Notes under the pieces: generated by a model | The model's database searches: none | Seen by the model: the letters and a program-made list of their open reading frames with translations, nothing else | Told to the model about the DNA's origin: nothing | Assembly (NCBI GenBank): GCA_903913885.1 | Contig: CAIWMX010000061.1 | Coordinates: 11,891 to 75,890 of the forward strand | DNA from: an uncultured Bacteroidales bacterium | GTDB taxonomy: Bacteria > Bacteroidota > Bacteroidia > Bacteroidales > FEN-979 | DNA: 64,000 nucleotides | Reading direction: 5' to 3' | In this document: positions 1 to 64,000 of the stretch, one piece after another | Position numbering within the stretch: the stretch's first letter is position 1 | Layout: every line of letters starts with the position of its first letter | Translations under genes and position numbers: made by a program

Positions 1-2108
1 TTAGCAACACGGTGTTCTAAATGAACCGGCACCTGATCCATTTTAGTAATCCCCCGCTGCATCATCGACCATTCCAGCAGGTTTTCAAGGAGGCTGTAAA
101 CATTGGTAGCCGATTTCCGCATGCTGGCGACAATGGTCTTGATTTCCTGCCGGGTCATGCTGTCCATCTCCTCCGCCATGATCTGGGTAAACCCGAGAAA
201 CGCGTTGAACGGGCTGCGCAGGTCGTGCGCGATGATGGAGAAGAATTTGTCTTTCGTCGCATTCAGTTCCCTGAGTTCTACTTCGCTCTTGCGCAACTCC
301 CCCGTCCGGACTTCAACTTCGAGCGCCAGGGTTTCGTTTTGTTTTGATAAAATGAGCGTTAAAAAAGTTACGAGTATGGTGAGTAAAACGCCGATGGCCA
401 CGGCAGCAAAACCGGAGTAGACCGGCAGGGACGACAGGGAGCCGGTGGCGGGAAAAACCAGGATCGCGTAGGTTTTGTCAAAAACGAACACAGGATAGAT
501 GACCGCGCTCTTATCAAGAATGTTATACACCGGGTCGGCATGGGCTTTCAGGTGGAGACTGATGTTTTCTTTCAGCGTACATCCGAAAAGGCGGGGAGTC
601 TGCCCGGCCGAGAGTTGATAAATGTCGGTAATGGTTTCGATCTGTTCGGTATTTTCCCAGGAAATGGCCTTTTTTATAAATTGTTCGGGGCTCACCAGGG
701 CGACAATCAATCCAAGCAGCGTTCGGGTCTTGGCATCCCCTTTGTAGACAGGCTGAAAAATCATGATCCTTTCCTGCTTTGATTTATCCATCGGAAAAAC
801 GATCGGATCGGTGACGGCGGGTAAGCCTGTTTTCACGGCTTTTTCTATGGTTACCAGTACCTTCGGATCAGCGCCGGGATCGAAGCCGGGAGTCGGCGTG
901 TTCACCGAAAGCGGTTCAAAATACCAGAAGGGAAAGTAGGTGCTCCTGGTTGTTGCTGCAATTTTCTGTCCGTTTGCATCCGGCTGCCATATGGAAAAAT
1001 CTTCCAACCCTTCGGCCCGCGCCTTCATCTCCATTTTTTCCTTCTCGCCGGCGGCCACCGGGATGATCCATCCGAAGGTTGTTTGCTTCCCGCTGATCCT
1101 GAACATCGGAGCCAGAATTGAATGGAATGCCTCCCGGCCAATCACGCTTGGTCCCTGGAAATACCTGACCAGGGCCGTAACCTGGAAATCACGAAGGTTC
1201 ATAAAAGATTTGCACAAACTTTTTGCCACGGGTTCGGCAACCTGGTTAAAAAGTGCATTCCGGTTCCGGAGGCTGTTCTGCTGTAAAACAAGGGCAATGA
1301 TCAGGGTCAGGCTCAGCCCCAGCATAACCACATTGATCCCTTCGGAACGGAGTCTGAATTTCATCAGCAGGAACGCACCTTTTGCATGTAAAAAGGCGGC
1401 CATGATCAACACGGCGGCCAGTAAAAGCACGCACAGGTAGGCAAAAAGAGCCTGGCGGGAAATCAGGGCCCTGACCTCATTATAGTCAATATCAATCCCA
1501 ACCACCATGATCAGTTTATCTGTGGCCGGATCAGACACGGGAGCAAAGGCAGAAACGAAGGTGCCGTACTCGTCGGTATAGGGGCCCTCGGTGAAGGCAG
1601 GTCCATTGCTGAACAACCGTTTTAATGAAGCGGCTGGTTGCCTGTAGACCGTTCCCGGCGGCGAGGCATAATGGCTGTTCCTTGCAATGCCTTCAGGCCC
1701 GAACAGGATGAGGTTATTGCGCATCACCATGCTGTATATGGTCAGTTCTTTCGCTCCAAAGGTGGCGTTTACGCTATTTTCATAGGCCATCATCTGGCTG
1801 CAGAGTTGTTCAAATTCCGGCCTGGCGCTGTCCGAAGCCGTAAACGCCAGCGCCCTGACCTCGTCCCTGTTGATGGTACGGGCAATGGCTTCAGCCTGCC
1901 TTTTTAGCTGTACCCTGACTTCCCCGTCCTTTTCACGTCCCTGCCAGCTTGCAGCGGCCAGCCCAAGAAAATAGAGGCCAAGGAGGGCGAAAAGAGCCCA
2001 CCGGGAACTACTTCCACTGTATTTTTTCCTCATCCAGGCCAGGAGCATGATTGCCATGACAAAGAACGTGGTAAAGAGAAAAAAGAAAAAATCGGGTTGA
2101 AGTATCAT
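1..2108 (-). CDS. Sensor histidine kinase with CHASE-like extracytoplasmic domain (C-terminus runs off the window)
   Basis: Absent from the ORF track because it has no stop inside the window. The minus-strand frame opens at ATG 2108, 9 nt after the stop of the upstream kinase gene. No M-to-stop ORF is listed in that frame, so it stays open to position 1. My translation gives an N-terminal TM segment, a CHASE-like block (FGWIIPV..YFPFWYFEP..GFDPGADP..TDPIVF..IMIFQPVY, about 800-1100) and an H-box DKFFSIIAHDLRSPFNAFLGF encoded at 181-251. Confidence 0.85.
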   Translation of the reverse strand, partial: MILQPDFFFFLFTTFFVMAIMLLAWMRKKYSGSSSRWALFALLGLYFLGLAAASWQGREKDGEVRVQLKRQAEAIARTINRDEVRALAFTASDSARPEFEQLCSQMMAYENSVNATFGAKELTIYSMVMRNNLILFGPEGIARNSHYASPPGTVYRQPAASLKRLFSNGPAFTEGPYTDEYGTFVSAFAPVSDPATDKLIMVVGIDIDYNEVRALISRQALFAYLCVLLLAAVLIMAAFLHAKGAFLLMKFRLRSEGINVVMLGLSLTLIIALVLQQNSLRNRNALFNQVAEPVAKSLCKSFMNLRDFQVTALVRYFQGPSVIGREAFHSILAPMFRISGKQTTFGWIIPVAAGEKEKMEMKARAEGLEDFSIWQPDANGQKIAATTRSTYFPFWYFEPLSVNTPTPGFDPGADPKVLVTIEKAVKTGLPAVTDPIVFPMDKSKQERIMIFQPVYKGDAKTRTLLGLIVALVSPEQFIKKAISWENTEQIETITDIYQLSAGQTPRLFGCTLKENISLHLKAHADPVYNILDKSAVIYPVFVFDKTYAILVFPATGSLSSLPVYSGFAAVAIGVLLTILVTFLTLILSKQNETLALEVEVRTGELRKSEVELRELNATKDKFFSIIAHDLRSPFNAFLGFTQIMAEEMDSMTRQEIKTIVASMRKSATNVYSLLENLLEWSMMQRGITKMDQVPVHLEHRVA

Positions 2109-2117
2109 TTCAGAAAA

Positions 2118-5100
2118 TTATTGCTTTGGAAAAAAACGGTGGAGCATTTCAAACAACGCCTCTTTTTGTAACGGTTTAGGGAGATATTCATTGCATCCCG
2201 ACTGCAACGCCTTCTCCCTGTCGCCCGAGAGACCATAAGCCGTTTGCGAGATGATGACGACTTTGCTGTCGAACTGCCTGATCTGCCTTGTTGCCTCATC
2301 CCCGTCCATTTCAGGCATTTTGATATCCATCAGCACGAGGTCGAGATCGGTATGTTTGCGGCAGGCTTCGATCGCTTCAGATCCTGTTCTTGCCCGGATA
2401 ATCTCCAGGCTCACTTTATTAAGCAATTTGGTGAGGAGCAGGTACGACATTTCATCGTCTTCGGCAACCAGGATCTTCAGGGATTTAACCAGTTGCACTT
2501 CAACGTTGTCATGAACCTCGTTTTCCACCATGGCGTTAACATTGGGCACATGCTTGTAAGGAATGGTGAACCAGAAGGTGCTGCCAGCCCCGGGTACGCT
2601 TTCAACCCCGATGGCGCCACCCAGCATTGCAACATAGGCTTTGGCGATCGATAATCCCAGCCCGGCGCCCTGGTGGGCCTGTTTATCAGAGATGTCGGCC
2701 TGCACGAACCGTTCAAAAACAGCTTCCTGCCTCTCCCTGTCGATCCCGATGCCTGAATCTTTCACGAAAAATGCGAGTTCCGCCGTACCATCAGATCCCC
2801 CGGCATGGCCAGGGCCGGAGATGTTTCCGTTGTTTCCGGCCGGTTGCAGGGCATACCCGAATTCTATCGAGCCTTCATAAGTGTACTTAATGGCATTCTT
2901 GACCAGGTTGGTGAGGATGGCATAGAGCTTTTCACTGTCGGTGCTGATGGTAGCCTTGTGGTCGGGCAACCCGTTCCTGCAGCGGATCTGCAAACCTTTT
3001 GCTTCAGCCTCCGGTTTGAAAAAAGTGTAAATGTAATCGGTTTGCTGGTTAATGTTCGCGTCGGATATATACATCTCCATCTGTCCCGATTCTATTTTCG
3101 AAATATCGATAATATCGTTGATGATATTGAGCATCCGCAAGCCGCTTTCTTCAATAATACTGATATGGTTTTGCTGTTCTTCCCCGCTGAGCCCGGGTTC
3201 CTTGAGCAGAGAGGCAAACCCGAGGATTCCGTTCATGGGCGTTCTGATCTCGTGCGACATGTTGGCCAGGAAGGCCGATTTCAGATGGTCGCTCTCTTCA
3301 GCCTTGTTTTTGGCTGAGATCAGATCTTCCACCATCTGTTTTTTTTCTGTAATGTCTTCCTTCACCGCCACGAAATGGGTGATTTTCCCGTCATTGTCAT
3401 GAATGGGCGAGATGCTGACATTTTCCCAGAATAATTCGCCGCTTTTCTTTTTGTTATGCAGCTCCCCAAACCACTGCCTGCCCGAGGAGATGGTTTCCCA
3501 AAGTTTGTTGTGTACTTCCGGGGGATGTAGCCCCGATTTCAGTATCCGCGGATTATTACCGATGGCTTCCCGGGCGCTATATCCGGTGATTTCGGTGAAC
3601 TTCGGATTGACGTATTCAATTTGTCCATGTGCATTGGTTATAATGATGCTTACAGGGCTTTGTTCGATCGACTTTCCAAGGAGCAGGATCTGCTGTTCCG
3701 CGTTTTTCCGTTCGGTGATATCCCTGCAAATGACATAGGTATTCAGGTGGGTTCCCTGTTCGTCATAGTTGAATTTCGCGTGATCTTCGCGCCAGATATA
3801 ATGACCGTCCTTGTGCCTGGTGCGGTAGGAATAGGACAATTCGTTCTTTTTCGTTCGAATTGCTTCAAAGATTTTCGTGAAGAGGGCATCGCGGTCGTCG
3901 GGGTGAATGACTGTATAGATGGTTGATGAATCCCTGCCCAGTTCCTCCTGTTCGTTATAACCTGATTGCCTGAGATAGGTAGGCGACACGTACCTGATCC
4001 TGGTATCGGCGCCGAGGATCAGGATGCCGTCTGAAATGTTTTCAGCAATGAGCCGGAATTTCTGCTCGCTTTGGTGAAGCGCTTCTTCGGCCTGCCGGCG
4101 GAGGGTGATATCCCTGACCATGGCCAGGACGCGGTCGTGGGAGGTTGGAACAACCCGCGCCTCATAATAGAACGGCTGCCCGTCGACCATGATCGAATAG
4201 GAGAACTCGACAGACTCATTGTGCGAAAATGACCAGTTGAATGCCTCGATTGATTTTTTAGCTACTTCGGCCGGGAAAAGGTCACGGAGGTTTTTCCCGA
4301 GAAGCTCCTCCCTGGGTGCCAGGAGTTTTTTGTCATCTTCGGTATAAACATCGATGTAATCGCCATTTTTGTTGAAAACAAAGAGCAAATCGGGAATGGA
4401 CCGGATGATGGCCGCTTTCGAGGTTTCGCTTTCACGCAGGGCCGCTTCATCCGCCTTCTTTTCCGTGATATCGCGGGCGGTGGCAATCAATACATCTTTA
4501 CCGAAGTACCTGCCCCGGTTGACGATTACATCCTTGGGAAAAATTTCCCCGTTCATGCGTTTGGCCCAGAACTCGAACCGGGCAGGAATACCGGTTCTCA
4601 ACACTTCTTCTCCCTTGCGCCTGATCTCTTCAACATTGTTGCGGCCCGGTGCCGCAATGGTTGCCGGCGACTGGCCGATCAAATCTTCCCTGCTGCATCC
4701 GTACATCGTTTCGGCACCCTTGTTCACATCGATGAAGATGCCGTTCTCATCCTGGACGTAAATTGCTTCCGACACCGAATTGAAAATATCGAAATAGCTT
4801 TGCCGGGCAAGTTCCAGGGCTTCACTGGTTTTTCTTCGTTCGGTGACGTCTTCAAACAGGCCGACACCCCCGATGATTTTCCCGTCATCGCCGGGGAAAG
4901 AGACGAACAGACCTCTTACCGGTGTGGATTTCCCGCTGGTTACCGCATGGTAAACCCCCTCGTAGTGCCCGGTATCCCCGTTGAGGGCGATCCGGATGGC
5001 GTCAAGCAGCGCTGGATCCTTTAGCTGCCTGATCATATTCAACCCGATCAGCTCCTCCCTGGAAGAACCGATCCCATTGACAAATTCGTTATTGACTTCC

Positions 5101-5975
5101 ACGATCGTGCTGTCCACATCGAAACTGAATATCCCCAGCGGAGCATGAAAGAACAAGGCACGGTATCGCTCTTCACTCATGCGCAGGGCTTTGGCGGCTT
5201 CTTTGCTGGCCGTGATGTCTTCGTGAATCAACACATATTTTTCGGGGAGATTATCTTTGCCGGGAACAGGAAAGACAACGACCCGGAGCCAGAGATTCTT
5301 GTCGGGACATTCGGGATTCACCCAGTGGGCATTGTATCTCATCTCGGGGATCTCAACCACGTTCCCTTTTTTTGCCAACCCGACAAGGTGGAAATATCCG
5401 AGTTGTTCGATCTGCGGGTCGTTGAACACGGAATAACCCGGCGGCGTTTCCCCGCCGAACAACCGCAGGTGCGCTTCATTTGTTGCAAGGGTATATCCCT
5501 CCTTATCGACCACCTGAGCCGACAACGGGTTGTTTTCAATAATCCCGTGCAAAAAGGAATTCAGCCCGTTCAGGTCATCCATGCGCGCATCGGGGGTATA
5601 AGTTGCCACAAAGTGATCCAGGGCGGGTGACCAGACGTTAACCTTAAACCATTGGCGGGGGGGGCCACTGCAAAAACTGAAACTGGTTTCCTCTCTCGTC
5701 GCGGCAACTTCACCGAACCGCCTGAGCGCGGGGATGCCGTCGGGGCAGGCAGGCAGGGCGGTCTCTTCCAGCCTGTGTCCGGTGATCTCTGTCCCGGTCA
5801 ATCCTGATATTTGTTCAAAAGCCGGATTGACTTCCAGAATTTCATAGGAAAATGACCCATCCGGCACGTCATGGTGTATACGGCCATAAAGATACCCGAA
5901 GGATGCCTGATTGATAATCCGTTGATAATGATCGGTATTCATAATTTTTCTTGCTTTTCTCCACAATAATCCCAA
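2118..5975 (-). CDS. Multi-PAS hybrid sensor histidine kinase / response regulator
   Basis: 1285-aa ORF with many PAS/PAC-like modules. It has an H-box (FLANMSHEIRTPMNGILGF), ATPase boxes (LVKNAIKYT, VKDSGIGI, GAGLGLSIAKAYV) and a C-terminal receiver (ILVAEDDEMSY..DLVLMDIKMPEMDG..LPKP). Confidence 0.95.
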   Translation of the reverse strand: MGLLWRKARKIMNTDHYQRIINQASFGYLYGRIHHDVPDGSFSYEILEVNPAFEQISGLTGTEITGHRLEETALPACPDGIPALRRFGEVAATREETSFSFCSGPPRQWFKVNVWSPALDHFVATYTPDARMDDLNGLNSFLHGIIENNPLSAQVVDKEGYTLATNEAHLRLFGGETPPGYSVFNDPQIEQLGYFHLVGLAKKGNVVEIPEMRYNAHWVNPECPDKNLWLRVVVFPVPGKDNLPEKYVLIHEDITASKEAAKALRMSEERYRALFFHAPLGIFSFDVDSTIVEVNNEFVNGIGSSREELIGLNMIRQLKDPALLDAIRIALNGDTGHYEGVYHAVTSGKSTPVRGLFVSFPGDDGKIIGGVGLFEDVTERRKTSEALELARQSYFDIFNSVSEAIYVQDENGIFIDVNKGAETMYGCSREDLIGQSPATIAAPGRNNVEEIRRKGEEVLRTGIPARFEFWAKRMNGEIFPKDVIVNRGRYFGKDVLIATARDITEKKADEAALRESETSKAAIIRSIPDLLFVFNKNGDYIDVYTEDDKKLLAPREELLGKNLRDLFPAEVAKKSIEAFNWSFSHNESVEFSYSIMVDGQPFYYEARVVPTSHDRVLAMVRDITLRRQAEEALHQSEQKFRLIAENISDGILILGADTRIRYVSPTYLRQSGYNEQEELGRDSSTIYTVIHPDDRDALFTKIFEAIRTKKNELSYSYRTRHKDGHYIWREDHAKFNYDEQGTHLNTYVICRDITERKNAEQQILLLGKSIEQSPVSIIITNAHGQIEYVNPKFTEITGYSAREAIGNNPRILKSGLHPPEVHNKLWETISSGRQWFGELHNKKKSGELFWENVSISPIHDNDGKITHFVAVKEDITEKKQMVEDLISAKNKAEESDHLKSAFLANMSHEIRTPMNGILGFASLLKEPGLSGEEQQNHISIIEESGLRMLNIINDIIDISKIESGQMEMYISDANINQQTDYIYTFFKPEAEAKGLQIRCRNGLPDHKATISTDSEKLYAILTNLVKNAIKYTYEGSIEFGYALQPAGNNGNISGPGHAGGSDGTAELAFFVKDSGIGIDRERQEAVFERFVQADISDKQAHQGAGLGLSIAKAYVAMLGGAIGVESVPGAGSTFWFTIPYKHVPNVNAMVENEVHDNVEVQLVKSLKILVAEDDEMSYLLLTKLLNKVSLEIIRARTGSEAIEACRKHTDLDLVLMDIKMPEMDGDEATRQIRQFDSKVVIISQTAYGLSGDREKALQSGCNEYLPKPLQKEALFEMLHRFFPKQ

Positions 5976-6038
5976 ACAAAAATAATTATTTAAACCGACT
6001 GTTATACAAAGCCATGTTGATCATGCCCCAAAAATGGG

Positions 6039-7244
6039 TTATTCGGGCGTGACGGGTTTCATGATCTTCCCCATGAACAGGATGCTCCCGGTTTCGTTAT
6101 CACGGATCAGGAAAACAAACGGATGATCGGCATTGAACACGACCGGCCGGACTTTATCCGGCGCCGCCATCATGCACATGGTCACCGCCGTGGCTGCTGC
6201 CGCTTCAGTCCCTTTTTCATCCACGCTGACGAATGCCTGGTGGATCACGTTGCTGATGAAGAGATCCCTTTTGCCGGTCATCCCCGAAAAATCGGCCCCT
6301 TCCTGTGAAAAAGCCAGCGGCATCCCCATCGCCGAAAGGGTGCCCGACAGGTCAAGCTTAAAATCGACCCTGAACTTCGGAAGCGATAACCTGACATCGG
6401 TGAATTTCATTGAATCCATCATCTCCCCGTAATGGTTAAAATCAAACGAGTCGGCGAACGCTTTCATCGGTTTGTTCTTCTTGGGCAGGAAGATCACCAT
6501 CGATGCCCTGTTCCCCCGGTAGGGGATTTCAATGGCCTGTATTTCCGGGTCTTCATAATAGCCATACCGGTCCTGCCGGTTCATGAAAGGAACGGTGATC
6601 AAGGTTCCGTCGGTTAATGAAAACTCATCGGGCCTGGTCGATTCTTTTTTAAAGGGTTCGGCCCAGTCGCCATAAAAGTAAATGGCGTTGACCAGTACGA
6701 GACGCGTCATGGAATTAAGATCACCCCGGCCAAGGAGGTCTTTGATCCTGTCATTGGTTTTCCGCTCAACCCAGGTATTGATATCGATCCTGGTTTTCTC
6801 CCTCGCGGCATTATCGGTGAAATCAACATTCTTCAACTCCGAACCGTACCCGGAATGGGTAAGGGCAAGGTATGCATCAAGAAATTCAAAGCCGCGCTGT
6901 GCCCACAAACCGTTGGCGATGTTCAGCCTGATCTTGCCTTCCGTACCTTCATCCACCCTTTTCAGCAATTTTCTGAAATCGTTGTGGAAGGTTTCCGATG
7001 GATCAAAATTCAGGGTCCGGCTCATCTGGAGCGCGGTTTCGTTCCGCGCGCCGGCATACACCATGGCCAGTGCCGTGGAGATGCTGAAGGGAGACCAGCA
7101 TTGGTTTTCATTGGCCGTAATGCCCTGCATCCGGTGGAAGAGACTGAGGGCGAATTTGTTATTGCCTTCGGCGACTTCCTTCGGGGTATGTGCCGTGACC
7201 AGCAGGGGGAAAAGGCAGCAAAGGAGGCAAAGGATCGTTTTCAT
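6039..7244 (-). CDS. Secreted serpin-family protease inhibitor
   Basis: 401-aa ORF with an N-terminal signal peptide (MKTILCLLCCLFPLLVTA). Serpin blocks are NAIYFYGDWAEPF, the hinge EKGTEAAAATAV and FNADHPFVFLIRD..GSILFMGKI. Confidence 0.93.
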   Translation of the reverse strand: MKTILCLLCCLFPLLVTAHTPKEVAEGNNKFALSLFHRMQGITANENQCWSPFSISTALAMVYAGARNETALQMSRTLNFDPSETFHNDFRKLLKRVDEGTEGKIRLNIANGLWAQRGFEFLDAYLALTHSGYGSELKNVDFTDNAAREKTRIDINTWVERKTNDRIKDLLGRGDLNSMTRLVLVNAIYFYGDWAEPFKKESTRPDEFSLTDGTLITVPFMNRQDRYGYYEDPEIQAIEIPYRGNRASMVIFLPKKNKPMKAFADSFDFNHYGEMMDSMKFTDVRLSLPKFRVDFKLDLSGTLSAMGMPLAFSQEGADFSGMTGKRDLFISNVIHQAFVSVDEKGTEAAAATAVTMCMMAAPDKVRPVVFNADHPFVFLIRDNETGSILFMGKIMKPVTPE

Positions 7245-7338
7245 GAGAGGGGGAATTTTAAGACGTATTACCAGCAGATATCATGCCAAAATGCTCCGCG
7301 ATGGGATATGACATGACGGGATATGACATGACGGGCTG

Positions 7339-7385
7339 CACCGATGGGCTACACCCATCGGTGGCATATTACGCCCCTGCGGGGC
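7339..7385 (-). terminator. Two GC-rich hairpins just downstream of the LRR-like gene (terminator- or REP-like)
   Basis: caccgatggg-ctaca-cccatcggtg (7339-7363; 10-bp stem, 5-nt loop) and gcccc-tgc-ggggc (7373-7385). No clear U-tract follows either hairpin. Confidence 0.4.
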
Positions 7386-7390
7386 TGGGG

Positions 7391-9106
7391 TTACCACTTC
7401 ACCAGCTTGATGATCTGCAAGGTTTTGCCGGCTTGCAGGTGGCAGATATAGATACCGGAGGAAAGGCGGGAGATGTCGATTACCCGGCTGGTAGCCGAAA
7501 CGGCCTGTTCCATCTGTTTCAGCCCGTTGGCTGATGCGATGGAAACATACACCTGGCCCTGGCCCGGGGGTAATTCTATGGTCAGCCGGTCGGTGGCAGG
7601 GTTTGGATAGAGCCTGAATCCCGCTTCCGAGGGAAGATTATTCACCAGGGCATGACAGGCGGTTACCACCTCCGACCTTGTGTTGCAGCCTGGGGCGTTG
7701 TCGCTGATGGTGCCGTTGCCCTGGGCGTCGAGGATGTGGCAAAGCCTGCGGGTGTTGCAGATTGCCAGTTGTTTGTTGTGTTCGATGACGAAACCGGCCA
7801 GCGAATCGGCCGGGAGGCTGTCGAGCCCCATCAGGCTGGTGAGGCTGTCGTTGCCGGTGATCACCAGGTTTCCCCCCATATAGGTTAGGTGAGTGAGCCC
7901 GTCAAGCGTGGTGAGCCTGCTGTTGCCCGTGATCCGGAGTCCGCCGGTAAGCGTGGCGACATGGCCCAGGCCTGCCATGCCTGACAGCGTGCGGTTGCTG
8001 TCGATGCGGAGCACCCCCCCGACAGATTCCAGGAGATCGGCCCCGGCCAGGGTGGCAAGGTACCGGTTTGACCTGATCACGAAGTCTCCTCCAATGGTGC
8101 GAAGGGAACCCAGCCCGGTGAGGGTTTTGATGGTGTCGCAACCCGTGATCACCAGTTTTCCCCCAACCGTGGTGAGTTGCTCAAGCCCGTGAAGGTCATT
8201 CAGGTGCGGGTTATCAACAACCAGGAGGGAATCGCTGATGGATGCCAGGTGATCGAAACCGCCGGCATTGACCAGACTGTTATTTTCAAGGAGCCGGATG
8301 TGCTTTTTCACTGACGTCAGGCCTTCAAGCCCTTTCAGGTTGTGCAGCGACCAGTTCATGGCGATGTCGGCCATGCCTCCCAAAGTGGTCAGATTTTCAA
8401 TCCCGGCCAGGTTATACAGGTCCTGGCAGGTCCACACCAGCAGGTCGCCTCCCACCGATTTCAGCGAGCCCAGCCCGGTGAAGTTGACCAGCGACGACAA
8501 ATCGAAGATCCGCAGGTTTCCTCCCACGGTTTCCAGGTTGTCGAGACCCGACAGGCTGGTGACCGCGTACATGTCGGCGATGTTCAGCAGCCCTCCCACC
8601 GACTTCAGGCTGCCGAGGCCCGAAAGCGAGGCTAGTTTGCTGTTGTTGAAAATCTCCAGATTGCCCCCGATGGTGGTGAGCGAGCCAAGCCCCGCCAGGG
8701 AAAGGAGGTTGTAGTTGTTTTGTATATATACGATGCCGCCTACTGATTTCAGGTGATCCAGCCCGTTGAGGAAATTCAGTCCGCTGCTGTTTTCGATGTA
8801 GAGCCCTCCCCCGATGGCGGCCAGGCTGTCGAGCCCCGAGAGGCTGAGCCCGCCGGCCCAGGTGATGGACAGGTCTCCCCCGATGGAGGTGACCCCCCGC
8901 AACCCGGCAAGGCTGGTGACCTGGTACCCGGTGATCGCAACGTTTCCGGCAATCATGGTGCAGCCAGGATAGTCAACCGGGAAGTTGTCGACCTGGCTCT
9001 GGAGGTAAAAAACGATGCCGTTTGGCAGGCAGGACTGGGCGTGGGCGCCGTAGGCGAGCAGTAACGGGGTGAGGAGGATAAGAAAGTATTTCATACATTT
9101 CATCAT
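7391..9106 (-). CDS. T9SS-secreted leucine-rich-repeat-like surface protein
   Basis: The ORF is open to 9202, but a signal peptide (MMKCMKYFLILLTPLLLAYGAHAQ) begins at the ATGs at 9106/9103/9094, so I use 9106. About 18 tandem ~23-aa repeats fit GLxxLxxVGGxLxIxxNxxLxSL. The C-terminus LYPNPATDRLTIEL..GIYICHLQAGKTLQIIKLVKW fits a T9SS type-A sorting domain. Confidence 0.85.
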   Translation of the reverse strand: MMKCMKYFLILLTPLLLAYGAHAQSCLPNGIVFYLQSQVDNFPVDYPGCTMIAGNVAITGYQVTSLAGLRGVTSIGGDLSITWAGGLSLSGLDSLAAIGGGLYIENSSGLNFLNGLDHLKSVGGIVYIQNNYNLLSLAGLGSLTTIGGNLEIFNNSKLASLSGLGSLKSVGGLLNIADMYAVTSLSGLDNLETVGGNLRIFDLSSLVNFTGLGSLKSVGGDLLVWTCQDLYNLAGIENLTTLGGMADIAMNWSLHNLKGLEGLTSVKKHIRLLENNSLVNAGGFDHLASISDSLLVVDNPHLNDLHGLEQLTTVGGKLVITGCDTIKTLTGLGSLRTIGGDFVIRSNRYLATLAGADLLESVGGVLRIDSNRTLSGMAGLGHVATLTGGLRITGNSRLTTLDGLTHLTYMGGNLVITGNDSLTSLMGLDSLPADSLAGFVIEHNKQLAICNTRRLCHILDAQGNGTISDNAPGCNTRSEVVTACHALVNNLPSEAGFRLYPNPATDRLTIELPPGQGQVYVSIASANGLKQMEQAVSATSRVIDISRLSSGIYICHLQAGKTLQIIKLVKW

Positions 9107-9188
9107 TAAATGACGGTTGTTTGCAGGGATCTGCCTTGGCGGGTACTGTTTCATTTGTAGCAGTGGAAAGCTCGTTATGCGGCGTGTT

Positions 9189-9539
9189 TTATTCCAGATC
9201 AAGTATTATTTTTAAGTTCTCTTTTAATTTTGGAATGGCATCTGCTGGAGCAAAACCCAGCTTTTTAATCAGTCGTTTATTGTCAATTGCGCGGGTTTGA
9301 TCAACCATTATATCGCAATCCTCGCTTAATCCGCAGCACCCTTTTTTTAAATGGACTCTTAATATTTCAGAATCCTTTTTCACCTTGGTGGTTAAAGGAC
9401 AGACTATGGATGATGGGTGATACTTGTTGAGCAGATCAGTTTGAGCAATAATTACCGGCCTGATTTTGCCTGGTTCGGTCCCTAAGGTTGGATTCAAATC
9501 GGCAATCCAGATTTCATATTGTTTAGGCTTCATAATCAA
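9189..9539 (-). CDS. Type II toxin, PemK/MazF family
   Basis: 116 aa. YEIWIADLNPTLGTEPGKIRPVIIAQ matches the PemK/MazF N-terminal signature. It overlaps the upstream small gene by 17 nt. Confidence 0.85.
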   Translation of the reverse strand: MIMKPKQYEIWIADLNPTLGTEPGKIRPVIIAQTDLLNKYHPSSIVCPLTTKVKKDSEILRVHLKKGCCGLSEDCDIMVDQTRAIDNKRLIKKLGFAPADAIPKLKENLKIILDLE

Positions 9540-9753
9540 TCATTTCAAACTCATGAAGAACATTCAATGAATCATCCTTAACTAATTTGGATTCTTTTTC
9601 CAATTTGGAGGCCAACATTTTTCTTTTCTGCACTTTATTATAGAAGTCCAGTGCTTCGTTAATATACCTGTTACGGGATTTTTTTATATGACTAATAACC
9701 TGTTCGGTTTCAGTAAAAATTGAGTCATCTAATTTTAAAGATAGTGTTTTCAT
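9523..9753 (-). CDS. Putative cognate antitoxin (small DNA-binding protein)
   Basis: 76 aa, immediately upstream of and overlapping the MazF-like gene. MKTLSLKLDDSIF..RNRYINEALDFY is compatible with a ribbon-helix-helix N-terminus. The assignment rests mainly on position. Confidence 0.65.
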   Translation of the reverse strand: MKTLSLKLDDSIFTETEQVISHIKKSRNRYINEALDFYNKVQKRKMLASKLEKESKLVKDDSLNVLHEFEMIDYEA

Positions 9754-9837
9754 TTGATTCCTTTGTTTTATATCACAAAGGTATATACTATTTAGAAATA
9801 CTGCAATTATTTCTTTCTTTTCTCATGACGTATAACG

Positions 9838-10074
9838 GTGGGCACACGCCATGGCGGCAGGATTCGCCATGCGGCTCGTAAACGCCATGCGGTGGGCACA
9901 CACCATGCCGATGGGATGCGCCATATGGTTTTACACGCCGTGCGGTTTGTACACGCCATGCCGATGGGATGCGCCATGTGGTTTTACACGCCGTGCGGTT
10001 TGTACACGCCATGGCGATGGGATGCGCCATGTGGTTTTACACGCCGTGCGGTTTGTACACGCCATGGCGTGTAC
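9838..10074. repeat. 53-bp intergenic tandem repeat
   Basis: The unit is gtacacgccatgScgatgggatgcgccatRtggttttacacgccgtgcggttt. The anchor atgggatgcgccat recurs at 9911, 9964 and 10017, exactly 53 bp apart. Three good units span 9896-10054, with degenerate copies from 9838. The array ends in a perfect 20-bp palindrome gtacacgccatggcgtgtac (10055-10074). Confidence 0.9.
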
Positions 10075-10174
10075 CTACGATGCCACCGTTTGTTCCCTGC
10101 AGGGCCATGCCATGGTATGGCCCCACCGCATAGCGGGTCCCAACAACTTTCACGTTTGCCTGAAAGCAGCGAAT

Positions 10175-10873
10175 TTACTTTTCTTTGGTTGCCCCCTTAT
10201 GCCCCGTGTTAAATTGGTACGCAACGCCCAGCTCAACTTTATGCTGAAGGAACCGGTACGCGTTGTTGGCCCACTTTGAGTCGGTCGCGAGAATGCTGAT
10301 GCTGAAGGTATAGTTCGCGGAAACATGGAGCGATTTAAAGACCTGAACATCGATCCCGGCGCCGGCAAGCGCCCCCAGTTCAAAATCGGAGATGTACCCT
10401 TTGGCGCTGCCGCTCCAGGCCTCGTTTGTTTCAGTCTCCCCGCTCTTCTCATATTTGGAACCGGTCATTTTTGAAGTGAGGGGTATGCCAAGACAGATGC
10501 CCGGGTAAACCAGGAGTTTGATTTTTTTACCAAATACCAATTGCGGCTCAAATGTGAAATTCAGGTATGATACATCCATGTTAAGATGATTTTCGCCGGG
10601 CGATCCGAGCCCTCCCCATATTTCGTTCATCGTGTAGTTCCTGTTCAGATATTCTGCTTCAAAACTAACGTTCACCAGGTGGTTCGACCTTTGGCACAAA
10701 TAGATTGCAACAGGCATGGAACCCGGCTGGGGCCCGAACAGGGTAGGATGGTATTCGGAATCAGATTGCCAGAATTTCAGCCAGTTCACGCCCGATTTTA
10801 TTCCCACCTGGATTTGAGCGTAAGAACCCGCGGTTATTGTCGCGAGAAGGATAATCAGTTTAAATCGTTTCAT
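10175..10873 (-). CDS. Outer-membrane beta-barrel protein
   Basis: 232 aa with a signal peptide MKRFKLIILLATITAGSYAQ, alternating hydrophobic beta-strand pattern and a near-terminal aromatic strand VELGVAYQF. Confidence 0.75.
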   Translation of the reverse strand: MKRFKLIILLATITAGSYAQIQVGIKSGVNWLKFWQSDSEYHPTLFGPQPGSMPVAIYLCQRSNHLVNVSFEAEYLNRNYTMNEIWGGLGSPGENHLNMDVSYLNFTFEPQLVFGKKIKLLVYPGICLGIPLTSKMTGSKYEKSGETETNEAWSGSAKGYISDFELGALAGAGIDVQVFKSLHVSANYTFSISILATDSKWANNAYRFLQHKVELGVAYQFNTGHKGATKEK

Positions 10874-10937
10874 TAATATGCTGGTTTTCTTAGTGAATGA
10901 CCCTTATGATTCCTACATGTTTTTAATCCCTTGTAAA

Positions 10938-11059
10938 TTGTGCCGGAGGCACAAAATGTAGGTAGCAGTAAGGAATCAAGTACCCTCATATCGTCCCGTC
11001 CGGGACGATAGATTACATTCCCCGAACCTTTTCTACCAATATCAGGTCCCTCCGGGACC
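10938..11059. repeat. Cluster of GC-rich hairpins (REP-like) between the HD gene and the OM protein gene
   Basis: ttgtgcc-gga-ggcacaa (10938-10954), tatcgtccc-gtcc-gggacgata (10989-11010) and ggtccc-tcc-gggacc (11045-11059). Confidence 0.5.
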
Positions 11060-11172
11060 CGCAGTGCCTCAGGCTGATCCTTCGCAAACCGATTTCTTTT
11101 TCATATTTGACATAGAAAAGTTATACCGAAAATCGTGGGTTTGAACGAGGTGGCAGTAAATAATAATGACAT

Positions 11173-11733
11173 CTACAGCCCGATCTGGTCGGCGACGGGC
11201 ATCATAGCGGCGATGGCGAGGGCGGCGAATTCATCGATCGGGATGCCGATCTTTTCGCACTCGAGGATATTCTCTCTTTTGACCGAAGCGGCGAACATTT
11301 TCTCTTTCATCCGCTTCACCACTGATTTCGGTTTCACGGCAGCCAGTTTCTTCTCAGGATAGACATAGGTGGTGGCGAAGATCAGCCCGGTGATGGTCTC
11401 GCCGGCCGCAAGGGCATACTGGAACGCGGTGTTCCGTTCCCTGCCCGACGAACATTCATTGTGCATGCGGATGGCATCGAGGATTTCGGGGTCAACAGCA
11501 TAGTCTTTCAGCAGTACCTCCGTCTGGGTTCCATGCACGGTGGCTTCGGCATTCGTGGTCTCCACATCGAGGTCGTGCAGCAGGCCGGCCAGGCCCCATT
11601 GATCCTCGTCGCGGCCAAGTTTGCGCGCGATCCCCCGCATGACGGCCTCGGAGGCGAGACAGTGGAAGATCATCTTCTCATTCTTTACATACCGGTACAA
11701 CAGTTCCAGCGCTATTTCACGGTTCAGTTCCAT
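11173..11733 (-). CDS. HD-domain metal-dependent phosphohydrolase
   Basis: 186 aa containing H..GLLHDLD (the HD motif) followed by IRMHNE. Confidence 0.85.
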   Translation of the reverse strand: MELNREIALELLYRYVKNEKMIFHCLASEAVMRGIARKLGRDEDQWGLAGLLHDLDVETTNAEATVHGTQTEVLLKDYAVDPEILDAIRMHNECSSGRERNTAFQYALAAGETITGLIFATTYVYPEKKLAAVKPKSVVKRMKEKMFAASVKRENILECEKIGIPIDEFAALAIAAMMPVADQIGL

Positions 11734-11869
11734 ATTCGGGTCCTCCTTTGCGGCATCAGCCAGTCATCAGGGTTGGGGAAATAATGATGTCAGGCAACGC
11801 GTGCAAAAATAGCATTTTCAATTAACACGAAGGCATCCGGGCAGGTCTGTTTAAACCGGTCCCGGAGGG

Positions 11870-13204
11870 TTATTTTCGTTTGAAACAGTTACCCGATTTC
11901 AGCAGAATGGTCAGGGAGTCATCCGCTGGTTTTAAATCAGTCCAGAGGCAATCACAATACAGCGGCAGCCAGGAAGGACCATATTTTGTCGCGATTTGCT
12001 TATTCAACGCCGTATCCTCGAAGGCTCTTTTCTCATCCCCTGCCATATGGGCCATTAAGGCTGCTCCCTGGCAATGGCCGGCATGCCAGGAGGTAGTAGT
12101 ATCGCCGGTCAGTTTGTATTTATTGAGCAAGGTCGTTAACAGGGTATCGGCAGCTATCCGGGTTAAACTGTCGGCATAGGTTACAAACGATTGACCCGGG
12201 AGCATTCCTGTATAGCAAACGTTTGTGATGTGCCTCGTATTGATGATCAGGGCGGAATCCCTGACGTAGGTAATAACCCGGTATGAACAGGGGTAAACAA
12301 TCGTGGAGCCGGTTTCGATATCATACAGGAACCTGTTTTGCAAATTTTTCTTTACAATATCCGTTGCATGAAAATGTCCCGTAAACATGATCTTTAAGCC
12401 TGCTCTCATGAGCTGGTCGGCGACATCGTTATAATTATCCACGAGAAAGCCTGGAAAAGTTGAATCCTGGCCTTTGAAGTGTTCAACCAGCCCGTGATGC
12501 ATCATGCCAAACACTGTTTTTCCCTTCAGCGAGGCCTCTGCCATACGGTCAAGTATCCATTTCATGGTACCCGGCCTGATCACGCCTGCCGTGTAGGCCT
12601 GATTATTAATATTATCGTATTTACAGTCATCGATCGAGATGAGCCAGAGATTGGGTAATGGTTCGGAAACATAACTGAGTGAGTACGGGTCGGTACAGAT
12701 CGCGTCGCTATACCCGCAATCCGAATAGATCGACCTGAACTGATCCGGGCTGATATTCTGAACCCTGGTCATTACCTTGTCGTTGTATTCATACGATTGT
12801 GCGCTGTAAATGTCGTGGTTGCCATCAATGACCCTGACCCTGATCCCGGCACGGATCAGTTGCTGCAGGTATAGATGAACGGAGACATGGCCCACGAATT
12901 CCCCATCCTTGGTAAGGTCTCCTGCAATAAGAACGAGGTCGGGCTTCGGGGTAGCATGAATCAATTCATAAACAGCCTCCTGCATGATCGCATCGCTGGC
13001 AGCCAGCAGTTTCCCGTTTATGACCAAATAATCCTGAAACTTTGGACCATCCTTGATGAGCAGCGAAGGATCCATGTAATGAATGTCGGACATCACGGCG
13101 ATGGTATACACATTTTTCGCGGTGCTGCACCCGCAGTTGTTCCTATTACATCCGGCTGAGAACAATATCAGCAGGATCGCCGGCAGTACAAATAGTTTTC
13201 TCAT
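11870..13204 (-). CDS. Calcineurin-like metallophosphoesterase, probable lipoprotein
   Basis: 444 aa with a lipoprotein-type signal (LILFSAGCN). Motifs are MSDIHYMD, IAGDLTKDGE, GNHD and TGHFH. Confidence 0.9.
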   Translation of the reverse strand: MRKLFVLPAILLILFSAGCNRNNCGCSTAKNVYTIAVMSDIHYMDPSLLIKDGPKFQDYLVINGKLLAASDAIMQEAVYELIHATPKPDLVLIAGDLTKDGEFVGHVSVHLYLQQLIRAGIRVRVIDGNHDIYSAQSYEYNDKVMTRVQNISPDQFRSIYSDCGYSDAICTDPYSLSYVSEPLPNLWLISIDDCKYDNINNQAYTAGVIRPGTMKWILDRMAEASLKGKTVFGMMHHGLVEHFKGQDSTFPGFLVDNYNDVADQLMRAGLKIMFTGHFHATDIVKKNLQNRFLYDIETGSTIVYPCSYRVITYVRDSALIINTRHITNVCYTGMLPGQSFVTYADSLTRIAADTLLTTLLNKYKLTGDTTTSWHAGHCQGAALMAHMAGDEKRAFEDTALNKQIATKYGPSWLPLYCDCLWTDLKPADDSLTILLKSGNCFKRK

Positions 13205-13372
13205 GTAGGTGGGATTTGGATTGGGTTTTTAAACAGGACAGGTGGTACGTGATAAGTCTGGATAAATAATCCGCCCGGGCTCTATAAATTTAGAGAATTA
13301 TCCTACCGGGTATACGTCGTATCAGAAATATTTATTAGAATTTCGCAAACTGCGCAGAAATCGTGCAAATGC

Positions 13373-13408
13373 AAATAAAAAAAGGCTCCCGGGATTTCCG
13401 AAAGCCTT
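13373..13408 (-). terminator. Rho-independent terminator downstream of the displaced tRNA-Val 3' end
   Basis: The minus-strand RNA aaggcuuucgg-aaauc-ccgggagccuu forms an 11-bp stem with 2 G-U pairs and is followed by a U-run (uuuuuuuauuu). Confidence 0.75.
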
Positions 13409-13464
13409 GATTTCACTGGTGGGACGTGAGGGATTCGAACCCACGACCTCATGCGTGTGAAGCA
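13405..13464. repeat. Left copy of the 60-bp perfect direct repeat (att site)
   Basis: ccttgatttcactggtgggacgtgagggattcgaacccacgacctcatgcgtgtgaagca is identical to 42569-42628. Confidence 0.95.
13417..13464 (-). pseudogene. tRNA-Val 3' fragment (48 nt, from the anticodon to CCA), displaced by island integration
   Basis: Identical to the 3' 48 nt of the intact tRNA at 42581-42658. Similarity stops right after the anticodon loop. Confidence 0.9.
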
Positions 13465-13567
13465 CTCCGAAATCAATTTCCAACAGCACAATACTACAAT
13501 ATATCAGAGTGTTACCAAAATAACTAGAAAATAAATGTCGTTTTATGTGGATAAATATCGTAATTTA

Positions 13568-13589
13568 GGTGGCAAATCAGGTGGCAAAT
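13568..13589 (+). promoter_or_regulatory. Candidate integrase arm-type binding site (doublet GGTGGCAAAT)
   Basis: ggtggcaaatcaggtggcaaat lies 103 bp inside the left att repeat and 66 bp upstream of int. A 21/22-identical copy is at 42515-42536. Confidence 0.5.
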
Positions 13590-13655
13590 TTTTCCGTGTT
13601 TATGATCCTGCTCAATAAGGTATCTATTGTAGTCCAAATTTAAAACTTTTTAACC

Positions 13656-14870
13656 GTGAATACAACTGTTATTCTGGTTCTCGATAGGCGACGGGTTAAA
13701 AAGGGAGACCTATACCCAATTTGTCTTTTGCTCAATCACAAAGGAACTAAGCTTTATCTCAATCTGAAAGACAGTGTAGCCACGAAGTTTTGGGATCAGC
13801 AAAATCAGAAAGTATTAAATGGAGCGCCGGTTTCTCCCAATGTGTCCTGGGTGAATAACCATGTTCAGGGGAAAAAAACAGATGCAATCCGGCTTATATC
13901 TTTGCTGGAACAAACAGGAGAACTTGCCCAGCTTTCACCCATGGAACTTAAACAACGAATCCGGAATAAAAGCCATCGGGCTTCTTTTTATGGCTACCTG
14001 GATTCTCTGATTGCCCAGTTTAACAACCATGGTAAACAGGGTAATGGAGAGGTTTATTTGAGGACCAAGGTGTTCCTCCAGAACTATGTTCCCGGAAAGA
14101 AAGATCTGTTTTTCGATGAAATTAATTTTAAACTGCTCAAATCCATAGAGCTGCATTACCTTGCCAAAGGGAACCACCTGAATGGGTTAAGTCATTATTT
14201 CAGGACTATCCGTGCAATCTACAACCGGGGTATTACGGAGGGTATTGTAAAGAGTGATGCATACCCGTTTAAAGAATATAAAATCAAGCAGGTAAAAACC
14301 CATAAATCCGCCTTGCGGAAAGACGATCTCATGAAGCTTTGGGACATCTCAATAACGGAGGGAACATTATCCTGGCACGCCAGGAATATGTTTTTTTTCT
14401 CCTTTTATTGCCAGGGAATGAACTTCTCTGATTTAGCAAAGCTTAAAATTGAAAATATTAAGGTGGGGAGAATCTATTACACCCGGTCCAAGATCAGTAA
14501 AGCGATGTCGATCAAGCTGACTGATAAGATCAATGAAATTCTTGAAAAATATGTTTCGGGGAAAAAGAGATCAGATTATGTATTTCCCATTATAACTGAG
14601 GAATCCCGGCACAATTTACAGATTAAAAACTACCGGGATGCTGCAAATCATGCCCTAAAGCGCTGGGCAAAAAAGTTAACGCTCAATCCCAGCCTTAGTT
14701 TTAATACAGCCCGTCATTCATGGGCTACCATTGGGAAAGACATGCAACTGCCTATTGGCGTTCTTTCAGAAGGCCTCGGCCATAATGATCAACGGACCAC
14801 GCAAATTTATCTTGATTCGTTTGAAAGCGATGTTATTGATGGGGCGAATGATTTGATTACGTCTTCATAG
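13656..14870 (+). CDS. Tyrosine recombinase / integrase (Bacteroidetes mobile-element type)
   Basis: 404 aa with a GTG start. The catalytic region is TARHSWATIG..LGHNDQRTTQIYLD (R, HxxR, Y). An N-terminal arm-binding/SAM-like region is typical of Bacteroidetes integrases. Confidence 0.92.
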   Translation: MNTTVILVLDRRRVKKGDLYPICLLLNHKGTKLYLNLKDSVATKFWDQQNQKVLNGAPVSPNVSWVNNHVQGKKTDAIRLISLLEQTGELAQLSPMELKQRIRNKSHRASFYGYLDSLIAQFNNHGKQGNGEVYLRTKVFLQNYVPGKKDLFFDEINFKLLKSIELHYLAKGNHLNGLSHYFRTIRAIYNRGITEGIVKSDAYPFKEYKIKQVKTHKSALRKDDLMKLWDISITEGTLSWHARNMFFFSFYCQGMNFSDLAKLKIENIKVGRIYYTRSKISKAMSIKLTDKINEILEKYVSGKKRSDYVFPIITEESRHNLQIKNYRDAANHALKRWAKKLTLNPSLSFNTARHSWATIGKDMQLPIGVLSEGLGHNDQRTTQIYLDSFESDVIDGANDLITSS

Positions 14871-14946
14871 CGTCGGATTGCTTTCAACAATCCATTTTCC
14901 GTCTTTCACCTCCAACATCTCCTGACTATATCCTTTCCGTCCTTTT

Positions 14947-14965
14947 CAGGCATGATCCATGCCTG
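14947..14965 (+). terminator. Weak hairpin after the integrase gene
   Basis: caggcatg-atc-catgcctg, followed by tactactttt. Confidence 0.35.
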
Positions 14966-15349
14966 TACTACTTTTCATTGTGAAATTTAGAACAAATAAA
15001 AACTATTCTCAAAACCGTTGTTTTCAGTGTGGTTAAAATGCATAATAACAAAACATAAGGATATATTTGTTATGGAATGATTATTATGGGCCTTGACAAG
15101 CTTTATTCTATTTATTATCTTGGTCCGGAATTTAATTACCAATTCAATTATAAATAAACATTCTGCTTTTATTCAATCCAAACTCTCCGGATCTGGAAAA
15201 TTACATTTATGCCTAATTACAAAACCAACAAATACCAAAATTCCCGTGTTTCATTCGATGTCCTTTTACAATTATTTGCTTTTCACTGCAAATTTTCACA
15301 TTGTTGAGCATTCTTCCCTTCGTATTTCAAATAAATAAACCATATCATT

Positions 15350-16402
15350 ATGAAAGCACCTGAAAACCTGATTTTTGTTTTTCTGACTGCATTATTATTA
15401 GTCACATCATCCGTATCCGCTAAAATATGGCGAGTAAATAATCGTGTTGGAATTGTCGCTGATTTCACCACTGCTCAGGCTGCTCATGATGGTGCAAACG
15501 CCGGAGATACGGTTTTTTTTGAGCCATCCCCAACCAATTATGGTGATATTACTTTAACAAAAAAACTGATCCTAATTGGAACAGGATATTTCCTGGATCA
15601 GAATCTTGAAACGCAGTGGAAAAATAATTGGCCTGCAACTATCGGTCATGTTACATTTAGCAGTAATTCTTCGTCCTCTGCCCAGTTTTCACAACTGATG
15701 GGATTGACCTGCACAGGTGATTTGACCGTGAATGCCCCAAGTATTATCATCAAAAGGAATTATTTACAAAGCCAAAATCAATTCTCAGCTTCATTTGTTG
15801 ATTTTGAGGATAACTATTGCTACCAGACTGGGCTTTATGGTTATAATTCATGTGGATATTGTTTATACATTGATCCCGGATTGCATGATATAATAATTAA
15901 TAATAACATTTTTAAGTTTGTTTATACTGTAAACCGTAGCCAGGTTTGTATTTATGCCAACAGTGTGTATAATTCGAGTTTTAATAGCAACACAGTTGTT
16001 GGTTATCAAAGTCAGTGGAATGGTGTATTGTGCTCATTATCCATTGAAGGGTTTATCGTTCAAAATAATATCCTGTCTGCATGCACTTTTTCCCCAAACA
16101 ATAACAACTATTCATATAACATATCAGATAATACATTTTTTGGGAATCAGAATGGAAATCAACAAAATGTTGACATGAACTCGGTTTTCCTTTTTTCGGG
16201 TAGCACGGATGGTCAGTATCAACTCAAAACTGGATCACCAGCAATTGGAGCGGGCGTTGGTGGAATTGATTGTGGGGCATATGGTGGAACCAATCCCTAT
16301 GTATTATCTGGCATCCCGCCGATCCCGGCAATTTACTCAGTCATGATTGGAGATCCCAACAGCCAATATAATGTTCAACTAAAATTGAAATCACATAATT
16401 AG
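15350..16402 (+). CDS. Secreted protein, right-handed beta-helix-like (paralog 1), function unknown
   Basis: 350 aa with a signal peptide ending VSA|KIW. Asn/Ile-rich turns (NNNIF, QNNIL) are present. The N- and C-terminal blocks are shared with the next gene. Confidence 0.8.
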   Translation: MKAPENLIFVFLTALLLVTSSVSAKIWRVNNRVGIVADFTTAQAAHDGANAGDTVFFEPSPTNYGDITLTKKLILIGTGYFLDQNLETQWKNNWPATIGHVTFSSNSSSSAQFSQLMGLTCTGDLTVNAPSIIIKRNYLQSQNQFSASFVDFEDNYCYQTGLYGYNSCGYCLYIDPGLHDIIINNNIFKFVYTVNRSQVCIYANSVYNSSFNSNTVVGYQSQWNGVLCSLSIEGFIVQNNILSACTFSPNNNNYSYNISDNTFFGNQNGNQQNVDMNSVFLFSGSTDGQYQLKTGSPAIGAGVGGIDCGAYGGTNPYVLSGIPPIPAIYSVMIGDPNSQYNVQLKLKSHN

Positions 16403-16469
16403 TCATCGGCCTTGCTTTCGTCTGACTATAATTGAAAATCAACTTTTTGTAACTTTAAAAACCACAACT

Positions 16470-17513
16470 ATGAAATTCAGGTATCGACTGACATTATTAG
16501 TCCTGTTTTTGTCTTCATTTTCGGTTTCGACATCCTATGCCAAAATATGGAGAGTTAATAACCGCGGAGTAATTCCTGCAGATTTTACATCGGCACAGGC
16601 GGCACATGATGGGGCTAATCCTGGTGATACGATTTTTTTAGAACCATCGCCGACCAATTACGGCAATCTAACTGTTTCAAAAAAACTTATCGTTATTGGG
16701 ACCGGTTATTTCCTCGCAGAGAATCTTGAAACCCAGTGGAAGAATAATTGGCCTGCAATTTTAGGGTCGGTCACCTTTGATGTTTTTTCTGATTATTCAC
16801 AGTTAATGGGAACTATTTGCGGGTCTCTGCAGGTTAGTGCACCATATATAACAATTCGGAGAAATTACATTAATGACATTATTCAACTATCCGCATCCAA
16901 TATTGTTGTTCTAGAAAATTATTGCGACTTTTTGGGAGGATACGGGTGTACTACAATAAGTTTCTTAAAAATTAATTCTGGATTTCATGATATTTCCATT
17001 AATAATAACATTTTTATTTTCCATCCACGACCCTACACTAGTGGTGCCGGTGTTGGCGATATTTCTGGATCTGTTTCTTATGCGGGTGGCTTTTTGAATA
17101 ACATCATAATGGGTTATTTAAGTTGGAATTGTGCTGCATCCAGTTCCTTGAATCTTGAAAATTTCATAGTCCAAAACAATATTATATCTACCTGTACATT
17201 TTATCAAAACAACAACTATTACACCAACAACATTTGCAATAATACTGAATTTGGAAACCAAAATGGGAACCAGGAAAATGTTGATTTAAATACTGTATTT
17301 CTATACACTGGCAGTACAGACGGACAATATCAACTTAAAACCGGATCACCTGCAATTGGTGCCGGGTTTGGTGGAGTTGATTGTGGCGCTTTTGGCGGAT
17401 TGAATCCCTATATTTTATCCGGAATACCACCTATACCAGCCATTTATGACTTCAATATTGGTAGTGCTAATAATCAATATAATGTTCAGCTTAAAGTGAA
17501 GGCTCACAATTAA
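16470..17513 (+). CDS. Secreted protein, right-handed beta-helix-like (paralog 2), function unknown
   Basis: 347 aa. It shares long identical blocks with 15350-16402: KIWRVNNR, ADFT.AQAAHDGAN.GDT, EPSPTNYG, GTGYFL..NLETQWKNNWPA, GSTDGQYQLKTGSPAIGAG, LSGIPPIPAIY and QYNVQLK. Confidence 0.8.
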   Translation: MKFRYRLTLLVLFLSSFSVSTSYAKIWRVNNRGVIPADFTSAQAAHDGANPGDTIFLEPSPTNYGNLTVSKKLIVIGTGYFLAENLETQWKNNWPAILGSVTFDVFSDYSQLMGTICGSLQVSAPYITIRRNYINDIIQLSASNIVVLENYCDFLGGYGCTTISFLKINSGFHDISINNNIFIFHPRPYTSGAGVGDISGSVSYAGGFLNNIIMGYLSWNCAASSSLNLENFIVQNNIISTCTFYQNNNYYTNNICNNTEFGNQNGNQENVDLNTVFLYTGSTDGQYQLKTGSPAIGAGFGGVDCGAFGGLNPYILSGIPPIPAIYDFNIGSANNQYNVQLKVKAHN

Positions 17514-17547
17514 TAGACGGTCCTAGATCCATTAAAGTGATTCCAAA

Positions 17548-20500
17548 ATGCTTCATACAATAAAATATTGCTTAACGAGAATGAAATCTATCCATTGGAG
17601 AAATTTCATTTTGACCACATTGATCTTATTGCTCTTTAATCGGCCAACATTGGCACAAAATGTAACACAGGTCGAATATTTCACAGATACAGACCCTGGC
17701 TATGGCCTTGGAATAAATGTCCCGATCACTCCTGAGCCCAACTTTTCGGATTTAGTTTTTCCAATTGATTTAACAGCCATTTCTCCCGGATTTCATAACC
17801 TGTATGTGAGGTCTAAAGATGAGTACCTGAAATGGAGTTTGACAGCAGTTAGACCCTTTTATAAGGAAAGTCCTAACAATTTAGCGTTACCCAATATAAT
17901 ACAGGTTGAATATTTTATTGACAATGACCCCGGTAACGGGCTGGCAACGAATGCTCCCATCGTTCCCGGCACAAACTTGTCCAACCTTGTTTTTCCAATT
18001 GATATAGGTGCTATCGCACCAGGTTTTCATAATCTTTATGTCAGATCAAAGGACGCTTATCTGAAATGGAGTTTAACCGCTGTCAGGCCCTTTTACAAGG
18101 AAACTGCAGGCATGTTGTCCCTACCCAACATAAGCCAGGTTGAATATTTTATCGACAATGATCCCGGTAACGGGCTGGCAAAGAATGTTCCTATCGTACC
18201 CGGCACTAATTTATCCAACCTGATTTTTCCAATTGATGTTGGTGCTGTCTCACCAGGTTTTCATAATCTTTATGTCAGATCAAAGGACGCTTACCAGAAA
18301 TGGAGTTTGACAGCAGTTAAACCCTTTTATACTGAAAGTCCTAACAATTTTGTGTTACCCAATATTACACAGGTTGAATATTTTATCGACAATGATCCCG
18401 GTAATGGGCTCGCTACAAATGTTTCCATCGTCCCAGGTACAAATTTGTCCAACCTGATTTTTCCAATTGATGTGGGTGCCATCTCACCAGGATTTCACAA
18501 TCTTTTTGTCAGATCAAAGGACGCTTACCAGAAATGGAGCTTGACAGCAGTGCGTCCGCTTTATAAGGAAATCGCCAACATAACCCTTCCCAATGTCACC
18601 AAAGTAGAATATTTTATTGATGCCGACCCTGGACACGGGTTGGGAACCAATGTGCCGGTCATACCAGGTTATAACCTGGCCAATGTAACTTTCCTGGCCG
18701 ATTTGACATGTGTTTCGCACGGAAAACATCATTTATATGTCAGAGCCCGGGATAACAATGGGAAATGGAGTCTTACAAATGATGATACAATAACCAGCAC
18801 AGGCCCATTTATCAATGCATCAGGTTCAACAAATATTTGTCCCGGGCAGTCTGTCCAACTTAAGGCCCCCACTGGCCCCGGAAGAACTTATCAATGGCAT
18901 AAGGATAATTCACCTATTTCCAATGGCACCGATTCAATATTTTTGGCTACAGAAATCGGGAGTTATTATGTTCAGATCGTCGATGCAGGCGTTTGCACAG
19001 ACACCAGCAATGTCCTTACGGTTACCCTAAAGTCAGGAAGTCTGACTCCAACTATAACCGGAGCAAGTCCAGTTTGTGTCGGCACCCAGGGGATCATTTA
19101 TACTACTGAATCGGGGATGACCGGATATTCATGGTCTGTTTCATCAGGCGGATCAATAATGAGCGGTTCGAATACAAACAACGTCACCGTTAACTGGAAT
19201 GTCGCCGGTGCGCAAACCATCAACGTGACCTATGCTAACAGTGTCGGCTGTACTGCTTCTCCAACAATAATGAATGTGACAGTAAACCCTTTATTGCCAG
19301 TTAGTGTAACTATTGCAGCCTCTATTAACCCCTCTTGTTCAGGAACCTCTGTTATATTTACAGCAACTCAAACCAACGGAGGCAATTCACCTTCCTACCA
19401 ATGGATAAATGGTGGCATAAATATTCCAGGAGCCACAAATTCAACCTATACGTATACCCCTGTGATTGGAGATACTATATCATGTCAACTTACTTCCAGC
19501 ATACAATGCCCAATCGGTAATCCGGTTGTTTCGACACCGATTGTAATGACCGTTAACGCATCTCCTAATACCCCATTATCAGGGGCAAATATAAGTTCAC
19601 CTATCCAGATAGTCTGGGCCTGGAGTTCAGTAGTTGCCGCAACAGGATATAAATGGAATACAATCAACAATTATGCAACAGCAACCGATATTGGGACTGC
19701 CACAACAAAAACAGAAACAGGCCTAACTTGCAGCACTTCATATACCCGATATGTATGGGCATACAATGGGTGTGGCAATTCCATTGCTCTTATCCTGACT
19801 CAGTCAACATCACCATGTTTTACAACTTGTGGCCAAACCCTTACTGACAGCCGGGATGGCCAAAACTACAATACAGTTCAAATCGGCAACCAATGCTGGA
19901 TGGCTCAGAACCTTAATGTAGGCCAACAAATAAATAGTTCGGGCTATCAATCGAATAACGGAATCATTGAAAAGACATGTATCAACAACTTAGAATCAAA
20001 TTGCACTATTTATGGTGGGATGTATCAATGGGATGAATTAATGAATTATACTTCTTCCAGTTCTACAATTCCTAGTGGTCGTCAAGGGATTTGTCCAATA
20101 GGTTGGCATTTACCTTCGGATGCTGAATGGTGCCAAGTTACGACCTATCTGGATCCTACTATGAATTGCTCAGCAACTGGTTGGTTGGGTAGTGATGCAG
20201 GAGCCAAGATGAAAGAAACAGGAATTTTGCATTGGGCAAATCCAAATATTGCTTCAAATATTAGTGGTTTCACGGCACTACCCGGTGGCGCCTATAGCCG
20301 TTTTGGCAGTACTTTCTATCTTTTCCTTAATGCGTCATATTTCTGGTCTGCAACAGAGAATGGTGGCAATGGATGGAATTATGAAATGGGCAATAATATT
20401 TCACAGATTCACAGACAGGGAGATGCGACGAGCATGTATTTATTTTCCGCCCGGTGCATAATGGATTGTGATATGCCTGTCGCTCCTATGTTTGGAATAA

Positions 20501-23500
20501 TTAACACCTCACCTTCTCAAATTATTTGGAACTGGAACCCGGTTTCAGGGGCAAGTGGTTACAAATGGAACACAACCAACGACTATGCTTCCGCACAAGA
20601 TCTGGGCACAGCAACAACTAAAACTCAAACGGGGCTAACCTGTAATACCCCTTACACCTGCTATGTTTGGGCGTACAATACGTGTGGTCATTCTACTTCA
20701 TTAGCACTAAATCAGTCAACGTCACCATGCTTCACAACATGTGGCCAACCCCTTACTGACAGCCGAGATGGACAAAGCTACAATACGGTCCTAATCGGCA
20801 GTCAATGCTGGATGGCCCAAAATCTTAATGTGGGCGCAAAAATTAATGTGCCTGCCAGGCAAATAAACAACGGTTTGATTGAAAAGTTTTGTTTCAATAA
20901 TGATGAAGCAAATTGTTCAATTTATGGAGGATTGTATCAATGGGATGAGTTGCTTAATTATTCCTCTTCAGGCAATTCAAATCCAGGCAATCTGAGAGGC
21001 ATTTGTCCATTTGGATGGCATGTTCCGACTGATTTTGAATGGTGCCAGATGGAAATGTTTCTTGACCCAACAGTAAATTGTAGCATTTCCGGGTGGAGCG
21101 GAACGGATATTGCCGGAAAGTTAAAGGAAACAGGGACAGTACATTGGCAAAGTCCTAACACTGGCGCGACAAATAGTAGTGGATTCACAGCTCTTCCTGC
21201 TGGTTATGGATTTGGTGGTTATGGATTTTCCTTCTACGATCTCAATTACACGGCTTACTTTTGGACTTCAACAGTTAGTCCGCCAGTAATGGATTGGAGC
21301 CGAATCTTAGACTATAACAATTCACAGATACAACGACATGACCCGGACTGGGATAACGGTTTTTCAGCAAGGTGTATCTATGATACCTGTAGCTCTATAC
21401 TCTATGCACCAGCTCTGGGCGTCAATATTCCTACCAATAATCAAATTATCTGGAACTGGAGTACGGTAACAGGTGCAAACGGTTACAAATGGAACTCAAC
21501 CAACGATTACACCACGGCACAAGACCTGGGGACAAACACCTCAAAAACAGAAACCGGATTACTCTGTAATACGACCTACAACCGCTATGTTTGGGCATAT
21601 AATCTTTGTGGAAATTCGATATCAACCCAATTGACCCAAGCAACCTCTGATTGTGGGATACCCTGTCCTGGAATCCCAACATTAACTTATGAAGGCAAAA
21701 CCTATCATACTGTCCAAATCGGTGAACAATGCTGGATGAAAGAAAACCTGAATGTTGGCACAAAAATTAACGGCAGCCAGGACCAAACAAATAACAATAT
21801 CATTGAAAAGTACTGTTACAATGATATTGATTCTAATTGCAGTATTTATGGAGGACTGTATCAATGGGATGAGATGATGAATTATACCACTTCAAGTAGT
21901 GCCAATCCAAGTGACAGGCAAGGGATTTGCCCGACAGGCTGGCATATACCATCAGATGTTGAATGGTGCCAAATGGAAACATATCTCGATCTTACAGTTA
22001 ATTGTACTTATATTGGATGGAATGGAACTGATATAGGTGGAAAACTAAAGGAAACTGGGACAGTTCATTGGCTTAGCCCCAATATAGGAGCCTCTAATAG
22101 TAGTGGATTCACAGCATTACCTGGTGGTTATAGACATTATTTTGGAGAATTTTGGAGTTTTGCAGGGGCATACCTATGGTCATCCACTGAAATTTCTTCG
22201 ACAGTTTCATTGAATTATCACCTAAGTTCCCCAAGTACCCAAATCCTGCGAGATAACAACCCAAAGTCTGACGGTTTTTCCATTCGGTGCATTAAAGGTT
22301 GTGATAATCCTGAAACTCCTAATGGCGGCACCAATGTGCCTGCTCCAATGCAAATCATATGGAACTGGCTCCCCGTTTCTGGTGCAACCGGTTACAGATG
22401 GAGCACAACCAACGATTATTCATCATCAATTGATGTCGGAACAGCAACCACAAAAACCCAGCCCGGTTTATCATGCAATACTGCTTACACCTGCTATGTT
22501 TGGGCCTACAATGGCTGCGGCTATTCGATGGCCTTACAGATGAATCAAACTACTTCGATGAATCCTGCTGTGAATGTATCAATTTCTGCTTCGGGCAATC
22601 CTGTGTGTAATGGAACCACGGTCACTTTCACAGCAACATCAGTCAGTCCGGGAACATCTCCTGTTTATCAATGGCAAGTCAATGGCTCAAACGAAGGAAT
22701 TAACAGTTCCGTGTATTCGTATTCACCAATGAATGGTGATATTGTTAAATGTATTTTGACGTCAAATGATCCGTGTGTACTGGTTCATTCCGACACATCC
22801 AATAATATCACCATGACGGTTAACCAAGTTTTTCCGGTAAGTGTCAGTATTACATCATCCGCCAACCCCGTATGCTCAGGATCTTCAGCCACCTTCACGG
22901 CAACACCCTCCAACGGCGGCTCAAACCCCGCATACCAGTGGAAAGTCAATGGCAGCAATGCCGGCAGCAACAACCCGTCATACAGTTACATCCCGGTTGC
23001 CGGCGACCAGGTCTCCTGCGTTATGACCTCGAATGCCAGTTGTCCTTCGGGAAATCCTGCCACATCCAACTCCATAACCATGGCCCTGACGTCCACAACC
23101 CCGGTCAGTGTTTCGATCACGCGATCAGCCGACAATGTGTGCCAGGGAACCGCAGTCTCTTTTACAGCGGCGGCAGTCAATCCCGGCACATCACCTGTTT
23201 ACCAATGGAAGGTCAACGGATCCGGCACCGGGACAAACAGCCCATCCTTTACCTACACCCCGGCCAACAATGATGTTGTGACCTGTTCTCTTTACGGGGA
23301 TGTAACCTGTCCCTCGCCCAACCCGGCTATCTCCAACTCCCTTACCATGTCGGTCGTGTCTGCCCCGGCTGCCCCGGCCAGTGGCGGAAACCAGGCCAGT
23401 TGTTCTAACGCCCTGCCCGGAACCTTAACGGCCGCGGCGCCATCGGGCAGTGTAGTGGATTGGTATACCGCCCCCGGCGGCGGCACTTTGCTGCAATCTG

Positions 23501-26500
23501 CATCCAACACGTTCGTCACATCAACCGCAGGAATTTATTATGCAGAATCACGGAACACCACGACCGGGTGCACCAGTCTTGCCAGGACAGCGATAACGCT
23601 AACCATCAATTCTGCAATTCAATATTTTGCCGATGCCGATGGCGATGGCTACGGCAATCCGTTAGTTTCGCTGATGGCATGCAGCCAGCCGGCCGGCTAT
23701 GTCACCAACAGCACCGACTGCAATGACAACGACGCCACGGTGCATGCCCTTCATCTATATTACGTGGATGCCGATGGCGATGGTTATGGCTCCACCACCA
23801 CGGCCATGCTTTGCTCGAACACGGCTCCTCCGGGTTATTCATCCAACAACCTCGACTGCAACGACAATGACCCGTCGATCAACCCGGGGGCGCAATACTT
23901 TACCCCAACCGGCAACCCGGGGTTTACCGGCACGATCGTTTCGCCGCTGGAAGGATCTTCCTATACCACCTTCCATTTTGAAGCGGATTACCACGACCTG
24001 ACAAATTTCCTGCCTCCTGCAGGTTATCCCAGGCTGATCCTTGACTACGAGGGAGATGGCAACTTTGCCGGGCCCAACGATCGCACCATTGTCATGACCC
24101 AATCCGATCCATCGGACACCACTACCAATAATGGCAAACGTTACTTCGCCAATGTTGACGGGTTACTGTATGGGTCCTCCTGGCAGTCCAGGATCATTGT
24201 CAGCGATGGCGGAAACTGTACGACCACCTTCGGTCCGTTCAATGCCCCCGACGTGTTGCAAGCGCCCAACCTCGTGATCTTTGCCAACGACATCTCTTTC
24301 AGCAATGCGCATCCTGATCCGTCAACCGCGGTTATGGTTTATGCTGCCGTGCACAACGAATCGGATTTTACTGCCCAGAACTTCGTGGTCCACCTGGTCA
24401 ACCAGTATGATCCAACGCTTGTTTATCCTGATGTTACGGTAGTCAGCATCGCACCCCATGCAACAACAACAGTTCAATGGACCATCACCACGCCTTCGAT
24501 CCCGGCATGGTGCCCGATGCAGGTAACGGTCGACTACACCAATGTGATCGCGGAAGCCAATGAACTCGACAATACCGCGGTCCGCCCCTTCGTCTGCGGC
24601 AATTACCAGATGCCTGGCGGCATTTCCTGCAGTGGAGCGGTGACGCCTGCCGTGTCTTATTCTTCGGTCAATAATACCCTGCAGTTAAGCGGAAATGCCA
24701 GCTATTACGGACTGGCGATCCCGTTGCCCAATCCCGGTGTGGCCGGTGCTACCGTAGAATTCCAGATCACCGAGACCACCGCGATCTATTCAGGCTATAC
24801 CGATCTGAACGGGAACTACACCATTTATTTCCCGGGTCCGCTGCCCACAGGATCCTATCATATAGCCGGGACCATCACGGATTACACCTTTACCGGGACT
24901 TTCACGGCCCAGTTCTCCATTATTCCGCACACCACCCTGCCCAACCTTGTTCTGCAATATTGCCATTCAATGAGTGTGCAGCCCCAGGATCCGCAATATC
25001 CCGGAACAGGCACCCTGGTTGCCCACGTGCTGAACAATGGCGGCACTCCCGCCGCCGGACCAATCCAGGTTGAGTTCACCTATGGAACAGGCGCCTTTTT
25101 CATCGGTCAATCCGATGCAACGCTGGGAGCCGGGCAGTCGGTTGATATATCGGTGACAAAACAGTTACCACCACCCGCCACAACCACCCTGACTGCCTAT
25201 GCCGACCCGTTCGACCTTGTAACAGAATCGGATGAATCGGATAACTCGGCCACCGACAACATGTGCTGGGATTTCCAGCCGGTTGGTTTTGGTTATTGCG
25301 GCTGGAATTTCTGGAATACCTCCTACCAGGTCAACCAGTCGGCCACGCTGTCGGTGGGACTAAATTCCTACTACTTGTACGATGCCAGCCAGGTTAAGGT
25401 AAAGTTTGAAGTCAGCGGACCGGGGATCACCGGAACCATGAACCTGGGGAACGGTACCGTGAACAATGTGACCAAAAACTGTTATTGTCCCTATGCGGTG
25501 GTCTTACCCACCCAATTTACTTTTAGCCACACCGGAACCTATACTTTCACGATTACAGCTGATCCGGATAACGAATATGTTGAATGCAACGAAGCAAACA
25601 ATGTGCTTGTGGTTACTGTTTATGTTTATGAGCCGGTTGTCCCGAATCCCCAGCCAAATCTGACGTTTTACAGTTGTCATCCTGTGGAAGTCCAGCCTGT
25701 CAATCCCCAGTACCCGGGCACGGCCAGCCTGGTCAGCCACATTATCAATAATGGGGATGCCATAGCCATAGGTCCAATCCAGGTTGAATTTTCTTATTCC
25801 ACCGTGGGAACGTTCACCGGTCAGTACACCGGGAACCTGGCTCCCGGCCAAACAGTTGATATTACTGCCATCGCGACCCTTCCGCCGCCCGCAACCTCGC
25901 TGCTTACTGCAACAATCGATCCCCAGCACCTGGTAACGGAATCGAATGAGTCTGATAACACCACGTCGGATGATATGTGCTGGGATTTCCAACCGGCACC
26001 ACTCTGCGGACCCTATGGCACAAATTTCTGGGAACACACCTACAACATCAACCAGTCAACCTACCTGTCGGTTGGCTTGTCAGCCTATCATCTTTATAAA
26101 GCCACACCGGTAAAAGTCAGATTCGAGGTTTCAGGTCCCGGGATCACGGGCACCTTGTACCTGGGAACGGCCCTGGTGAATGATGTCACCAAGACCTGCT
26201 CCTGCCCCTACGGAGCATCAATCCCTTTGCCGTTCACCTTCTTTGACCCGGGAACCTATACCTTTACGATGACGGCAGATCCTGACCATGAGTATACGGA
26301 GTGCAATGAATCCAACAACATCCTGGTTGAACAGGTTGCCGTGGTCAACCCCCTGCCCGATATGCGTATCCTGTCGCAGTACCTTAACCCGTCGCTGCTG
26401 AATCCGTCGCCAAACCAGGCGATCTCCTTTGTGGTGACCTACGACAATGTGGGGGTTACCAATGTGAATGATGTCATGAAGATGAAGGTGCTGATCGACA

Positions 26501-29500
26501 CAACTCTTTTTGCTACGGTTTATCCTTTGCCCGGGCTCGCTTCGGGAGATCACAACAGTGTGGCCATCCCGGGAACCTGGGTAAGCAGCCTGCCCGGGGT
26601 GCATGTGATCCGCGGGATCATCGACGCCGATCATGTCATTACCGAACTGGATGAAACAAACAATGATGCAACCCGGTCGTTTATCGTCGGGGAGGCCGCC
26701 AATCTCTACTTCCAGGCATTTGCACCTTCCGACTCCATGCCCCAGCTGGGCGACAATATCCTGATCCATGCCCGGATCGGCAACGGCGGAGCGCAGAACT
26801 GCAATTCGACCCTGCAGGTATTATATATCAATGACAATGCCGACACCGTGATGATCGGGCAAACGCCCTTTTCCATCCAGGGAAGGGACAGTGTATCGAT
26901 GATCCTGCCATGGACCGTTGCCGATAATTCGACCACCCTGGTCGGGAAGATCGTGAACACCATCGTCATGGAGTTCAACTATAACGACAACCTCACTACG
27001 GCCAACCTGGGAGGATACCAGGTAACCCTTACTGCCACCCCGGGTTGCGAAGGCGTTACCGCCGGATCGCTTACCGCGTATGCCTCCGGGGGCGTAACGC
27101 CTTACCTGTACAGCTGGAACAATGGCTACCTTGGTCAAACCTACAGCGGCGCCCCGGGAACCTATGTGGTTACCGTCTCCGACGGAAACGGCCAGGTGAG
27201 GACGGCTACCGGGACCATCTCGGTTTACCCCCTGCCGGTCCCGGCCATATCCGGTCCCACCTCAATCTGCGGGATCCCATCATCCGGCAATGTCTACTCG
27301 ACCGAGGCAGGCATGACCAATTATTCATGGACTATTTCACCGGGCGGCGCCATCACCTCAGGCGTCGGAACGAACGCGATTACCGTTACCTGGAGCACCA
27401 CCGGGGCGCGGTTTGTCAAAGTTTCGTACACCGACACCCATGGCTGCGCTGCTGCAGCTTCAACGGTGAAAAATGTAACCGTCTACCCGCTGCCCATCCC
27501 GGCATTAACTGGCCCTGTGTCAGCCTGCAAAGGTTCAACAGGTCATGTTTACACTACCGACAGCGGGATGACCGGGTATACATGGTATGTCTCCGCGGGA
27601 GGGACAATTACAGCAGGAGGCACATCCACGGATAATACAGTTACCGAGACCTGGAATACTTCCGGCGCGCAGAGTGTAAGCGTGAACTATACCAATGCCA
27701 ATGGGTGTACGGCCGCATCCCCCGCTAACCTGCCGGTTTCTGTCAAACCTTTGCCAATTCCAACCATAACCGGTACCACTTCCGTTTGTACCGGGAGTCC
27801 CGGGATTACCTATTCGACGGAATCGTCGATGACCGGCTATACATGGTCGGTGTCGCCGGGAGGATCAGTAACCGCCGGGGGTACCTCTTCCAGCCACACC
27901 GTAACGGTTATCTGGAACGTTCCCGGACCACAAACCGTTGGCGTCAATTATACCAATGGAAATGGATGTACGGCCAGCAGTCCGACGAGTTATCCGGTTA
28001 CGGTCAACTCACCGCCTGTACCTTCCATTACCGGCCCCACTACCGTATGTGTAAACTCTACCGGTAACGTTTATACCACCCAGACTGGAATGTCGTCCTA
28101 TACCTGGACGATTTCTACCGGGGGAACCATCACTGCCGGGGGCACCACTTCGAGCAATTCCGTCACCGTTACGTGGACCTCATCGGGTTCAAAGACCGTC
28201 AGTGTTTCTTGTACAAATACGAATGGATGTGCAGCGATTACACCAACAACATTGGGTGTAACTGTTAATCCTGCACCCCTGCCAACCCTTTCAGGACCCT
28301 CCTCCCCGATGGTCAATTCGACGGGCAATGTCTATACGACCCAGGGCGGGATGTCGGCCTATACATGGACCGTCTCGGGTGGTGGAAGCATTACCTCGGG
28401 AGGCACTTCCGGCAGCAATTCCGTAACGGTAACCTGGATAACGCCCGGTGCCAATACAGTGAGCGTTAATTACAGCAACAGCAATGGATGTTCCGGAGCC
28501 ACGGCAACCAGTTATCCTGTTACCGTCATCCCGCTTTCGGCGCCTGTCATTACCGGCCCATCCGCGGCATGTGCAGGTTCGACCGGGAATGTGTATGTTA
28601 CACAAACCGGGATGACGGCATACACCTGGAGTATTTCATCGGGAGGCACCATCACTTCCGGGGGCAGCGGCACCGACCACACCGTCACCGTGACCTGGAA
28701 TAACCCGGGTACCCAAACCGTCAGCGTCAATTATACCGACAACTATGGTTATACCCCGGCATCTCCTACCAGTTACCCGGTGACCGTTAATGCCATGCCC
28801 TCGCCCACCCTTGCCGGGCCTGCAGTTGTCTGTGCAAGTTCAACCGGAAATGTCTACACAACCCAGTCGGGGATGTCGGGTTATTCCTGGACTGTTTCTG
28901 CCGGAGGTTCGATAACAACCGGAGGAACATCAGCAAGCAACAATGTGACCATAAGCTGGATCACAGCAGGGCTAAACTCGGTAAGTGTTAATTACACCAA
29001 TGGTAATGGTTGCACAGCCGTTTCAGCGGGCAGTTATGCCGTCACCGTCAATCCGCAACCAATCCCAGTGATCTCCGGAAACTCCTCGGTCTGTATCAAT
29101 TCAACGGGGAATGTCTATACTACCCAGCCGGGCATGTCGGCCTACACCTGGACCATTTCATCCGGAGGAAGCATTACCGGAGGTGGCAGTTCATCCTCCA
29201 GCAGCGCGACGGTTACCTGGAACAATGCTGGTCAGCAAACCATAGGCGTTAATTATACCAATGGATATGGCTGCAGCGCAACCTCCCCGGGAACCCGTGC
29301 AGTGCAGGTGCAGGCAGCGCCGATCCCGGTCATTACCGGACCAACTTCCGTGTGTGTCGGGGCTACCGGGGTGGTTTACACCACCGAAGCGGGGATGATC
29401 GCGTATACCTGGATTGTATCGTCCGGGGGCACGATCACGTCGGGAGGCAGCGCCAGCAGTCATTCAGTCACCATCACCTGGAATACAACCGGGTCGCAAA

Positions 29501-31017
29501 CGGTGAGTGTGAGCTATGTCAACTCCTTTGGATGCGCTGCAGCTATGCCTACATCGCTGGCCGTATCCGTGACTACTGCGTCCAATCCCGTTATCAGCGG
29601 CTATTCATCCGTTTACGCGGGAACAGCAGGTGCGGTTTATTCTACCATTCCCGGCATGACAAGCTATTCCTGGGATGTTACAGGCGGGTCCATCACGGGC
29701 GGACAAAGCACCAACGCCATCACGGTGACCTGGGCAGCAACCCCGGGAAGCGGATCGGTAACCCTTACGGCCACAAACAATAGCTGTTCCGGCACCACCG
29801 TTTACCCGGTTACGATTCTGGCCACCACCAACGTAAAGATTTTTGGTTTTGTATCCTACAACAACAGCGCGGCAACCAGGATGAACGGGGTCGGGGTGAA
29901 GTTATACAATTCATCGAGCGTGATCGTGGGCGACACCGTCACGGCCAACAATCCCGACAATGGGCAGTCAGGCTACTACGCATTCAAAGATATCCCAAAT
30001 GACACCTATACCCTGCGCGGGAGTTACAACGGCACCTGGGGCGGCAACAACGCCACCGATGCCCTGATCGTGCAGTTGAACATTGTCGGATCGTACCCGC
30101 TGGCGGGCTTACGGGCCCTTGCGGCCGATGTGAACGGCAGCACCACCACTACTGCCCTGGATGCACTTTACATCAAATTGCGCACAGTGGGGTCCGTCAG
30201 TTCTTACCCGGCAGGCGATTGGAAGTTTACAGACACCACGGTGACCCTGACAGGTCCACCCCTGTCGGTCAACCTGCAGGCGCTGTGCACCGGCGATGTC
30301 AATAGTTCTTTTGTCCCAGTCGGGTTCAAAGAAACTACATTCCTGTCGGTTATTGAGGATGGCGCAATGACAGTCCCGGTTGGCGAACCCTTTATTTACA
30401 ATATCCACAGCAGCAGGGATGCCGATCTTGGAGCTATGACCCTCTTCCTGGGTTACGACAAAGACCGGTTTGAAGTGAGCGACGTAGCAGGAACCCTGGA
30501 TGGCATGAAGTATGTGATCGGCGATGGCCTGGTTGCCATTGCCTGGGCCGATACCAAACCCCTGAAGATGACCAGCGGCGACCTGGTATTGAGTCTCAAC
30601 ATGAAGCTGAAGGATAAGATCACTTTTCCCTCACGCGCGTTCGATATCCGGGCCGGGAGCGAATTTGCCGATATCCTGGCACGGCCGTATGAAAACTTCA
30701 ACCTGAAGATGGCGAACGTGGTAACGCCCGATGGCGCAAAGGATATCACACTTACGAATTACCCCAACCCGTTCAACAAAACCACCACCATCGTTTATGT
30801 GCTGCCTGAGGCAGGACACGCCGTGATTGAGTTGACCGATATCTATGGAAACGCCATCCGCACCCTGGCCGACTGCCAGGACAAGGCAGGATCTCATAGT
30901 ATAACGGTTGATCCGGCTGCGATGGGTTTGGCTTCGGGGGTGTACCTGTACAAGCTGGTATTTGAGAGTGCGGCGGATACCTATGTGAAGGTAAATAAGA
31001 TGGTGTTTACGAAATAA
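17548..31017 (+). CDS. Giant (4489 aa) modular T9SS-secreted cell-surface/adhesin protein
   Basis: A single uninterrupted ORF. The likely true start is M12 at 17581 (MKSIHWRNFILTTLILLLF..LAQ signal).
Modules in order:
- six 78-aa repeats;
- Fn3-like plus FISUMP-type (Fibrobacter succinogenes major paralogous, TIGR02145-like) units (DSRDGQ.YNTV.IG.QCWM.QNLNV..CP.GWH.PSD.EW);
- Cys-containing Ig-like repeats (YQW.VNG);
- DADGDGYG..DCNDND metal-binding-type motifs;
- CARDB-like modules;
- ten ~90-aa repeats;
- a dockerin-like then a cohesin-like segment;
- a T9SS CTD (NYPNPFNKTTTIVYVL..GVYLYKLVF..KVNKMVFTK). Confidence 0.93.
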   Translation: MLHTIKYCLTRMKSIHWRNFILTTLILLLFNRPTLAQNVTQVEYFTDTDPGYGLGINVPITPEPNFSDLVFPIDLTAISPGFHNLYVRSKDEYLKWSLTAVRPFYKESPNNLALPNIIQVEYFIDNDPGNGLATNAPIVPGTNLSNLVFPIDIGAIAPGFHNLYVRSKDAYLKWSLTAVRPFYKETAGMLSLPNISQVEYFIDNDPGNGLAKNVPIVPGTNLSNLIFPIDVGAVSPGFHNLYVRSKDAYQKWSLTAVKPFYTESPNNFVLPNITQVEYFIDNDPGNGLATNVSIVPGTNLSNLIFPIDVGAISPGFHNLFVRSKDAYQKWSLTAVRPLYKEIANITLPNVTKVEYFIDADPGHGLGTNVPVIPGYNLANVTFLADLTCVSHGKHHLYVRARDNNGKWSLTNDDTITSTGPFINASGSTNICPGQSVQLKAPTGPGRTYQWHKDNSPISNGTDSIFLATEIGSYYVQIVDAGVCTDTSNVLTVTLKSGSLTPTITGASPVCVGTQGIIYTTESGMTGYSWSVSSGGSIMSGSNTNNVTVNWNVAGAQTINVTYANSVGCTASPTIMNVTVNPLLPVSVTIAASINPSCSGTSVIFTATQTNGGNSPSYQWINGGINIPGATNSTYTYTPVIGDTISCQLTSSIQCPIGNPVVSTPIVMTVNASPNTPLSGANISSPIQIVWAWSSVVAATGYKWNTINNYATATDIGTATTKTETGLTCSTSYTRYVWAYNGCGNSIALILTQSTSPCFTTCGQTLTDSRDGQNYNTVQIGNQCWMAQNLNVGQQINSSGYQSNNGIIEKTCINNLESNCTIYGGMYQWDELMNYTSSSSTIPSGRQGICPIGWHLPSDAEWCQVTTYLDPTMNCSATGWLGSDAGAKMKETGILHWANPNIASNISGFTALPGGAYSRFGSTFYLFLNASYFWSATENGGNGWNYEMGNNISQIHRQGDATSMYLFSARCIMDCDMPVAPMFGIINTSPSQIIWNWNPVSGASGYKWNTTNDYASAQDLGTATTKTQTGLTCNTPYTCYVWAYNTCGHSTSLALNQSTSPCFTTCGQPLTDSRDGQSYNTVLIGSQCWMAQNLNVGAKINVPARQINNGLIEKFCFNNDEANCSIYGGLYQWDELLNYSSSGNSNPGNLRGICPFGWHVPTDFEWCQMEMFLDPTVNCSISGWSGTDIAGKLKETGTVHWQSPNTGATNSSGFTALPAGYGFGGYGFSFYDLNYTAYFWTSTVSPPVMDWSRILDYNNSQIQRHDPDWDNGFSARCIYDTCSSILYAPALGVNIPTNNQIIWNWSTVTGANGYKWNSTNDYTTAQDLGTNTSKTETGLLCNTTYNRYVWAYNLCGNSISTQLTQATSDCGIPCPGIPTLTYEGKTYHTVQIGEQCWMKENLNVGTKINGSQDQTNNNIIEKYCYNDIDSNCSIYGGLYQWDEMMNYTTSSSANPSDRQGICPTGWHIPSDVEWCQMETYLDLTVNCTYIGWNGTDIGGKLKETGTVHWLSPNIGASNSSGFTALPGGYRHYFGEFWSFAGAYLWSSTEISSTVSLNYHLSSPSTQILRDNNPKSDGFSIRCIKGCDNPETPNGGTNVPAPMQIIWNWLPVSGATGYRWSTTNDYSSSIDVGTATTKTQPGLSCNTAYTCYVWAYNGCGYSMALQMNQTTSMNPAVNVSISASGNPVCNGTTVTFTATSVSPGTSPVYQWQVNGSNEGINSSVYSYSPMNGDIVKCILTSNDPCVLVHSDTSNNITMTVNQVFPVSVSITSSANPVCSGSSATFTATPSNGGSNPAYQWKVNGSNAGSNNPSYSYIPVAGDQVSCVMTSNASCPSGNPATSNSITMALTSTTPVSVSITRSADNVCQGTAVSFTAAAVNPGTSPVYQWKVNGSGTGTNSPSFTYTPANNDVVTCSLYGDVTCPSPNPAISNSLTMSVVSAPAAPASGGNQASCSNALPGTLTAAAPSGSVVDWYTAPGGGTLLQSASNTFVTSTAGIYYAESRNTTTGCTSLARTAITLTINSAIQYFADADGDGYGNPLVSLMACSQPAGYVTNSTDCNDNDATVHALHLYYVDADGDGYGSTTTAMLCSNTAPPGYSSNNLDCNDNDPSINPGAQYFTPTGNPGFTGTIVSPLEGSSYTTFHFEADYHDLTNFLPPAGYPRLILDYEGDGNFAGPNDRTIVMTQSDPSDTTTNNGKRYFANVDGLLYGSSWQSRIIVSDGGNCTTTFGPFNAPDVLQAPNLVIFANDISFSNAHPDPSTAVMVYAAVHNESDFTAQNFVVHLVNQYDPTLVYPDVTVVSIAPHATTTVQWTITTPSIPAWCPMQVTVDYTNVIAEANELDNTAVRPFVCGNYQMPGGISCSGAVTPAVSYSSVNNTLQLSGNASYYGLAIPLPNPGVAGATVEFQITETTAIYSGYTDLNGNYTIYFPGPLPTGSYHIAGTITDYTFTGTFTAQFSIIPHTTLPNLVLQYCHSMSVQPQDPQYPGTGTLVAHVLNNGGTPAAGPIQVEFTYGTGAFFIGQSDATLGAGQSVDISVTKQLPPPATTTLTAYADPFDLVTESDESDNSATDNMCWDFQPVGFGYCGWNFWNTSYQVNQSATLSVGLNSYYLYDASQVKVKFEVSGPGITGTMNLGNGTVNNVTKNCYCPYAVVLPTQFTFSHTGTYTFTITADPDNEYVECNEANNVLVVTVYVYEPVVPNPQPNLTFYSCHPVEVQPVNPQYPGTASLVSHIINNGDAIAIGPIQVEFSYSTVGTFTGQYTGNLAPGQTVDITAIATLPPPATSLLTATIDPQHLVTESNESDNTTSDDMCWDFQPAPLCGPYGTNFWEHTYNINQSTYLSVGLSAYHLYKATPVKVRFEVSGPGITGTLYLGTALVNDVTKTCSCPYGASIPLPFTFFDPGTYTFTMTADPDHEYTECNESNNILVEQVAVVNPLPDMRILSQYLNPSLLNPSPNQAISFVVTYDNVGVTNVNDVMKMKVLIDTTLFATVYPLPGLASGDHNSVAIPGTWVSSLPGVHVIRGIIDADHVITELDETNNDATRSFIVGEAANLYFQAFAPSDSMPQLGDNILIHARIGNGGAQNCNSTLQVLYINDNADTVMIGQTPFSIQGRDSVSMILPWTVADNSTTLVGKIVNTIVMEFNYNDNLTTANLGGYQVTLTATPGCEGVTAGSLTAYASGGVTPYLYSWNNGYLGQTYSGAPGTYVVTVSDGNGQVRTATGTISVYPLPVPAISGPTSICGIPSSGNVYSTEAGMTNYSWTISPGGAITSGVGTNAITVTWSTTGARFVKVSYTDTHGCAAAASTVKNVTVYPLPIPALTGPVSACKGSTGHVYTTDSGMTGYTWYVSAGGTITAGGTSTDNTVTETWNTSGAQSVSVNYTNANGCTAASPANLPVSVKPLPIPTITGTTSVCTGSPGITYSTESSMTGYTWSVSPGGSVTAGGTSSSHTVTVIWNVPGPQTVGVNYTNGNGCTASSPTSYPVTVNSPPVPSITGPTTVCVNSTGNVYTTQTGMSSYTWTISTGGTITAGGTTSSNSVTVTWTSSGSKTVSVSCTNTNGCAAITPTTLGVTVNPAPLPTLSGPSSPMVNSTGNVYTTQGGMSAYTWTVSGGGSITSGGTSGSNSVTVTWITPGANTVSVNYSNSNGCSGATATSYPVTVIPLSAPVITGPSAACAGSTGNVYVTQTGMTAYTWSISSGGTITSGGSGTDHTVTVTWNNPGTQTVSVNYTDNYGYTPASPTSYPVTVNAMPSPTLAGPAVVCASSTGNVYTTQSGMSGYSWTVSAGGSITTGGTSASNNVTISWITAGLNSVSVNYTNGNGCTAVSAGSYAVTVNPQPIPVISGNSSVCINSTGNVYTTQPGMSAYTWTISSGGSITGGGSSSSSSATVTWNNAGQQTIGVNYTNGYGCSATSPGTRAVQVQAAPIPVITGPTSVCVGATGVVYTTEAGMIAYTWIVSSGGTITSGGSASSHSVTITWNTTGSQTVSVSYVNSFGCAAAMPTSLAVSVTTASNPVISGYSSVYAGTAGAVYSTIPGMTSYSWDVTGGSITGGQSTNAITVTWAATPGSGSVTLTATNNSCSGTTVYPVTILATTNVKIFGFVSYNNSAATRMNGVGVKLYNSSSVIVGDTVTANNPDNGQSGYYAFKDIPNDTYTLRGSYNGTWGGNNATDALIVQLNIVGSYPLAGLRALAADVNGSTTTTALDALYIKLRTVGSVSSYPAGDWKFTDTTVTLTGPPLSVNLQALCTGDVNSSFVPVGFKETTFLSVIEDGAMTVPVGEPFIYNIHSSRDADLGAMTLFLGYDKDRFEVSDVAGTLDGMKYVIGDGLVAIAWADTKPLKMTSGDLVLSLNMKLKDKITFPSRAFDIRAGSEFADILARPYENFNLKMANVVTPDGAKDITLTNYPNPFNKTTTIVYVLPEAGHAVIELTDIYGNAIRTLADCQDKAGSHSITVDPAAMGLASGVYLYKLVFESAADTYVKVNKMVFTK
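17662..18783 (+). repeat. Six tandem 78-aa (234-nt) intragenic repeats
   Basis: QVEYF(I/T)D.DPG.GL..N.PI.PG.NLSNL.FPID..A..PGFHNLYVRSKDAY.KWSLTAVRPFYKE recurs at residues 41, 119, 197, 275 and 353. Copies 2-5 are also near-identical at the DNA level. Confidence 0.9.
19555..22560 (+). repeat. Intragenic array of four Fn3-like modules, the first three each followed by a FISUMP-type domain
   Basis: The Fn3-like blocks (I.WNW..V.GA.GYKWN.TNDY..A.DLGT.T.KT.TGL.CNT.Y..YVWAYN.CG.S) are about 300 aa apart. The FISUMP blocks start near 19820, 20730 and 21660. Confidence 0.85.
27220..29820 (+). repeat. Ten tandem ~90-aa (~270-nt) intragenic repeats
   Basis: The unit is P.I(S/T)GP.SVC..STGNVYTT..GMS.YTWT(V/I)S.GG.IT.GGTS.SN.VTVTW...G..TVSVNYTN.NGC.A.SPTSYPVTVNP. 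One further isolated copy lies at about 19050-19290. Confidence 0.9.
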
Positions 31018-31085
31018 TATGTGGTGATTTCGGGAGCCTAAGTCACCGCGTGGGAGAATTGGCCTAAAATGACCACTACGAATCT

Positions 31086-31129
31086 ACTACCAGACTACTA
31101 CGAAACCACTACCAGACCACTACGAAACC
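31086..31129. repeat. Two tandem 22-bp units in the adhesin-hsdM intergenic region
   Basis: actaccagacYactacgaaacc occurs twice (31086-31107 and 31108-31129), preceded by a partial copy gaccactacgaatct (31071-31085). Confidence 0.8.
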
Positions 31130-31496
31130 ACGTAAAAGTGGATAGAATCTTCATATTTTTACATGTTTTCAGCAAGAAACCACATAATTCTGCATGAAAA
31201 CGTTGAAAATCCGTTTATACTCACCCCCGCAGCAGATTTCAGGCACGTCGAAACCTCCGGATGATCATCGAAAAAAGGACGAAATTGATGCTGCCCCGCT
31301 CAGAACCGATGGTGTTCTACCATGGATGAAAGCCAAGATGTAAAAGGGCTATCTCCTGCCAGGTAGTCTGGTTCTGTTTTAACCTCATATTGGAAGAATT
31401 GTCAGAAAAAATTTCCTTGTCTCATCACGCTTACCTAAATTTGACCTTATTTTAAAATAACATTGACCAACTGCCTCCCCAATCAATCCTCAACGA

Positions 31497-33077
31497 ATGG
31501 CCAAAGAACAAAAACCTGAAGCTGAAGAGCCCCTCGAAAAAAAACTATGGAAAACCGCTGACAAACTCCGTAAAAATATGGATGCGGCCGAATACAAGCA
31601 TGTGGTGATGGGCCTTATCTTCCTGAAATACATTTCCGATGCCTTTGAAGAGATGTTTCTGAAGCTAGTAGCTCAGAAAAGTGAAGGCGCCGACCCGGAA
31701 GATAAAAACGAATACACCGCTGAGAAGATATTTTATGTACCTCCCTCATCCCGGTGGAATTGGATCCAGGGCCGGGCGACCCTGCCTACCATCGGCAAGG
31801 ATGTGGACGATGCCATGGATGCCATTGAAAAAGACAATCCCTCCCTGCGCGGGGTGCTGCCGAAGGTCTTTGCCCAGGAAAAACTCGACAAGGCCAGCCT
31901 GGGTGGGCTCATCAACCTGGTAAGTTCAGCCGCCCTGGGCACAAAGGAGGCTCAAAGCAAGGATGTGCTGGGCCGGGTGTATGAATATTTCCTGGGCGAA
32001 TTCGCCATGGCCGAAGGGAAAAAGGGCGGGCAATTCTACACCCCCTCCTGCGTGGTAAAACTCCTTGTCGAAATGCTCGAACCCTACGAAGGCCGGGTAT
32101 TCGACCCCTGCTGCGGCAGCGGCGGCATGTTCGTGCAAAGCGAAAAATTCATCCTTCACCACCAGGACCATTACCGCGCCCGGGGTGGATCCCGGTCTGC
32201 AAATACCATGAACCCTACTGACTTCATCTCCATCTACGGCCAGGAGAGCAACCAGACCACCTGGCGGCTCGCCAAGATGAACCTCGCTATCCGCGGCATC
32301 GACAGCAGCAACGTGAAGTGGAACAACGAAGGCAGTTTTCTCAACGATGCCCACAAGGACCTGAAGGCCGACTATGTGATTGCCAATCCCCCGTTCAACG
32401 ACAGCGACTGGAGCGGCGACCTGCTCCGCGACGATGCCCGGTGGAGCATCCTGGGGAAAAAGTTGCCCCCTCCCCCCGGCAATGCAAATTATGCCTGGAT
32501 CCAGCACTTCCTATACCACCTGGCTCCCACCGGGATGGCTGGGTTCGTATTAAGTAAAGGTTCGCTCACCACCAACACCACCGGCGAAGGCGATATCCGC
32601 AGGGCCCTGGTCGAAAACGACCTGGTCGACTGCATCGTGAACCTCCCCACCAAGCTTTTTCTCAATACCCAGATCCCGGCCTGCCTCTGGTTCCTGCGCC
32701 GGAACAAAACCCTGCGCAAAGGAGAAATCCTCTTTATCGACGCCCGGAACCACGGTTACCTGATCAACCGCAAGAACCGAAGCCTTTCTGATGATGACAT
32801 TTCCATGATCGCAGGCGTTTATCATGCGTGGCGCACTGGTGAGGCTGAATACAACGATGTGGCCGGGTTCAGCAAGAGTGCTTCTCTTGACGAGGTAACT
32901 GCCTTGAATTTTGCATTGACCCCGGGCAGGTATATCGGGTTGGCTGATGATGAGGATGATTTTAATTTCCCGGAACGGTTTGCGGCATTGAAGGCTGAAC
33001 TGGAGAAACAGATAGCCGAAGAAGATGCATTGAACCGGCGCATTGCGGAAAACCTGTCAAAAATAAACCTCAGTTGA
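31497..33077 (+). CDS. hsdM: Type I restriction-modification system, N6-adenine DNA methyltransferase subunit M
   Basis: 526 aa with an HsdM_N-type N-terminus ([32 protein letters not shown]), SAM motif [11 protein letters not shown] and catalytic motif IANPPFN. Confidence 0.95.
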
Positions 33078-33198
33078 CATGTTCCAATTCTGCACCGAAG
33101 AAAGGATTTTTAAGATCACAGATTGTGACCATAAACCAGGACCAAAACAGAATGGACTCGGAAACAGTTAAATTATTGAATCAAATAAAGGTGAAAGA

Positions 33199-34335
33199 AT
33201 GAGGGAGTGGAAAGAAGTTAAGTGGGGTGAAATTGCTGTCCTTGAATACGGCAAAGCCTTAAAAGACTATCAGAATAAAAATGGGAAGTACCCTGTTTTC
33301 GGGACAAACGGACAAATTGGGACAACAGATTCTTTTTTATGTTCTTCTTCTGGAATAATTATTGGAAGAAAAGGAGCGTACAGGGGCGTACATTATTCTG
33401 ATATGCCTTTTTTTGTGATTGATACAGCATTTTATTTAAACCCTGCAATTAATGAGTTAAACATCAAGTTTGCATACTATCACCTGCTAAATGTCGATAT
33501 TAATGCGATGGATAGTGGCTCTGCAATACCTTCGACAAGCCGGGAAGAGTTTTATGACTTAAATATTTTGCTTCCGGAACTTGACGAACAAATTGCCATA
33601 TCTGAAGTTCTAAGCAGTTTAGATGACAAAATCGACCTCCTCCACCGCCAAAATAAAACTTTAGAGCAATTGGCCGGAACGCTTTTCAGGCAGTGGTTTG
33701 AGGATGAGGCACAAATAGATTGGAAAGAAATGAAGTTAAGTGATTTCATTTCCGTGAAACATGGCTATGCATTTAAAGGTGCTCACATCTCAAATGAGCC
33801 TACCAATCTTATCTTAGTAACCCCAGGGAATTTTAAAATTGGTGGTGGATTCAAGTTTGAGAAATTCAAATATTATACGGATAATAAATTTCCACAAGAT
33901 TATATCTTTAGAACTGGCGATTTAATCGTAACAATGACGGATTTAAGCGGGGATGGAGACACCCTTGGTTATCCAGCATTAATTCCTGAAAATTGTTTGA
34001 ATGAAAACTATTTACATAATCAACGTGTTGGAAAAGTTGAGTTTAACAAAGATCTTGGAAAGTTTTTTATTTATTATTTAATGAAAACAAAGAATTATCA
34101 ATGGTTTATCCTTGGAGGTGCATCGGGTACTTCAATAAGACATACTTCACCAACAACAATCTGCTCATACTCTTTTTTTATGCCACCTAAGCAAAAACTA
34201 ATTGAGTTTGAATTTTTTGCTACAGAATTAGAGAAAAAAAGGACAAAGAACCATACTCAAATTCGCACCCTAACCAAACTCCGGGATACCTTATTGCCAA
34301 AATTGATGAGTGGAGAGGTTAGAATTCAATGTTAA
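33199..34335 (+). CDS. hsdS: Type I restriction-modification system, specificity subunit S
   Basis: 378 aa with two variable target-recognition halves. They are separated by the conserved helix LPELDEQIAISEVLSSLDDKIDLLHRQNKTLEQLAGTLFRQWF and closed by a second one, IRTLTKLRDTLLPKLMSGEVRI. Confidence 0.92.
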   Translation: MREWKEVKWGEIAVLEYGKALKDYQNKNGKYPVFGTNGQIGTTDSFLCSSSGIIIGRKGAYRGVHYSDMPFFVIDTAFYLNPAINELNIKFAYYHLLNVDINAMDSGSAIPSTSREEFYDLNILLPELDEQIAISEVLSSLDDKIDLLHRQNKTLEQLAGTLFRQWFEDEAQIDWKEMKLSDFISVKHGYAFKGAHISNEPTNLILVTPGNFKIGGGFKFEKFKYYTDNKFPQDYIFRTGDLIVTMTDLSGDGDTLGYPALIPENCLNENYLHNQRVGKVEFNKDLGKFFIYYLMKTKNYQWFILGGASGTSIRHTSPTTICSYSFFMPPKQKLIEFEFFATELEKKRTKNHTQIRTLTKLRDTLLPKLMSGEVRIQC

Positions 34336-34339
34336 TAAA

Positions 34340-35944
34340 ATGGAAGAGACTGATTCATTAATGCTCGATACCTGGATCATCCGGGAATACAAATCAAAGC
34401 AAAGAAGTTGGTATCCAGTTGTTACTGATTCCGAACTTATTTTTAACTGGGAGGAGTTTCCGGCATTTAACAACTCAACCTTTGAAGAAATCTATTTTAT
34501 TACCAAAAAAAACAATTCTTATAGAAGATCTGATTGGATACATTATATTTCAAGTGCAATCTATAACAGTTATAAAATTAGGAAGAACCATATTGTTATT
34601 ATAGCCAACTTCAGCAATCGAATAACAAAAATAGGCGTAGTCGTTGCTAAGACTATAACGAATGACCATGATCGTTGCATCCGGTTTTCAGTCGAATGGA
34701 AAAAATTTCAACATGAAATGATTGTTGAAAACCGCGAGTTCCCAAAATGGCACCTGGTAAAATCCCTTGAACAGAATCGATCATATTCTTTATTATCCGG
34801 CGCTGAATTTGTTAAAAGCCCAGGGGATTCGAGGACACCCTGGTTTGATCTTATGTTTTTTCCGGAAGATCAAAAAGTTATTGTTTCGCGTAAAGCGATT
34901 AAACATAAGTTCCTTGAAGATCCTCTCTTTTTTCATACAATAAAAGATGATACCGGTGGCACTGTAAAGTTGTTTTTCGGCACAAACAGGAATAGAACGG
35001 GTTCGGAGAATCCAAATGATTATTTTGGAAATAAACCTGATGGATTGTCATTTGGGACTTGTATGGTAAACATTCCAAAAGGTCATATGCAAGGAGAGGT
35101 AGAACGTCCCTTCAGTTTCTGGGTTTTTAAATTGCATGAAAATGAAGAAGACCACGTTGTTCTAAAAAGTATCACCGAGGTTGAATCAAAGTCCTTTTTT
35201 GATGAACTGAACGAAGAGATTGCTTTGAAGTCTGAAAAAGCAGCCTTAATATTTCTTCATGGATACAACACGAGCTTTGCTGAAGCATCACGAAGGGCTG
35301 CACAAATAACATGGGATGTTCCATTTAATGGAATATCAGGATTTTATAGCTGGCCATCCCAGGGAAACCCACTGTTATACCGAAAAGATATAAAGCTTGC
35401 CAATGCCTCAGTGCCATGTTTTGAAGAATTTATTACGAGGATGATGGATAAATCAAATGTTGAGAAACTGCATATAATTGCTCATAGTATGGGCAGCCGT
35501 TTGCTTTTGTTTACAATAAAAAATATATTCCGGAAAACGCCGATCTTCAGCAAACTTTCAACTATTAATCAACTTGTTTTAGCCGCACCGGATTTTGATC
35601 AGATTGATTTTCAAAACAATATCCTGCCCTATTTTAGCAGGCTAGGGTCTCGAAGAACTTTATATGCATCAGACAAAGATTTAGCACTAAAGGTATCCGA
35701 ATATCTAAGAGGTGGACTTCCACGACTTGGAGAGGCCGGAGATTCGATATTTGTGGCTGAAGGCCTCGATACCATTGATGCATCTAATGTAGAATCAAAC
35801 TGGAAAAATCACAGCTATATTTTTGATGAGAAAGAGTTGCTTACCGACCTTTTTCTTCTTTTGAAAAACGGGGATGGGCCTTTGGATCGAAGATTAAGGC
35901 CTCGAAAAAAATTTGATTTACCGTACTGGTTATTTCCAGCATGA
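34340..35944 (+). CDS. DUF900-like alpha/beta-hydrolase with an unassigned ~210-aa N-terminal domain, embedded in the type I R-M operon
   Basis: The ORF is open from 34310, but the ATG at 34340 lies 4 nt after the hsdS stop, so it is the likely start. The C-terminal half has the DUF900-type entry motif KLFFGTNRNR..FGTCMVNIPKGH. It also has the nucleophile elbow IIAHSMGS (Ser codon 35486-35488), acid motif LAAPDFD and a late His (KNHSYIF). Confidence 0.85.
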   Translation: MEETDSLMLDTWIIREYKSKQRSWYPVVTDSELIFNWEEFPAFNNSTFEEIYFITKKNNSYRRSDWIHYISSAIYNSYKIRKNHIVIIANFSNRITKIGVVVAKTITNDHDRCIRFSVEWKKFQHEMIVENREFPKWHLVKSLEQNRSYSLLSGAEFVKSPGDSRTPWFDLMFFPEDQKVIVSRKAIKHKFLEDPLFFHTIKDDTGGTVKLFFGTNRNRTGSENPNDYFGNKPDGLSFGTCMVNIPKGHMQGEVERPFSFWVFKLHENEEDHVVLKSITEVESKSFFDELNEEIALKSEKAALIFLHGYNTSFAEASRRAAQITWDVPFNGISGFYSWPSQGNPLLYRKDIKLANASVPCFEEFITRMMDKSNVEKLHIIAHSMGSRLLLFTIKNIFRKTPIFSKLSTINQLVLAAPDFDQIDFQNNILPYFSRLGSRRTLYASDKDLALKVSEYLRGGLPRLGEAGDSIFVAEGLDTIDASNVESNWKNHSYIFDEKELLTDLFLLLKNGDGPLDRRLRPRKKFDLPYWLFPA

Positions 35945-36104
35945 AACTCGTCATTTTTGATAAAATGGAATCCTTCGCCGATGAGCAACCTAAATATTTA
36001 TGTATGGTTTTGTTCATCCTCGCAAATTTTTACTTAATCCGGAAAAGGAAAGTCAATACATGTTATTAATAATCTGTAACTTGCTGCTTAATTAACAAAG
36101 GAAC

Positions 36105-37568
36105 ATGATTAAAAACTGGATACACCGGGCTTTTGAACTCTTAACCCACAGCTTGGAGCCGGTACCACAGGAGATCAATGAGCTTGATTGGAAAGAGAGT
36201 CTTTCACCTGATAATGCGAAACTGACCCGCCATCTTTCAGCATTTGCTAATCAGCCTGGTGGTGGCTTTATGGTATTTGGCATCGAAAATAAAACTGCAA
36301 AACTTATTGGGATTTCACATAAAGATACAGATCTTATTGTTCAGAAGCTAAGCAGTCTATGCCGGGATGCTCTCAATCCGGTTATTGTATTGGACCATGC
36401 TGTTGAATATTATCAGGATGTTCCACTGCTTTTTATTTATATAAAAGAAAGTTCTGTAAAACCAGTACACTTAACATCGGAGTCAATTGAAGTTGCTTAT
36501 ATCCGCAGCGGGGGAACAACCCGTCTGGCCTCCAGGCATGAAGTGGGGGCCCTGATGCTGAACAGTAAAACACCTCAATTCGAGGAACTGCATGCTTCCA
36601 AACTCAAACAATTTCCTGAAATAATGGATTTGCTTGATTTCAGAAGTATATTCAGGTTGCTTGATAAGCCGGTACCACAGACAAATTCAGAGATTCTCCG
36701 GTGGCTGACAGATGAAAAAATGATTGTTGCCATAGATGGCGCGGGGTTTTACATAACCAATTTTGGCGCTTTATCATGTGCATACAATTTGAAGGAATTT
36801 GATGGTCTTGCAAGGAAGAGCATCCGTTTGATAAAATATAAAGGCATTACCAAAATTGAGACCGAGAAAGAATACCCGGGTTCCAGGGGGTATGCAATCG
36901 GATTTGATGGTTTAATCACCTTTATCAAAGCATTGCTTCCTGGAAGTGAGATCGTGAAAAATGCCTTAAGGGCAGAGACAACAATATACCCCGAAATTGC
37001 ACTACGGGAGTTGATCGCAAATGCTCTTATCCACCAGGACTTCTCCATTCGTGGTTCCGGACCTATGATTGAAATTTTTGACAATAGAATTGTTATTTCA
37101 AATCCGGGTAAACTTTTACCATCAAAAAAAATAGACCGGCTGATAAGAACAACTCCTGAATCAAGAAATGAAGTTTTAGCGGCAGCTTTCAGAAGGTATA
37201 ATATCTGTGAGGAAAGAGGTTCAGGCCTTGAGAAGGCCGTTGCTGCTATTGAATTCTACGGATTACCCCCATTGAAATTTGAAGAGCTGGAAAATTCATT
37301 CAGAGTCACCATGTTTAGCCCGAAAACATTTGCAAACTTAACCCCGGCAGAGCGTGTAGAAGCATGTTATCAGCATTCAATAATCAAATATTATTCAACC
37401 GGAGGGATGTCCAATGCCAGTTTAAGGGAAAGATTTAAGATGCACGAAAAGCAAAGACCTCAGGTTTCCCTGGTAATCAAAGAAGCTTTGTCGCTTGGGA
37501 AGATTAAACCCAGAGACCCAAATAATGTATCAACAAAATTTGCTGAATACATCCCGTTTTGGGGTTAG
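36105..37568 (+). CDS. Schlafen/AlbA_2-domain plus HATPase_c_4-like protein with C-terminal wHTH-like tail, embedded in the type I R-M operon
   Basis: 487 aa. The N-terminus ELDWKESL..LTRHLSAFANQPGGGFMVFGIE is the AlbA_2 (divergent AAA / Schlafen-like) signature. The centre RELIANALIHQDF..GPMIEIFDNRIVISNPG is the HATPase_c_4 signature. Confidence 0.8.
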   Translation: MIKNWIHRAFELLTHSLEPVPQEINELDWKESLSPDNAKLTRHLSAFANQPGGGFMVFGIENKTAKLIGISHKDTDLIVQKLSSLCRDALNPVIVLDHAVEYYQDVPLLFIYIKESSVKPVHLTSESIEVAYIRSGGTTRLASRHEVGALMLNSKTPQFEELHASKLKQFPEIMDLLDFRSIFRLLDKPVPQTNSEILRWLTDEKMIVAIDGAGFYITNFGALSCAYNLKEFDGLARKSIRLIKYKGITKIETEKEYPGSRGYAIGFDGLITFIKALLPGSEIVKNALRAETTIYPEIALRELIANALIHQDFSIRGSGPMIEIFDNRIVISNPGKLLPSKKIDRLIRTTPESRNEVLAAAFRRYNICEERGSGLEKAVAAIEFYGLPPLKFEELENSFRVTMFSPKTFANLTPAERVEACYQHSIIKYYSTGGMSNASLRERFKMHEKQRPQVSLVIKEALSLGKIKPRDPNNVSTKFAEYIPFWG

Positions 37569-37675
37569 TCTTTGCTTAACTTAAAATGCTAACTATGATT
37601 TATGTTGCTGATATCCAATCGTTTTTTGCTTAATTCAAAACTGGAAAGTTATATAAACCTTGTTTTTTTTTTTTA

Positions 37676-40600
37676 ATGAAACCCATCACCGAGGATAAAA
37701 TAGAATCCTTCACCATCGAACAACTTCAGCAATCGGGTTGGGAGTATGTTCATGGTGTTTCAATTGCCCCAGGTGGTGAAAATCAGGAACGTGAAACCTA
37801 CGAACAAGTTATTCTTGTTGGCCGCCTGAAAGCTGCCATTACCCGTTTGAACCCTAATATACCGGAAAACTACAGGGAACAGGCCGTACAAAAGGTGTTG
37901 CGTATTTGGTCACCCGACCTTCTGCACAACAACGAAACATTTCATCAACTCCTGGTGGAAAAAGTACGCATCCCATACCAGCAGGATGGCTATGAACGCA
38001 GCCATGAAGTGGCGCTGGTTGATTTCGGCAATATCGGGAACAACCAGTTTTTGGCGGTCAACCAGTACACCATCGTTGAAAACAACCAGAACAAACGGCC
38101 GGATGTGCTGCTGTTCGTGAATGGCATCCCCCTGGTGGTGATCGAACTCAAGAATGCGGCCGACGAACAGGCTACCCTGCGCAAGGCCTTCGACCAGGTG
38201 CAAACCTATAAGGCCACCATTCCAGGGTTGTTCACCTTCAATTCCATTTGCGTGATTTCCGACGGGATGGAATGCAAGGCCGGAAGCGTTACCGCCGGGT
38301 TCAGCCGCTATATGGCATGGAAAACCGCCGATGGCCGGAAGGAGGCTTCCAGGTTCAAGCCACAGTTGGAAACCCTGCTCACCGGGATGCTGAACCCCGC
38401 CACCCTGCTCGACCTGGTGCGCAATTTCATTGTCTTCGAGAAAACGAAAAAAGAGGAACCGAAAACCGGCATCACCCAGGTTGTAACAGAAAAGAAGCTG
38501 GCGGCCTACCACCAGTATTATGCCGTGAACAAGGCGGTGCAGTCAGCCTTCCAGGCCTCAGGCATCCATGGCGACAAGCGGGGCGGTGTGGTGTGGCATA
38601 CGCAGGGATCGGGAAAAAGCCTGAGCATGGTCTTCTTTGCCGGCAAACTGATCGTTTCGCCCGAGATGCAAAATCCCACCATCGTGGTGCTCACCGACCG
38701 CAACGACCTCGACGACCAGTTGTTCGGCACCTTCGCCGCCGCCAGACAATTGCTGCGGCAGGAACCCATGCAAGCCGAAAGCCGGGATCAGCTGAAAGAG
38801 CTGCTGAAGGTGGCCAGTGGCGGCATCGTCTTCACCACCATCCAGAAATTCCTTCCCCAGGATGGAGCAACAACCTACGACACCCTCTCCGAACGGAGGA
38901 ACATCGTGGTGATTGCCGACGAGGCACACCGCACCCAATATGGATTTGAAGCAAAGTTGCTGGATGAAAAGGATGCCGTTACCAAGGAGGTGATCGGCAA
39001 GCGCATCGCCTACGGTTTTGCCAAGTACATGCGCGATGCCCTGCCCAATGCCACTTATATAGGCTTCACCGGCACCCCCATCGAGGGAACCGACGTGAAT
39101 ACCCCGGCCGTGTTCGGACAATACGTGGATGTGTATGACATCGCCCAGGCCGTGGCCGACGGTGCCACCGTTCGCATCTATTACGAGAGTCGGCTGGCAA
39201 AGGTAAACCTCGATGAAGAGGGCAAACGGCTGATCCGGGAGTTTGACGACGAGCTCGAACAGGATGAAGAGGTAACTGAAAAACAAAAGGCCAAGGTCAA
39301 ATGGACCAAACTGGAGGCCATTGTCGGCAATACCGACCGGGTGAAGAACCTGGCCAGGGATATTGTCACCCATTTTGAAGTACGGCAGTCCGTTTTTGAC
39401 GGCAAGGCCCTGGTGGTGGCCATGAGCCGCAGGATTGCCGTTGACCTGTACAATGAGATCATCAGAATCAGGCCGGGCTGGCATGATGACGATCCATCGA
39501 AAGGCATCATCAAGGTGGTGATGACCTCCAGCAGCGCCGACGGCCCCGTGATCTCGAAACATCACACCACGAAACAGCAGCGGAAGAATTTGTCGGACCG
39601 GATGAAAGACCCAGCGGATCCGTTGAAGATCGTGATCGTGCGCGACATGTGGCTCACCGGCTTTGACGTTCCCTGCCTGCATACCATGTACATTGACAAG
39701 CCCATGCGCGGCCACACGCTGATGCAGGCCATCGCCCGTGTGAACCGCGTGTTCAGGGACAAACCGGGCGGGTTGGTGGTCGATTACCTGGGCATTGCTT
39801 CCGACCTGAAGAAGGCCCTGTCGTTCTATTCCGATTCCGGCGGAAAGGGCGATCCCGCCTTAAGCCAGGAGCAGGCCGTTGCCGCCATGGTTGAAAAGAT
39901 GGAGGTGCTGCAGCAGATGTTTGCCGAAGACAGCTCCACCCGGAAAGATATCCTGGTTGAAGAACCGGAGGCCTATTACAAAAATAGTTTGAAATTCAAT
40001 TATCGTCGTTTCTTTAGTGTCGACGCCAGGGAGAAGCTCTCCATCATCCTGCAGGCTGAAGAGCATATCCTCGGGCTGAATGAAGGAAAAGAACGGTTTA
40101 CGCGCGAAGTCTCCCTGCTGAGCCAGGCCTTTGCCCTTTCCGTCCCGCAGGAAAAAGCCATGGAGATCAAAGACGAGGTAGCCTTTTTCCAGGCTGTAAG
40201 ATCGCGGCTGGTGAAATTTGAAGGCACCGGCAATGGCAAATCAGATATTGAAATTGAAACCGCCATCAAGCAGATCGTAGATGAAGCCCTGAGCTCCGAC
40301 ACCGTCATCGACATCTTTGATGCAGCAGGAATCAAAAAGCCCGATATCTCCATCCTTTCCGACGAGTTCCTGCTCGATGTGAAGGGGATGAAACACCAGA
40401 ACCTGGCACTTGAACTGCTGAAGAAGATCCTGAACGACGAAATCAAAACCAGGGCCAAAACCAACCTGGTTAAAAGCAGGGCCCTGTTGGAGATGCTGGA
40501 ATCCTCCATCAAACGGTACCAGAACAACCTCTTGTCAACCGCCGAGATCATCCAGGAGCTGATCAACATTGCAAAGGAGATCAAAGCAGCCGACGCCGAG

Positions 40601-40903
40601 GGCGAACGGCTGGGTTTAACCACCGATGAAGTGGCTTTTTACAATGCCCTTGAAACCAATGATAGCGCGGTGGCTGTTTTGGGAGACATTACACTACGGG
40701 AGATTGCAAGGGAGATTGCAGAGAAAGTGCAGGCGAATGCTACTATTGACTGGACAATCCGGGAAAGTGCCCGGGCGAGGTTGATGGTGATTGTGAAGCG
40801 GACGTTGACGAAATACGGGTATCCTCCGGATAAGCAGCAGAAAGCAATTGATACCGTGTTGAAGCAGGCGGAGTTGATGGCGGAATATTATATAACCGTT
40901 TAA
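37676..40903 (+). CDS. hsdR: Type I restriction-modification system, endonuclease/helicase subunit R
   Basis: 1075 aa with Walker A HTQGSGKS, DEAH box VIADEAHRTQ, helicase C motifs (MWLTGFDVP, QAIARVNR) and an N-terminal nuclease-type region (PDVLLFVNGIPLVVIELK). Confidence 0.95.
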   Translation: MKPITEDKIESFTIEQLQQSGWEYVHGVSIAPGGENQERETYEQVILVGRLKAAITRLNPNIPENYREQAVQKVLRIWSPDLLHNNETFHQLLVEKVRIPYQQDGYERSHEVALVDFGNIGNNQFLAVNQYTIVENNQNKRPDVLLFVNGIPLVVIELKNAADEQATLRKAFDQVQTYKATIPGLFTFNSICVISDGMECKAGSVTAGFSRYMAWKTADGRKEASRFKPQLETLLTGMLNPATLLDLVRNFIVFEKTKKEEPKTGITQVVTEKKLAAYHQYYAVNKAVQSAFQASGIHGDKRGGVVWHTQGSGKSLSMVFFAGKLIVSPEMQNPTIVVLTDRNDLDDQLFGTFAAARQLLRQEPMQAESRDQLKELLKVASGGIVFTTIQKFLPQDGATTYDTLSERRNIVVIADEAHRTQYGFEAKLLDEKDAVTKEVIGKRIAYGFAKYMRDALPNATYIGFTGTPIEGTDVNTPAVFGQYVDVYDIAQAVADGATVRIYYESRLAKVNLDEEGKRLIREFDDELEQDEEVTEKQKAKVKWTKLEAIVGNTDRVKNLARDIVTHFEVRQSVFDGKALVVAMSRRIAVDLYNEIIRIRPGWHDDDPSKGIIKVVMTSSSADGPVISKHHTTKQQRKNLSDRMKDPADPLKIVIVRDMWLTGFDVPCLHTMYIDKPMRGHTLMQAIARVNRVFRDKPGGLVVDYLGIASDLKKALSFYSDSGGKGDPALSQEQAVAAMVEKMEVLQQMFAEDSSTRKDILVEEPEAYYKNSLKFNYRRFFSVDAREKLSIILQAEEHILGLNEGKERFTREVSLLSQAFALSVPQEKAMEIKDEVAFFQAVRSRLVKFEGTGNGKSDIEIETAIKQIVDEALSSDTVIDIFDAAGIKKPDISILSDEFLLDVKGMKHQNLALELLKKILNDEIKTRAKTNLVKSRALLEMLESSIKRYQNNLLSTAEIIQELINIAKEIKAADAEGERLGLTTDEVAFYNALETNDSAVAVLGDITLREIAREIAEKVQANATIDWTIRESARARLMVIVKRTLTKYGYPPDKQQKAIDTVLKQAELMAEYYITV

Positions 40904-40992
40904 TTATCTTTAACTTAATATGAGTTATGTGTTTACCTTTTATTCAAAACTTACATCATCTGCTTTTACCTCAACACAAGAATAAAAATATA

Positions 40993-41013
40993 TTTTAACC
41001 CTAGGGGTTAAAA
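40993..41013. promoter_or_regulatory. Inverted repeat upstream of the higB-like gene (candidate operator, or hsdR terminator stem)
   Basis: ttttaaccc-tag-gggttaaaa (9-bp arms, 3-nt spacer) ends 24 nt before the ATG at 41038. Confidence 0.4.
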
Positions 41014-41037
41014 CAAACAAATAATGTATATCTTTGT

Positions 41038-41373
41038 ATGGAAATTAAATACAAGACAAGTAAATTAGCAAAAAGTGTCGAATCACCGCGAGATATCCAA
41101 AAAAACTACGGGACTCGCGCCAAATTGGTAAATCAACGAAAAAGTGAATTAGAAGCGGCAGAAACATTAGATACAATGCGATTTATCCCTGCCGCTAATT
41201 GTCATGAATTGTCAGGTAATCATACTGGTGAACTTGCAGTTGATATTTCACAAAATCACAGAATAATTTTTGAACCAAATCACAATCCTATTCCGATAAA
41301 ACCAGATAGTGGACTTGATTGGACCCGGGTAACTAAAATTATTATCAATGCCATAGGTGTCGACTACCATTAG
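41038..41373 (+). CDS. higB: HigB-like (RelE/ParE superfamily, 'killer protein') toxin
   Basis: 111 aa. NCHELSGNHTGELAVDISQNHRIIFEP and the C-terminal GVDYH match the HigB-like toxin family pattern (..L.G.r.G..si.i...wRi.F....dYH). Confidence 0.8.
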   Translation: MEIKYKTSKLAKSVESPRDIQKNYGTRAKLVNQRKSELEAAETLDTMRFIPAANCHELSGNHTGELAVDISQNHRIIFEPNHNPIPIKPDSGLDWTRVTKIIINAIGVDYH

Positions 41374-41386
41374 ATAACACCAAGCC

Positions 41387-42493
41387 ATGAAGTATAAAAG
41401 CGTGAAAGATATTAGTGCCGCAAAAGATCTTATTTCCCCTCCGGGCGATACACTTTTGGAAACCATCGGGCATAAAGGTATTTCCCAAACTGAGTTAGCT
41501 CAACGAATGGGAAGGCCGCTGAAAACCATTAATGAAATTATAATGGGTAAAACTGCCATTATGCCGGAAACGGCATTACAACTGGAAAGAGTTATTGGCA
41601 TTCCTGCAAGTTTTTGGCTTGAACGCGAGCGTTTATATAGACTTGAATTAGCGGAAATTAAAGACGCTGAATCATTTCTTGCCTCTAAAGATTGGGTCAA
41701 TCAATTTCCTGTTACAGAAATGTTAAAATTGTCCTGGATTGAATGTAACAGGGATACTATTTCACTCACAAATGCCTTACTTCGGTTCTTTTCTGTTGCT
41801 GATCAATCCTCATACGATAATTACTACCAGGGGAACCTCTATTCTTCAGCTTTTCGCATTTCGGAAAGAGAATCAAAGAATTCTCATGCTATTGTTGCCT
41901 GGTTGCGTAGAGGGGATATACAGGCAGAATCCATTGATGTTCCGGTATTTGATGCCAGGAAATTCAAAGCTGCCTTACCCCAATTCAAAGAGCTAATGGC
42001 TGAGAACCCATCTGATTTTTTCCTCAAATTACAAACTATTAGTGCCCGCTGTGGCGTAAAAGTTCTTTTCACCCCATGTTTACCTAAGGCCCCAATCAGC
42101 GGAGCGACACGTTGGCAAAATGACACGCCCCTTATTCAGCTGACAGGACGATATAATCGAAATGATATATTCTGGTTTACCTTTTTTCACGAAGCAGGTC
42201 ACATTATTCTACATGGTAAAAAAGATGTTTTCCTTGAAGGTATAGGCCACTCTGTTGAGAAAGAAATAAAAGAGAAGGAGGCTGATGATTTTGCGATAGA
42301 ATGGACTTTAACGGGCAAAGAGGAACGGGAAATTTCTCAATCCATGCCATTAACGGCACAAGCAGTGTCAGGATATGCCAAAAAGTATGGAACGCACGAA
42401 GCACTAATTATTGGACGCATGGCAAAACTCAATTATATTCATGATAGTATTGGGTGGACTCATGGTTTTTTTCAAAAAGTCGAATTAAAATGA
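41387..42493 (+). CDS. HigA-type XRE HTH antitoxin fused to an ImmA/IrrE-family (DUF955) metallopeptidase domain
   Basis: 368 aa. The N-terminal HTH is GISQTELAQRMGRPLKTINEIIMGKTAIMPETALQLERVIGIPASFWL. The C-terminal Zn-peptidase motif is FTFFHEAGHIILH (HExxH). Confidence 0.85.
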   Translation: MKYKSVKDISAAKDLISPPGDTLLETIGHKGISQTELAQRMGRPLKTINEIIMGKTAIMPETALQLERVIGIPASFWLERERLYRLELAEIKDAESFLASKDWVNQFPVTEMLKLSWIECNRDTISLTNALLRFFSVADQSSYDNYYQGNLYSSAFRISERESKNSHAIVAWLRRGDIQAESIDVPVFDARKFKAALPQFKELMAENPSDFFLKLQTISARCGVKVLFTPCLPKAPISGATRWQNDTPLIQLTGRYNRNDIFWFTFFHEAGHIILHGKKDVFLEGIGHSVEKEIKEKEADDFAIEWTLTGKEEREISQSMPLTAQAVSGYAKKYGTHEALIIGRMAKLNYIHDSIGWTHGFFQKVELK

Positions 42494-42514
42494 ATGTATT
42501 AGTTCACGGCTATG

Positions 42515-42536
42515 GGTGGCAAATCCGGTGGCAAAT
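42515..42536 (+). promoter_or_regulatory. Candidate integrase arm-type binding site (doublet GGTGGCAAAT), right end of the island
   Basis: ggtggcaaatccggtggcaaat lies 32 bp from the right att repeat and is 21/22 identical to 13568-13589. Confidence 0.5.
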
Positions 42537-42568
42537 AAAAAAGGGCCCGAAAGTTAACCTTCCAAAAC

Positions 42569-42628
42569 CCTTGATTTCACTGGTGGGACGTGAGGGATTC
42601 GAACCCACGACCTCATGCGTGTGAAGCA
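42569..42628. repeat. Right copy of the 60-bp perfect direct repeat (att site)
   Basis: Identical to 13405-13464. It covers 12 nt downstream of the tRNA plus the tRNA 3' 48 nt. Confidence 0.95.
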
Positions 42629-42658
42629 TGCGCTCTGAACCGACTGAGCTAACGTCCC
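42581..42658 (-). tRNA. tRNA-Val (anticodon CAC), CCA encoded
   Basis: I folded this 78-nt cloverleaf by hand: acceptor GGGACGT/ACGTCCC, D-arm GCTC..GAGC, anticodon stem CATGC/GCATG with loop TTCACAC, and T-arm GTGGG-TTCGAAT-CCCTC (one U-U mismatch). The discriminator is A, followed by CCA. Confidence 0.9.
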
Positions 42659-42762
42659 CTGTGACAGATGGCAAAGATAGCAAATAAATTTACGATTTTG
42701 AATTTTAGATTCAGGAGCCCCTTTTTAAATTGATTACGGGTTTGTAATCGCAATAAAAACGT

Positions 42763-42770
42763 TATATTTG
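42763..42770 (+). promoter_or_regulatory. Bacteroidetes-type -7 promoter box (TAnnTTTG) upstream of the AAA ATPase gene
   Basis: TATATTTG lies 20 nt upstream of the ATG at 42790. It sits inside the inverted repeat taatcgcaa (42745-42753) / ttgcgatta (42768-42776). Confidence 0.45.
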
Positions 42771-42789
42771 CGATTAAAATCGCAATATC

Positions 42790-43923
42790 ATGATTAAAAG
42801 GATCAGCAGTCAACTTATTTCCGGGAGGCTGGATAAAGGAATAGCTATTTTACTCTTCGGGCCCAGGCAAACAGGAAAAACAACGCTGTTACACCAGTTA
42901 CTCGACGAAAAACATGATGTATTGTGGCTAAACGGCGATGAAACTGATGTGCAGCAGTTATTCGAAAACGCTTCTTCCACCCGACTCAAGTCGGTTTTCG
43001 GCAATAATAAGACCATCGTCCTGGATGAGGCCCAGCGAATTGCAAATGTCGGGCTTGCCATGAAACTGATCACCGATCAGATATGCGATGTTCAACTGGT
43101 AGCCACCGGATCATCTGCATTGGAGCTGGCGAACCGGACCCAGGAACCCCTGACCGGCAGGAAATGGACCTTTTTTCTTTATCCATTGTCATTTGGAGAA
43201 ATGGTCGCTCATCATGGCCTGCTGCAGGAAAAACGATTGCTGCCACAACGGCTGGTTTATGGTTGTTATCCCGAAATCATAAACAATCCGGGAAAAGAGA
43301 GAGAGATCCTCAAACAACTGACCGACAGTTTTCTTTATAAGGATATACTCATGATGGAAGGTTTGAACAAACCCTCAAAACTTATTACCCTTTTACAGGC
43401 TTTGGCTTATCAAACCGGCAACGAAGTCTCGTACAATGAGCTGGGAAGAATTACAGGTCTTGATAACCAGACCGTTGAAAAATACATTGACCTTCTGGAA
43501 AAAACCTATGTAATATTCCGCGTTGGTGCCTTATGCCGGAATCTGCGCAAAGAATTAAAACGCAGCAGAAAGATTTATTTTTATGATAACGGTATCCGGA
43601 ACGCCCTGATTGCCCAGTTTGGTTCAATTGAATTAAGGCCCGACAAGGAAGCTTTATGGGAAAATTATCTGATGGCTGAACGTCGTAAATATTTAGAATA
43701 TAATGAAATGTGGGTAAACTCCTATTTCTGGCGAACCCAGGATCAACAGGAAATCGATTATGTGGAAGAGCAGGATGGAATATTCAGTACCTGGGAGTTT
43801 AAATGGAATCCCGATGCAAGGGTCCGTTTGTCAAAAACGTTCGCTAATGCCTATCCCCATTCGGTATTTAAGGTAATAACCCCACAAAATGTTGAAGATT
43901 TTCTGATCAATTCCTCAACCTAA
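42790..43923 (+). CDS. AAA-family ATPase with DUF4143-type C-terminal domain
   Basis: 377 aa with Walker A LLFGPRQTGKTTL and Walker B TIVLDEAQR. The C-terminal region is typical of the AAA_14/DUF4143 family. Confidence 0.85.
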   Translation: MIKRISSQLISGRLDKGIAILLFGPRQTGKTTLLHQLLDEKHDVLWLNGDETDVQQLFENASSTRLKSVFGNNKTIVLDEAQRIANVGLAMKLITDQICDVQLVATGSSALELANRTQEPLTGRKWTFFLYPLSFGEMVAHHGLLQEKRLLPQRLVYGCYPEIINNPGKEREILKQLTDSFLYKDILMMEGLNKPSKLITLLQALAYQTGNEVSYNELGRITGLDNQTVEKYIDLLEKTYVIFRVGALCRNLRKELKRSRKIYFYDNGIRNALIAQFGSIELRPDKEALWENYLMAERRKYLEYNEMWVNSYFWRTQDQQEIDYVEEQDGIFSTWEFKWNPDARVRLSKTFANAYPHSVFKVITPQNVEDFLINSST

Positions 43924-43931
43924 AAAATCTT

Positions 43932-44019
43932 CACCATTTTACCATTTTACCATTTTGCCATTTTACCATTTCACCATTTTACCTTGTTACCATTTCACCT
44001 TGTCACCCTGTCACCTTTT
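43932..44019. repeat. Degenerate 8-bp microsatellite (11 units) between convergent genes
   Basis: The units are caccattt taccattt taccattt tgccattt taccattt caccattt taccttgt taccattt caccttgt caccctgt cacctttt. Confidence 0.9.
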
Positions 44020-44055
44020 CCCATGCGCGAAACAAGGGCATACCATGATACGCCC

Positions 44056-45336
44056 CTACGCCATTTCGCCCCCTCTTTCCACATACTCGCTCGGCGTCAT
44101 CCCCGTGATTCGCCGGAAGGCTTCGTTGAACGACGACTTCGACGAGAAGCCCGACAGCCGCGCAATGCCCTGGATCGAATATTTCTCATGCTGCCGGTCG
44201 TTGAGCAGGCGTTGCGCCTCCGCAATGCGGAAAGTGTTGATAAAGGTGTAGAAGTTCTTCCTGTGCGACTCGTTGATCATCTGCGACAGGTACTTCGAAT
44301 TGGTCTCCAGTTTCGCGGCCACATCGTCGATGGTGAGTTTTACTTCAAGGTAGAGTTTTTCGTTCATCAGCTTGTCGAGCTTCCGCTTCAGCACCTTCTT
44401 CTGCTGCTCCGACAGGCCTGAACCCGCGTATTTCTTCACGCGGCAGCAATCCTCGCTGTCGCAGGGTTCGATCAGCGTATTGACATCAACGACCACAGGC
44501 TCCGGGAAACCGCCTGCCGGGACGGGTTCCGGTTCTGCCGTTTCAACGGCTGCAGGAGGAGATTCTTCCGCGATACCGGCTCCGGCCACCCGGTGGGGGT
44601 AGATATCCTGCTGGACAATGGCAAAAACCGAGAAAACCAGGATGATCAGAAGCTCTGCAACATGGATCAGGTTGTGGAACAGGTTGGCCTGGTTGAGCCC
44701 GGCGATACGGCTGATCCCAAGCAGTATGAGGAATAAGAGGAACAATATCAACAGGGTGAAAACCCAGCTCAGGCTGATGGTGCTGGTATCGGAGAAGGCG
44801 CGTTCGATGTTGTCGTTATGGCGTTTAAAAAGGCTGGCAACCCTTGAGGAGTAGATCACGATCTGAAGGCTGAAATAGCCGTACACGCAAAGGTTATAAA
44901 CGGAATGAATCCTGCCGGGCCACGATTGAAGGTCAATCCCCGGCGACGGAGCGTTAAACGACGACCGGTAAGCATCGGGCAGCAGGTATAACGGCACCGA
45001 TACCAGCAGGAGGAGCAGGGCCGGCAGAAGATGAATCAGTTCCCGGCGGCGAAAACGGTAACCGGGGATGATGAGCGATTTAAGGTAGAAGTAAAAGAGG
45101 GGAAAGAGCGACAGCAGCAGGGTGATGCCCAACGGGCAGATATAGCTGAAAACCTGGTACACCCCCTGGAATCCGACGGCTTTGGAGAGCGAATACAACG
45201 CGGTAAGCACCAGGAACCACCCCAGGAATTTCTTCGAATAGTGATCGTACCTGTAAAACTGGACAAAGGCGAGGATGGCAAACAGCGTCGCCTGATATGC
45301 CTGCAGCATGGTGATCGCGTTGTTCAACTCATCCAT
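44056..45336 (-). CDS. Membrane-anchored AraC-family transcriptional regulator
   Basis: 426 aa. The N-terminal half has about 6-7 hydrophobic helices. The C-terminal AraC HTH is LSQMINESHRKNFYTFINTFRIAEAQRLL..IQGIARLSGFSSKSSFNEAFRRITGMTPSEY. Confidence 0.9.
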   Translation of the reverse strand: MDELNNAITMLQAYQATLFAILAFVQFYRYDHYSKKFLGWFLVLTALYSLSKAVGFQGVYQVFSYICPLGITLLLSLFPLFYFYLKSLIIPGYRFRRRELIHLLPALLLLLVSVPLYLLPDAYRSSFNAPSPGIDLQSWPGRIHSVYNLCVYGYFSLQIVIYSSRVASLFKRHNDNIERAFSDTSTISLSWVFTLLILFLLFLILLGISRIAGLNQANLFHNLIHVAELLIILVFSVFAIVQQDIYPHRVAGAGIAEESPPAAVETAEPEPVPAGGFPEPVVVDVNTLIEPCDSEDCCRVKKYAGSGLSEQQKKVLKRKLDKLMNEKLYLEVKLTIDDVAAKLETNSKYLSQMINESHRKNFYTFINTFRIAEAQRLLNDRQHEKYSIQGIARLSGFSSKSSFNEAFRRITGMTPSEYVERGGEMA

Positions 45337-45653
45337 TTTGTAAATTTTTTTTCCATGCCAAAGCCTATTTCTGCGGCATATACCCTGAAAACGAGGCCAA
45401 ATCCTCTCCCAAAAATAGGAAAAAACAATGAATAATCAATAAAACCCTTCATTTTTGTTACTATTCCGGCATAATATATTAACTTTATATTACTGATCCT
45501 TGGTGACTTGTGATCATATTTTGTCCGGATTCCTGAATCCGGACATACGGCAACGCCTGCACGTTAAATGAAAATCGGATTTTATATACCTTGCAAAAAA
45601 TTATCTTTCCCTCATTCCGGGAATGACCACGGAAATCCTAAACCAAAAATCAT

Positions 45654-48600
45654 ATGAAAAAACTGTTACCTTTTGTAAGCGTGATGTTTCTGTTTGCTGC
45701 AACATCATTTGCACAAGTCACTGTAAGCGGCGCCGTCGGAGGCAATGGAACCTATGGCACGCTCAGCGTTGCCGGGGGTGCCTTCGCAGCCATCAACGGC
45801 ACCGTTCAGACTGGCGCCAACATTGTTATCACCATTACGAGCAATGTTACGACCGAAACCGGTGCCATTGCCCTGAGTTCAGGCACCTGGGCTTCGCTGA
45901 CCATCAATCCTTCGGGTGGCTTGGCCAGGACAGTTTCGGGCACCGCCACAACCCCCCTGATCAAACTGAACGGAGCTTCCAATGTCACCATCGACGGGCT
46001 CAATACAGGCGGCAACTCGCTGACCATCACCAACCAGAGCACGAGCGCCACGGCCGGTGCCAGCACCATTGCCTTCCTGGCCGATGCATCAAACGACGTG
46101 GTGAAGAACTGCACCATCCTTGGTTCCACCACCGGCGCCCCGGGCGCCACTTCCGCCACGGCGACCATCCTCGTGGGTGCCGGAACCACCTCCGGGTGTG
46201 ACAACATCCAGATCCTGAACAACAACATCGGGCCTTACAGCACCAGCTACCCCACCATAGCCATCGGCTCCTGGGGTTTGTCGGGGTCGGCCTCGAATGA
46301 CAACGCAACGGTTACCGGGAACAATATCTACGATTATTTCGCCACAACAGGCGCTACCGGCGTGAATGTCGGGTCGAACAGTTCTGGCTGGAATATCAGC
46401 AGCAACAAATTTTACCAGACTGTTTCCAGGTCCACGCTTACAGCCGGAAGCTACCTGAAAGCCATTTATGTCAACACCTCAGCCGGCAGCGGGTACGCGA
46501 TCAACAGCAATATCATCGGGTATGCCACTTCCTCCCAAACGGGCATGCTGACCAACAGCGGCGGGAGGTTTACCGGGATCGAGCTGGCCGCGGTTGCCGC
46601 AAGCCCGATTTCCAACATCCAGGGAAACACCATCAACGGAATCACCTGGACTACCTCCACCAGCGCCTCTACCCTTGGAACAGCCACCTTTAACGGCATC
46701 ATCGTCTCGGCCGGCGGGGTCAACATCGGTACATCGAGCGCCAACATCATCGGGGCCACCTCCGGAACTGGCAGTTCAAGCTCAAACATCTATGTAACAA
46801 CAACGTCGAGTGGTTCCGGGATCTACCCGATCTATGTCACCTCATCAACCACCTGTTCCATTTCAGGGAACACCATTGGTGCCATCGCCACAGGCGGCGC
46901 AGCAGCCATGGGTTATTCCTTTTATGGCATCGCCATTGCAGGCTCGGGCAGCCATACGGTCAACAACAACACGATCGGAAACGCCACGGCCAACAGCATT
47001 GCCATCGGCACCAGCGGCACCACCACGGCTCAAACTAATATCATCGCCATTTACAGCACGGCCACCGGAACCACTGTTTCGATCGGTAACACGACCGGCA
47101 CCGGCAACCTAATCCAGAATAACAGCTCATTCGGCAGCAGCACCAGTTCCCAGTTCTATGGCATTGATGCCACCGGCGCCGTGGGGACTCTCAACATGAA
47201 CTACAACACCTTTACCGCCAACACCCTGGCGGGCGGCGGATTAACTGCCGGTACCATTTATTATACAAACCTGATCAATGGCGGGGCAGTAACTTCCGCG
47301 ATCAACATCAACAACAACACGATCAATTCCGGAACGATTTCCATTGCTACCTATGGCGGAAGCGCCGGGTTTATCTACAATCTTGCAGGCGCCTCCACGG
47401 CAACCCTCAGCATCAGCAACAACAATATGGGCGGGTTGAGTTACACAGGAGCTACAGGAGGTACCGGCACTTTTACAGGCATCAACGAGCAAACCGGGAC
47501 CCCGGTGACTGAGGTCATCAGTGGCAACAATTTTAACAATCTCAGCATTAAAACGTCGGGATCCATTTACCTGATCTATAACAGTTATGTTGCTCCTGCC
47601 AGCGGCACCAAGACCATCCAAAACAACAGCGTGGTGACCGGCTTCAGCCGTACTGCAACGGCGGCAGGATCTTTTTACTGCTACTACGATGGTTCTGCTT
47701 CTCCTTCCACGGTCACAGAAACAATTTCCGGGAATACTTTCTCAAACCTGACAACAAATACTTCAGGCAGTTACAGCTTTTACGGGATTTACTGCACCTC
47801 AACCAATAATCCAAACCGGAGCGTATATAACAACACCATCAGCACCGTTACCTTCAACGGAAACACCAGTGTTTATGGCATTTATTTAAATGGACTGGGC
47901 GGTACGTCCGGCACACCGAATGCCGTTTATGGCAACACCTTCTCAGGTTTAACCTGCAGCGGTACGGCCAGTATCTACGGGCTCTACATCGGTGCAACAA
48001 ACCTGTACGTAAACGCTTACAACAACACGATCCAGACCTTCACGCTGTCGGGAGCCTCCACGGTTTACGGGATTTACGGATCGGGATCAACCAACGCGGT
48101 CAATTTCTACAACAACACGGTAACCGGCATCTCCAACAGTGCGGCAGGAACCATTTATGGTATATATAATGTCGGTGGAACCCTGATGAACTATTACCAA
48201 AATTACATCAATAGCCTGTCAAGTGCGGGAAATGTTCATGGGGTGTTTGTTTCAAGTGGTACCGCCGTCAATATTTACCAACAGCAGCTTTCCGGAGGGA
48301 ACAACTACAGCATTTACGGTATTACCTCAAGCGGTGCAGCTACGGTTGCCAACGGGATTACCGTTAACGGCGGAACCTCCGTCTATTTATATAAAAACAA
48401 CATCTACAACATCAGCAACACCAGCGCCGGCAGCACCGTGCCTCTGGTGAACGGGATGCTCTTCTCGGCCGGTACAAACGTTAAGGCCTACAACAACATC
48501 ATCGGTAATCTCACGGCATCCAGTTCCACTTACTCGGACGCCATCCGGGGAATCAGCGTCACATCGACCACGACCTCCGCGAACTACAACATTTATTACA

Positions 48601-51600
48601 ACACGGTATACCTGTCGGGCACAGGCGCTGCGGGATTCGGCACGACAGGCCTCTTCCATGCCGCCAGTTCAACGGCTACCACGGCCGCGCTTGACCTGCG
48701 CGACAACATCATCGTGAACGGCTGTACCCCGGGAACCGGGGGAACGGTGGTGGCCTACCGGAGAAGCGCCGGAACCGCCACCATGCTGGCCAACTATGCC
48801 AGCACCTCCAACAACAACCTGTTCTACGCTGGTACACCGGGCGCCAACAACCTGATCTATTCCGACGGAACGAGCACGGCACAAACCATTTCGGCCTACA
48901 AGAACGGGGCTTTTACGGCCGGCACCATCGCGCCGCGCGATGCCGTATCGGTTAGTGAAAATCCCACATGGGTGAGCACCAACGGCTCCGACGCGACCTA
49001 CCTTCATATTAACACCACCACGCCCACCCAGATCGAAAGTGCCGGGGCGCCAGTTTCGGGAATTACCGACGACTTTGACGGGGATACGCGCAACGGCTCC
49101 ACCCCCGATATCGGCGCCGATGAATTCGCGGGAATCGGCGTTGACCTTACCCCCCCATCCATTACCTACACCACGATCACTAACAACTGCACCTTCACCG
49201 ATCGCACCCTTGCAGGTGTTACGATATCCGATGCCACCGGCGTGCCGACCACCGGCAGCCTGGTACCCAGGATCTATTACAAGAAAAACTCAAATCCGTG
49301 GGTTTCACAGCCGGGAACCCTTACCGCGGGCAACGGGATAAGCGGCACCTGGAGTTTTACCATCTTGGCAGCCGATATGGGCGGCCTGGCATCCAATGAC
49401 GTGATCTCCTACTACGTGATTGCCCAGGATGTGGCACCGACGAACAATATCACCTCTAACCCGGCAGCGGGACTGGTGGCTACCGATGTCAATACCGTTT
49501 CAACCCCTCCCACCACGCCTAACACCACACAGGTACTTCCTACGATGTCGGGCACCATCCTGGTGGGAACGGGTAATTATTACACCACCCTTACCGCTGC
49601 CATCAATGCCTACAACACGGCATGCCTGTCGGGCGCTGTCACCTTCAGCCTGACCGATGCCAGCTACGGCGCTTCCGAAACATTTCCCATCACCATCCTC
49701 GCGAACCCGCAGGCCAGCGTAACAAACACCCTGACCATCAGCCCGGCCAGCGGCACGGGCGTGACCCTCACGGGTTCTTCAGGCACTCCCCTGGTTGATT
49801 TCAACGGGGCCGACTATGTAACCATCGACGGGGTGAACAGCGGCGGCAGCTCGCTTACGATTTCCAATACCAGCACCGCGGCCACGGCCAACACGTGCAC
49901 AATCCGCTATATAGCCGATGCCACCAACAACACCGTCACCAACTGTTCCGTCCTGGGTTCGTCTACCATGGCCCTGGGAACCAATGGCGGCAATATCCTT
50001 TTCAGCACCGGGACCACCACGGGCAATGACAACAACACCATTTCCTACTGCAAGATCGGTCCTGCCGGATCCAATCTCCCCTCCATGGGCATTTGTGCAA
50101 ACGGGAGTACCGGTTCGTCAGCCCTGGCAAATAGCACCATCAATATCACCAACTGTGAAATTTACGACTTTTTCCTCACCGGCGGCTGTGCCGGCATATA
50201 TGCCCTGACCGGCAATACCGCTTGGACCATCCAGAACAACAAGATCTACGAGTCGGCCTCGCGCACCTTTACCGGCACAGGAACCCTGAACGGCATCTAT
50301 TTTGCCAACGCCACTTACGGGGATAACATCCAGATCACCGGAAACACGATCGGGTATGCCAGTAATTCGGGAACCGGAACCTTTACCCTCCTGGGCAGCG
50401 GGGTTGCTGGATCATTCCAGGGAATTTACCTGTCGGCGCTGTCAACGGCTGCCACCACATGCAATGTCAACAACAACATCATCTCCGATATTTCACTTAC
50501 CTCCGCTTCGGGAACATTCTACGGGATCTACAACGCTACCGCGGCCTCCTCGAACACTATCAATATCAATTCGAACCAGGTTAAAAATATCGCTGTACTA
50601 ACCTCTACGAGTACGGTTGTCGGAATTTATACAGGCGCCGCGACAACCCTGAACTGCAACTCCAATACCCTGGATAACATTTCGCGGAATACGGGTGGTG
50701 CTTTTTACGGGATTCAATATGCAAGCCCGACCACGGTTACTTTCAATGGGAATACCATTAAAAACCTGTCTTCCACCAGTATCTCGTCCACTTCAAATTT
50801 TTACGCCCTCTATTCAGGCAGCTCTCCGGTCACTGAAAACATCATCGGCAACAATATTTTCAACATCTCCTCGAGTTCCACCGGGGCCCAGAGTATCTAC
50901 GGATGGTACAACAACACGGTAGCGGGAACGAAAACCATACAGAACAACAACATTTACAGCATTTCGGCAGCAGGCGGGGCCACCATTACCGGTATCAAAC
51001 TGGCTTTGGGCACCACGGTCGAGATCAGCGGAAATTCGGTATACACCCTCAGCGGCGGACTGAACGTTTACGGGATCAACATCGGGGCCGGCACAACCAC
51101 CAATGTATTCAGGAACAAGGTGTACGACCTCTCATCGGCCAATGCCAACGCCACTGTTTACGGTCTTTATATTTCAGCCGGAACGACCATCAACCTTTAC
51201 AACAACATTGTAGGCGACCTCCGCGCCACGGCCGCCGCTGCTACCATTCCCGTGGTCGGGATCTATGCCTCCTCGGGAACAACCGTCAATATCTATTACA
51301 ACACGGTCAACCTGAACGCGAGCAGTTCGGCATCTCCCTTTGGCAGCGCCGCCCTGTATGCCTCCACGACGCCCACGGTGAATCTGCGCAACAACATCCT
51401 GGTCAACACCTCAACACCGGCAGGGGCAACCGGGTTCACGGCAGCATACCGCAGGTCGGGCACCACGCTCACCACCTATGCCAGCACCTCCAACAACAAC
51501 CTCTTTTATGCCGGAACCCCGGGTACCTACAACCTGATCATGTACGACGGTACAACTTCTTACCAGACCCTGGCCGCTTATAAGGCGGCCGTCGCTTCCC

Positions 51601-54600
51601 GCGATTCGTATTCGGTTACTGAAAACCCGACCTGGGCCAGCACTAACGGATCCGATCCAACCTACCTGCATATCAACACAACAACCCCGACGCAGATTGA
51701 GAGCGGCGCAGCACCCATCGACCCTTATACCACCGACTTTGACGGGGATACCAGGAATGTGACTACGCCGGATATCGGTGCGGACGAATTCAACGGGGTC
51801 ATGCTTGACATGACCGCTCCCGTTATCACTTACACGACGCTTTCCAACTCATGCGGCGGGGTCGACCGCACCCTGGCAGGCGTAACTATTTCCGATGCAT
51901 CAGGGGTTCCGACAACGGGATCGCTAGTTCCCCGGATTTACTACCGGAAAGCTTCCGGCACCTGGTATTCACAACCGGGAACGCTGACCGCAGGCGGATC
52001 AACCAGCGGAACCTGGAGTTTCCAGATCGTTGCTGCCGATATGGGCGGCCTGGCCACAAACGACGTGGTTTCCTACTATGTGATCGCACAGGATATCGCA
52101 TCCCCGGCTAATATTGGCTCGAATCCTTCGGCCGGCCTCGTTGCCACGGATGTCAACACCGTTGCAACAGCGCCTACTTCGCCGAACACCTACACGGTGA
52201 TCAGTAGTTTAACCGGCACTTATACAGTGGGGACATCAGGTAATTATACCACGCTCACATTAGCCGTGGCAGCCTACAACGCTTCATGCATCAACGGGCC
52301 GGTCATTTTCAGCCTGACCGATGCAACCTATTCTGCCAGCGAAACTTTCCCGATCACCATCAATGCCAACGCCACGGCAAGCGGAACCAACACGCTGACC
52401 ATCAAACCGGCTGCCAGCAACAATGTTGCCATCACCGGTTTATCCACCACGGCACTGATCCTTCTCAACGGGGCTGATTATGTTACCATAGACGGGTCGA
52501 ACGGATCAACGGCAAACGTGGTATGCCCGGCATCTGCCGCAACACGCAACCTGACCCTGACGAATTCGGGTTCAGGTACCTCCAGCGCGGTCATCTGGAT
52601 GCAAACGGCCACAGCCGACGGCGCCACAAATAATGTTGTAAAGAACTGCAACCTTGCAGGCAGCGGCAATACGCAGACATTGTTCGGAGTAGGTTCCGGT
52701 TCAAGTACGATCGGCACCTCAAGCCTGGGAACAGGGAACAACAACAATTCCTTCATTAATAACAACATCAGTAAAACCCAGTATGGTATTTATTCCCAGG
52801 GCGCCAGCGCGGGGAGCAAGAATTCGGGGACGACCATCAACCAGAACCTGATCAATACGGCATCACCCAACAACGTTGCAAAAGGAGGAATACAGGTTGG
52901 ATTTGAAAACAACATCACTATTTCAGGAAATTCCATTTCCGGCATGACCCAGTCAAGTTCTCCTGACGTGTTCGGGATTGCGGCCGGTCTAACCGCATTG
53001 AGCAATACAACTTTCAGCGGCAATGAGGTAACCAACGCCACCATCAGCAACAACGTTATCGGCGTTGTGACAAACACGGGCACCTTCTCGGCCGGCGGTA
53101 TTACCCTGGCCACTGCAACTTCAGGCACCACGACGATCTCCAACAACATGATCAGTGGCGTCGGCGCCAACGGGACCTCCGGGGACTTCGCGGCCGGTAT
53201 TATACTGGGAGGTGGAACCGGCTCTACCACCAATATTTTCTTCAACACGGTAACCATGAGCACGATCCTGACAGGCGGAAATCAGAACACCTTTGCCCTC
53301 GCGGTCGGAGGTACAACCCCTACTGTCAATATTAAAAACAACATCCTGACTGCCACGGGAAGCAACGGCACGGGTATCAATTATGCCATCGGTCTTGCCT
53401 ATTCCAGCACCACCGGGAACTATGTGGGGCTGACCTCCGACAATAACGACCTCTTTGCGAGCGGAACCAGCGCGGGAGTCGGGGAAACCGGTCTTCTCCA
53501 GGCTGGTACCGCCAGGACGACGCTGGCCAACTGGACCACCGAAACTGGACGTGACGGCGCATCAAAGAACGCCAACCCCACCTTTCTCAGCGCTACCGAC
53601 CTGCACATTGATGTTTCCGTTCTTAGCAATGGCACCTACTTCAACGGTACGGCAGCTCCGGGTACAGGGGTCACCGTTGATATTGACTGCGACACGAGGG
53701 ATTCATCAACACCTGATATCGGTGCGGATGAATTTTCAACCACTACCTGCGCCGGAGCCGTGGGCGGTACTGCCAGCGGAACTACTTCGTTTTGCAACTC
53801 GGGAACTCCCACCATCACGGCAACTGGATACTCGATAGGGATCGGAAGCGCTTACCAGTGGCAATATTCCAACGACAACTTTGCAACCGATATTCATGAT
53901 TTCGCGGGACAAACAAACCCTGCCGCCCTTACCACCGGTGCTGTAACTGCCACAACCAATTACCGTTTAAAAGTAACCTGTACTTCAGGACAGGCAACCG
54001 ACTATTCAACACCGGTTATTACGGTCACCATCAAACCTACACCTACCGCTTCCGCTTCCGGAAATACGCCCATTTGTGCCGGTGGAACGCTCAACCTCAC
54101 CTGCACCACCAACATTGCCAATACGTTCAGCTGGTCGGGACCAAACGGGTATAACAACACCACCCAGAATCCGAGCCTGACGCCGGTAACTGTGCTGGCA
54201 TCGGGAGTCTATACGGTGACGGCAACACTCAACGGCTGTTCCGTAACTGCCTCCACACCAACAATAACGGTTAATGCGCAGCCTACGGCCGTTACCATTA
54301 CCCCGGCCTCCGCCACCATACCGGCAGGTACGATCCAGTCGCTGGCAGCCACCGGGGGCACAAGCAGCGGCGACTTCACGTTCGGCACCGGCGGGTCATC
54401 AACCACGGGTTCGAGTACAACAAGTCCCCTTGGACCAAATCCAATGCAGAATTATTATGGCGGGACCAAGCAGCAGTGTCTTTACACGGCGGCAGAGTTA
54501 ACGTTAGCAGGCATGTCTGCAGGCACGATTTCAGCGATCAAGGTCAACATGGCTGTTGCAGATAATACCTATTCGCTGCTGAGTTTCACCGTGAAGATGG

Positions 54601-56705
54601 GAAATACCCTTACCGGTTCCTATGCCACTACTTCCTCGTGGGTCACTTCAGGCCTGTCCGTCGTTAGAAACAGTGCCACCCTGGTTCCGCAAAACGGGTT
54701 GAACACGCTTACTTTCGATACACCGTTTACGTGGGACGGCACCAGCAACCTGGTGGTTGAGATGACCTACAGCAACAATAATGGTGGGGAATACACGCTC
54801 AACAATTCTGCCTATTATACCGCGACCTCTTTTACCAGCACCCTTTTCTACCGGGTCGACAACACTGCTTTTGCAACTATAGATGCTTATGTTGGCGCTG
54901 CTAACTACAGTTACCTTGCAAGAACGGACGTTGTCTTTTCAGCCGTTTCCCAGAGTCCAATCACCTGGTCGCCGACAACGAGCCTCTATACCGACGCAGG
55001 TGCAGGCAGTGGCTATACAGGAACACCGCAGGCCACGGTCTGGACCAAACCAAACGCAACCATCACCTATACCGCTACCGCGACCTCGGGCACCGGGTGT
55101 ACCAATACCAAGACGGTGCTCGTAACGGTCACCCCATCCTGGACCGGGGCCACCAACACCAACTGGGGCACCTCGACCAACTGGAGCTCCAACGCCATCC
55201 CCGGCCCGTCGGATGATGTTACCATCCCCGCGGTGTCGAACCTGCCCATTATCAATGAAGACCCGGGCACACCGGCAACCTGCCACAACATCACCATCAA
55301 AAACAACGCCTCGGTTACCGTGGCGCCGGGAAAAGCCTTCACCGTAAGCGGCACCGTAACCAACAGCGCTACTCCTGGGATCATTATCCAGTCCGACGCC
55401 ACCGGCAGCGGCTCGATGATCTTCAACACCACCTCTATTTCAGGTACGATGGATCGTTTTATCTCCCATTGGACCGACGACAGCCACGGCTGGCACTTCC
55501 TCTCTTCGCCCGTGGCGAGCCAGGCCATCCAGCCCCTGTTCGTTCCCGCCACACCTGATGCAACGGAGGACTTCTATGCATGGGATGAAACAAACAACTG
55601 GTGGTACAACTCCAAAGACGGGAACATGTCATGGGTATCCGGTTTCGACGCAAGCTTCATTCCCGGCAAGGGATACCTGGTGGCCTACCTGACCAACGTG
55701 ACCAAAACCTTTACCGGAACGTTCAACGTGGCGAATGTGCCAAAGTCAGGCCTTACCAACACCCCCGGTCCTTATGGCGGTAATGATATCACTCCGGGCT
55801 GGAACCTGCTCGGCAATCCCTTCACGAGCGCCCTGATCTGGAACAACGGGGCATGGTCGCTGAACAACATTGCCACCGTTGCCAAGATCTGGACCGAGAA
55901 CTATGCAAGCTACTCCGACATCGACATCAATACCGGCGGCATCATCCCGGCTACCCAGGGATTCATGGTCAACGTGACCGACGTGGCCGGCGGATCGCTC
56001 ACCATCCCCGCTGCCGCGCGCACGCACAGCACGCAGAACTGGTACAAATCAACCGGCATCCCCTGCATCAAACTGCTCGCGCACAACCTGGCTGCCCAAA
56101 CGGCCCAGGAGAGCACCGTGATGTTCAACAACCAGGCAACCGCCGGTTACAGCCCCGCCTTCGACTGCCGCTTCTTCCCGGGCTATGCCCCGCAGTTCTA
56201 CTCGGTTGACGGATCAGAACACCTTTCGACCAACGTGTTGCCCAGCCTCGACAACCAGACCATCATCCCCTTCAATTTCATCAAGACCACCGGGGTGAAC
56301 TACTCGATCGAAGCCACGAAGATCGACAACATCGAAGGCCAGGTTTACCTTACCGACCTCAAGCTCGACAAGACCCAGAACCTTGCCGACAACCCTGTGT
56401 ATACCTTCACCGCCGCCGCCGGCGATAACCCGTCGCGTTTCGTGCTTTCGTTCAGCCACGTAGGCATCGGCGAAAACACCACCGGCAAAAACGGGATCTA
56501 CTCGTATGGAAACAACCTGTACATTGTCAACCCGGGCGTTGCCCGCCTGGAGGTGTTCAACCTCACCGGGCAGAAACTGCTGGCTGAAGAGATCAGCAGC
56601 ACCGTGTTGTTCAGGAAAATGCTCTTCGTGCCAACCGGCTACTACGTAGTTAGGCTCACCACGGGAACAAAGGTTGTTGTAACGAAGGTATTCATCCAGT
56701 CATAA
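45654..56705 (+). CDS. Giant (3683 aa) parallel-beta-helix-rich T9SS-secreted surface protein
   Basis: Single ORF with signal peptide MKKLLPFVSVMFLFAATSFAQ. It has hundreds of short Gly/Asn/Thr-rich turns (..N.I..N.I.G..) and three large internal module repeats. Ig-like modules lie near the C-terminus. The T9SS CTD is LYIVNPGVARLEVFNLTGQKLL..GYYVVRLTTGTKVVVTKVFIQS. Confidence 0.93.
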   Translation: MKKLLPFVSVMFLFAATSFAQVTVSGAVGGNGTYGTLSVAGGAFAAINGTVQTGANIVITITSNVTTETGAIALSSGTWASLTINPSGGLARTVSGTATTPLIKLNGASNVTIDGLNTGGNSLTITNQSTSATAGASTIAFLADASNDVVKNCTILGSTTGAPGATSATATILVGAGTTSGCDNIQILNNNIGPYSTSYPTIAIGSWGLSGSASNDNATVTGNNIYDYFATTGATGVNVGSNSSGWNISSNKFYQTVSRSTLTAGSYLKAIYVNTSAGSGYAINSNIIGYATSSQTGMLTNSGGRFTGIELAAVAASPISNIQGNTINGITWTTSTSASTLGTATFNGIIVSAGGVNIGTSSANIIGATSGTGSSSSNIYVTTTSSGSGIYPIYVTSSTTCSISGNTIGAIATGGAAAMGYSFYGIAIAGSGSHTVNNNTIGNATANSIAIGTSGTTTAQTNIIAIYSTATGTTVSIGNTTGTGNLIQNNSSFGSSTSSQFYGIDATGAVGTLNMNYNTFTANTLAGGGLTAGTIYYTNLINGGAVTSAININNNTINSGTISIATYGGSAGFIYNLAGASTATLSISNNNMGGLSYTGATGGTGTFTGINEQTGTPVTEVISGNNFNNLSIKTSGSIYLIYNSYVAPASGTKTIQNNSVVTGFSRTATAAGSFYCYYDGSASPSTVTETISGNTFSNLTTNTSGSYSFYGIYCTSTNNPNRSVYNNTISTVTFNGNTSVYGIYLNGLGGTSGTPNAVYGNTFSGLTCSGTASIYGLYIGATNLYVNAYNNTIQTFTLSGASTVYGIYGSGSTNAVNFYNNTVTGISNSAAGTIYGIYNVGGTLMNYYQNYINSLSSAGNVHGVFVSSGTAVNIYQQQLSGGNNYSIYGITSSGAATVANGITVNGGTSVYLYKNNIYNISNTSAGSTVPLVNGMLFSAGTNVKAYNNIIGNLTASSSTYSDAIRGISVTSTTTSANYNIYYNTVYLSGTGAAGFGTTGLFHAASSTATTAALDLRDNIIVNGCTPGTGGTVVAYRRSAGTATMLANYASTSNNNLFYAGTPGANNLIYSDGTSTAQTISAYKNGAFTAGTIAPRDAVSVSENPTWVSTNGSDATYLHINTTTPTQIESAGAPVSGITDDFDGDTRNGSTPDIGADEFAGIGVDLTPPSITYTTITNNCTFTDRTLAGVTISDATGVPTTGSLVPRIYYKKNSNPWVSQPGTLTAGNGISGTWSFTILAADMGGLASNDVISYYVIAQDVAPTNNITSNPAAGLVATDVNTVSTPPTTPNTTQVLPTMSGTILVGTGNYYTTLTAAINAYNTACLSGAVTFSLTDASYGASETFPITILANPQASVTNTLTISPASGTGVTLTGSSGTPLVDFNGADYVTIDGVNSGGSSLTISNTSTAATANTCTIRYIADATNNTVTNCSVLGSSTMALGTNGGNILFSTGTTTGNDNNTISYCKIGPAGSNLPSMGICANGSTGSSALANSTINITNCEIYDFFLTGGCAGIYALTGNTAWTIQNNKIYESASRTFTGTGTLNGIYFANATYGDNIQITGNTIGYASNSGTGTFTLLGSGVAGSFQGIYLSALSTAATTCNVNNNIISDISLTSASGTFYGIYNATAASSNTININSNQVKNIAVLTSTSTVVGIYTGAATTLNCNSNTLDNISRNTGGAFYGIQYASPTTVTFNGNTIKNLSSTSISSTSNFYALYSGSSPVTENIIGNNIFNISSSSTGAQSIYGWYNNTVAGTKTIQNNNIYSISAAGGATITGIKLALGTTVEISGNSVYTLSGGLNVYGINIGAGTTTNVFRNKVYDLSSANANATVYGLYISAGTTINLYNNIVGDLRATAAAATIPVVGIYASSGTTVNIYYNTVNLNASSSASPFGSAALYASTTPTVNLRNNILVNTSTPAGATGFTAAYRRSGTTLTTYASTSNNNLFYAGTPGTYNLIMYDGTTSYQTLAAYKAAVASRDSYSVTENPTWASTNGSDPTYLHINTTTPTQIESGAAPIDPYTTDFDGDTRNVTTPDIGADEFNGVMLDMTAPVITYTTLSNSCGGVDRTLAGVTISDASGVPTTGSLVPRIYYRKASGTWYSQPGTLTAGGSTSGTWSFQIVAADMGGLATNDVVSYYVIAQDIASPANIGSNPSAGLVATDVNTVATAPTSPNTYTVISSLTGTYTVGTSGNYTTLTLAVAAYNASCINGPVIFSLTDATYSASETFPITINANATASGTNTLTIKPAASNNVAITGLSTTALILLNGADYVTIDGSNGSTANVVCPASAATRNLTLTNSGSGTSSAVIWMQTATADGATNNVVKNCNLAGSGNTQTLFGVGSGSSTIGTSSLGTGNNNNSFINNNISKTQYGIYSQGASAGSKNSGTTINQNLINTASPNNVAKGGIQVGFENNITISGNSISGMTQSSSPDVFGIAAGLTALSNTTFSGNEVTNATISNNVIGVVTNTGTFSAGGITLATATSGTTTISNNMISGVGANGTSGDFAAGIILGGGTGSTTNIFFNTVTMSTILTGGNQNTFALAVGGTTPTVNIKNNILTATGSNGTGINYAIGLAYSSTTGNYVGLTSDNNDLFASGTSAGVGETGLLQAGTARTTLANWTTETGRDGASKNANPTFLSATDLHIDVSVLSNGTYFNGTAAPGTGVTVDIDCDTRDSSTPDIGADEFSTTTCAGAVGGTASGTTSFCNSGTPTITATGYSIGIGSAYQWQYSNDNFATDIHDFAGQTNPAALTTGAVTATTNYRLKVTCTSGQATDYSTPVITVTIKPTPTASASGNTPICAGGTLNLTCTTNIANTFSWSGPNGYNNTTQNPSLTPVTVLASGVYTVTATLNGCSVTASTPTITVNAQPTAVTITPASATIPAGTIQSLAATGGTSSGDFTFGTGGSSTTGSSTTSPLGPNPMQNYYGGTKQQCLYTAAELTLAGMSAGTISAIKVNMAVADNTYSLLSFTVKMGNTLTGSYATTSSWVTSGLSVVRNSATLVPQNGLNTLTFDTPFTWDGTSNLVVEMTYSNNNGGEYTLNNSAYYTATSFTSTLFYRVDNTAFATIDAYVGAANYSYLARTDVVFSAVSQSPITWSPTTSLYTDAGAGSGYTGTPQATVWTKPNATITYTATATSGTGCTNTKTVLVTVTPSWTGATNTNWGTSTNWSSNAIPGPSDDVTIPAVSNLPIINEDPGTPATCHNITIKNNASVTVAPGKAFTVSGTVTNSATPGIIIQSDATGSGSMIFNTTSISGTMDRFISHWTDDSHGWHFLSSPVASQAIQPLFVPATPDATEDFYAWDETNNWWYNSKDGNMSWVSGFDASFIPGKGYLVAYLTNVTKTFTGTFNVANVPKSGLTNTPGPYGGNDITPGWNLLGNPFTSALIWNNGAWSLNNIATVAKIWTENYASYSDIDINTGGIIPATQGFMVNVTDVAGGSLTIPAAARTHSTQNWYKSTGIPCIKLLAHNLAAQTAQESTVMFNNQATAGYSPAFDCRFFPGYAPQFYSVDGSEHLSTNVLPSLDNQTIIPFNFIKTTGVNYSIEATKIDNIEGQVYLTDLKLDKTQNLADNPVYTFTAAAGDNPSRFVLSFSHVGIGENTTGKNGIYSYGNNLYIVNPGVARLEVFNLTGQKLLAEEISSTVLFRKMLFVPTGYYVVRLTTGTKVVVTKVFIQS

Positions 56706-56724
56706 ACGCAAAAAAACTTATCAT

Positions 56725-56982
56725 ATGAAAACATTACGCAAATTATTACTGACCCTGGCCTTCCTTATGACAAGCATGTTCATGCTCAACGCAATTGCCG
56801 ACAACCCGCTCGATGCACCCCCGCCCCCACCGGGCGGAGGCCATGGCGGCGGCGGAAACCAGACAGGAGCCCCCATCGACGGCGGTGTGGGGATCCTCAT
56901 GGCCCTGGGAGCAGCTTACGGAACCTACAAACTGCTGAAAAGCCGCAAAGCAGACAAGGAGGCTGAAGAGGTCGTAAACTAA
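56725..56982 (+). CDS. Small secreted/tail-anchored Pro/Gly-rich protein
   Basis: 85 aa, starting 19 nt after the giant gene. It has a signal peptide (LLLTLAFLMTSMFMLNAIA), a PPPPPGGGHGGGGNQTGAPIDGG stretch, a C-terminal hydrophobic helix (VGILMALGAAYGTY) and a basic patch KLLKSRK. Confidence 0.6.
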   Translation: MKTLRKLLLTLAFLMTSMFMLNAIADNPLDAPPPPPGGGHGGGGNQTGAPIDGGVGILMALGAAYGTYKLLKSRKADKEAEEVVN

Positions 56983-57001
56983 TCATCCTCATCCTTTTTT
57001 C

Positions 57002-57041
57002 AACCGGGAATCGCCTTATGGGTGGTTCCCGGTTTTTTTTT
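57002..57041 (+). terminator. Rho-independent terminator after the 85-aa gene
   Basis: aaccgggaa-(15-nt loop)-ttcccggtt, followed by a T-run (ttttttttt). Confidence 0.8.
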
Positions 57042-57070
57042 GCTACTTTTACACCCTCCTTTCACCTGTT

Positions 57071-60004
57071 ATGATCCAACGATTCAAGAAGTTCTGCCTG
57101 CTTTTTTTCCTGGGGTTTACGGTTGTTTGCTCCGGGCAGGAAAAACGCACCATCGACAGCCTTGAAAAGGTCCTTTCAAAAACAACCGATGACAAGGCAA
57201 AGTGCACGATATACAACGCCCTCTTTTCCGAATACATCCGGCTGAATATTGAAAAATCAATCTATTACAACAACCTCTGCCTGAAGCTGGCGAACAGGAT
57301 CAACTATCCGAAGGGAATTGCCGATGCCCTCTACAGCCGGTCGGAGGTATACCGGGTGAAGGGACAGTACGACAGCGCCCTGGCGGTGATCATGACGGCA
57401 AAGCCGCTCTTCCTGGCGGCGTCCGACAGCATCGGCTACGGCGAATGCCTCAGCCAGATCGGGTTTCTTTACGCCGCCAAAAACGACCTGAAGAATGCAC
57501 TGATCAACCTGCACGATGCCCGCAGGATCTATATCGCCACAGGCAACAAAAAGAATCTCTCCCTGCTCTATACCCATATCGGCTCCCTCTTTCAGCGCGA
57601 GAAACGCTTCGATTCCGCCCTGGCCTACTTCCAGAAATCCCTTGAAATTAATGAGAAAAACGGCTTTAAGCTGGGATCTTCGGTCAACCTGATGAACCTG
57701 GGAACGCTTTACGAAGACCAGGAAAACCATCAAAAGGCGCTCGCCTATTACCAGCAGGCGCTCGAACTGAAGGAAAAGCTGGGCGACAGGCACGGAATCG
57801 GGTTTTGTCTCAACAACCTCGGCATGGTGAACATGAACCTGGGGAATGTGAGCGCGGCCTTGTCTTACCATGAAAGGGCGCTGGAAATCGCGCGGGAATT
57901 CAACAGCGAACTCGATATCACCATGTGTTACATCAACCTGGGGTTTGATTACCAGCGGGGAAACATGTTCAGCAAGGCGGTGGATATCACCCTCAAAGGA
58001 CTCACGATGGCGCGGCATATCAATGATTTCAGGCTCATCCGCGAATCGGCCCGGGTGCTCTTCGAATCATACGACACCCTGAAAAATTACAAAGAGGCTT
58101 TCCGTTACCATGTATTGTTCAAGCAGTACAGCGACAGCATCGTGAAGCGGAACAACCTGAAGGCGCTGGCGGAGATCCAGGAAAAATACAATTCGGCAAA
58201 CAAGGAGAACCAGATCGCCGCCCTGAAGATGGACAAAGACCGGCAGGAGCTGCAGATCCAGCGGTTCAGGGCGTGGTATTTCCTGGCTATCGGACTCTTC
58301 GTCGCCCTGCTCGTACTGGCCCTCTTTTTTTATTACCGGTCGCGGATCTCGCGCAAGCTTTCGTTGAAGATGAAGGAGATCAACGAGATGAAATCCCATT
58401 TTTTCGCCAACCTGTCGCACGAATTCCGCACCCCCCTCACCCTGATGCTGGGACCAGCCGAGAAGCTGCTGGAAAATGCCCGGCCTGAAGACAAACCCTG
58501 GCTTCAGCTGATCCACCGCAATGCAAGCCGGCTGCTTTTCCTTGATGAACAACTGCTCGAATTCACCCGGATCGACAGCGGGAACCAGAAAATCCGCCTC
58601 TATTCGGGGAATATCCTCCTCCCGCTCACCGCCATTGCCGATTCGTTCGTGCTGATGGCCGAACAGAAAAACCTGCGCTATTCGTTCCGCTTTCCCGGCG
58701 AGCCGGTCGAACTGCTCTTCGATCCCGATATCCTTGAAAAGGTAACGACCAACCTGCTGTCGAACGCATTCAAATACACCCCCTCGCCGGGCTCGGTCGA
58801 ACTCACGGTAAAAACCGTAAAAGATCATCCCGGCCCGGATGTTCCCGGCACCGGGAAGGAAAAGAGCTCGTGGCTGAGGATCGACGTGCGCGACGACGGG
58901 AACGGCATCCCCGAAAACAAAAAGGAGGAGATCTTCGAACGCTTTTATCAGTTAAACTATAACCCCGGCAACACCACCGGGGGGGTAGGCATCGGGCTGG
59001 CCCTGACCCGCGAGTTGCTGATCCTCCATCACGGGTTCATCACCCTTGAAACTGCCGAAGGCAAAGGAAGCCTCTTTTCCGTGTTTCTCCCGATGGACCG
59101 GCAGGCTTATTCGTCCGAAGAACTGAGCGAATCCAACCATTATCTTCCGGCAACCGCTGCTGATCATGCTGTTCTCCCGGCCGAGGAGTTCCCTGCCATT
59201 CCTCCTGCAGGCGATGAGGAGGCGGATTCCGACGAAACGCCGGCCGAAAGCGGGTTGCCGCAGGTGCTGGTGGTTGACGACAACGCCGATATGCGGCTTT
59301 ATATCCGCGAGATCCTGCAAAACGAGTACGCCGTTACAGAGGCAGCCAACGGCGACGAAGGTTTTGAAATTGCCAGCCAGTCGGTTCCCGACCTCATCGT
59401 GACCGACGTGATGATGTACCCGGTAAACGGGATCGAATTCTGCAAAAAGGTGAAGGAAGACGAACGTACCAGCCACATCCCGGTGATCATGCTTACGGCG
59501 CGCAGCGGTCCGCGCGACAAGATCGAAGGACTCGAGACCGGCGCCGACGACTACCTCACAAAACCGTTCAGCACGGCAGAACTGATGGTCAGAATACGCA
59601 ACCTGGTCGCCCAGCGGAAGAAGCTGCGGCAGATCTTCTCAAGCGCCAGGAACCTCGACCCGAAAATCCTCAGCGTGACCCCGGCCGATGAGAAATTCCT
59701 GAATCGCCTGATCGCCCTCGTCGAGGATAATATCGACAACCCGGAACTCGATACTGAATTCCTGCTGCTCAACATCGCCATGAGCCGCAGCCAGCTTCAC
59801 CGGAAGGTCAAGGCTCTCACCGGCGAACCGATTACCGGGTTCGTAAGGATCATCCGCATTAAACGGGCCGCGCAGCTGATGGAACAGAAATTCGGAAACG
59901 TTTCCGAGATCATGTATGCCGTGGGGTTCAACAACCTTTCCTACTTCACCAAAAGCTTCAGGGCCGTTTACCAGATGACACCCACCGAATTTATGGCACG
60001 GTGA
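57071..60004 (+). CDS. Hybrid two-component regulator: TPR sensor region, TM segment, histidine kinase, receiver and AraC-type HTH
   Basis: 977 aa with a signal/anchor MIQRFKKFCLLFFLGFTVVC. It has multiple TPR-like repeats (..ALAYYQQALELKEKLGD..), a TM segment (WYFLAIGLFVALLVLALFFYY) and an H-box FFANLSHEFRTPLT. ATPase boxes are LLSNAFKYT, VRDDGNGI and GVGIGLALTREL. The receiver is VLVVDDNADMR..DLIVTDVMMYPVNG..TKP, and the C-terminal AraC HTH is NIAMSRSQLHRKVK..VGFNNLSYFTKSFRAVYQMTPTEF. Confidence 0.93.
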   Translation: MIQRFKKFCLLFFLGFTVVCSGQEKRTIDSLEKVLSKTTDDKAKCTIYNALFSEYIRLNIEKSIYYNNLCLKLANRINYPKGIADALYSRSEVYRVKGQYDSALAVIMTAKPLFLAASDSIGYGECLSQIGFLYAAKNDLKNALINLHDARRIYIATGNKKNLSLLYTHIGSLFQREKRFDSALAYFQKSLEINEKNGFKLGSSVNLMNLGTLYEDQENHQKALAYYQQALELKEKLGDRHGIGFCLNNLGMVNMNLGNVSAALSYHERALEIAREFNSELDITMCYINLGFDYQRGNMFSKAVDITLKGLTMARHINDFRLIRESARVLFESYDTLKNYKEAFRYHVLFKQYSDSIVKRNNLKALAEIQEKYNSANKENQIAALKMDKDRQELQIQRFRAWYFLAIGLFVALLVLALFFYYRSRISRKLSLKMKEINEMKSHFFANLSHEFRTPLTLMLGPAEKLLENARPEDKPWLQLIHRNASRLLFLDEQLLEFTRIDSGNQKIRLYSGNILLPLTAIADSFVLMAEQKNLRYSFRFPGEPVELLFDPDILEKVTTNLLSNAFKYTPSPGSVELTVKTVKDHPGPDVPGTGKEKSSWLRIDVRDDGNGIPENKKEEIFERFYQLNYNPGNTTGGVGIGLALTRELLILHHGFITLETAEGKGSLFSVFLPMDRQAYSSEELSESNHYLPATAADHAVLPAEEFPAIPPAGDEEADSDETPAESGLPQVLVVDDNADMRLYIREILQNEYAVTEAANGDEGFEIASQSVPDLIVTDVMMYPVNGIEFCKKVKEDERTSHIPVIMLTARSGPRDKIEGLETGADDYLTKPFSTAELMVRIRNLVAQRKKLRQIFSSARNLDPKILSVTPADEKFLNRLIALVEDNIDNPELDTEFLLLNIAMSRSQLHRKVKALTGEPITGFVRIIRIKRAAQLMEQKFGNVSEIMYAVGFNNLSYFTKSFRAVYQMTPTEFMAR

Positions 60005-60214
60005 CACATTGGTGTCAACTTCCGGCACAATGATGTTAATCTGATTTCACTTCCTGACCGATATTCCGCGCGATCGTCCCGGCGCCGGAACCGCGCATTT
60101 CATTTGAAACATGCATGGCAATTCCTGGCACATCCATGTTAACCCGTTCCTTTTTCTCCCGGTACTTTTGCGGCGTTGAAATCATCTTCGTTTTACCGCA
60201 AAAAAAGTATCCAA

Positions 60215-63200
60215 ATGAAAAGAATATATCCTTTATTGATTCTCCTGCTGTTTACAGAATTATTATACAGCCAGCCCCTGACGGGAACAAAGACGATTCC
60301 CGGCGATTATGCCACCATCCAGGAGGCCATCGTTGCTTTGAATTCCCACGGGGTTGGCTATGGCGGCGTTACTTTCAACGTTGCTGCGGGGAGTTCCGAA
60401 ACCCTGGCCAGCGCCACTTCGGGGCTGATCAATTATTACTGCGGTCCCTCCTGGTACTCCAATACGTATTCCCCGGTCGTTTTCCAGAAATCGGGTTCCG
60501 GGGCCAACCCGCTGATCACCGCGTTTACCCCGGGAACCTCCACAGCCACCGACGGGATCATCATGCTGGCCGGCGTCAATTCCATTACCTTCGACGGCAT
60601 CGACCTGCAGGAAAACCCGCTGAACATCACCCCGACCATGCAGATGGAGTGGGGCTATGCGCTGGTCAAGAAAAACACGACGGCACCTGTCATGGGGTGC
60701 CAGAACGTCACCATCCGCAACTGCAACATCACACTGAACAAAGCCAATACCGCCTCCTGCGGGATCCACGCGGGAAATCACGTTTTCAACTCCTCCACCG
60801 TACTCAATTTCAGCATTTCGTCGGATGCAAACAACGGCTGCCGGTTTTACGGCAATAACATTTCGAACGTGAGCAACGGGATCGACGTGGAGGGATACAG
60901 CGGTTCGCTTGCGCTCTACGATAACGCAAACGAGATCGGCGTCACCGCCGGGAATGTGATCACCAACTTCGGCGGCGGCGCAGGCAATCCCTGCGGGATT
61001 TACGCCTCGTACCAGGAAAACCTCAAAATCGCCGGCAACACCGTCAACGGCGGAAGCGGGAGTTCGGGAAACCTTTACGGCATCTATACCGGCCCGGGAA
61101 CAGGATCGGACCTTGAAATTTCAGGCAACACGGTCACCCTTACGCCCACCGTCGCCATCAACACCTTTTTCGGCATCCGCAACACCATGGGCAGCATCTC
61201 CTCCTCCCCGAATACGGTCAGCATCTTCAACAATATCATTGAGAACTTTACCAGCCCCGTGTCAAGCAACTGGCCCTCCTGCCTTATTTCACAGGAAGCC
61301 AGCGCCGCCACGGTGAATATTTACGGGAACATCCTGCGCAACAACACCAGTTATGGCGCCAATTACTTTTACGCGATCGCGGAGCTGAGCAACGTGGCCG
61401 GCGGAATCCGGAACATTTACAACAACCAGATCTTCAACCTCAGCATTGGCACCAGCACCTCCGTTTATGGCATCGATTACAACACCTCCACAACCACCAC
61501 CGGCAACATTTACAACAACACGATCCACGGGATCGTCTCAAACGGGGGCACCAACAAAGGGATCATGCTCGAGGCAGGCGGCACGACGAACCTCTACAGG
61601 AACAAGCTTTACGACATCTCTTCCAATGGCAACGGCACCAATGGCCAGGGGCTGATCACGGGTGTCCATATCCAGGCCACAACCACCGTCAACCTGTTCA
61701 ACAACTACATCTCCGATCTCAGGGGCCCGACCACGATGTACGGTTACGCCGGTGATGCCATCGACGGGATCTTCCTCAACACGGCCACCACCTGCAACAT
61801 CACCGGAAATACGATTTACCTCAATGCCTCGAGTATCTATTCCGGTTTCAGGACCTCCTGTCTCAGCATTTCGTCAAACGTAATCAGCTCGGTGGTTTTA
61901 AAGAACAACATCCTGGTGAATCTCTCCGCTTCCACTGGTACCGGGAACTTTGCCACTGCCATGCGGCGGGGAAGCACCTCCCTGACCAATTACGCCACCA
62001 CGTCGGACAACAACCTTTTTTACGCCGGCACCCCCGGACCCAACCACCTGATCTTCGAGGATTACACCAATGCCGACCAGACGCTGGCGGCCTTCAGGGC
62101 CAGGGTGACTCCCCGCGAGATCAGTTCCATCACCGAACTGCCGCCGTTTGTCAATGCGGCCGGGAACGACCTGCACCTGACAGCCGGCGCCGGAACGGCC
62201 TGTGAAAGCGGCGGACAAGTGATCGCATCTCCCATTGCCATCACCGACGACTTCGACGGCGATGCACGTTATCCCAACGCAGGGTATCCGAACAACCCGG
62301 CTCACCCGGCTACAGCTCCCGACATCGGGGCCGACGAGTTCGCCGGTTCGGCCGACAACACGCCCCCGGTGATCTCCTACACCAGCGTACCCGATCCGCC
62401 CGACAACAATCCCGTGACCCTCACCGCCACCATCATCGACCAGGGACTCGGAGTGGCAACGAGCGGCGGCGGATTGCCCATGCTTTACTGGAAAAAGAGC
62501 AGCGATGCCGGTTACACCGGTGTGCAGGGTGTTTCGGCCGGCGCGGGCCAGTATACCTTCATCTTTGGCAGCGGAGTGAGTTCGGGCGATGTGGTATATT
62601 ACTATGTGGTGGCCCAGGACCTGGTGGTTCCGGCCAACGTGAGCGCCTACCCGTCGTCAGGCGCGGCAGGATACAGTTCAAATCCGCCGGCCGTTTCAAC
62701 CCCGCCGTCGGCGCCAAACTACTATACCGTGCAGAGCCCGCTTGTTGGAACCAAGACCATCCCGGGCGACTTTGCATCGATCCAGGCGGCCGTCGCCGTG
62801 CTTAACTCAAGGGGTACCGGCACCACCGGCATCACCTTCAACGTGGCGGCAGGCTACACCGAAACCTTCACCAATGCCGGCGGCGGGCTGATCAACTTCA
62901 CCTGTTCCCCCTCCTGGTACTCATCCGCCACAAACCCGGTGGTGTTCAGGAAGTGGGGCGCCGGAGCCAACCCGCTGATCACCGCCTTCACCCCGGGAAC
63001 TTCCCTCACCCTCGACGGGATCATTAAAATTGCCGGCGGCGATTACATCACCTTCGACGGCATCGACCTGCAGGAAAACCCGCTGAACACCACCCCGACC
63101 ATGCAAATGGAGTGGGGATACGCCCTGCTGAAGAAAAATGCGTCGGGTTCGGCCGACGGTTGCCAGAACGTAGTCATCCGCAACTGCAGCATCACCCTGA

Positions 63201-64000
63201 ACAAGACGAACACAGCCACCTCCGGGATTCATATCGGCGACCACACAACAGGTTCTGTTAATCCCATCAACGTGGTGACCGCGGCAACCGACGCGCACAA
63301 CAACTGTAAAATTTACAGCAACACCATCTCCAATTCCTATACCGGCATCGATCTGCAGGGTTACAGCGGCGGGCTCTCGGCCTATGATGGCGGGAACGAG
63401 ATCGGGGTATCGGGCGGAAACACCATCGCCAATTTCGGCGGAGGGTCCATCGCCGCCCAGGCGATCTACACAAGCTACCAGCAAAACCTGAAGGTCGCGA
63501 ACAACATCGTCAGCGGGGGCGCCGGAACCACCGGCTATCTATACGGGATCAACCTGGCTTCGGGAACCGGCTCCAGCGCCGACGTCACCGGCAACGACAT
63601 TACGCTGGGCGCCGCTACCAGCCATATCTACGGCGTCTACAACGCCATGGGGAATGCCGGTGCCGCGCCCAACACCCTCAACATCAGCAACAACATCATC
63701 GAAAACTGTTCCGGCACCCTGGCAGGCGATTCCTACCTCTACGGCATCTACCAGTATGCCACTGCCAGTACGGTGAACCTGAACGGGAACATCATCAGGA
63801 ATTTCACCAAGCCATCAACCGGGCAGATCTGCGCCATCTTCCAGAACAATACCGCCGCCAGCGGGGCGGAAAGCATCAGCAACAACCAGATCTACAACCT
63901 CACCTCCACCGGCGCCGCTTCCGTGGTGGGAATCGAAAGCTACCCCGCATCGACCACCACCGGCACCCTGTCGGGCAACCTCATCCACGCGCTCAGCTCG
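60215..64000 (+). CDS. Second giant beta-helix surface protein, paralogous to 45654-56705 (3' end runs off the window)
   Basis: Absent from the ORF track because no stop occurs before the window end. ATG 60215 opens MKRIYPLLILLLFTELLYSQPLTGTKTIPGDYATIQEAI... The frame contains the same NNLFYAGTPG..DIGADEF..PPVISYT module (about 61985-62735) as the 3683-aa protein. It also has an internal duplication of its own N-terminal module (60260-60790 versus 62735-63250). Confidence 0.85.
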   Translation, partial: MKRIYPLLILLLFTELLYSQPLTGTKTIPGDYATIQEAIVALNSHGVGYGGVTFNVAAGSSETLASATSGLINYYCGPSWYSNTYSPVVFQKSGSGANPLITAFTPGTSTATDGIIMLAGVNSITFDGIDLQENPLNITPTMQMEWGYALVKKNTTAPVMGCQNVTIRNCNITLNKANTASCGIHAGNHVFNSSTVLNFSISSDANNGCRFYGNNISNVSNGIDVEGYSGSLALYDNANEIGVTAGNVITNFGGGAGNPCGIYASYQENLKIAGNTVNGGSGSSGNLYGIYTGPGTGSDLEISGNTVTLTPTVAINTFFGIRNTMGSISSSPNTVSIFNNIIENFTSPVSSNWPSCLISQEASAATVNIYGNILRNNTSYGANYFYAIAELSNVAGGIRNIYNNQIFNLSIGTSTSVYGIDYNTSTTTTGNIYNNTIHGIVSNGGTNKGIMLEAGGTTNLYRNKLYDISSNGNGTNGQGLITGVHIQATTTVNLFNNYISDLRGPTTMYGYAGDAIDGIFLNTATTCNITGNTIYLNASSIYSGFRTSCLSISSNVISSVVLKNNILVNLSASTGTGNFATAMRRGSTSLTNYATTSDNNLFYAGTPGPNHLIFEDYTNADQTLAAFRARVTPREISSITELPPFVNAAGNDLHLTAGAGTACESGGQVIASPIAITDDFDGDARYPNAGYPNNPAHPATAPDIGADEFAGSADNTPPVISYTSVPDPPDNNPVTLTATIIDQGLGVATSGGGLPMLYWKKSSDAGYTGVQGVSAGAGQYTFIFGSGVSSGDVVYYYVVAQDLVVPANVSAYPSSGAAGYSSNPPAVSTPPSAPNYYTVQSPLVGTKTIPGDFASIQAAVAVLNSRGTGTTGITFNVAAGYTETFTNAGGGLINFTCSPSWYSSATNPVVFRKWGAGANPLITAFTPGTSLTLDGIIKIAGGDYITFDGIDLQENPLNTTPTMQMEWGYALLKKNASGSADGCQNVVIRNCSITLNKTNTATSGIHIGDHTTGSVNPINVVTAATDAHNNCKIYSNTISNSYTGIDLQGYSGGLSAYDGGNEIGVSGGNTIANFGGGSIAAQAIYTSYQQNLKVANNIVSGGAGTTGYLYGINLASGTGSSADVTGNDITLGAATSHIYGVYNAMGNAGAAPNTLNISNNIIENCSGTLAGDSYLYGIYQYATASTVNLNGNIIRNFTKPSTGQICAIFQNNTAASGAESISNNQIYNLTSTGAASVVGIESYPASTTTGTLSGNLIHALSS

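Follow-up and report, generated by a model that had tools for sequence, protein, structure and literature searches.

In an uncultured Bacteroidales bacterium, a type I restriction-modification (R-M) operon carries two additional genes between hsdS and hsdR, one encoding a hydrolase and the other a Schlafen (SLFN) protein. Do these cargo genes form a single defence system, as proposed in an initial annotation, or are they separate units that share one slot? We addressed this question within a 64,000 nt stretch of contig CAIWMX010000061.1 (the window), and all features described here are encoded on its plus strand.

Operon layout and surroundings

The five genes occur in the order hsdM, hsdS, DUF900 hydrolase, AlbA_2/HATPase_c_4 (SLFN) and hsdR. 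The hsdM gene (31497..33077, 526 aa) matches Pfam N6_Mtase (E 6e-104) and HsdM_N (E 4e-27) as well as PADLOC MTase_I (E 1e-182), and its translation contains NPPF. Two stretches of hsdS (33199..34335, 378 aa) match Pfam Methylase_S, corresponding to two target-recognition domains, and PADLOC Specificity_I covers the whole protein (E 5e-78). The hsdR gene (37676..40903, 1075 aa) carries Pfam HSDR_N, SWI2_SNF2, ResIII, T1R_D3-like and T1RH-like_C domains, matches TIGR00348 (E 2e-186) and encodes both GSGKS and DEAH. The initial annotation was therefore correct in describing intact Hsd subunits, and its gene order, common strand and short gaps hold for all five open reading frames (ORFs). Because these ORFs are long and their family matches lie far beyond curated cut-offs, they are not chance features. 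Domain searches thus uphold a complete type I R-M operon, apparently ordinary and functional, with cargo in the hsdS-hsdR interval. The hydrolase ATG lies 4 nt after the hsdS stop, and gaps of 160 nt and 107 nt separate the hydrolase from SLFN and SLFN from hsdR, respectively. Given the 4 nt spacing and the common strand, all five genes could be co-transcribed.

GC content is 0.52-0.58 in hsdM and 0.32-0.38 in hsdS, where a low-GC block begins, and it climbs to 0.50-0.60 in hsdR from ~37900. The block runs from hsdS through the two cargo genes into hsdR, of which it takes in the first ~220 nt. Its position between high-GC hsdM and hsdR sequences suggests that the arrangement was built via cassette exchange by recombination. 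Several metagenome contigs, apparently all of one lineage, carry the identical arrangement.

In type I R-M operons, the stretch between hsdS and hsdR is known as a hotspot for embedded genes (PMC11411939; bioRxiv 10.1101/2024.01.29.577857). In other loci this slot holds GmrSD, RhuM, AAA_15/21 with DUF3696, a UDG-like gene, Abi_C or SIR2_2. Co-oriented extra genes likewise lie between hsd genes in the case of TgvAB (PMC11411939), DarTG2 with RptR (PMC12255303), the Campylobacter jejuni Rlo genes and PADLOC PDC families. Neither cargo gene of the window convincingly matches any PADLOC v2.0.0 family. A PADLOC run on the locus places it in a defence island, whose context lies downstream of the operon and outside it. 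This context consists of a small HigB-like ORF (41038-41373; Pfam HigB-like E 4e-4, under the cut-off), a HigA-family gene with Pfam HTH_3 and Peptidase_M78 domains (41387-42493) that resembles PD-Lambda-2_B (E 2e-29), and an ATPase gene (42790..43923; Pfam AAA_14, DUF4143) that matches the PADLOC candidate PDC-S01 (E 7e-160).

The Schlafen protein and its flanking repeats

The SLFN gene (36105..37568) encodes a 487 aa Schlafen-GHKL ATPase-HTH protein with Pfam SLFN_AlbA_2 (E 1e-15) and HATPase_c_4 (E 4e-25) domains. The nuclease likeness previously noted for the AlbA_2 domain is borne out by its Schlafen nuclease motifs. Specifically, E23-x4-D28-x-K30, S45AFAN49, E302/N306, N333PG and G372SG374 are invariant in 30 homologues, and this invariance of the nuclease triad, SAFAN box and ATPase boxes argues at the sequence level for retained catalysis. 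The protein matches PDB 3LMM both by sequence (E 5e-10) and by fold (5e-19), followed among the fold matches by SLFN14/11/5/13 and then by the SAMD9 tRNase and PDK kinases. In the structural model, C-terminal helices 414-463 and the accompanying β-strands look like a winged helix.

This protein belongs to the commonest prokaryotic Schlafen class, termed 'Schlatpase' or pSlfn-HisKinase-HTH. Recent reports describe pSlfn-HisKinase(-HTH) as the commonest class (Taboada et al., PMC13056530), find a tight association of SLFN-ATPase-DNA-binding proteins with R-M (Cluster 7; PMC13462974) and show that the Schlatpase supradomain undergoes ATP-driven tetramerization and cleaves tRNA, with D32A and E314A mutants losing defence (bioRxiv 10.64898/2026.05.29.728809). 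The cassette had been called undescribed; this term still fits the uncharacterized hydrolase, but the SLFN-GHKL-HTH class and its R-M link were already published, the latter in 2026. The window protein shares with its class PF04326 and PF13749, the E(x)4(D/E)xK and SAFAN motifs, an HTH-like C-terminal tail and a position as a stand-alone gene beside type I R-M, and it keeps the GHKL glutamate that RzAgo needs for ATPase activity. Unlike its published relatives, it lacks a pAgo, Ig-like, DUF262 or Csx15 sensor domain. No stand-alone SLFN-GHKL member is known to have a phage phenotype or a trigger, and pSlfn-HisKinase constructs alone gave no phage defence in Escherichia coli (PMC13056530), which leaves an abortive-infection role for the class unproven.

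Like the window protein, PrrC/RloC (E. coli prr locus) combines an NTPase domain with a nuclease that putatively targets tRNA, and is encoded between hsd genes. However, PrrC joins an ABC-type ATPase to the PrrC nuclease, whereas the window protein joins SLFN to GHKL, and the folds are unrelated. Furthermore, PrrC is almost exclusively R-M-embedded (bioRxiv 10.1101/2024.01.29.577857), whereas the SLFN clade is so in ~40-45% of loci, with several HsdR families. A relative by architecture (AlbA_2 plus HATPase_c_4) is TrlG of the Photorhabdus laumondii temperature-restriction locus, which on genetic evidence arrests the growth of its own cell (PMC7554251). TrlG belongs to a three-gene trlRFG operon that is triggered by a temperature up-shift and has no R-M context in Photorhabdus, in contrast to the window gene. 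By analogy with RzAgo, RorSlfn5, Cash and TrlG, ATP binding would drive SLFN oligomerization. As in its relatives, the oligomer may then switch on a tRNA-cutting RNase, and tRNA cleavage after some trigger could result in growth arrest or abortive infection.

Many SLFN homologues are 70-86% identical to the window protein. For each cargo gene we sampled the best 80 loci per search, many of them on short contigs. Type I genes lie within four ORFs of SLFN in at least 31 of the 79 non-self loci (16/36 when only loci with at least two ORFs per side are counted), typically in the order hsdM-hsdS-SLFN-hsdR and with several HsdR families; the unclassified SLFN neighbours add two more type I loci. A place directly upstream of hsdR is usual (at least 16 loci). 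In more than half of the loci R-M genes are not nearby, and the neighbours are mostly housekeeping-looking. Across loci SLFN is 63-86% identical, whereas the adjoining HsdR proteins are only 24-33% identical to that of the window, which makes a PrrC-like dependence on one R-M complex unlikely. These comparisons show that the SLFN gene, as a self-contained unit, moves between type I operons that belong to different families and also into sites outside R-M loci.

The one new feature of the locus is a conserved repeat module that moves together with the Schlafen gene. An 18-locus alignment defines it as ~80 nt with two direct repeats, 54 nt apart, of the 24 nt motif TTTTGCTTAAYTnGAAAAcGGAAA. The upstream module (36027..36105; model R1 50.0 bits, E 3e-13) has copies starting at 36030 and 36084, the second of which ends at the SLFN ATG. 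The downstream module (37570..37648; model R1 53.5 bits, E 3e-14) has copies starting at 37572 and 37626, again 54 nt apart; it starts 1 nt beyond the stop codon of SLFN (37566-37568), and 27 nt separate its end from the hsdR ATG. A pattern search of the window with the motif gave 3 matches versus 0.12 expected. The module lies 0-8 nt past the SLFN stop in 52 of 72 SLFN loci, and every one of its 117 matches is on the gene strand and abuts SLFN. In contrast, 1.3 Mb of control loci, including type I operons without SLFN whose HsdR is 63-78% identical to that of the window, yielded no match. Keyword searches of the accessible parts of PMC13056530, PMC13462974 and bioRxiv 10.64898/2026.05.29.728809 returned no 24 nt repeat modules. 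Most likely, the C-terminal winged helix of SLFN would bind the flanking repeats. Such binding would result in autoregulation or tethering, and in the window operon it might also control hsdR, the next gene. Alternatively, the repeats could exert their effect as RNA.

The DUF900 hydrolase

The first cargo gene (34340..35944) encodes a DUF900-family α/β-hydrolase (Pfam DUF900 E 1e-36). The start assigned previously, ATG 34340, is upheld, but the product has 534 aa rather than 535; alternative starts are GTG 34310 (544 aa) and ATG 34361 (527 aa, called in one source contig). The Pfam match (residues ~295-510 in the numbering of the scanned 544 aa GTG-34310 ORF) is confined to the C-terminal ~60% of the protein, which consists of an N-terminal domain (aa ~8-153), a disordered linker (154-201) and the hydrolase core (202-534). 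No Pfam family matched the separate domain formed by the N-terminal ~150 aa. The proposed nucleophile S393 is right in the 544 aa numbering only and becomes S383 (codon 35486-35488) in the 534 aa protein. H382-S383-x-G385, D447 and H491 are invariant in 30 homologues, the AF2 model has a pLDDT of 83.5, and fold matches are to lipases, cutinases and PETases. The protein has no signal peptide, and the PADLOC scan gave no match for it. These data identify the protein as a cytoplasmic α/β-hydrolase that has a Ser-Asp-His triad and a nucleophile elbow of the lipase type. Its N-terminal domain is lineage-specific, and its gene is translationally abutted to hsdS.

The DUF900 family is functionally undefined (PMC11878206), and its only characterized enzyme is a lethal, bactericidal phospholipase, the archaeal secreted cinquedea (bioRxiv 10.64898/2026.06.10.730825). 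The window hydrolase shares with this set the family (PF05990), the Ser-Asp-His core and the lipase-like elbow, but differs in its missing signal peptide, its ~150 aa unmatched N-terminal domain and its location inside a type I operon. It may serve as a stand-alone esterase/(phospho)lipase-type effector, of which the N-terminal domain would be the regulatory or sensing part.

The best non-self match of the hydrolase is 46% identical. Within its DUF900 clade, 7/19 loci (L001, L004, L005, L009, L012, L015 and L016) are in or beside type I operons, versus 0/61 of the more distant DUF900 loci, and hsdS-tail remnants adjoin the DUF900 gene in L001 and L002. Neighbours are mostly housekeeping-looking (redox, metabolic, regulatory) in 12/19 clade loci, with few defence matches. 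A small hydrophobic ORF of 42 aa (35941..36069) overlaps the hydrolase stop (ATGA) and is called by source pipelines on two contigs; it has no counterpart behind DUF900 genes in other loci and is doubtful as a gene.

One pair or two modules

The initial annotation read the two cargo genes as an abortive-infection pair guarding the R-M complex, with SLFN as sensor or nucleic-acid binder and the hydrolase as effector. The genes are indeed adjacent on one strand of one operon, with short gaps, and sit inside a defence island, and PrrC, TgvAB (PMC11411939) and DarTG2 (PMC12255303) provide precedents in type I R-M. However, TgvAB and DarTG are true obligate pairs, which the window genes are not. 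By tblastn, a DUF900 gene occurs in 0/79 non-self SLFN orthologue loci among the best 80, and an SLFN/AlbA_2 gene in 0/80 of the best DUF900 loci, revealing no conserved mutual linkage outside the lineage. Conservation is also very unequal, with SLFN homologues at 70-86% and the hydrolase at 46% at best. In the nearest SLFN-hsdR relatives (77-78% nt identity), the colinear block starts only at position 36017, ~70 nt past the hydrolase stop, and different genes lie upstream of it. Moreover, the SLFN domain is the effector in every characterized bacterial Schlafen (PMC13056530, PMC13462974 and bioRxiv 10.64898/2026.05.29.728809), and SLFN accompanies several unrelated HsdR families. The absent co-occurrence refutes a conserved two-gene system, which could survive only as a strain-specific interaction, and we regard a guarding pair as extremely unlikely. 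Each cargo gene does recur singly in type I operons elsewhere. The operon thus probably holds two unrelated single-gene modules that act independently in a cargo hotspot, although both may cross-talk functionally in this particular strain. The housekeeping-looking neighbours in more than half of the SLFN loci and in 12/19 DUF900-clade loci indicate that neither is strictly a defence-island gene.

Two further explanations concern what independent modules might do. SLFN-GHKL-HTH could act mainly as a sequence-specific regulator, controlling hsdR as well as its own gene through the 24 nt repeats, rather than as an abortive-infection nuclease, and its place before hsdR would then reflect control of restriction-subunit expression. 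The fixed offsets of the module on both sides, including the 27 nt to the hsdR ATG, the second motif copy that directly abuts the hsdR ATG of loci L095 and L099, the position immediately before hsdR in at least 16 loci and the predicted winged-helix-like fold are consistent with such a role. A precedent is RptR, a repressor that is genetically linked to type I R-M and binds direct repeats (PMC12255303), and HisKinase-type pSlfns cloned alone gave no defence (PMC13056530). Yet the nuclease triad, SAFAN and ATPase boxes are invariant in 30 homologues, nearby R-M genes are absent from more than half of the loci, and the related TrlG arrests growth (PMC7554251). In many loci, too, what follows the downstream module is a convergent gene or no gene start at all, and the module therefore cannot be read merely as promoter or operator of the next gene. 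A mainly regulatory function therefore seems unlikely. It is quite improbable that one insert or both are passengers unrelated to defence, such as an esterase with a housekeeping or niche function, that occupy a recombination-prone slot and have no immunity role. The redox, metabolic and regulatory neighbours in 12/19 clade loci, the lack of a PADLOC model for the hydrolase and the undefined function of its family (PMC11878206) would agree with such a role, but they are countered by the bias of the clade towards type I operons (7/19 versus 0/61), the hsdS-tail remnants in two loci, the missing signal peptide and the lethality of the one characterized DUF900 enzyme (bioRxiv 10.64898/2026.06.10.730825). 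For architectures related to SLFN, defence roles have been demonstrated.

Organization of the type I operon

Five open reading frames (ORFs) lie on the plus strand in the order hsdM (31497-33077), hsdS (33199-34335), a DUF900 α/β-hydrolase gene (ATG at 34340, ending at 35944), a gene for a 487-aa protein with SLFN_AlbA_2 and HATPase_c_4 domains (termed SLFN; 36105-37568) and hsdR (37676-40903). This gene order, which had been read from the sequence in the initial annotation, was confirmed by ORF and domain scans, as were the gaps of 4, 160 and 107 nt that separate hsdS, the two inserted genes and hsdR. The description of the three Hsd subunits as intact also holds. Specifically, HsdM matches N6_Mtase (E 6e-104) and HsdM_N and carries NPPF in its translation; HsdS contains two Methylase_S stretches and matches the PADLOC Specificity_I model over its full length (E 5e-78); and HsdR combines HSDR_N, SWI2_SNF2/ResIII and T1RH-like_C domains with visible GSGKS and DEAH motifs and scores 621 bits against TIGR00348 (cut-off 285). 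All the domains and motifs used as sequence criteria for type I restriction-modification (R-M) are present in HsdM, HsdS and HsdR, and the locus is therefore predicted to be a type I R-M operon with embedded passengers. A terminator scan revealed no convincing terminator in the three intergenic gaps; the promoter scan used σ70-type patterns, whose matches are uninterpretable for the probable Bacteroidota host.

The operon exhibits a sharp GC mosaic between 33100 and 37900 relative to its flanks. GC content is 0.50-0.60 in hsdM and most of hsdR, versus 0.31-0.43 from hsdS through the two inserted genes to ~220 nt into hsdR. This pattern is consistent with recombination having replaced the variable middle of the operon. 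The operon is followed by a HigB-like ORF, then an HTH_3/M78 gene resembling PD-Lambda-2_B, and then the PADLOC candidate family PDC-S01, an AAA_14/DUF4143 ATPase gene (42790-43923); because of these three genes we regard the setting as a defence island. Two giant, repeat-rich, surface-adhesin-like ORFs bracket the island, at 17548-31017 (4489 aa; PKD/Ig_7/CARDB domains in the source contig) and 45654-56705 (3683 aa). Tandem arrays are found near both edges. One with an 11-nt period (GACCACTACGA…; 31071-31136) occupies part of the 480-nt gap between the upstream giant ORF and hsdM, and an 8-nt unit (CCATTTTA, with variants) is repeated in tandem about 14 times (43914-44025) in the stretch that separates the PDC-S01 gene from an AraC-type regulator gene converging on it (44056-45336, minus strand).

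Independent recurrence of the two embedded genes

The initial annotation had proposed that the hydrolase and SLFN form one R-M-coupled defence module, a reading that predicts their conserved linkage across genomes. For the hydrolase, screening one genome per species with an alignment of full-length hydrolases gave the best 80 loci; for SLFN, querying metagenomes with the protein yielded the source contig and the best 79 other loci, at 51-86% identity. Neighbours were classified by clustering the ORFs from all loci. An AlbA_2/HATPase_c_4 homologue was found by tblastn in 0 of the best 80 DUF900 loci, and a DUF900 homologue in 0 of the best 79 non-self SLFN loci. Furthermore, the genes upstream of SLFN differ among relatives: one locus (L082) carries a gene for a 565-aa protein of unknown type at this position, and another (L094) has hsdS itself. 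The absence of co-occurrence, together with these differing upstream genes, indicates that there is no conserved linkage between the hydrolase and SLFN.

The two nearest SLFN-hsdR relatives, loci L084 and L085, share with the window one colinear block of SLFN and hsdR at 77-78% nucleotide identity that starts at 36017, ~70 nt past the hydrolase stop. The two-gene module is thus unsupported, both by co-occurrence and by the extent of this block. In these two loci SLFN is preceded by a ~135-aa ORF (L084:64-471 and L085:2-385; …LEKYGHWFWALTSGVLEP…) that by eye is DUF413/MaoP-like, an unusual gene to find beside an R-M operon. The identical SLFN protein is encoded on at least eight contigs, and every one of these that reaches upstream repeats the arrangement of the window; these contigs presumably represent one lineage. 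The two proteins also differ in how they are distributed. SLFN has very many homologues of equal length at 70-86% identity, and the best non-self match of the hydrolase is 46% identical, with most matches covering the core only, behind other N-termini. Comparative genomics therefore resolves the putative cassette, as judged from sequence, into two independent cargo genes. The view of them as embedded cargo is reasonable for each gene separately, and it is the two-gene module that fails; if kept, that reading would put a non-existent 'system' into defence catalogues.

Each gene nevertheless recurs in type I operons on its own. Type I genes are found within four ORFs of SLFN in 31 of 79 loci, or in 16 of the 36 loci with at least two ORFs on each side and 26 of the 56 with at least one. 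In two more loci, EcoEI-type HsdR genes turned up among neighbours that had been left unclassified, and the remaining SLFN loci have no dominant partner gene. The usual order is hsdM-hsdS-SLFN-hsdR. SLFN is kept at 63-86% identity while its partner HsdR spans 24-90% identity to the window HsdR, with some adjacent HsdR proteins just 24-33% identical, which indicates that the gene hops between type I families. Such hopping makes it unlikely that SLFN is fitted to a single R-M complex in the way PrrC is, and the fraction of embedded loci and the HsdR range led us to reject near-obligate embedding in one type I family. A PrrC-type identity was likewise rejected for SLFN and the hydrolase, neither of which has an ABC-ATPase plus PrrC nuclease match in Pfam, NCBIfam or PADLOC. 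In two loci (L120 from 4653 and L134 from 11461) a second SLFN-type ORF (…MKNWI…ELDWKE…) directly follows the first, as a tandem duplicate.

The DUF900 clade nearest the window comprises 19 loci from Bacteroidota and Ignavibacteriota, 7 of which lie inside or beside type I operons; in three (L004, L009 and L016) the gene sits between hsdS and hsdR. Around the other 12, most genes are metabolic or redox-related, and one or two of these loci have a SIR2-HerA system; type I genes were found in 0 of the 61 more distant DUF900 loci. Remnants of the conserved HsdS C-terminal tail (…LRDTLLPKLMSGE…) are present directly 3′ of the hydrolase stop in L001 and L002 (fragments at L001:1861-1938, L001:299-361 on the minus strand and L002:11446-11535), and at L002 no intact type I system is close by. 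These observations suggest hsdS 3′-end junctions as the sites through which the hydrolase gene spreads or from which it decays.

The slot between hsdS and hsdR in related loci holds GmrSD, RhuM, an AAA_15/21 plus DUF3696 gene with a GmrSD_N protein, a UDG-like gene, Abi_C or SIR2_2. That independent defence genes are embedded in type I operons is established for PrrC, TgvAB (PMC11411939) and DarTG2 (PMC12255303), and a 'guilt-by-embedding' survey has collected 17,432 embedded genes (bioRxiv 10.1101/2024.01.29.577857). The present locus is a clear example of this slot gathering unrelated defence-type cargo, and adjacency within it is therefore weak evidence of partnership.

Predicted properties of SLFN and the hydrolase

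SLFN scores 58.6 bits against SLFN_AlbA_2 (Pfam cut-off 25.3) and 87.9 bits against HATPase_c_4 (PF13749; cut-off 26). The nuclease motif E23-x4-D28-x-K30, defined as E(x)4(D/E)xK in bioRxiv 10.64898/2026.05.29.728809, shows no variation among 30 aligned homologues. In the same alignment the SAFAN box is fully conserved at A46 and N49 and at least 90% conserved at S45, F47 and A48, and the GHKL boxes E302/N306 (N-box), N333-P-G335 and G372-S-G374 are invariant as well. The closest solved structure by sequence is the uncharacterised DIP2311 (3LMM). A fold search with the AF2 model (pLDDT 74.9) also ranks 3LMM highest (E 5e-19), followed by mammalian SLFN14, SLFN11, SLFN5, SLFN13 and SLFN12, the SAMD9 tRNase domain and PDK-type GHKL kinases. 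The C-terminus has no Pfam HTH match; the model places helices at 414-463 followed by short β-strands in a winged-helix-like arrangement, and 3LMM aligns over the full length.

By these features SLFN is predicted to be a 'Schlatpase' supradomain protein, a group put at ~60,000 prokaryotic proteins, more than 90% with a C-terminal HTH, in the same preprint. That preprint also reports that ATP-driven tetramerisation of RzAgo activates tRNA cleavage and that the D32A and E314A variants lose defence; these two residues correspond to D28 and E302 of SLFN. According to Taboada et al. (PMC13056530), pSlfn-HisKinase (34%) and pSlfn-HisKinase-HTH (19.2%) are the commonest architectures, and HisKinase-type pSlfn genes assayed alone gave no defence. 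A further study (Nature Communications 2026, PMC13462974) describes Schlafen-ATPase-DNA-binding proteins as tightly associated with R-M and their activation mechanism as unknown. Mutations in Photorhabdus TrlG, another AlbA_2/HATPase_c_4 protein, relieve temperature-induced growth arrest (PMC7554251). For SLFN, PADLOC-DB v2.0.0 yields only partial matches, to SLFN-containing pAgo and Aga models, with PDC-S50 at E 0.006. The suggestion that the gene pair is no named defence system agrees with the lack of a significant PADLOC-DB v2.0.0 family match, but the class of SLFN and its association with R-M have both been published and are therefore already described.

The hydrolase is 534 aa long from the ATG at 34340, with its nucleophile at S383 in that numbering, rather than 535 aa with S393 as first assigned. 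DUF900 (126.7 bits, Pfam cut-off 20.5) covers only the C-terminal ~60%, in which the catalytic residues S383, D447 and H491 are invariant among aligned homologues. In the AF2 model (pLDDT 83.5), an N-terminal α/β domain predicted with confidence (aa ~8-153) is joined through a disordered linker (154-201) to the α/β-hydrolase core. Searches by fold and by profile match the hydrolase to lipases, cutinases and PET hydrolases, which have the AHSMG nucleophile elbow in common with it. Matches in PADLOC-DB v2.0.0 number 0 families, and none in NCBIfam is informative. DUF900 is described as functionally undefined (PMC11878206); a secreted archaeal bactericidal phospholipase is the only characterised enzyme with homologues that mostly carry DUF900 (bioRxiv 10.64898/2026.06.10.730825). 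Searching the literature for a role of DUF900 proteins or α/β-hydrolases in defence against phages gave nothing specific.

The N-terminal domain is an orphan in each search made. A single-sequence search with aa 1-155 against a 1.84-billion representative library returned itself and one marginal match only, and the identity between the domain and its counterparts in other family members is just 14-22%. Ten such domains compared with Pfam at E ≤ 10 gave no consistent family. Profile search with an alignment of N-terminal domains found nothing at E ≤ 0.001 and is uninformative, since even the proteins of the alignment were missed. An HsdS-like TRD was rejected (hhalign probability 1.7%). The most economical reading, which we infer from these comparisons, is that the hydrolase is a stand-alone esterase or (phospho)lipase effector with an N-terminal regulatory domain. 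Its clade, found in Bacteroidota and Ignavibacteriota and absent from PADLOC v2.0.0, merits listing as a candidate embedded effector.

Two small features adjoin the hydrolase gene. A 42-aa ORF with a hydrophobic core (MKLVIFDKMESFADEQPKYLCMVLFILANFYLIRKRKVNTCY; 35941-36069) overlaps its stop by ATGA and is predicted by gene callers on two source contigs; conservation does not extend to the sequence behind other DUF900 genes, and the ORF was rejected as a conserved partner. A 20-nt direct repeat with 17 of 20 positions identical (TCAATGTTAATAAAATGGAA and TCATTTTTGATAAAATGGAA) occurs at the gene start (34326-34345) and, 1625 nt away, just past the stop (35951-35970). The repeat may have been left behind by an insertion, or two A-rich start contexts may simply match by chance.

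Repeat modules flanking the SLFN gene

The most interesting lead at this locus is a pair of repeat modules around the SLFN gene. Alignment of 18 loci revealed a 24-nt motif, TTTTGCTTAAYTnGAAAAcGGAAA, in two direct copies 54 nt apart upstream of SLFN, the second ending at the ATG. In the window, the upstream module (36027-36105) has copies starting at 36030 and 36084, and a downstream module (37570-37648) has copies starting at 37572 and 37626, again 54 nt apart. The copy at 37572 lies 4 nt past the SLFN stop and that at 37626 ~27-29 nt before the hsdR ATG. The motif pattern has 3 matches in the window versus 0.12 expected. When up to 3 mismatches are allowed, there are 112 occurrences across 858 kb of SLFN loci versus 5 across 1.3 Mb of DUF900 loci, and its matches in SLFN loci lie at fixed offsets from the ATG and stop.

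A sequence-only model of the 84-nt module (R1) gave 117 matches at E ≤ 0.01, all on the gene strand and all abutting an SLFN gene; the two modules are its only matches at this threshold in the 64-kb window. By nhmmer, a module begins 0-8 nt past the SLFN stop in 52 of 72 loci, often in tandem, and at -76 to -79 from the ATG in 30 of 73. The Schlafen class itself is already catalogued; what is new here is the cis module bracketing its genes, of which we found no mention in the available text of the literature on the SLFN-GHKL(-HTH) class.

The module was considered as an intrinsic hsdR promoter element. R1 has no match at E ≤ 0.01 in 1.3 Mb of control loci, including type I operons lacking SLFN whose HsdR is 63-78% identical to that of the window, and this explanation was rejected. 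Nor is the module simply the promoter of whatever gene comes next, because the gene beyond it often runs convergently or no gene begins there. A structured RNA was also considered. In a comparison with type III toxin-antitoxin systems, in which ToxIN-like RNA repeats adjoin an endoRNase gene, direct repeats on the coding strand do flank the SLFN gene, but RNAalifold predicts 0 pairs for the module consensus, a TTGA-N3-TCAA mini-palindrome (a candidate mini-hairpin) scores no better than shuffles and lacks covariation, and no Rfam family matches; a structured RNA thus finds no support in these results. The module may alternatively be a linear RNA element in the 5′ and 3′ UTRs of the SLFN gene itself. 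The most economical explanation is that it is the binding site of the predicted C-terminal winged helix of SLFN. Such binding would allow autoregulation or tethering and could extend to control of hsdR in type I operons. A precedent is RptR, a type I R-M-linked repressor that binds direct repeats (PMC12255303).

We offer a broader proposal that we consider unlikely as it stands. Stand-alone Schlafen-GHKL-HTH proteins would be sequence-specific binders of their own flanking 24-nt repeats, as DNA or mRNA, with the nuclease wired to the restriction subunit; secondarily, the DUF900 hydrolase with its orphan N-domain would be a new single-gene, lipid-targeting defence effector spreading via hsdS 3′-end junctions. 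Repeats placed before hsdR could connect the SLFN nuclease to how strongly the restriction subunit is expressed or how active it is. SLFN might, for instance, act as a controller or tether that is released and turned into a tRNase once restriction fails or is inhibited. Such wiring, if true, would explain why these proteins give no defence when cloned out of context. The module offers a concrete handle on the regulation of the commonest, still function-less Schlafen class and on whether its members communicate with restriction enzymes. The repeat motif has no exact match in viral contigs, where both inserted proteins are rare (9 and 3 loci).

Follow-up and report, generated by a model that had tools for sequence, protein, structure and literature searches.

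A predicted single-protein phage-defence sensor and effector between hsdS and hsdR of a type I restriction-modification operon

Genes for complementary defences are known to be embedded in type I restriction-modification (RM) operons, for example TgvAB (V. cholerae VPI-2) and PrrC, a relationship described as 'guilt-by-embedding' (Payne et al. 2024). In the window, that is, the whole stretch of 64,000 nucleotides from an uncultured Bacteroidales bacterium analysed here, a gene for a serine hydrolase lies between hsdS and hsdR of such an operon, the source being a freshwater member of the Bacteroidota. We asked what this target gene contributes to the locus: whether its product is a defence protein at all, whether it acts alone or as a part of the type I enzyme, and what it could sense and attack. 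Similarly to TgvAB and PrrC, it is situated between hsd genes and is presumed to complement restriction against evading phages, but the former are GmrSD-like nucleases and an anticodon nuclease, unrelated to the serine hydrolase, and the main text of Payne et al. makes no mention of the target family. The observations below indicate that the protein is likely a single-protein phage-defence sensor and effector.

The host operon and its cargo

The locus comprises five co-oriented genes (all coordinates are those of the window):

31497..33077, plus strand: hsdM, N6-adenine methyltransferase, GC3 0.67
33199..34335, plus strand: hsdS, GC3 0.32
34340..35944, plus strand: the target coding sequence, 534 amino acids plus stop, in an open reading frame extending over 34310..35944
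36105..37568, plus strand: a 487-aa embedded gene with Schlafen AlbA_2 and HATPase_c_4 domains, which does not co-occur with target homologs
37676..40903, plus strand: hsdR, GC3 0.68

The GTG codon at 34310 overlaps hsdS, hence ATG 34340 is the likely start, 4 nt downstream of the hsdS stop codon (34333-34335); residues are numbered from this ATG. An alternative start, ATG 34361, gives the 527-aa protein of the database gene call (P0001). No terminator-like site was found between the five genes, the terminator scan being uninformative for a Bacteroidota locus; the sigma-70 promoter scan of the locus yielded nothing informative either. No RNA-seq runs with the target gene were found.

The composition of the operon is heterogeneous and cargo-like, with GC3 of 0.32-0.38 in hsdS and the cargo vs 0.67-0.68 in hsdM and hsdR. 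In metagenome contigs, hsdM and hsdR are common to the variants and the cargo is private to each. If the defence role is confirmed, the locus would provide a clean case of cargo exchange in type I RM, with conserved hsdM/hsdR flanks and a swapped hsdS and defence cargo.

The dense packing of the operon brings up the alternative that the target is an accessory subunit of this type I enzyme, attached to HsdS/HsdM or to the 487-aa Schlafen-like protein, with activity only in that complex. The 4 nt gap and the co-oriented genes without an intergenic terminator-like site agree with this, as does a Legionellaceae MAG in which HsdM is 80% identical and a target homolog occupies the same slot. However, that homolog is about 35% identical, compared with 80% for HsdM, the Schlafen-like neighbour is absent from that locus, the cargo is compositionally unlike hsdM and hsdR, and in 10 of the 13 homolog contexts described below there is no type I RM nearby. 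Across these 13 contexts we saw no sign of dependence on HsdS/HsdM or the 487-aa neighbour, and we consider such a subunit very unlikely. The Schlafen-like protein was rejected as a partner, being absent from all homolog loci.

Architecture and the hydrolase domain

The AF2 model of the target contains two confident domains joined by a disordered linker:

34361..34789, plus strand: N-terminal domain, residues 8-150 (pLDDT about 87-90, pTM 0.82; pI 9.4)
34796..34942, plus strand: linker, residues 153-201 (pLDDT <50; gappy, poorly conserved alignment columns)
34943..35941, plus strand: DUF900-type alpha/beta hydrolase, residues 202-534 (Pfam PF05990, AF2 pLDDT >90, Foldseek, conservation)

Thus far the initial annotation, which had proposed a separate N-terminal module fused to an intact serine hydrolase core, is supported, with a flexible linker in between; the N-terminal domain, which it had taken for a continuous unit of ~210 aa, is shorter, since the folded residues 8-150 are followed by the low-confidence linker. 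The protein, which begins with MEETDSLMLDTW..., is cytoplasmic, as had been suggested: it has no signal peptide, transmembrane segment or other membrane anchor by which a secreted lipase could be recognised, and the maximum 19-residue Kyte-Doolittle mean, 1.49, falls in a beta-strand of the N-terminal domain.

The assignment of the C-terminal domain is not due to chance (PF05990, residues 285-500, 126.8 bits vs the cut-off of 20.5, E 1.2e-36). The homolog search yielded 2140 homologs, patchily distributed across phyla, and conservation was counted in 72 diverse relatives from many phyla. In a Foldseek search with the full model LipA, cutinases and PETases were among the matches; all of these were alpha/beta hydrolases of a generic kind, and none was a close structure that would inform on function. 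The residues expected to form the active site are the following:

35258..35263, plus strand: H307-G308, 'HG' motif, after strand 301-306 (LIFLHG), H307 in 71 and G308 in 72 of 72 relatives; an oxyanion-hole role is suggested by the standard fold
35480..35494, plus strand: nucleophile elbow AHSMG (A381, H382, S383, M384, G385), strand-Ser-helix, each residue in 72 of 72; Ser383 codon AGT at 35486-35488
35591..35593, plus strand: D418 in LAAPDFD, candidate catalytic acid, after strand 409-415, 72 of 72
35678..35680, plus strand: D447 in YASDKD, alternative candidate acid, after strand 438-443, 72 of 72
35810..35812, plus strand: H491 in NHSYIF, predicted catalytic histidine, after strand 477-480, 71 of 72

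All motifs quoted earlier were found, at positions 211-218 (FFGTNRNR), 245-249 (IPKGH), 381-385 (AHSMG), 414-420 (LAAPDFD) and 490-495 (NHSYIF); Ser393 in the numbering from 34310 is Ser383 here, with the codon as claimed. The elbow has the small-x-Ser-x-small form, lying between strand 376-382 and helix 384-397, and the pentapeptide is identical in Bacillus LipA (phmmer alignment to LipA-type lipases). Of the proposed triad, the serine and the histidine are conserved, while the acid is ambiguous, as D447 is no less invariant than the aspartate of LAAPDFD. D418 is placed after the strand next to the nucleophile strand, and D447 after the following one, which is the canonical position of the acid; judging from the alignment and the model, the acid may be D447 instead.

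The stretch FFGTNRNR...IPKGH..G, quoted as a DUF900 signature, lies outside the Pfam match, which starts at 285, but is conserved in this DUF900 clade (R217 in 70, P246 in 72 and H249 in 69 of the 72 relatives): together with the residues that follow (IPKGH..GE.ERP) it forms a clade-specific leading beta-hairpin of the hydrolase domain.

The substrate of an alpha/beta hydrolase cannot be predicted from the fold alone. The experimentally characterised archaeal phospholipase A cinquedea is related to DUF900, and its homologs mostly carry this domain (bioRxiv 10.64898/2026.06.10.730825). Compared by its description, it has an X-His-Ser-X-Gly elbow and a Ser/Asp/His spacing of 68/44, against 64/44 in the target if D447 is used; it differs in having a signal peptide and a single domain, and in being secreted and used against other cells.

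If no sensing is involved, the protein could be an ordinary lipase or esterase, housekeeping or degradative, which happens to reside in a variable region, its N-terminal domain being a structural or oligomerisation appendage. The database names of the homologs (JGI, NCBI), only 'esterase/lipase superfamily enzyme' or 'alpha/beta hydrolase', are in line with this. On the other hand, the protein lacks an export signal, the family is patchy across phyla, and the two domains diverge at different rates: identity to homologs is 19% in the N-terminal domain, much the faster-diverging of the two, vs 51% in the conserved hydrolase. The origin of the N-terminal domain and the genomic contexts bear on this alternative as well.

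The N-terminal domain and its relatives

The N-terminal domain, with conserved W12, W24, W37, G99 and W120, is rare: a profile search matched 73 clusters among 1.84 billion (1.84e9) representatives, and among these matches it nearly always forms the N-terminal part of a DUF900 protein. In more remote members the fusion partner is AAA_5 (P0161, P0170), EVE and AAA_5 (P0171), HNH (P0159) or nSTAND3 (P0168), and another match lies inside an McrB-like protein whose gene is followed by mcrC. The DUF900-linked domains (profile A2) and the McrB/HNH/STAND-linked domains (profile A4) are homologous by hhalign (99.2%, E 1.6e-19, 143 columns), the links by hmmsearch being at 2.4e-8 for P0161 and 8.6e-9 for P0159. 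The A4 profile matches every PF28530-annotated protein examined. These database relatives came from a word-indexed homolog search (3 and 10 matches), which recovers few PF28530 proteins; several also have HNH, and one is named Mrr-cat endonuclease. There is no precomputed PF28530 match on the window's own protein, and its domain appears, by profile comparison, to belong to the PF28530-type family of PUA-like readers as a divergent member. The N-terminal region had been said to match nothing recognised; since the newer Pfam family PF28530 marks its relatives, it is not unassignable.

Direct searches gave less. Against NCBIfam, PADLOC and a Pfam release that predates PF28530 the domain matched only PTSIIA_gutA and SLOG (E about 0.03-0.1), and no family of these collections recurred across 32 members; Pfam EVE matched two of the eight canonical members weakly (E 0.04-0.08), and the domain profiles had no match among PDB sequences. 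In the PDB, Foldseek found no match with E <1e-3, the best matches being DrmA (E 0.026, prob 0.96, TMq 0.41), ASCH 3iuw (prob 0.80), Lon-N, the cereblon Lon-like domain and the N-terminal domain of ATP sulfurylase, all weak; BFVD yielded DUF3850. Apart from DrmA, we take these to be PUA-like folds. Both this weak PUA-like resemblance and the homology to N-terminal domains in McrB-like, HNH and Mrr-cat proteins agree with the earlier suggestion of a beta-rich barrel that binds a ligand or nucleic acid. Two features of the canonical subfamily, the Tyr-x-Phe/Tyr motif and, in KxGD, the G-D, are missing from the target's domain, thus its ligand binding may differ or be lost.

The modular plan, a reader followed by an effector, is that of type IV restriction enzymes (McrB with an N-terminal domain and AAA_5, plus McrC; PUA/EVE/SRA-HNH; Mrr, consisting of Mrr_N and Mrr_cat). 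Some McrB-like, HNH and Mrr-cat proteins have a reader module homologous to the N-terminal domain of the target, and a sister DUF900 protein (P0085) has Mrr_N, the N-terminal domain of Mrr restriction proteins, in place of this domain. Unlike these enzymes, the target has no nuclease, AAA_5 or DNA translocase; its predicted target is a lipid or an ester, so that infection would end in suicide or dormancy of the cell rather than in DNA cleavage.

Another likeness is provided by a PUA-like family reported in a January 2026 preprint, which is fused to HNH, McrB-AAA and 'PUA EVE McrB-AAA', is embedded in HsdM-TRD-...-HsdR operons and, on sensing m6-dAMP, sets off an abortive effector (bioRxiv 10.64898/2026.01.15.699771). 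Its PUA-Cal-HAD system and the target share the layout (in a single polypeptide, an N-terminal reader of ~150-170 aa, a linker and a C-terminal catalytic effector), the fusion partners of the reader family and the embedding in type I RM; abortive infection set off by a modified base, the logic of PUA-Cal-HAD, is what we propose for the target too. The effectors differ, being Calcineurin-CE with a HAD phosphatase gene in one case and DUF900, with no Metallophos or HAD gene in the operon, in the other. The shared architectures and the spacing of aromatic residues suggest that PF28530 may be the family of the preprint. The nucleobase pocket of ECOR28 PUA-Cal is formed by F9, H23, W35, W38, Y100 and Y101 (same preprint); judged by residue positions, W12, W24 and W37 of the target and W5, W20, W33 and Y102 of P0159 are conserved aromatic residues at similar intervals, and the target does not have the Tyr pair. 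Neither the preprint nor its supplements list a hydrolase or lipase fusion, and searches of the literature on DUF900, COG4782 and PUA-like domains with hydrolases yielded no description of this one.

The target could also be an alarm coupled to the methylome: its PUA-like domain would sense nucleotides or DNA fragments carrying N6-methyladenine written by HsdM, whose gene is two genes upstream. A phage that breaks down the chromosome of its host or puts the restriction complex out of action would set these free, and the phospholipase would then kill the cell. We regard this reading as unlikely. If it were true, the type I RM operon would have two layers, with methylation serving as both a self label and a damage signal, and a lipid-directed output would join a reader family so far known only with effectors directed at nucleic acids or nucleotides.

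Genomic contexts and the proposed mechanism

Seven of the 13 homolog contexts are beside recognised or candidate defence genes, and three further ones beside a conjugation module, a transposase or an antitoxin-family gene; two contain no defence or mobile-element genes, and one has a SocA/Panacea-family gene nearby and nothing else. Type I RM is in or adjoining three of them (in the window and L006 the homolog is inside; in L001 it is beside hsdM-Fic-GmrSD-hsdS). Other neighbours include SIR2 with HerA, Eco57I/AAA_15/HEPN, Dcm/Vsr/HNH/HipA, Prok-E2 with ThiF, and a relaxase with T4CP. The homologs are mostly solitary, and the only recurring partners are the type I RM genes (three contexts) and a HigB/HTH-M78 pair (two: the window and L006). 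A conserved operon was considered and rejected: caspase, trypsin and ankyrin genes do occur as neighbours, but in DUF900 clades that are more distant and lack this N-terminal domain.

One possibility, recognised at the outset, was that the homologs would turn out to be typically housekeeping genes outside defence contexts; given the seven defence-adjacent and three mobile-element or antitoxin contexts, they did not. The ordinary lipase or esterase can thereby be weighed. It gains from the two contexts free of defence and mobile genes, from the one with SocA/Panacea only, and from PADLOC-DB v2, which has no family matching the target protein at E up to 0.01; it loses from the remaining contexts, from the lack of conserved metabolic operon partners and from the homology of the fast-diverging domain to restriction-enzyme readers. 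We consider it unlikely.

We favour, with moderate confidence, a self-contained cytoplasmic sensor-effector, carried as cargo in the type I RM operon, in which the reader gates a lipase-type abortive-infection effector. The N-terminal domain would be a fast-evolving PUA-like reader from a family shared with McrB-type GTPases, HNH nucleases and Mrr-cat endonucleases; it may bind a modified nucleobase, either within the DNA of the invader or in a nucleotide set free in the course of infection. The linker of ~50 residues, or else oligomerisation, would pass the signal on to the DUF900 serine hydrolase, whose predicted active site consists of Ser383, His491, one of Asp447 and Asp418, and the HG oxyanion motif. 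Most likely a phospholipase or esterase, the hydrolase would act on the membrane of its own cell and abort the infection. In this way the module would deal with phages that get past the surrounding type I enzyme, e.g. via modified DNA or anti-restriction proteins.

Lipase-type effectors are known from phage defence, examples being the patatin phospholipase CapV of CBASS and the lipase/hydrolase variants of Lamassu LmuA: a cytoplasmic lipolytic enzyme stays inactive up to the moment when infection is signalled, whereupon it destroys the membrane. The target differs from these in its fold family and sensor, and its operon has no cyclase or SMC-like partner gene. If the sensor-effector reading is confirmed, the gene would represent a single-gene defence module made of a modified-base or DNA reader and a membrane-directed serine hydrolase, extending to a lipid target the 'reader + effector' principle seen in type IV restriction and in the newly described PUA-like alarms, and DUF900, a widespread family, would gain a defined role in intracellular conflict.

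Alternatively, the reader could guide the hydrolase to the DNA itself. Alpha/beta hydrolases include amidases and peptidases besides lipases, and the target might strip acyl, aminoacyl or similar adducts from hypermodified phage bases, re-exposing the DNA to the type I enzyme; the cooperation with HsdR would then be direct rather than parallel. Its position inside hsdM-hsdS-...-hsdR fits such a role, and so do the N-domain relatives, which all deliver DNA-directed effectors (McrB, HNH, Mrr-cat). Yet most homologs do not adjoin a restriction enzyme, among DUF900-type enzymes the nearest one with known biochemistry is a phospholipase, and no precedent was found in the literature. Moreover, the hydrolase clade adjoins caspases and trypsin-like proteases and has TPR, transmembrane or secreted N-termini, and thus fits a generic toxic effector. 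This makes a de-modifying enzyme highly improbable in our view.

The N-termini of the hydrolase clade are varied, comprising the PF28530-type domain, Mrr_N, TPR and several unknown ones, and signal peptides, TPR domains and transmembrane segments are also found among the members of the wider DUF900 clade, a point against the sensor-effector reading that we favour. With so many alternative modules, the hydrolase clade is useful for comparing sensors that gate one effector. Judged by eye only, some N-termini of the hydrolase clade also appear to contain a P-loop or membrane-spanning segments.

Gene order and extent of the target gene

The ORF at 34310..35944 (+) is real in the window; opening with a GTG, it overlaps the 3' end of hsdS. 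Translation from ATG 34340, 4 nt past the hsdS stop (TAA, 34333-34335), yields a protein of 534 aa, and the identical protein is present in the database as gene call P0001, which begins at the next ATG, 34361 (527 aa). We number residues from the ATG at 34340; the nucleophile denoted Ser393 in the initial annotation is hence Ser383, and its codon (AGT) occupies 35486-35488, as was stated there. It occupies the third place among five co-oriented genes.

Genes of the operon
31497-33077 (+), hsdM; Pfam match unambiguous, PADLOC match strong
33199-34335 (+), hsdS; Pfam match unambiguous, PADLOC match strong
34340-35944 (+), target, between hsdS and the Schlafen-like gene
36105-37568 (+), 487-aa Schlafen AlbA_2/HATPase_c_4 protein (Pfam; AlbA_2, E 1e-15; HATPase_c_4, E 4e-25)
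37676-40903 (+), hsdR; Pfam match unambiguous, PADLOC match strong

The Schlafen-like protein has only weak PADLOC matches, to pAgo-associated and SIR2-PNTD models. None of the other loci examined for homologs of the target has its gene, which looks like an independent embedded candidate. The region 3' of hsdR comprises the gene of a HigB-like protein of 111 aa and then that of an HTH_3 + Peptidase_M78 protein of 368 aa (41038-42493, +; PADLOC PD-Lambda-2_B, E 2e-29; HigA, 2.5e-11), tRNA-Val(CAC) (42581-42658, -) and a PDC-S01 gene (AAA_14 + DUF4143; 42790-43923, +; PADLOC E 7e-160).

A probable active hydrolase and a putative reader domain

Residues 285-500 match Pfam DUF900 (126.8 bits, E 1.2e-36), and in the AlphaFold2 model, built on 33 full-length homologs, residues 202-534 form a single confident alpha/beta domain (pLDDT mostly >90) with the elements in the classical alpha/beta-hydrolase order.

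Catalytic elements in the AlphaFold2 model
H307-G308, oxyanion "HG" motif, after strand 301-306
Ser383, nucleophile elbow, between strand 376-382 and helix 384-397
His491, after strand 477-480

Bacillus LipA, which gave the closest sequence match in PDB, shares the elbow pentapeptide AHSMG, and the Foldseek neighbours are generic lipases, cutinases and PETases only (E about 1e-4). In the alignment of relatives from genomes of many phyla (n = 72, 33-58% identity), A381, H382, S383, M384, G385, D418, D447 and G308 are invariant, and H307 and H491 are kept in 71 of 72. Since the catalytic and oxyanion residues are invariant or nearly so, the alignment indicates that the domain is under selection as an active serine hydrolase.

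What had been observed from the sequence is confirmed overall, with two corrections. Firstly, the stretch FFGTNRNR...IPKGH..G, previously taken for a DUF900 signature, lies outside the Pfam match and is the conserved leading beta-hairpin of the target's clade (R217, 70/72; P246, 72/72; H249 and E255, 69/72). Secondly, the acid proposed in LAAPDFD, D418, is indeed invariant and comes right after the strand next to the nucleophile strand, but D447 (YASDKD), after the following strand, is equally invariant and occupies the canonical acid position, so that the assignment is ambiguous. With D447, the Ser-Asp-His spacing is 64/44, matching the 68/44 of cinquedea, an archaeal phospholipase A in vitro, whose homologs mostly carry DUF900. 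No signal peptide, in agreement with the initial annotation, and no transmembrane segment were found in the target.

Instead of the continuous ~210-aa N-terminal domain described earlier, the model shows residues 8-150 folded into one compact domain (pLDDT about 90; 87, with pTM 0.82, when modelled by itself), followed by a disordered and poorly conserved linker, 153-201. The N-domain is basic (pI 9.4) and diverges far faster than the hydrolase: the identity between the target and its homologs is 19% in the N-domain and 51% in the C-domain (27% and 51%, respectively, averaged over all pairs). It matched nothing in local copies of Pfam, NCBIfam and PADLOC, and a profile built from 32 such domains retrieved only 73 clusters among 1.84 billion representative proteins, nearly all of them N-termini of DUF900 proteins of ~530 aa. 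Other fusions, with Pfam-assigned partners, are as follows.

Proteins with the N-domain linked to other domains
P0161, AAA_5, McrB-type GTPase
P0170, upstream of AAA_5
P0171, upstream of AAA_5, adjoining an EVE domain
P0159, HNH nuclease
P0168, nSTAND3 NTPase

The DUF900-linked domains align with this second set over 143 columns in profile-profile comparison (99.2% probability, E 1.6e-19). A tblastn search of plasmids with one non-DUF900 member gave matches inside McrB-like proteins, one of them then followed by an annotated mcrC. The database relatives retrieved with the profile of the second set are all annotated PF28530, several also HNH, and one was named by JGI "predicted Mrr-cat superfamily restriction endonuclease"; conversely, all PF28530-annotated proteins match this profile, including the DUF900 proteins P0018, P0053, P0079 and P0031. 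Because of these fusions, the profile-profile match and the PF28530 annotation of relatives, the N-domain thus appears to be a divergent branch of a domain that holds the reader position in modification-dependent restriction enzymes, a homology that we consider very probable; for the predicted domain architecture of the target itself our confidence is high.

The DUF900 clade swaps its N-terminal modules. P0031 (686 aa) carries the reader domain twice in tandem, as a canonical and a divergent copy, and P0085 (486 aa), a sister in the target's hydrolase clade, has in place of the N-domain Mrr_N, the N-terminal domain of Mrr restriction proteins. By eye only, P0024, P0028, P0084 and P0088 have an apparent small P-loop N-terminus (MKAI.LKGRG.SGKST), and P0042 an apparent multi-pass membrane one.

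The N-domain model had no significant structural neighbour in PDB. Its best weak matches there are DrmA, ASCH, the Lon N-domain, the cereblon Lon-like domain and the ATP sulfurylase N-domain, and among viral models DUF3850; all except DrmA we take to be PUA-like barrels. Two canonical family members have weak EVE matches.

Published reader family and the proposed mechanism

A family of PUA-like domains has been described in fusions with Calcineurin-CE, HEPN, TIR, DrHyd, HNH and McrB-AAA, including "PUA EVE McrB-AAA", and within type I RM operons (HsdM-TRD-PUA-...-HsdR); one member was shown to sense m6-dAMP, derived from Dam methylation and set free as phage infection degrades the chromosome, and to switch on an abortive effector that depletes nucleotides (10.64898/2026.01.15.699771). 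The PF28530-type domains, found here independently, have the same fusion partners and the same embedding, and the spacing of their conserved aromatic residues is compatible with the reported pocket; by these three features the two families are probably the same. Fusions with an alpha/beta hydrolase, lipase or DUF900 are not listed in the preprint (10.64898/2026.01.15.699771) and its supplements, and our literature search found no description of a PUA-like/DUF900 hydrolase fusion. Complementary defence genes embedded in type I RM operons are an established pattern (TgvAB, PrrC, the "guilt-by-embedding" survey). The target would combine an established reader logic, and an established kind of embedding, with an effector not yet described for them.

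The sensor-effector reading of the initial annotation is in part supported and considerably sharpened: its observed part comprises the architecture, the conserved catalytic residues, the homology of the domains, the location in the cytoplasm and the contexts, and we infer the ligand, activation, substrate and outcome. The reader domain would bind a nucleobase carrying a modification, whether within DNA or in a free nucleotide, and binding would release or assemble the hydrolase, which would most likely attack membrane phospholipid, so that the infection is aborted; the module would complement the type I enzyme against phages evading it. We slightly favour this single-polypeptide mechanism as a whole; a defence role is likely, and a lipid target is tentative. 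Three rival readings are less likely: a de-modifying enzyme that the reader guides and that helps HsdR, an ordinary esterase, and an obligate accessory of the Hsd complex.

Contexts of relatives and possible cassette exchange

We compared 13 independent loci, the window included, whose protein bears the target's N-domain. Two are inside type I RM operons, namely the window and a Legionellaceae MAG (L006), whose HsdM is 80% identical to that of the window, the embedded homologs being only about 35% identical. In L006 the HigB/HTH-M78 pair is part of the operon, adjoining the DUF900 homolog and preceding hsdR.

Neighbours at other loci (one locus per line)
abuts hsdM-Fic-GmrSD-hsdS
SIR2 + HerA-like genes
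Eco57I-type methylase with AAA_15 + HEPN genes
Dcm/Vsr/HATPase_c_3/HNH/HipA
large helicases
Prok-E2 + ThiF
relaxase and coupling protein
transposase
only a SocA/Panacea-family (antitoxin-family) gene

At two further loci nothing suggestive was seen among the neighbours. Recurrent partners over the 13 loci are limited to type I RM genes (three loci) and the HigB/HTH-M78 pair (two loci).

More distant DUF900 clades without a PF28530-type domain neighbour caspases, trypsin-like proteases, ankyrin and TPR proteins; enriched among the immediate neighbours at all loci taken together are Peptidase_C14 caspases (9), Trypsin_2 (7), ankyrin (6) and Hpt (5). In Flavobacteriaceae (L011, L013, L015-L017, L020, L021, L023) and the Duganella group (L022, L027, L033, L036, L050), such DUF900 genes occur in conserved multi-gene arrays, with flanking genes of ~510-570 aa and ~474 + 660 aa in Winogradskyella and relatives and small ones (~121 and ~142 aa) in the Duganella group. 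These look like separate conflict systems with the same effector.

The RM locus (31497-42493) is a sharp compositional mosaic, with GC3 of 0.67-0.68 in hsdM and hsdR, 0.32 in hsdS, 0.33 in the target, 0.38 in the Schlafen-like gene and 0.26/0.33 in higB/HTH-M78. The stretch is present in freshwater and lake metagenomes. In four lake metagenomes, one clean contig at genome depth covers the cargo (33633-38122), and for hsdM and hsdR the depth is higher, contigs occur in variants and the assembly graph breaks near 31712, 32104 and 38122; therefore, the conserved flanks are common to co-occurring genomes and the cargo is private. Exchange of an hsdS-plus-cargo cassette between conserved flanks would give this pattern, which suggests such an exchange.

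In one metagenome (X3), depth is raised over part of the N-domain coding region (34609-35009; 21 vs about 8) and a contig diverges at 34733, which may reflect a second target variant with a breakpoint inside the reader domain. One base of the window, at 37663 in the 107 nt that separate the Schlafen-like gene from hsdR, is missing in all four runs, probably a homopolymer-length difference. Metagenome contigs end or diverge at the tRNA-Val, so the junction there is variable, and the tRNA may bound an island.

Where a low-GC stretch (0.37-0.43; 14000-22000) begins, there is a tyrosine recombinase gene (Phage_integrase + Phage_int_SAM_5; 13656-14870, +), and after it come two unassigned genes of about 350 aa; all of 13.6-45 kb may belong to a single integrated element. 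Giant ORFs flank the defence cluster: 17548-31017 (+; 4489 aa), with PKD_6 and Fib_succ_major in its first 1000 residues, and 45654-56705 (+; 3683 aa), whose first 1000 residues had no Pfam match at E up to 1e-5. Three further products of the window are a PAS-rich hybrid histidine kinase, a Por_Secre_tail protein and a hybrid histidine kinase/response regulator that bears an AraC-type HTH, the last two pointing to Bacteroidota.
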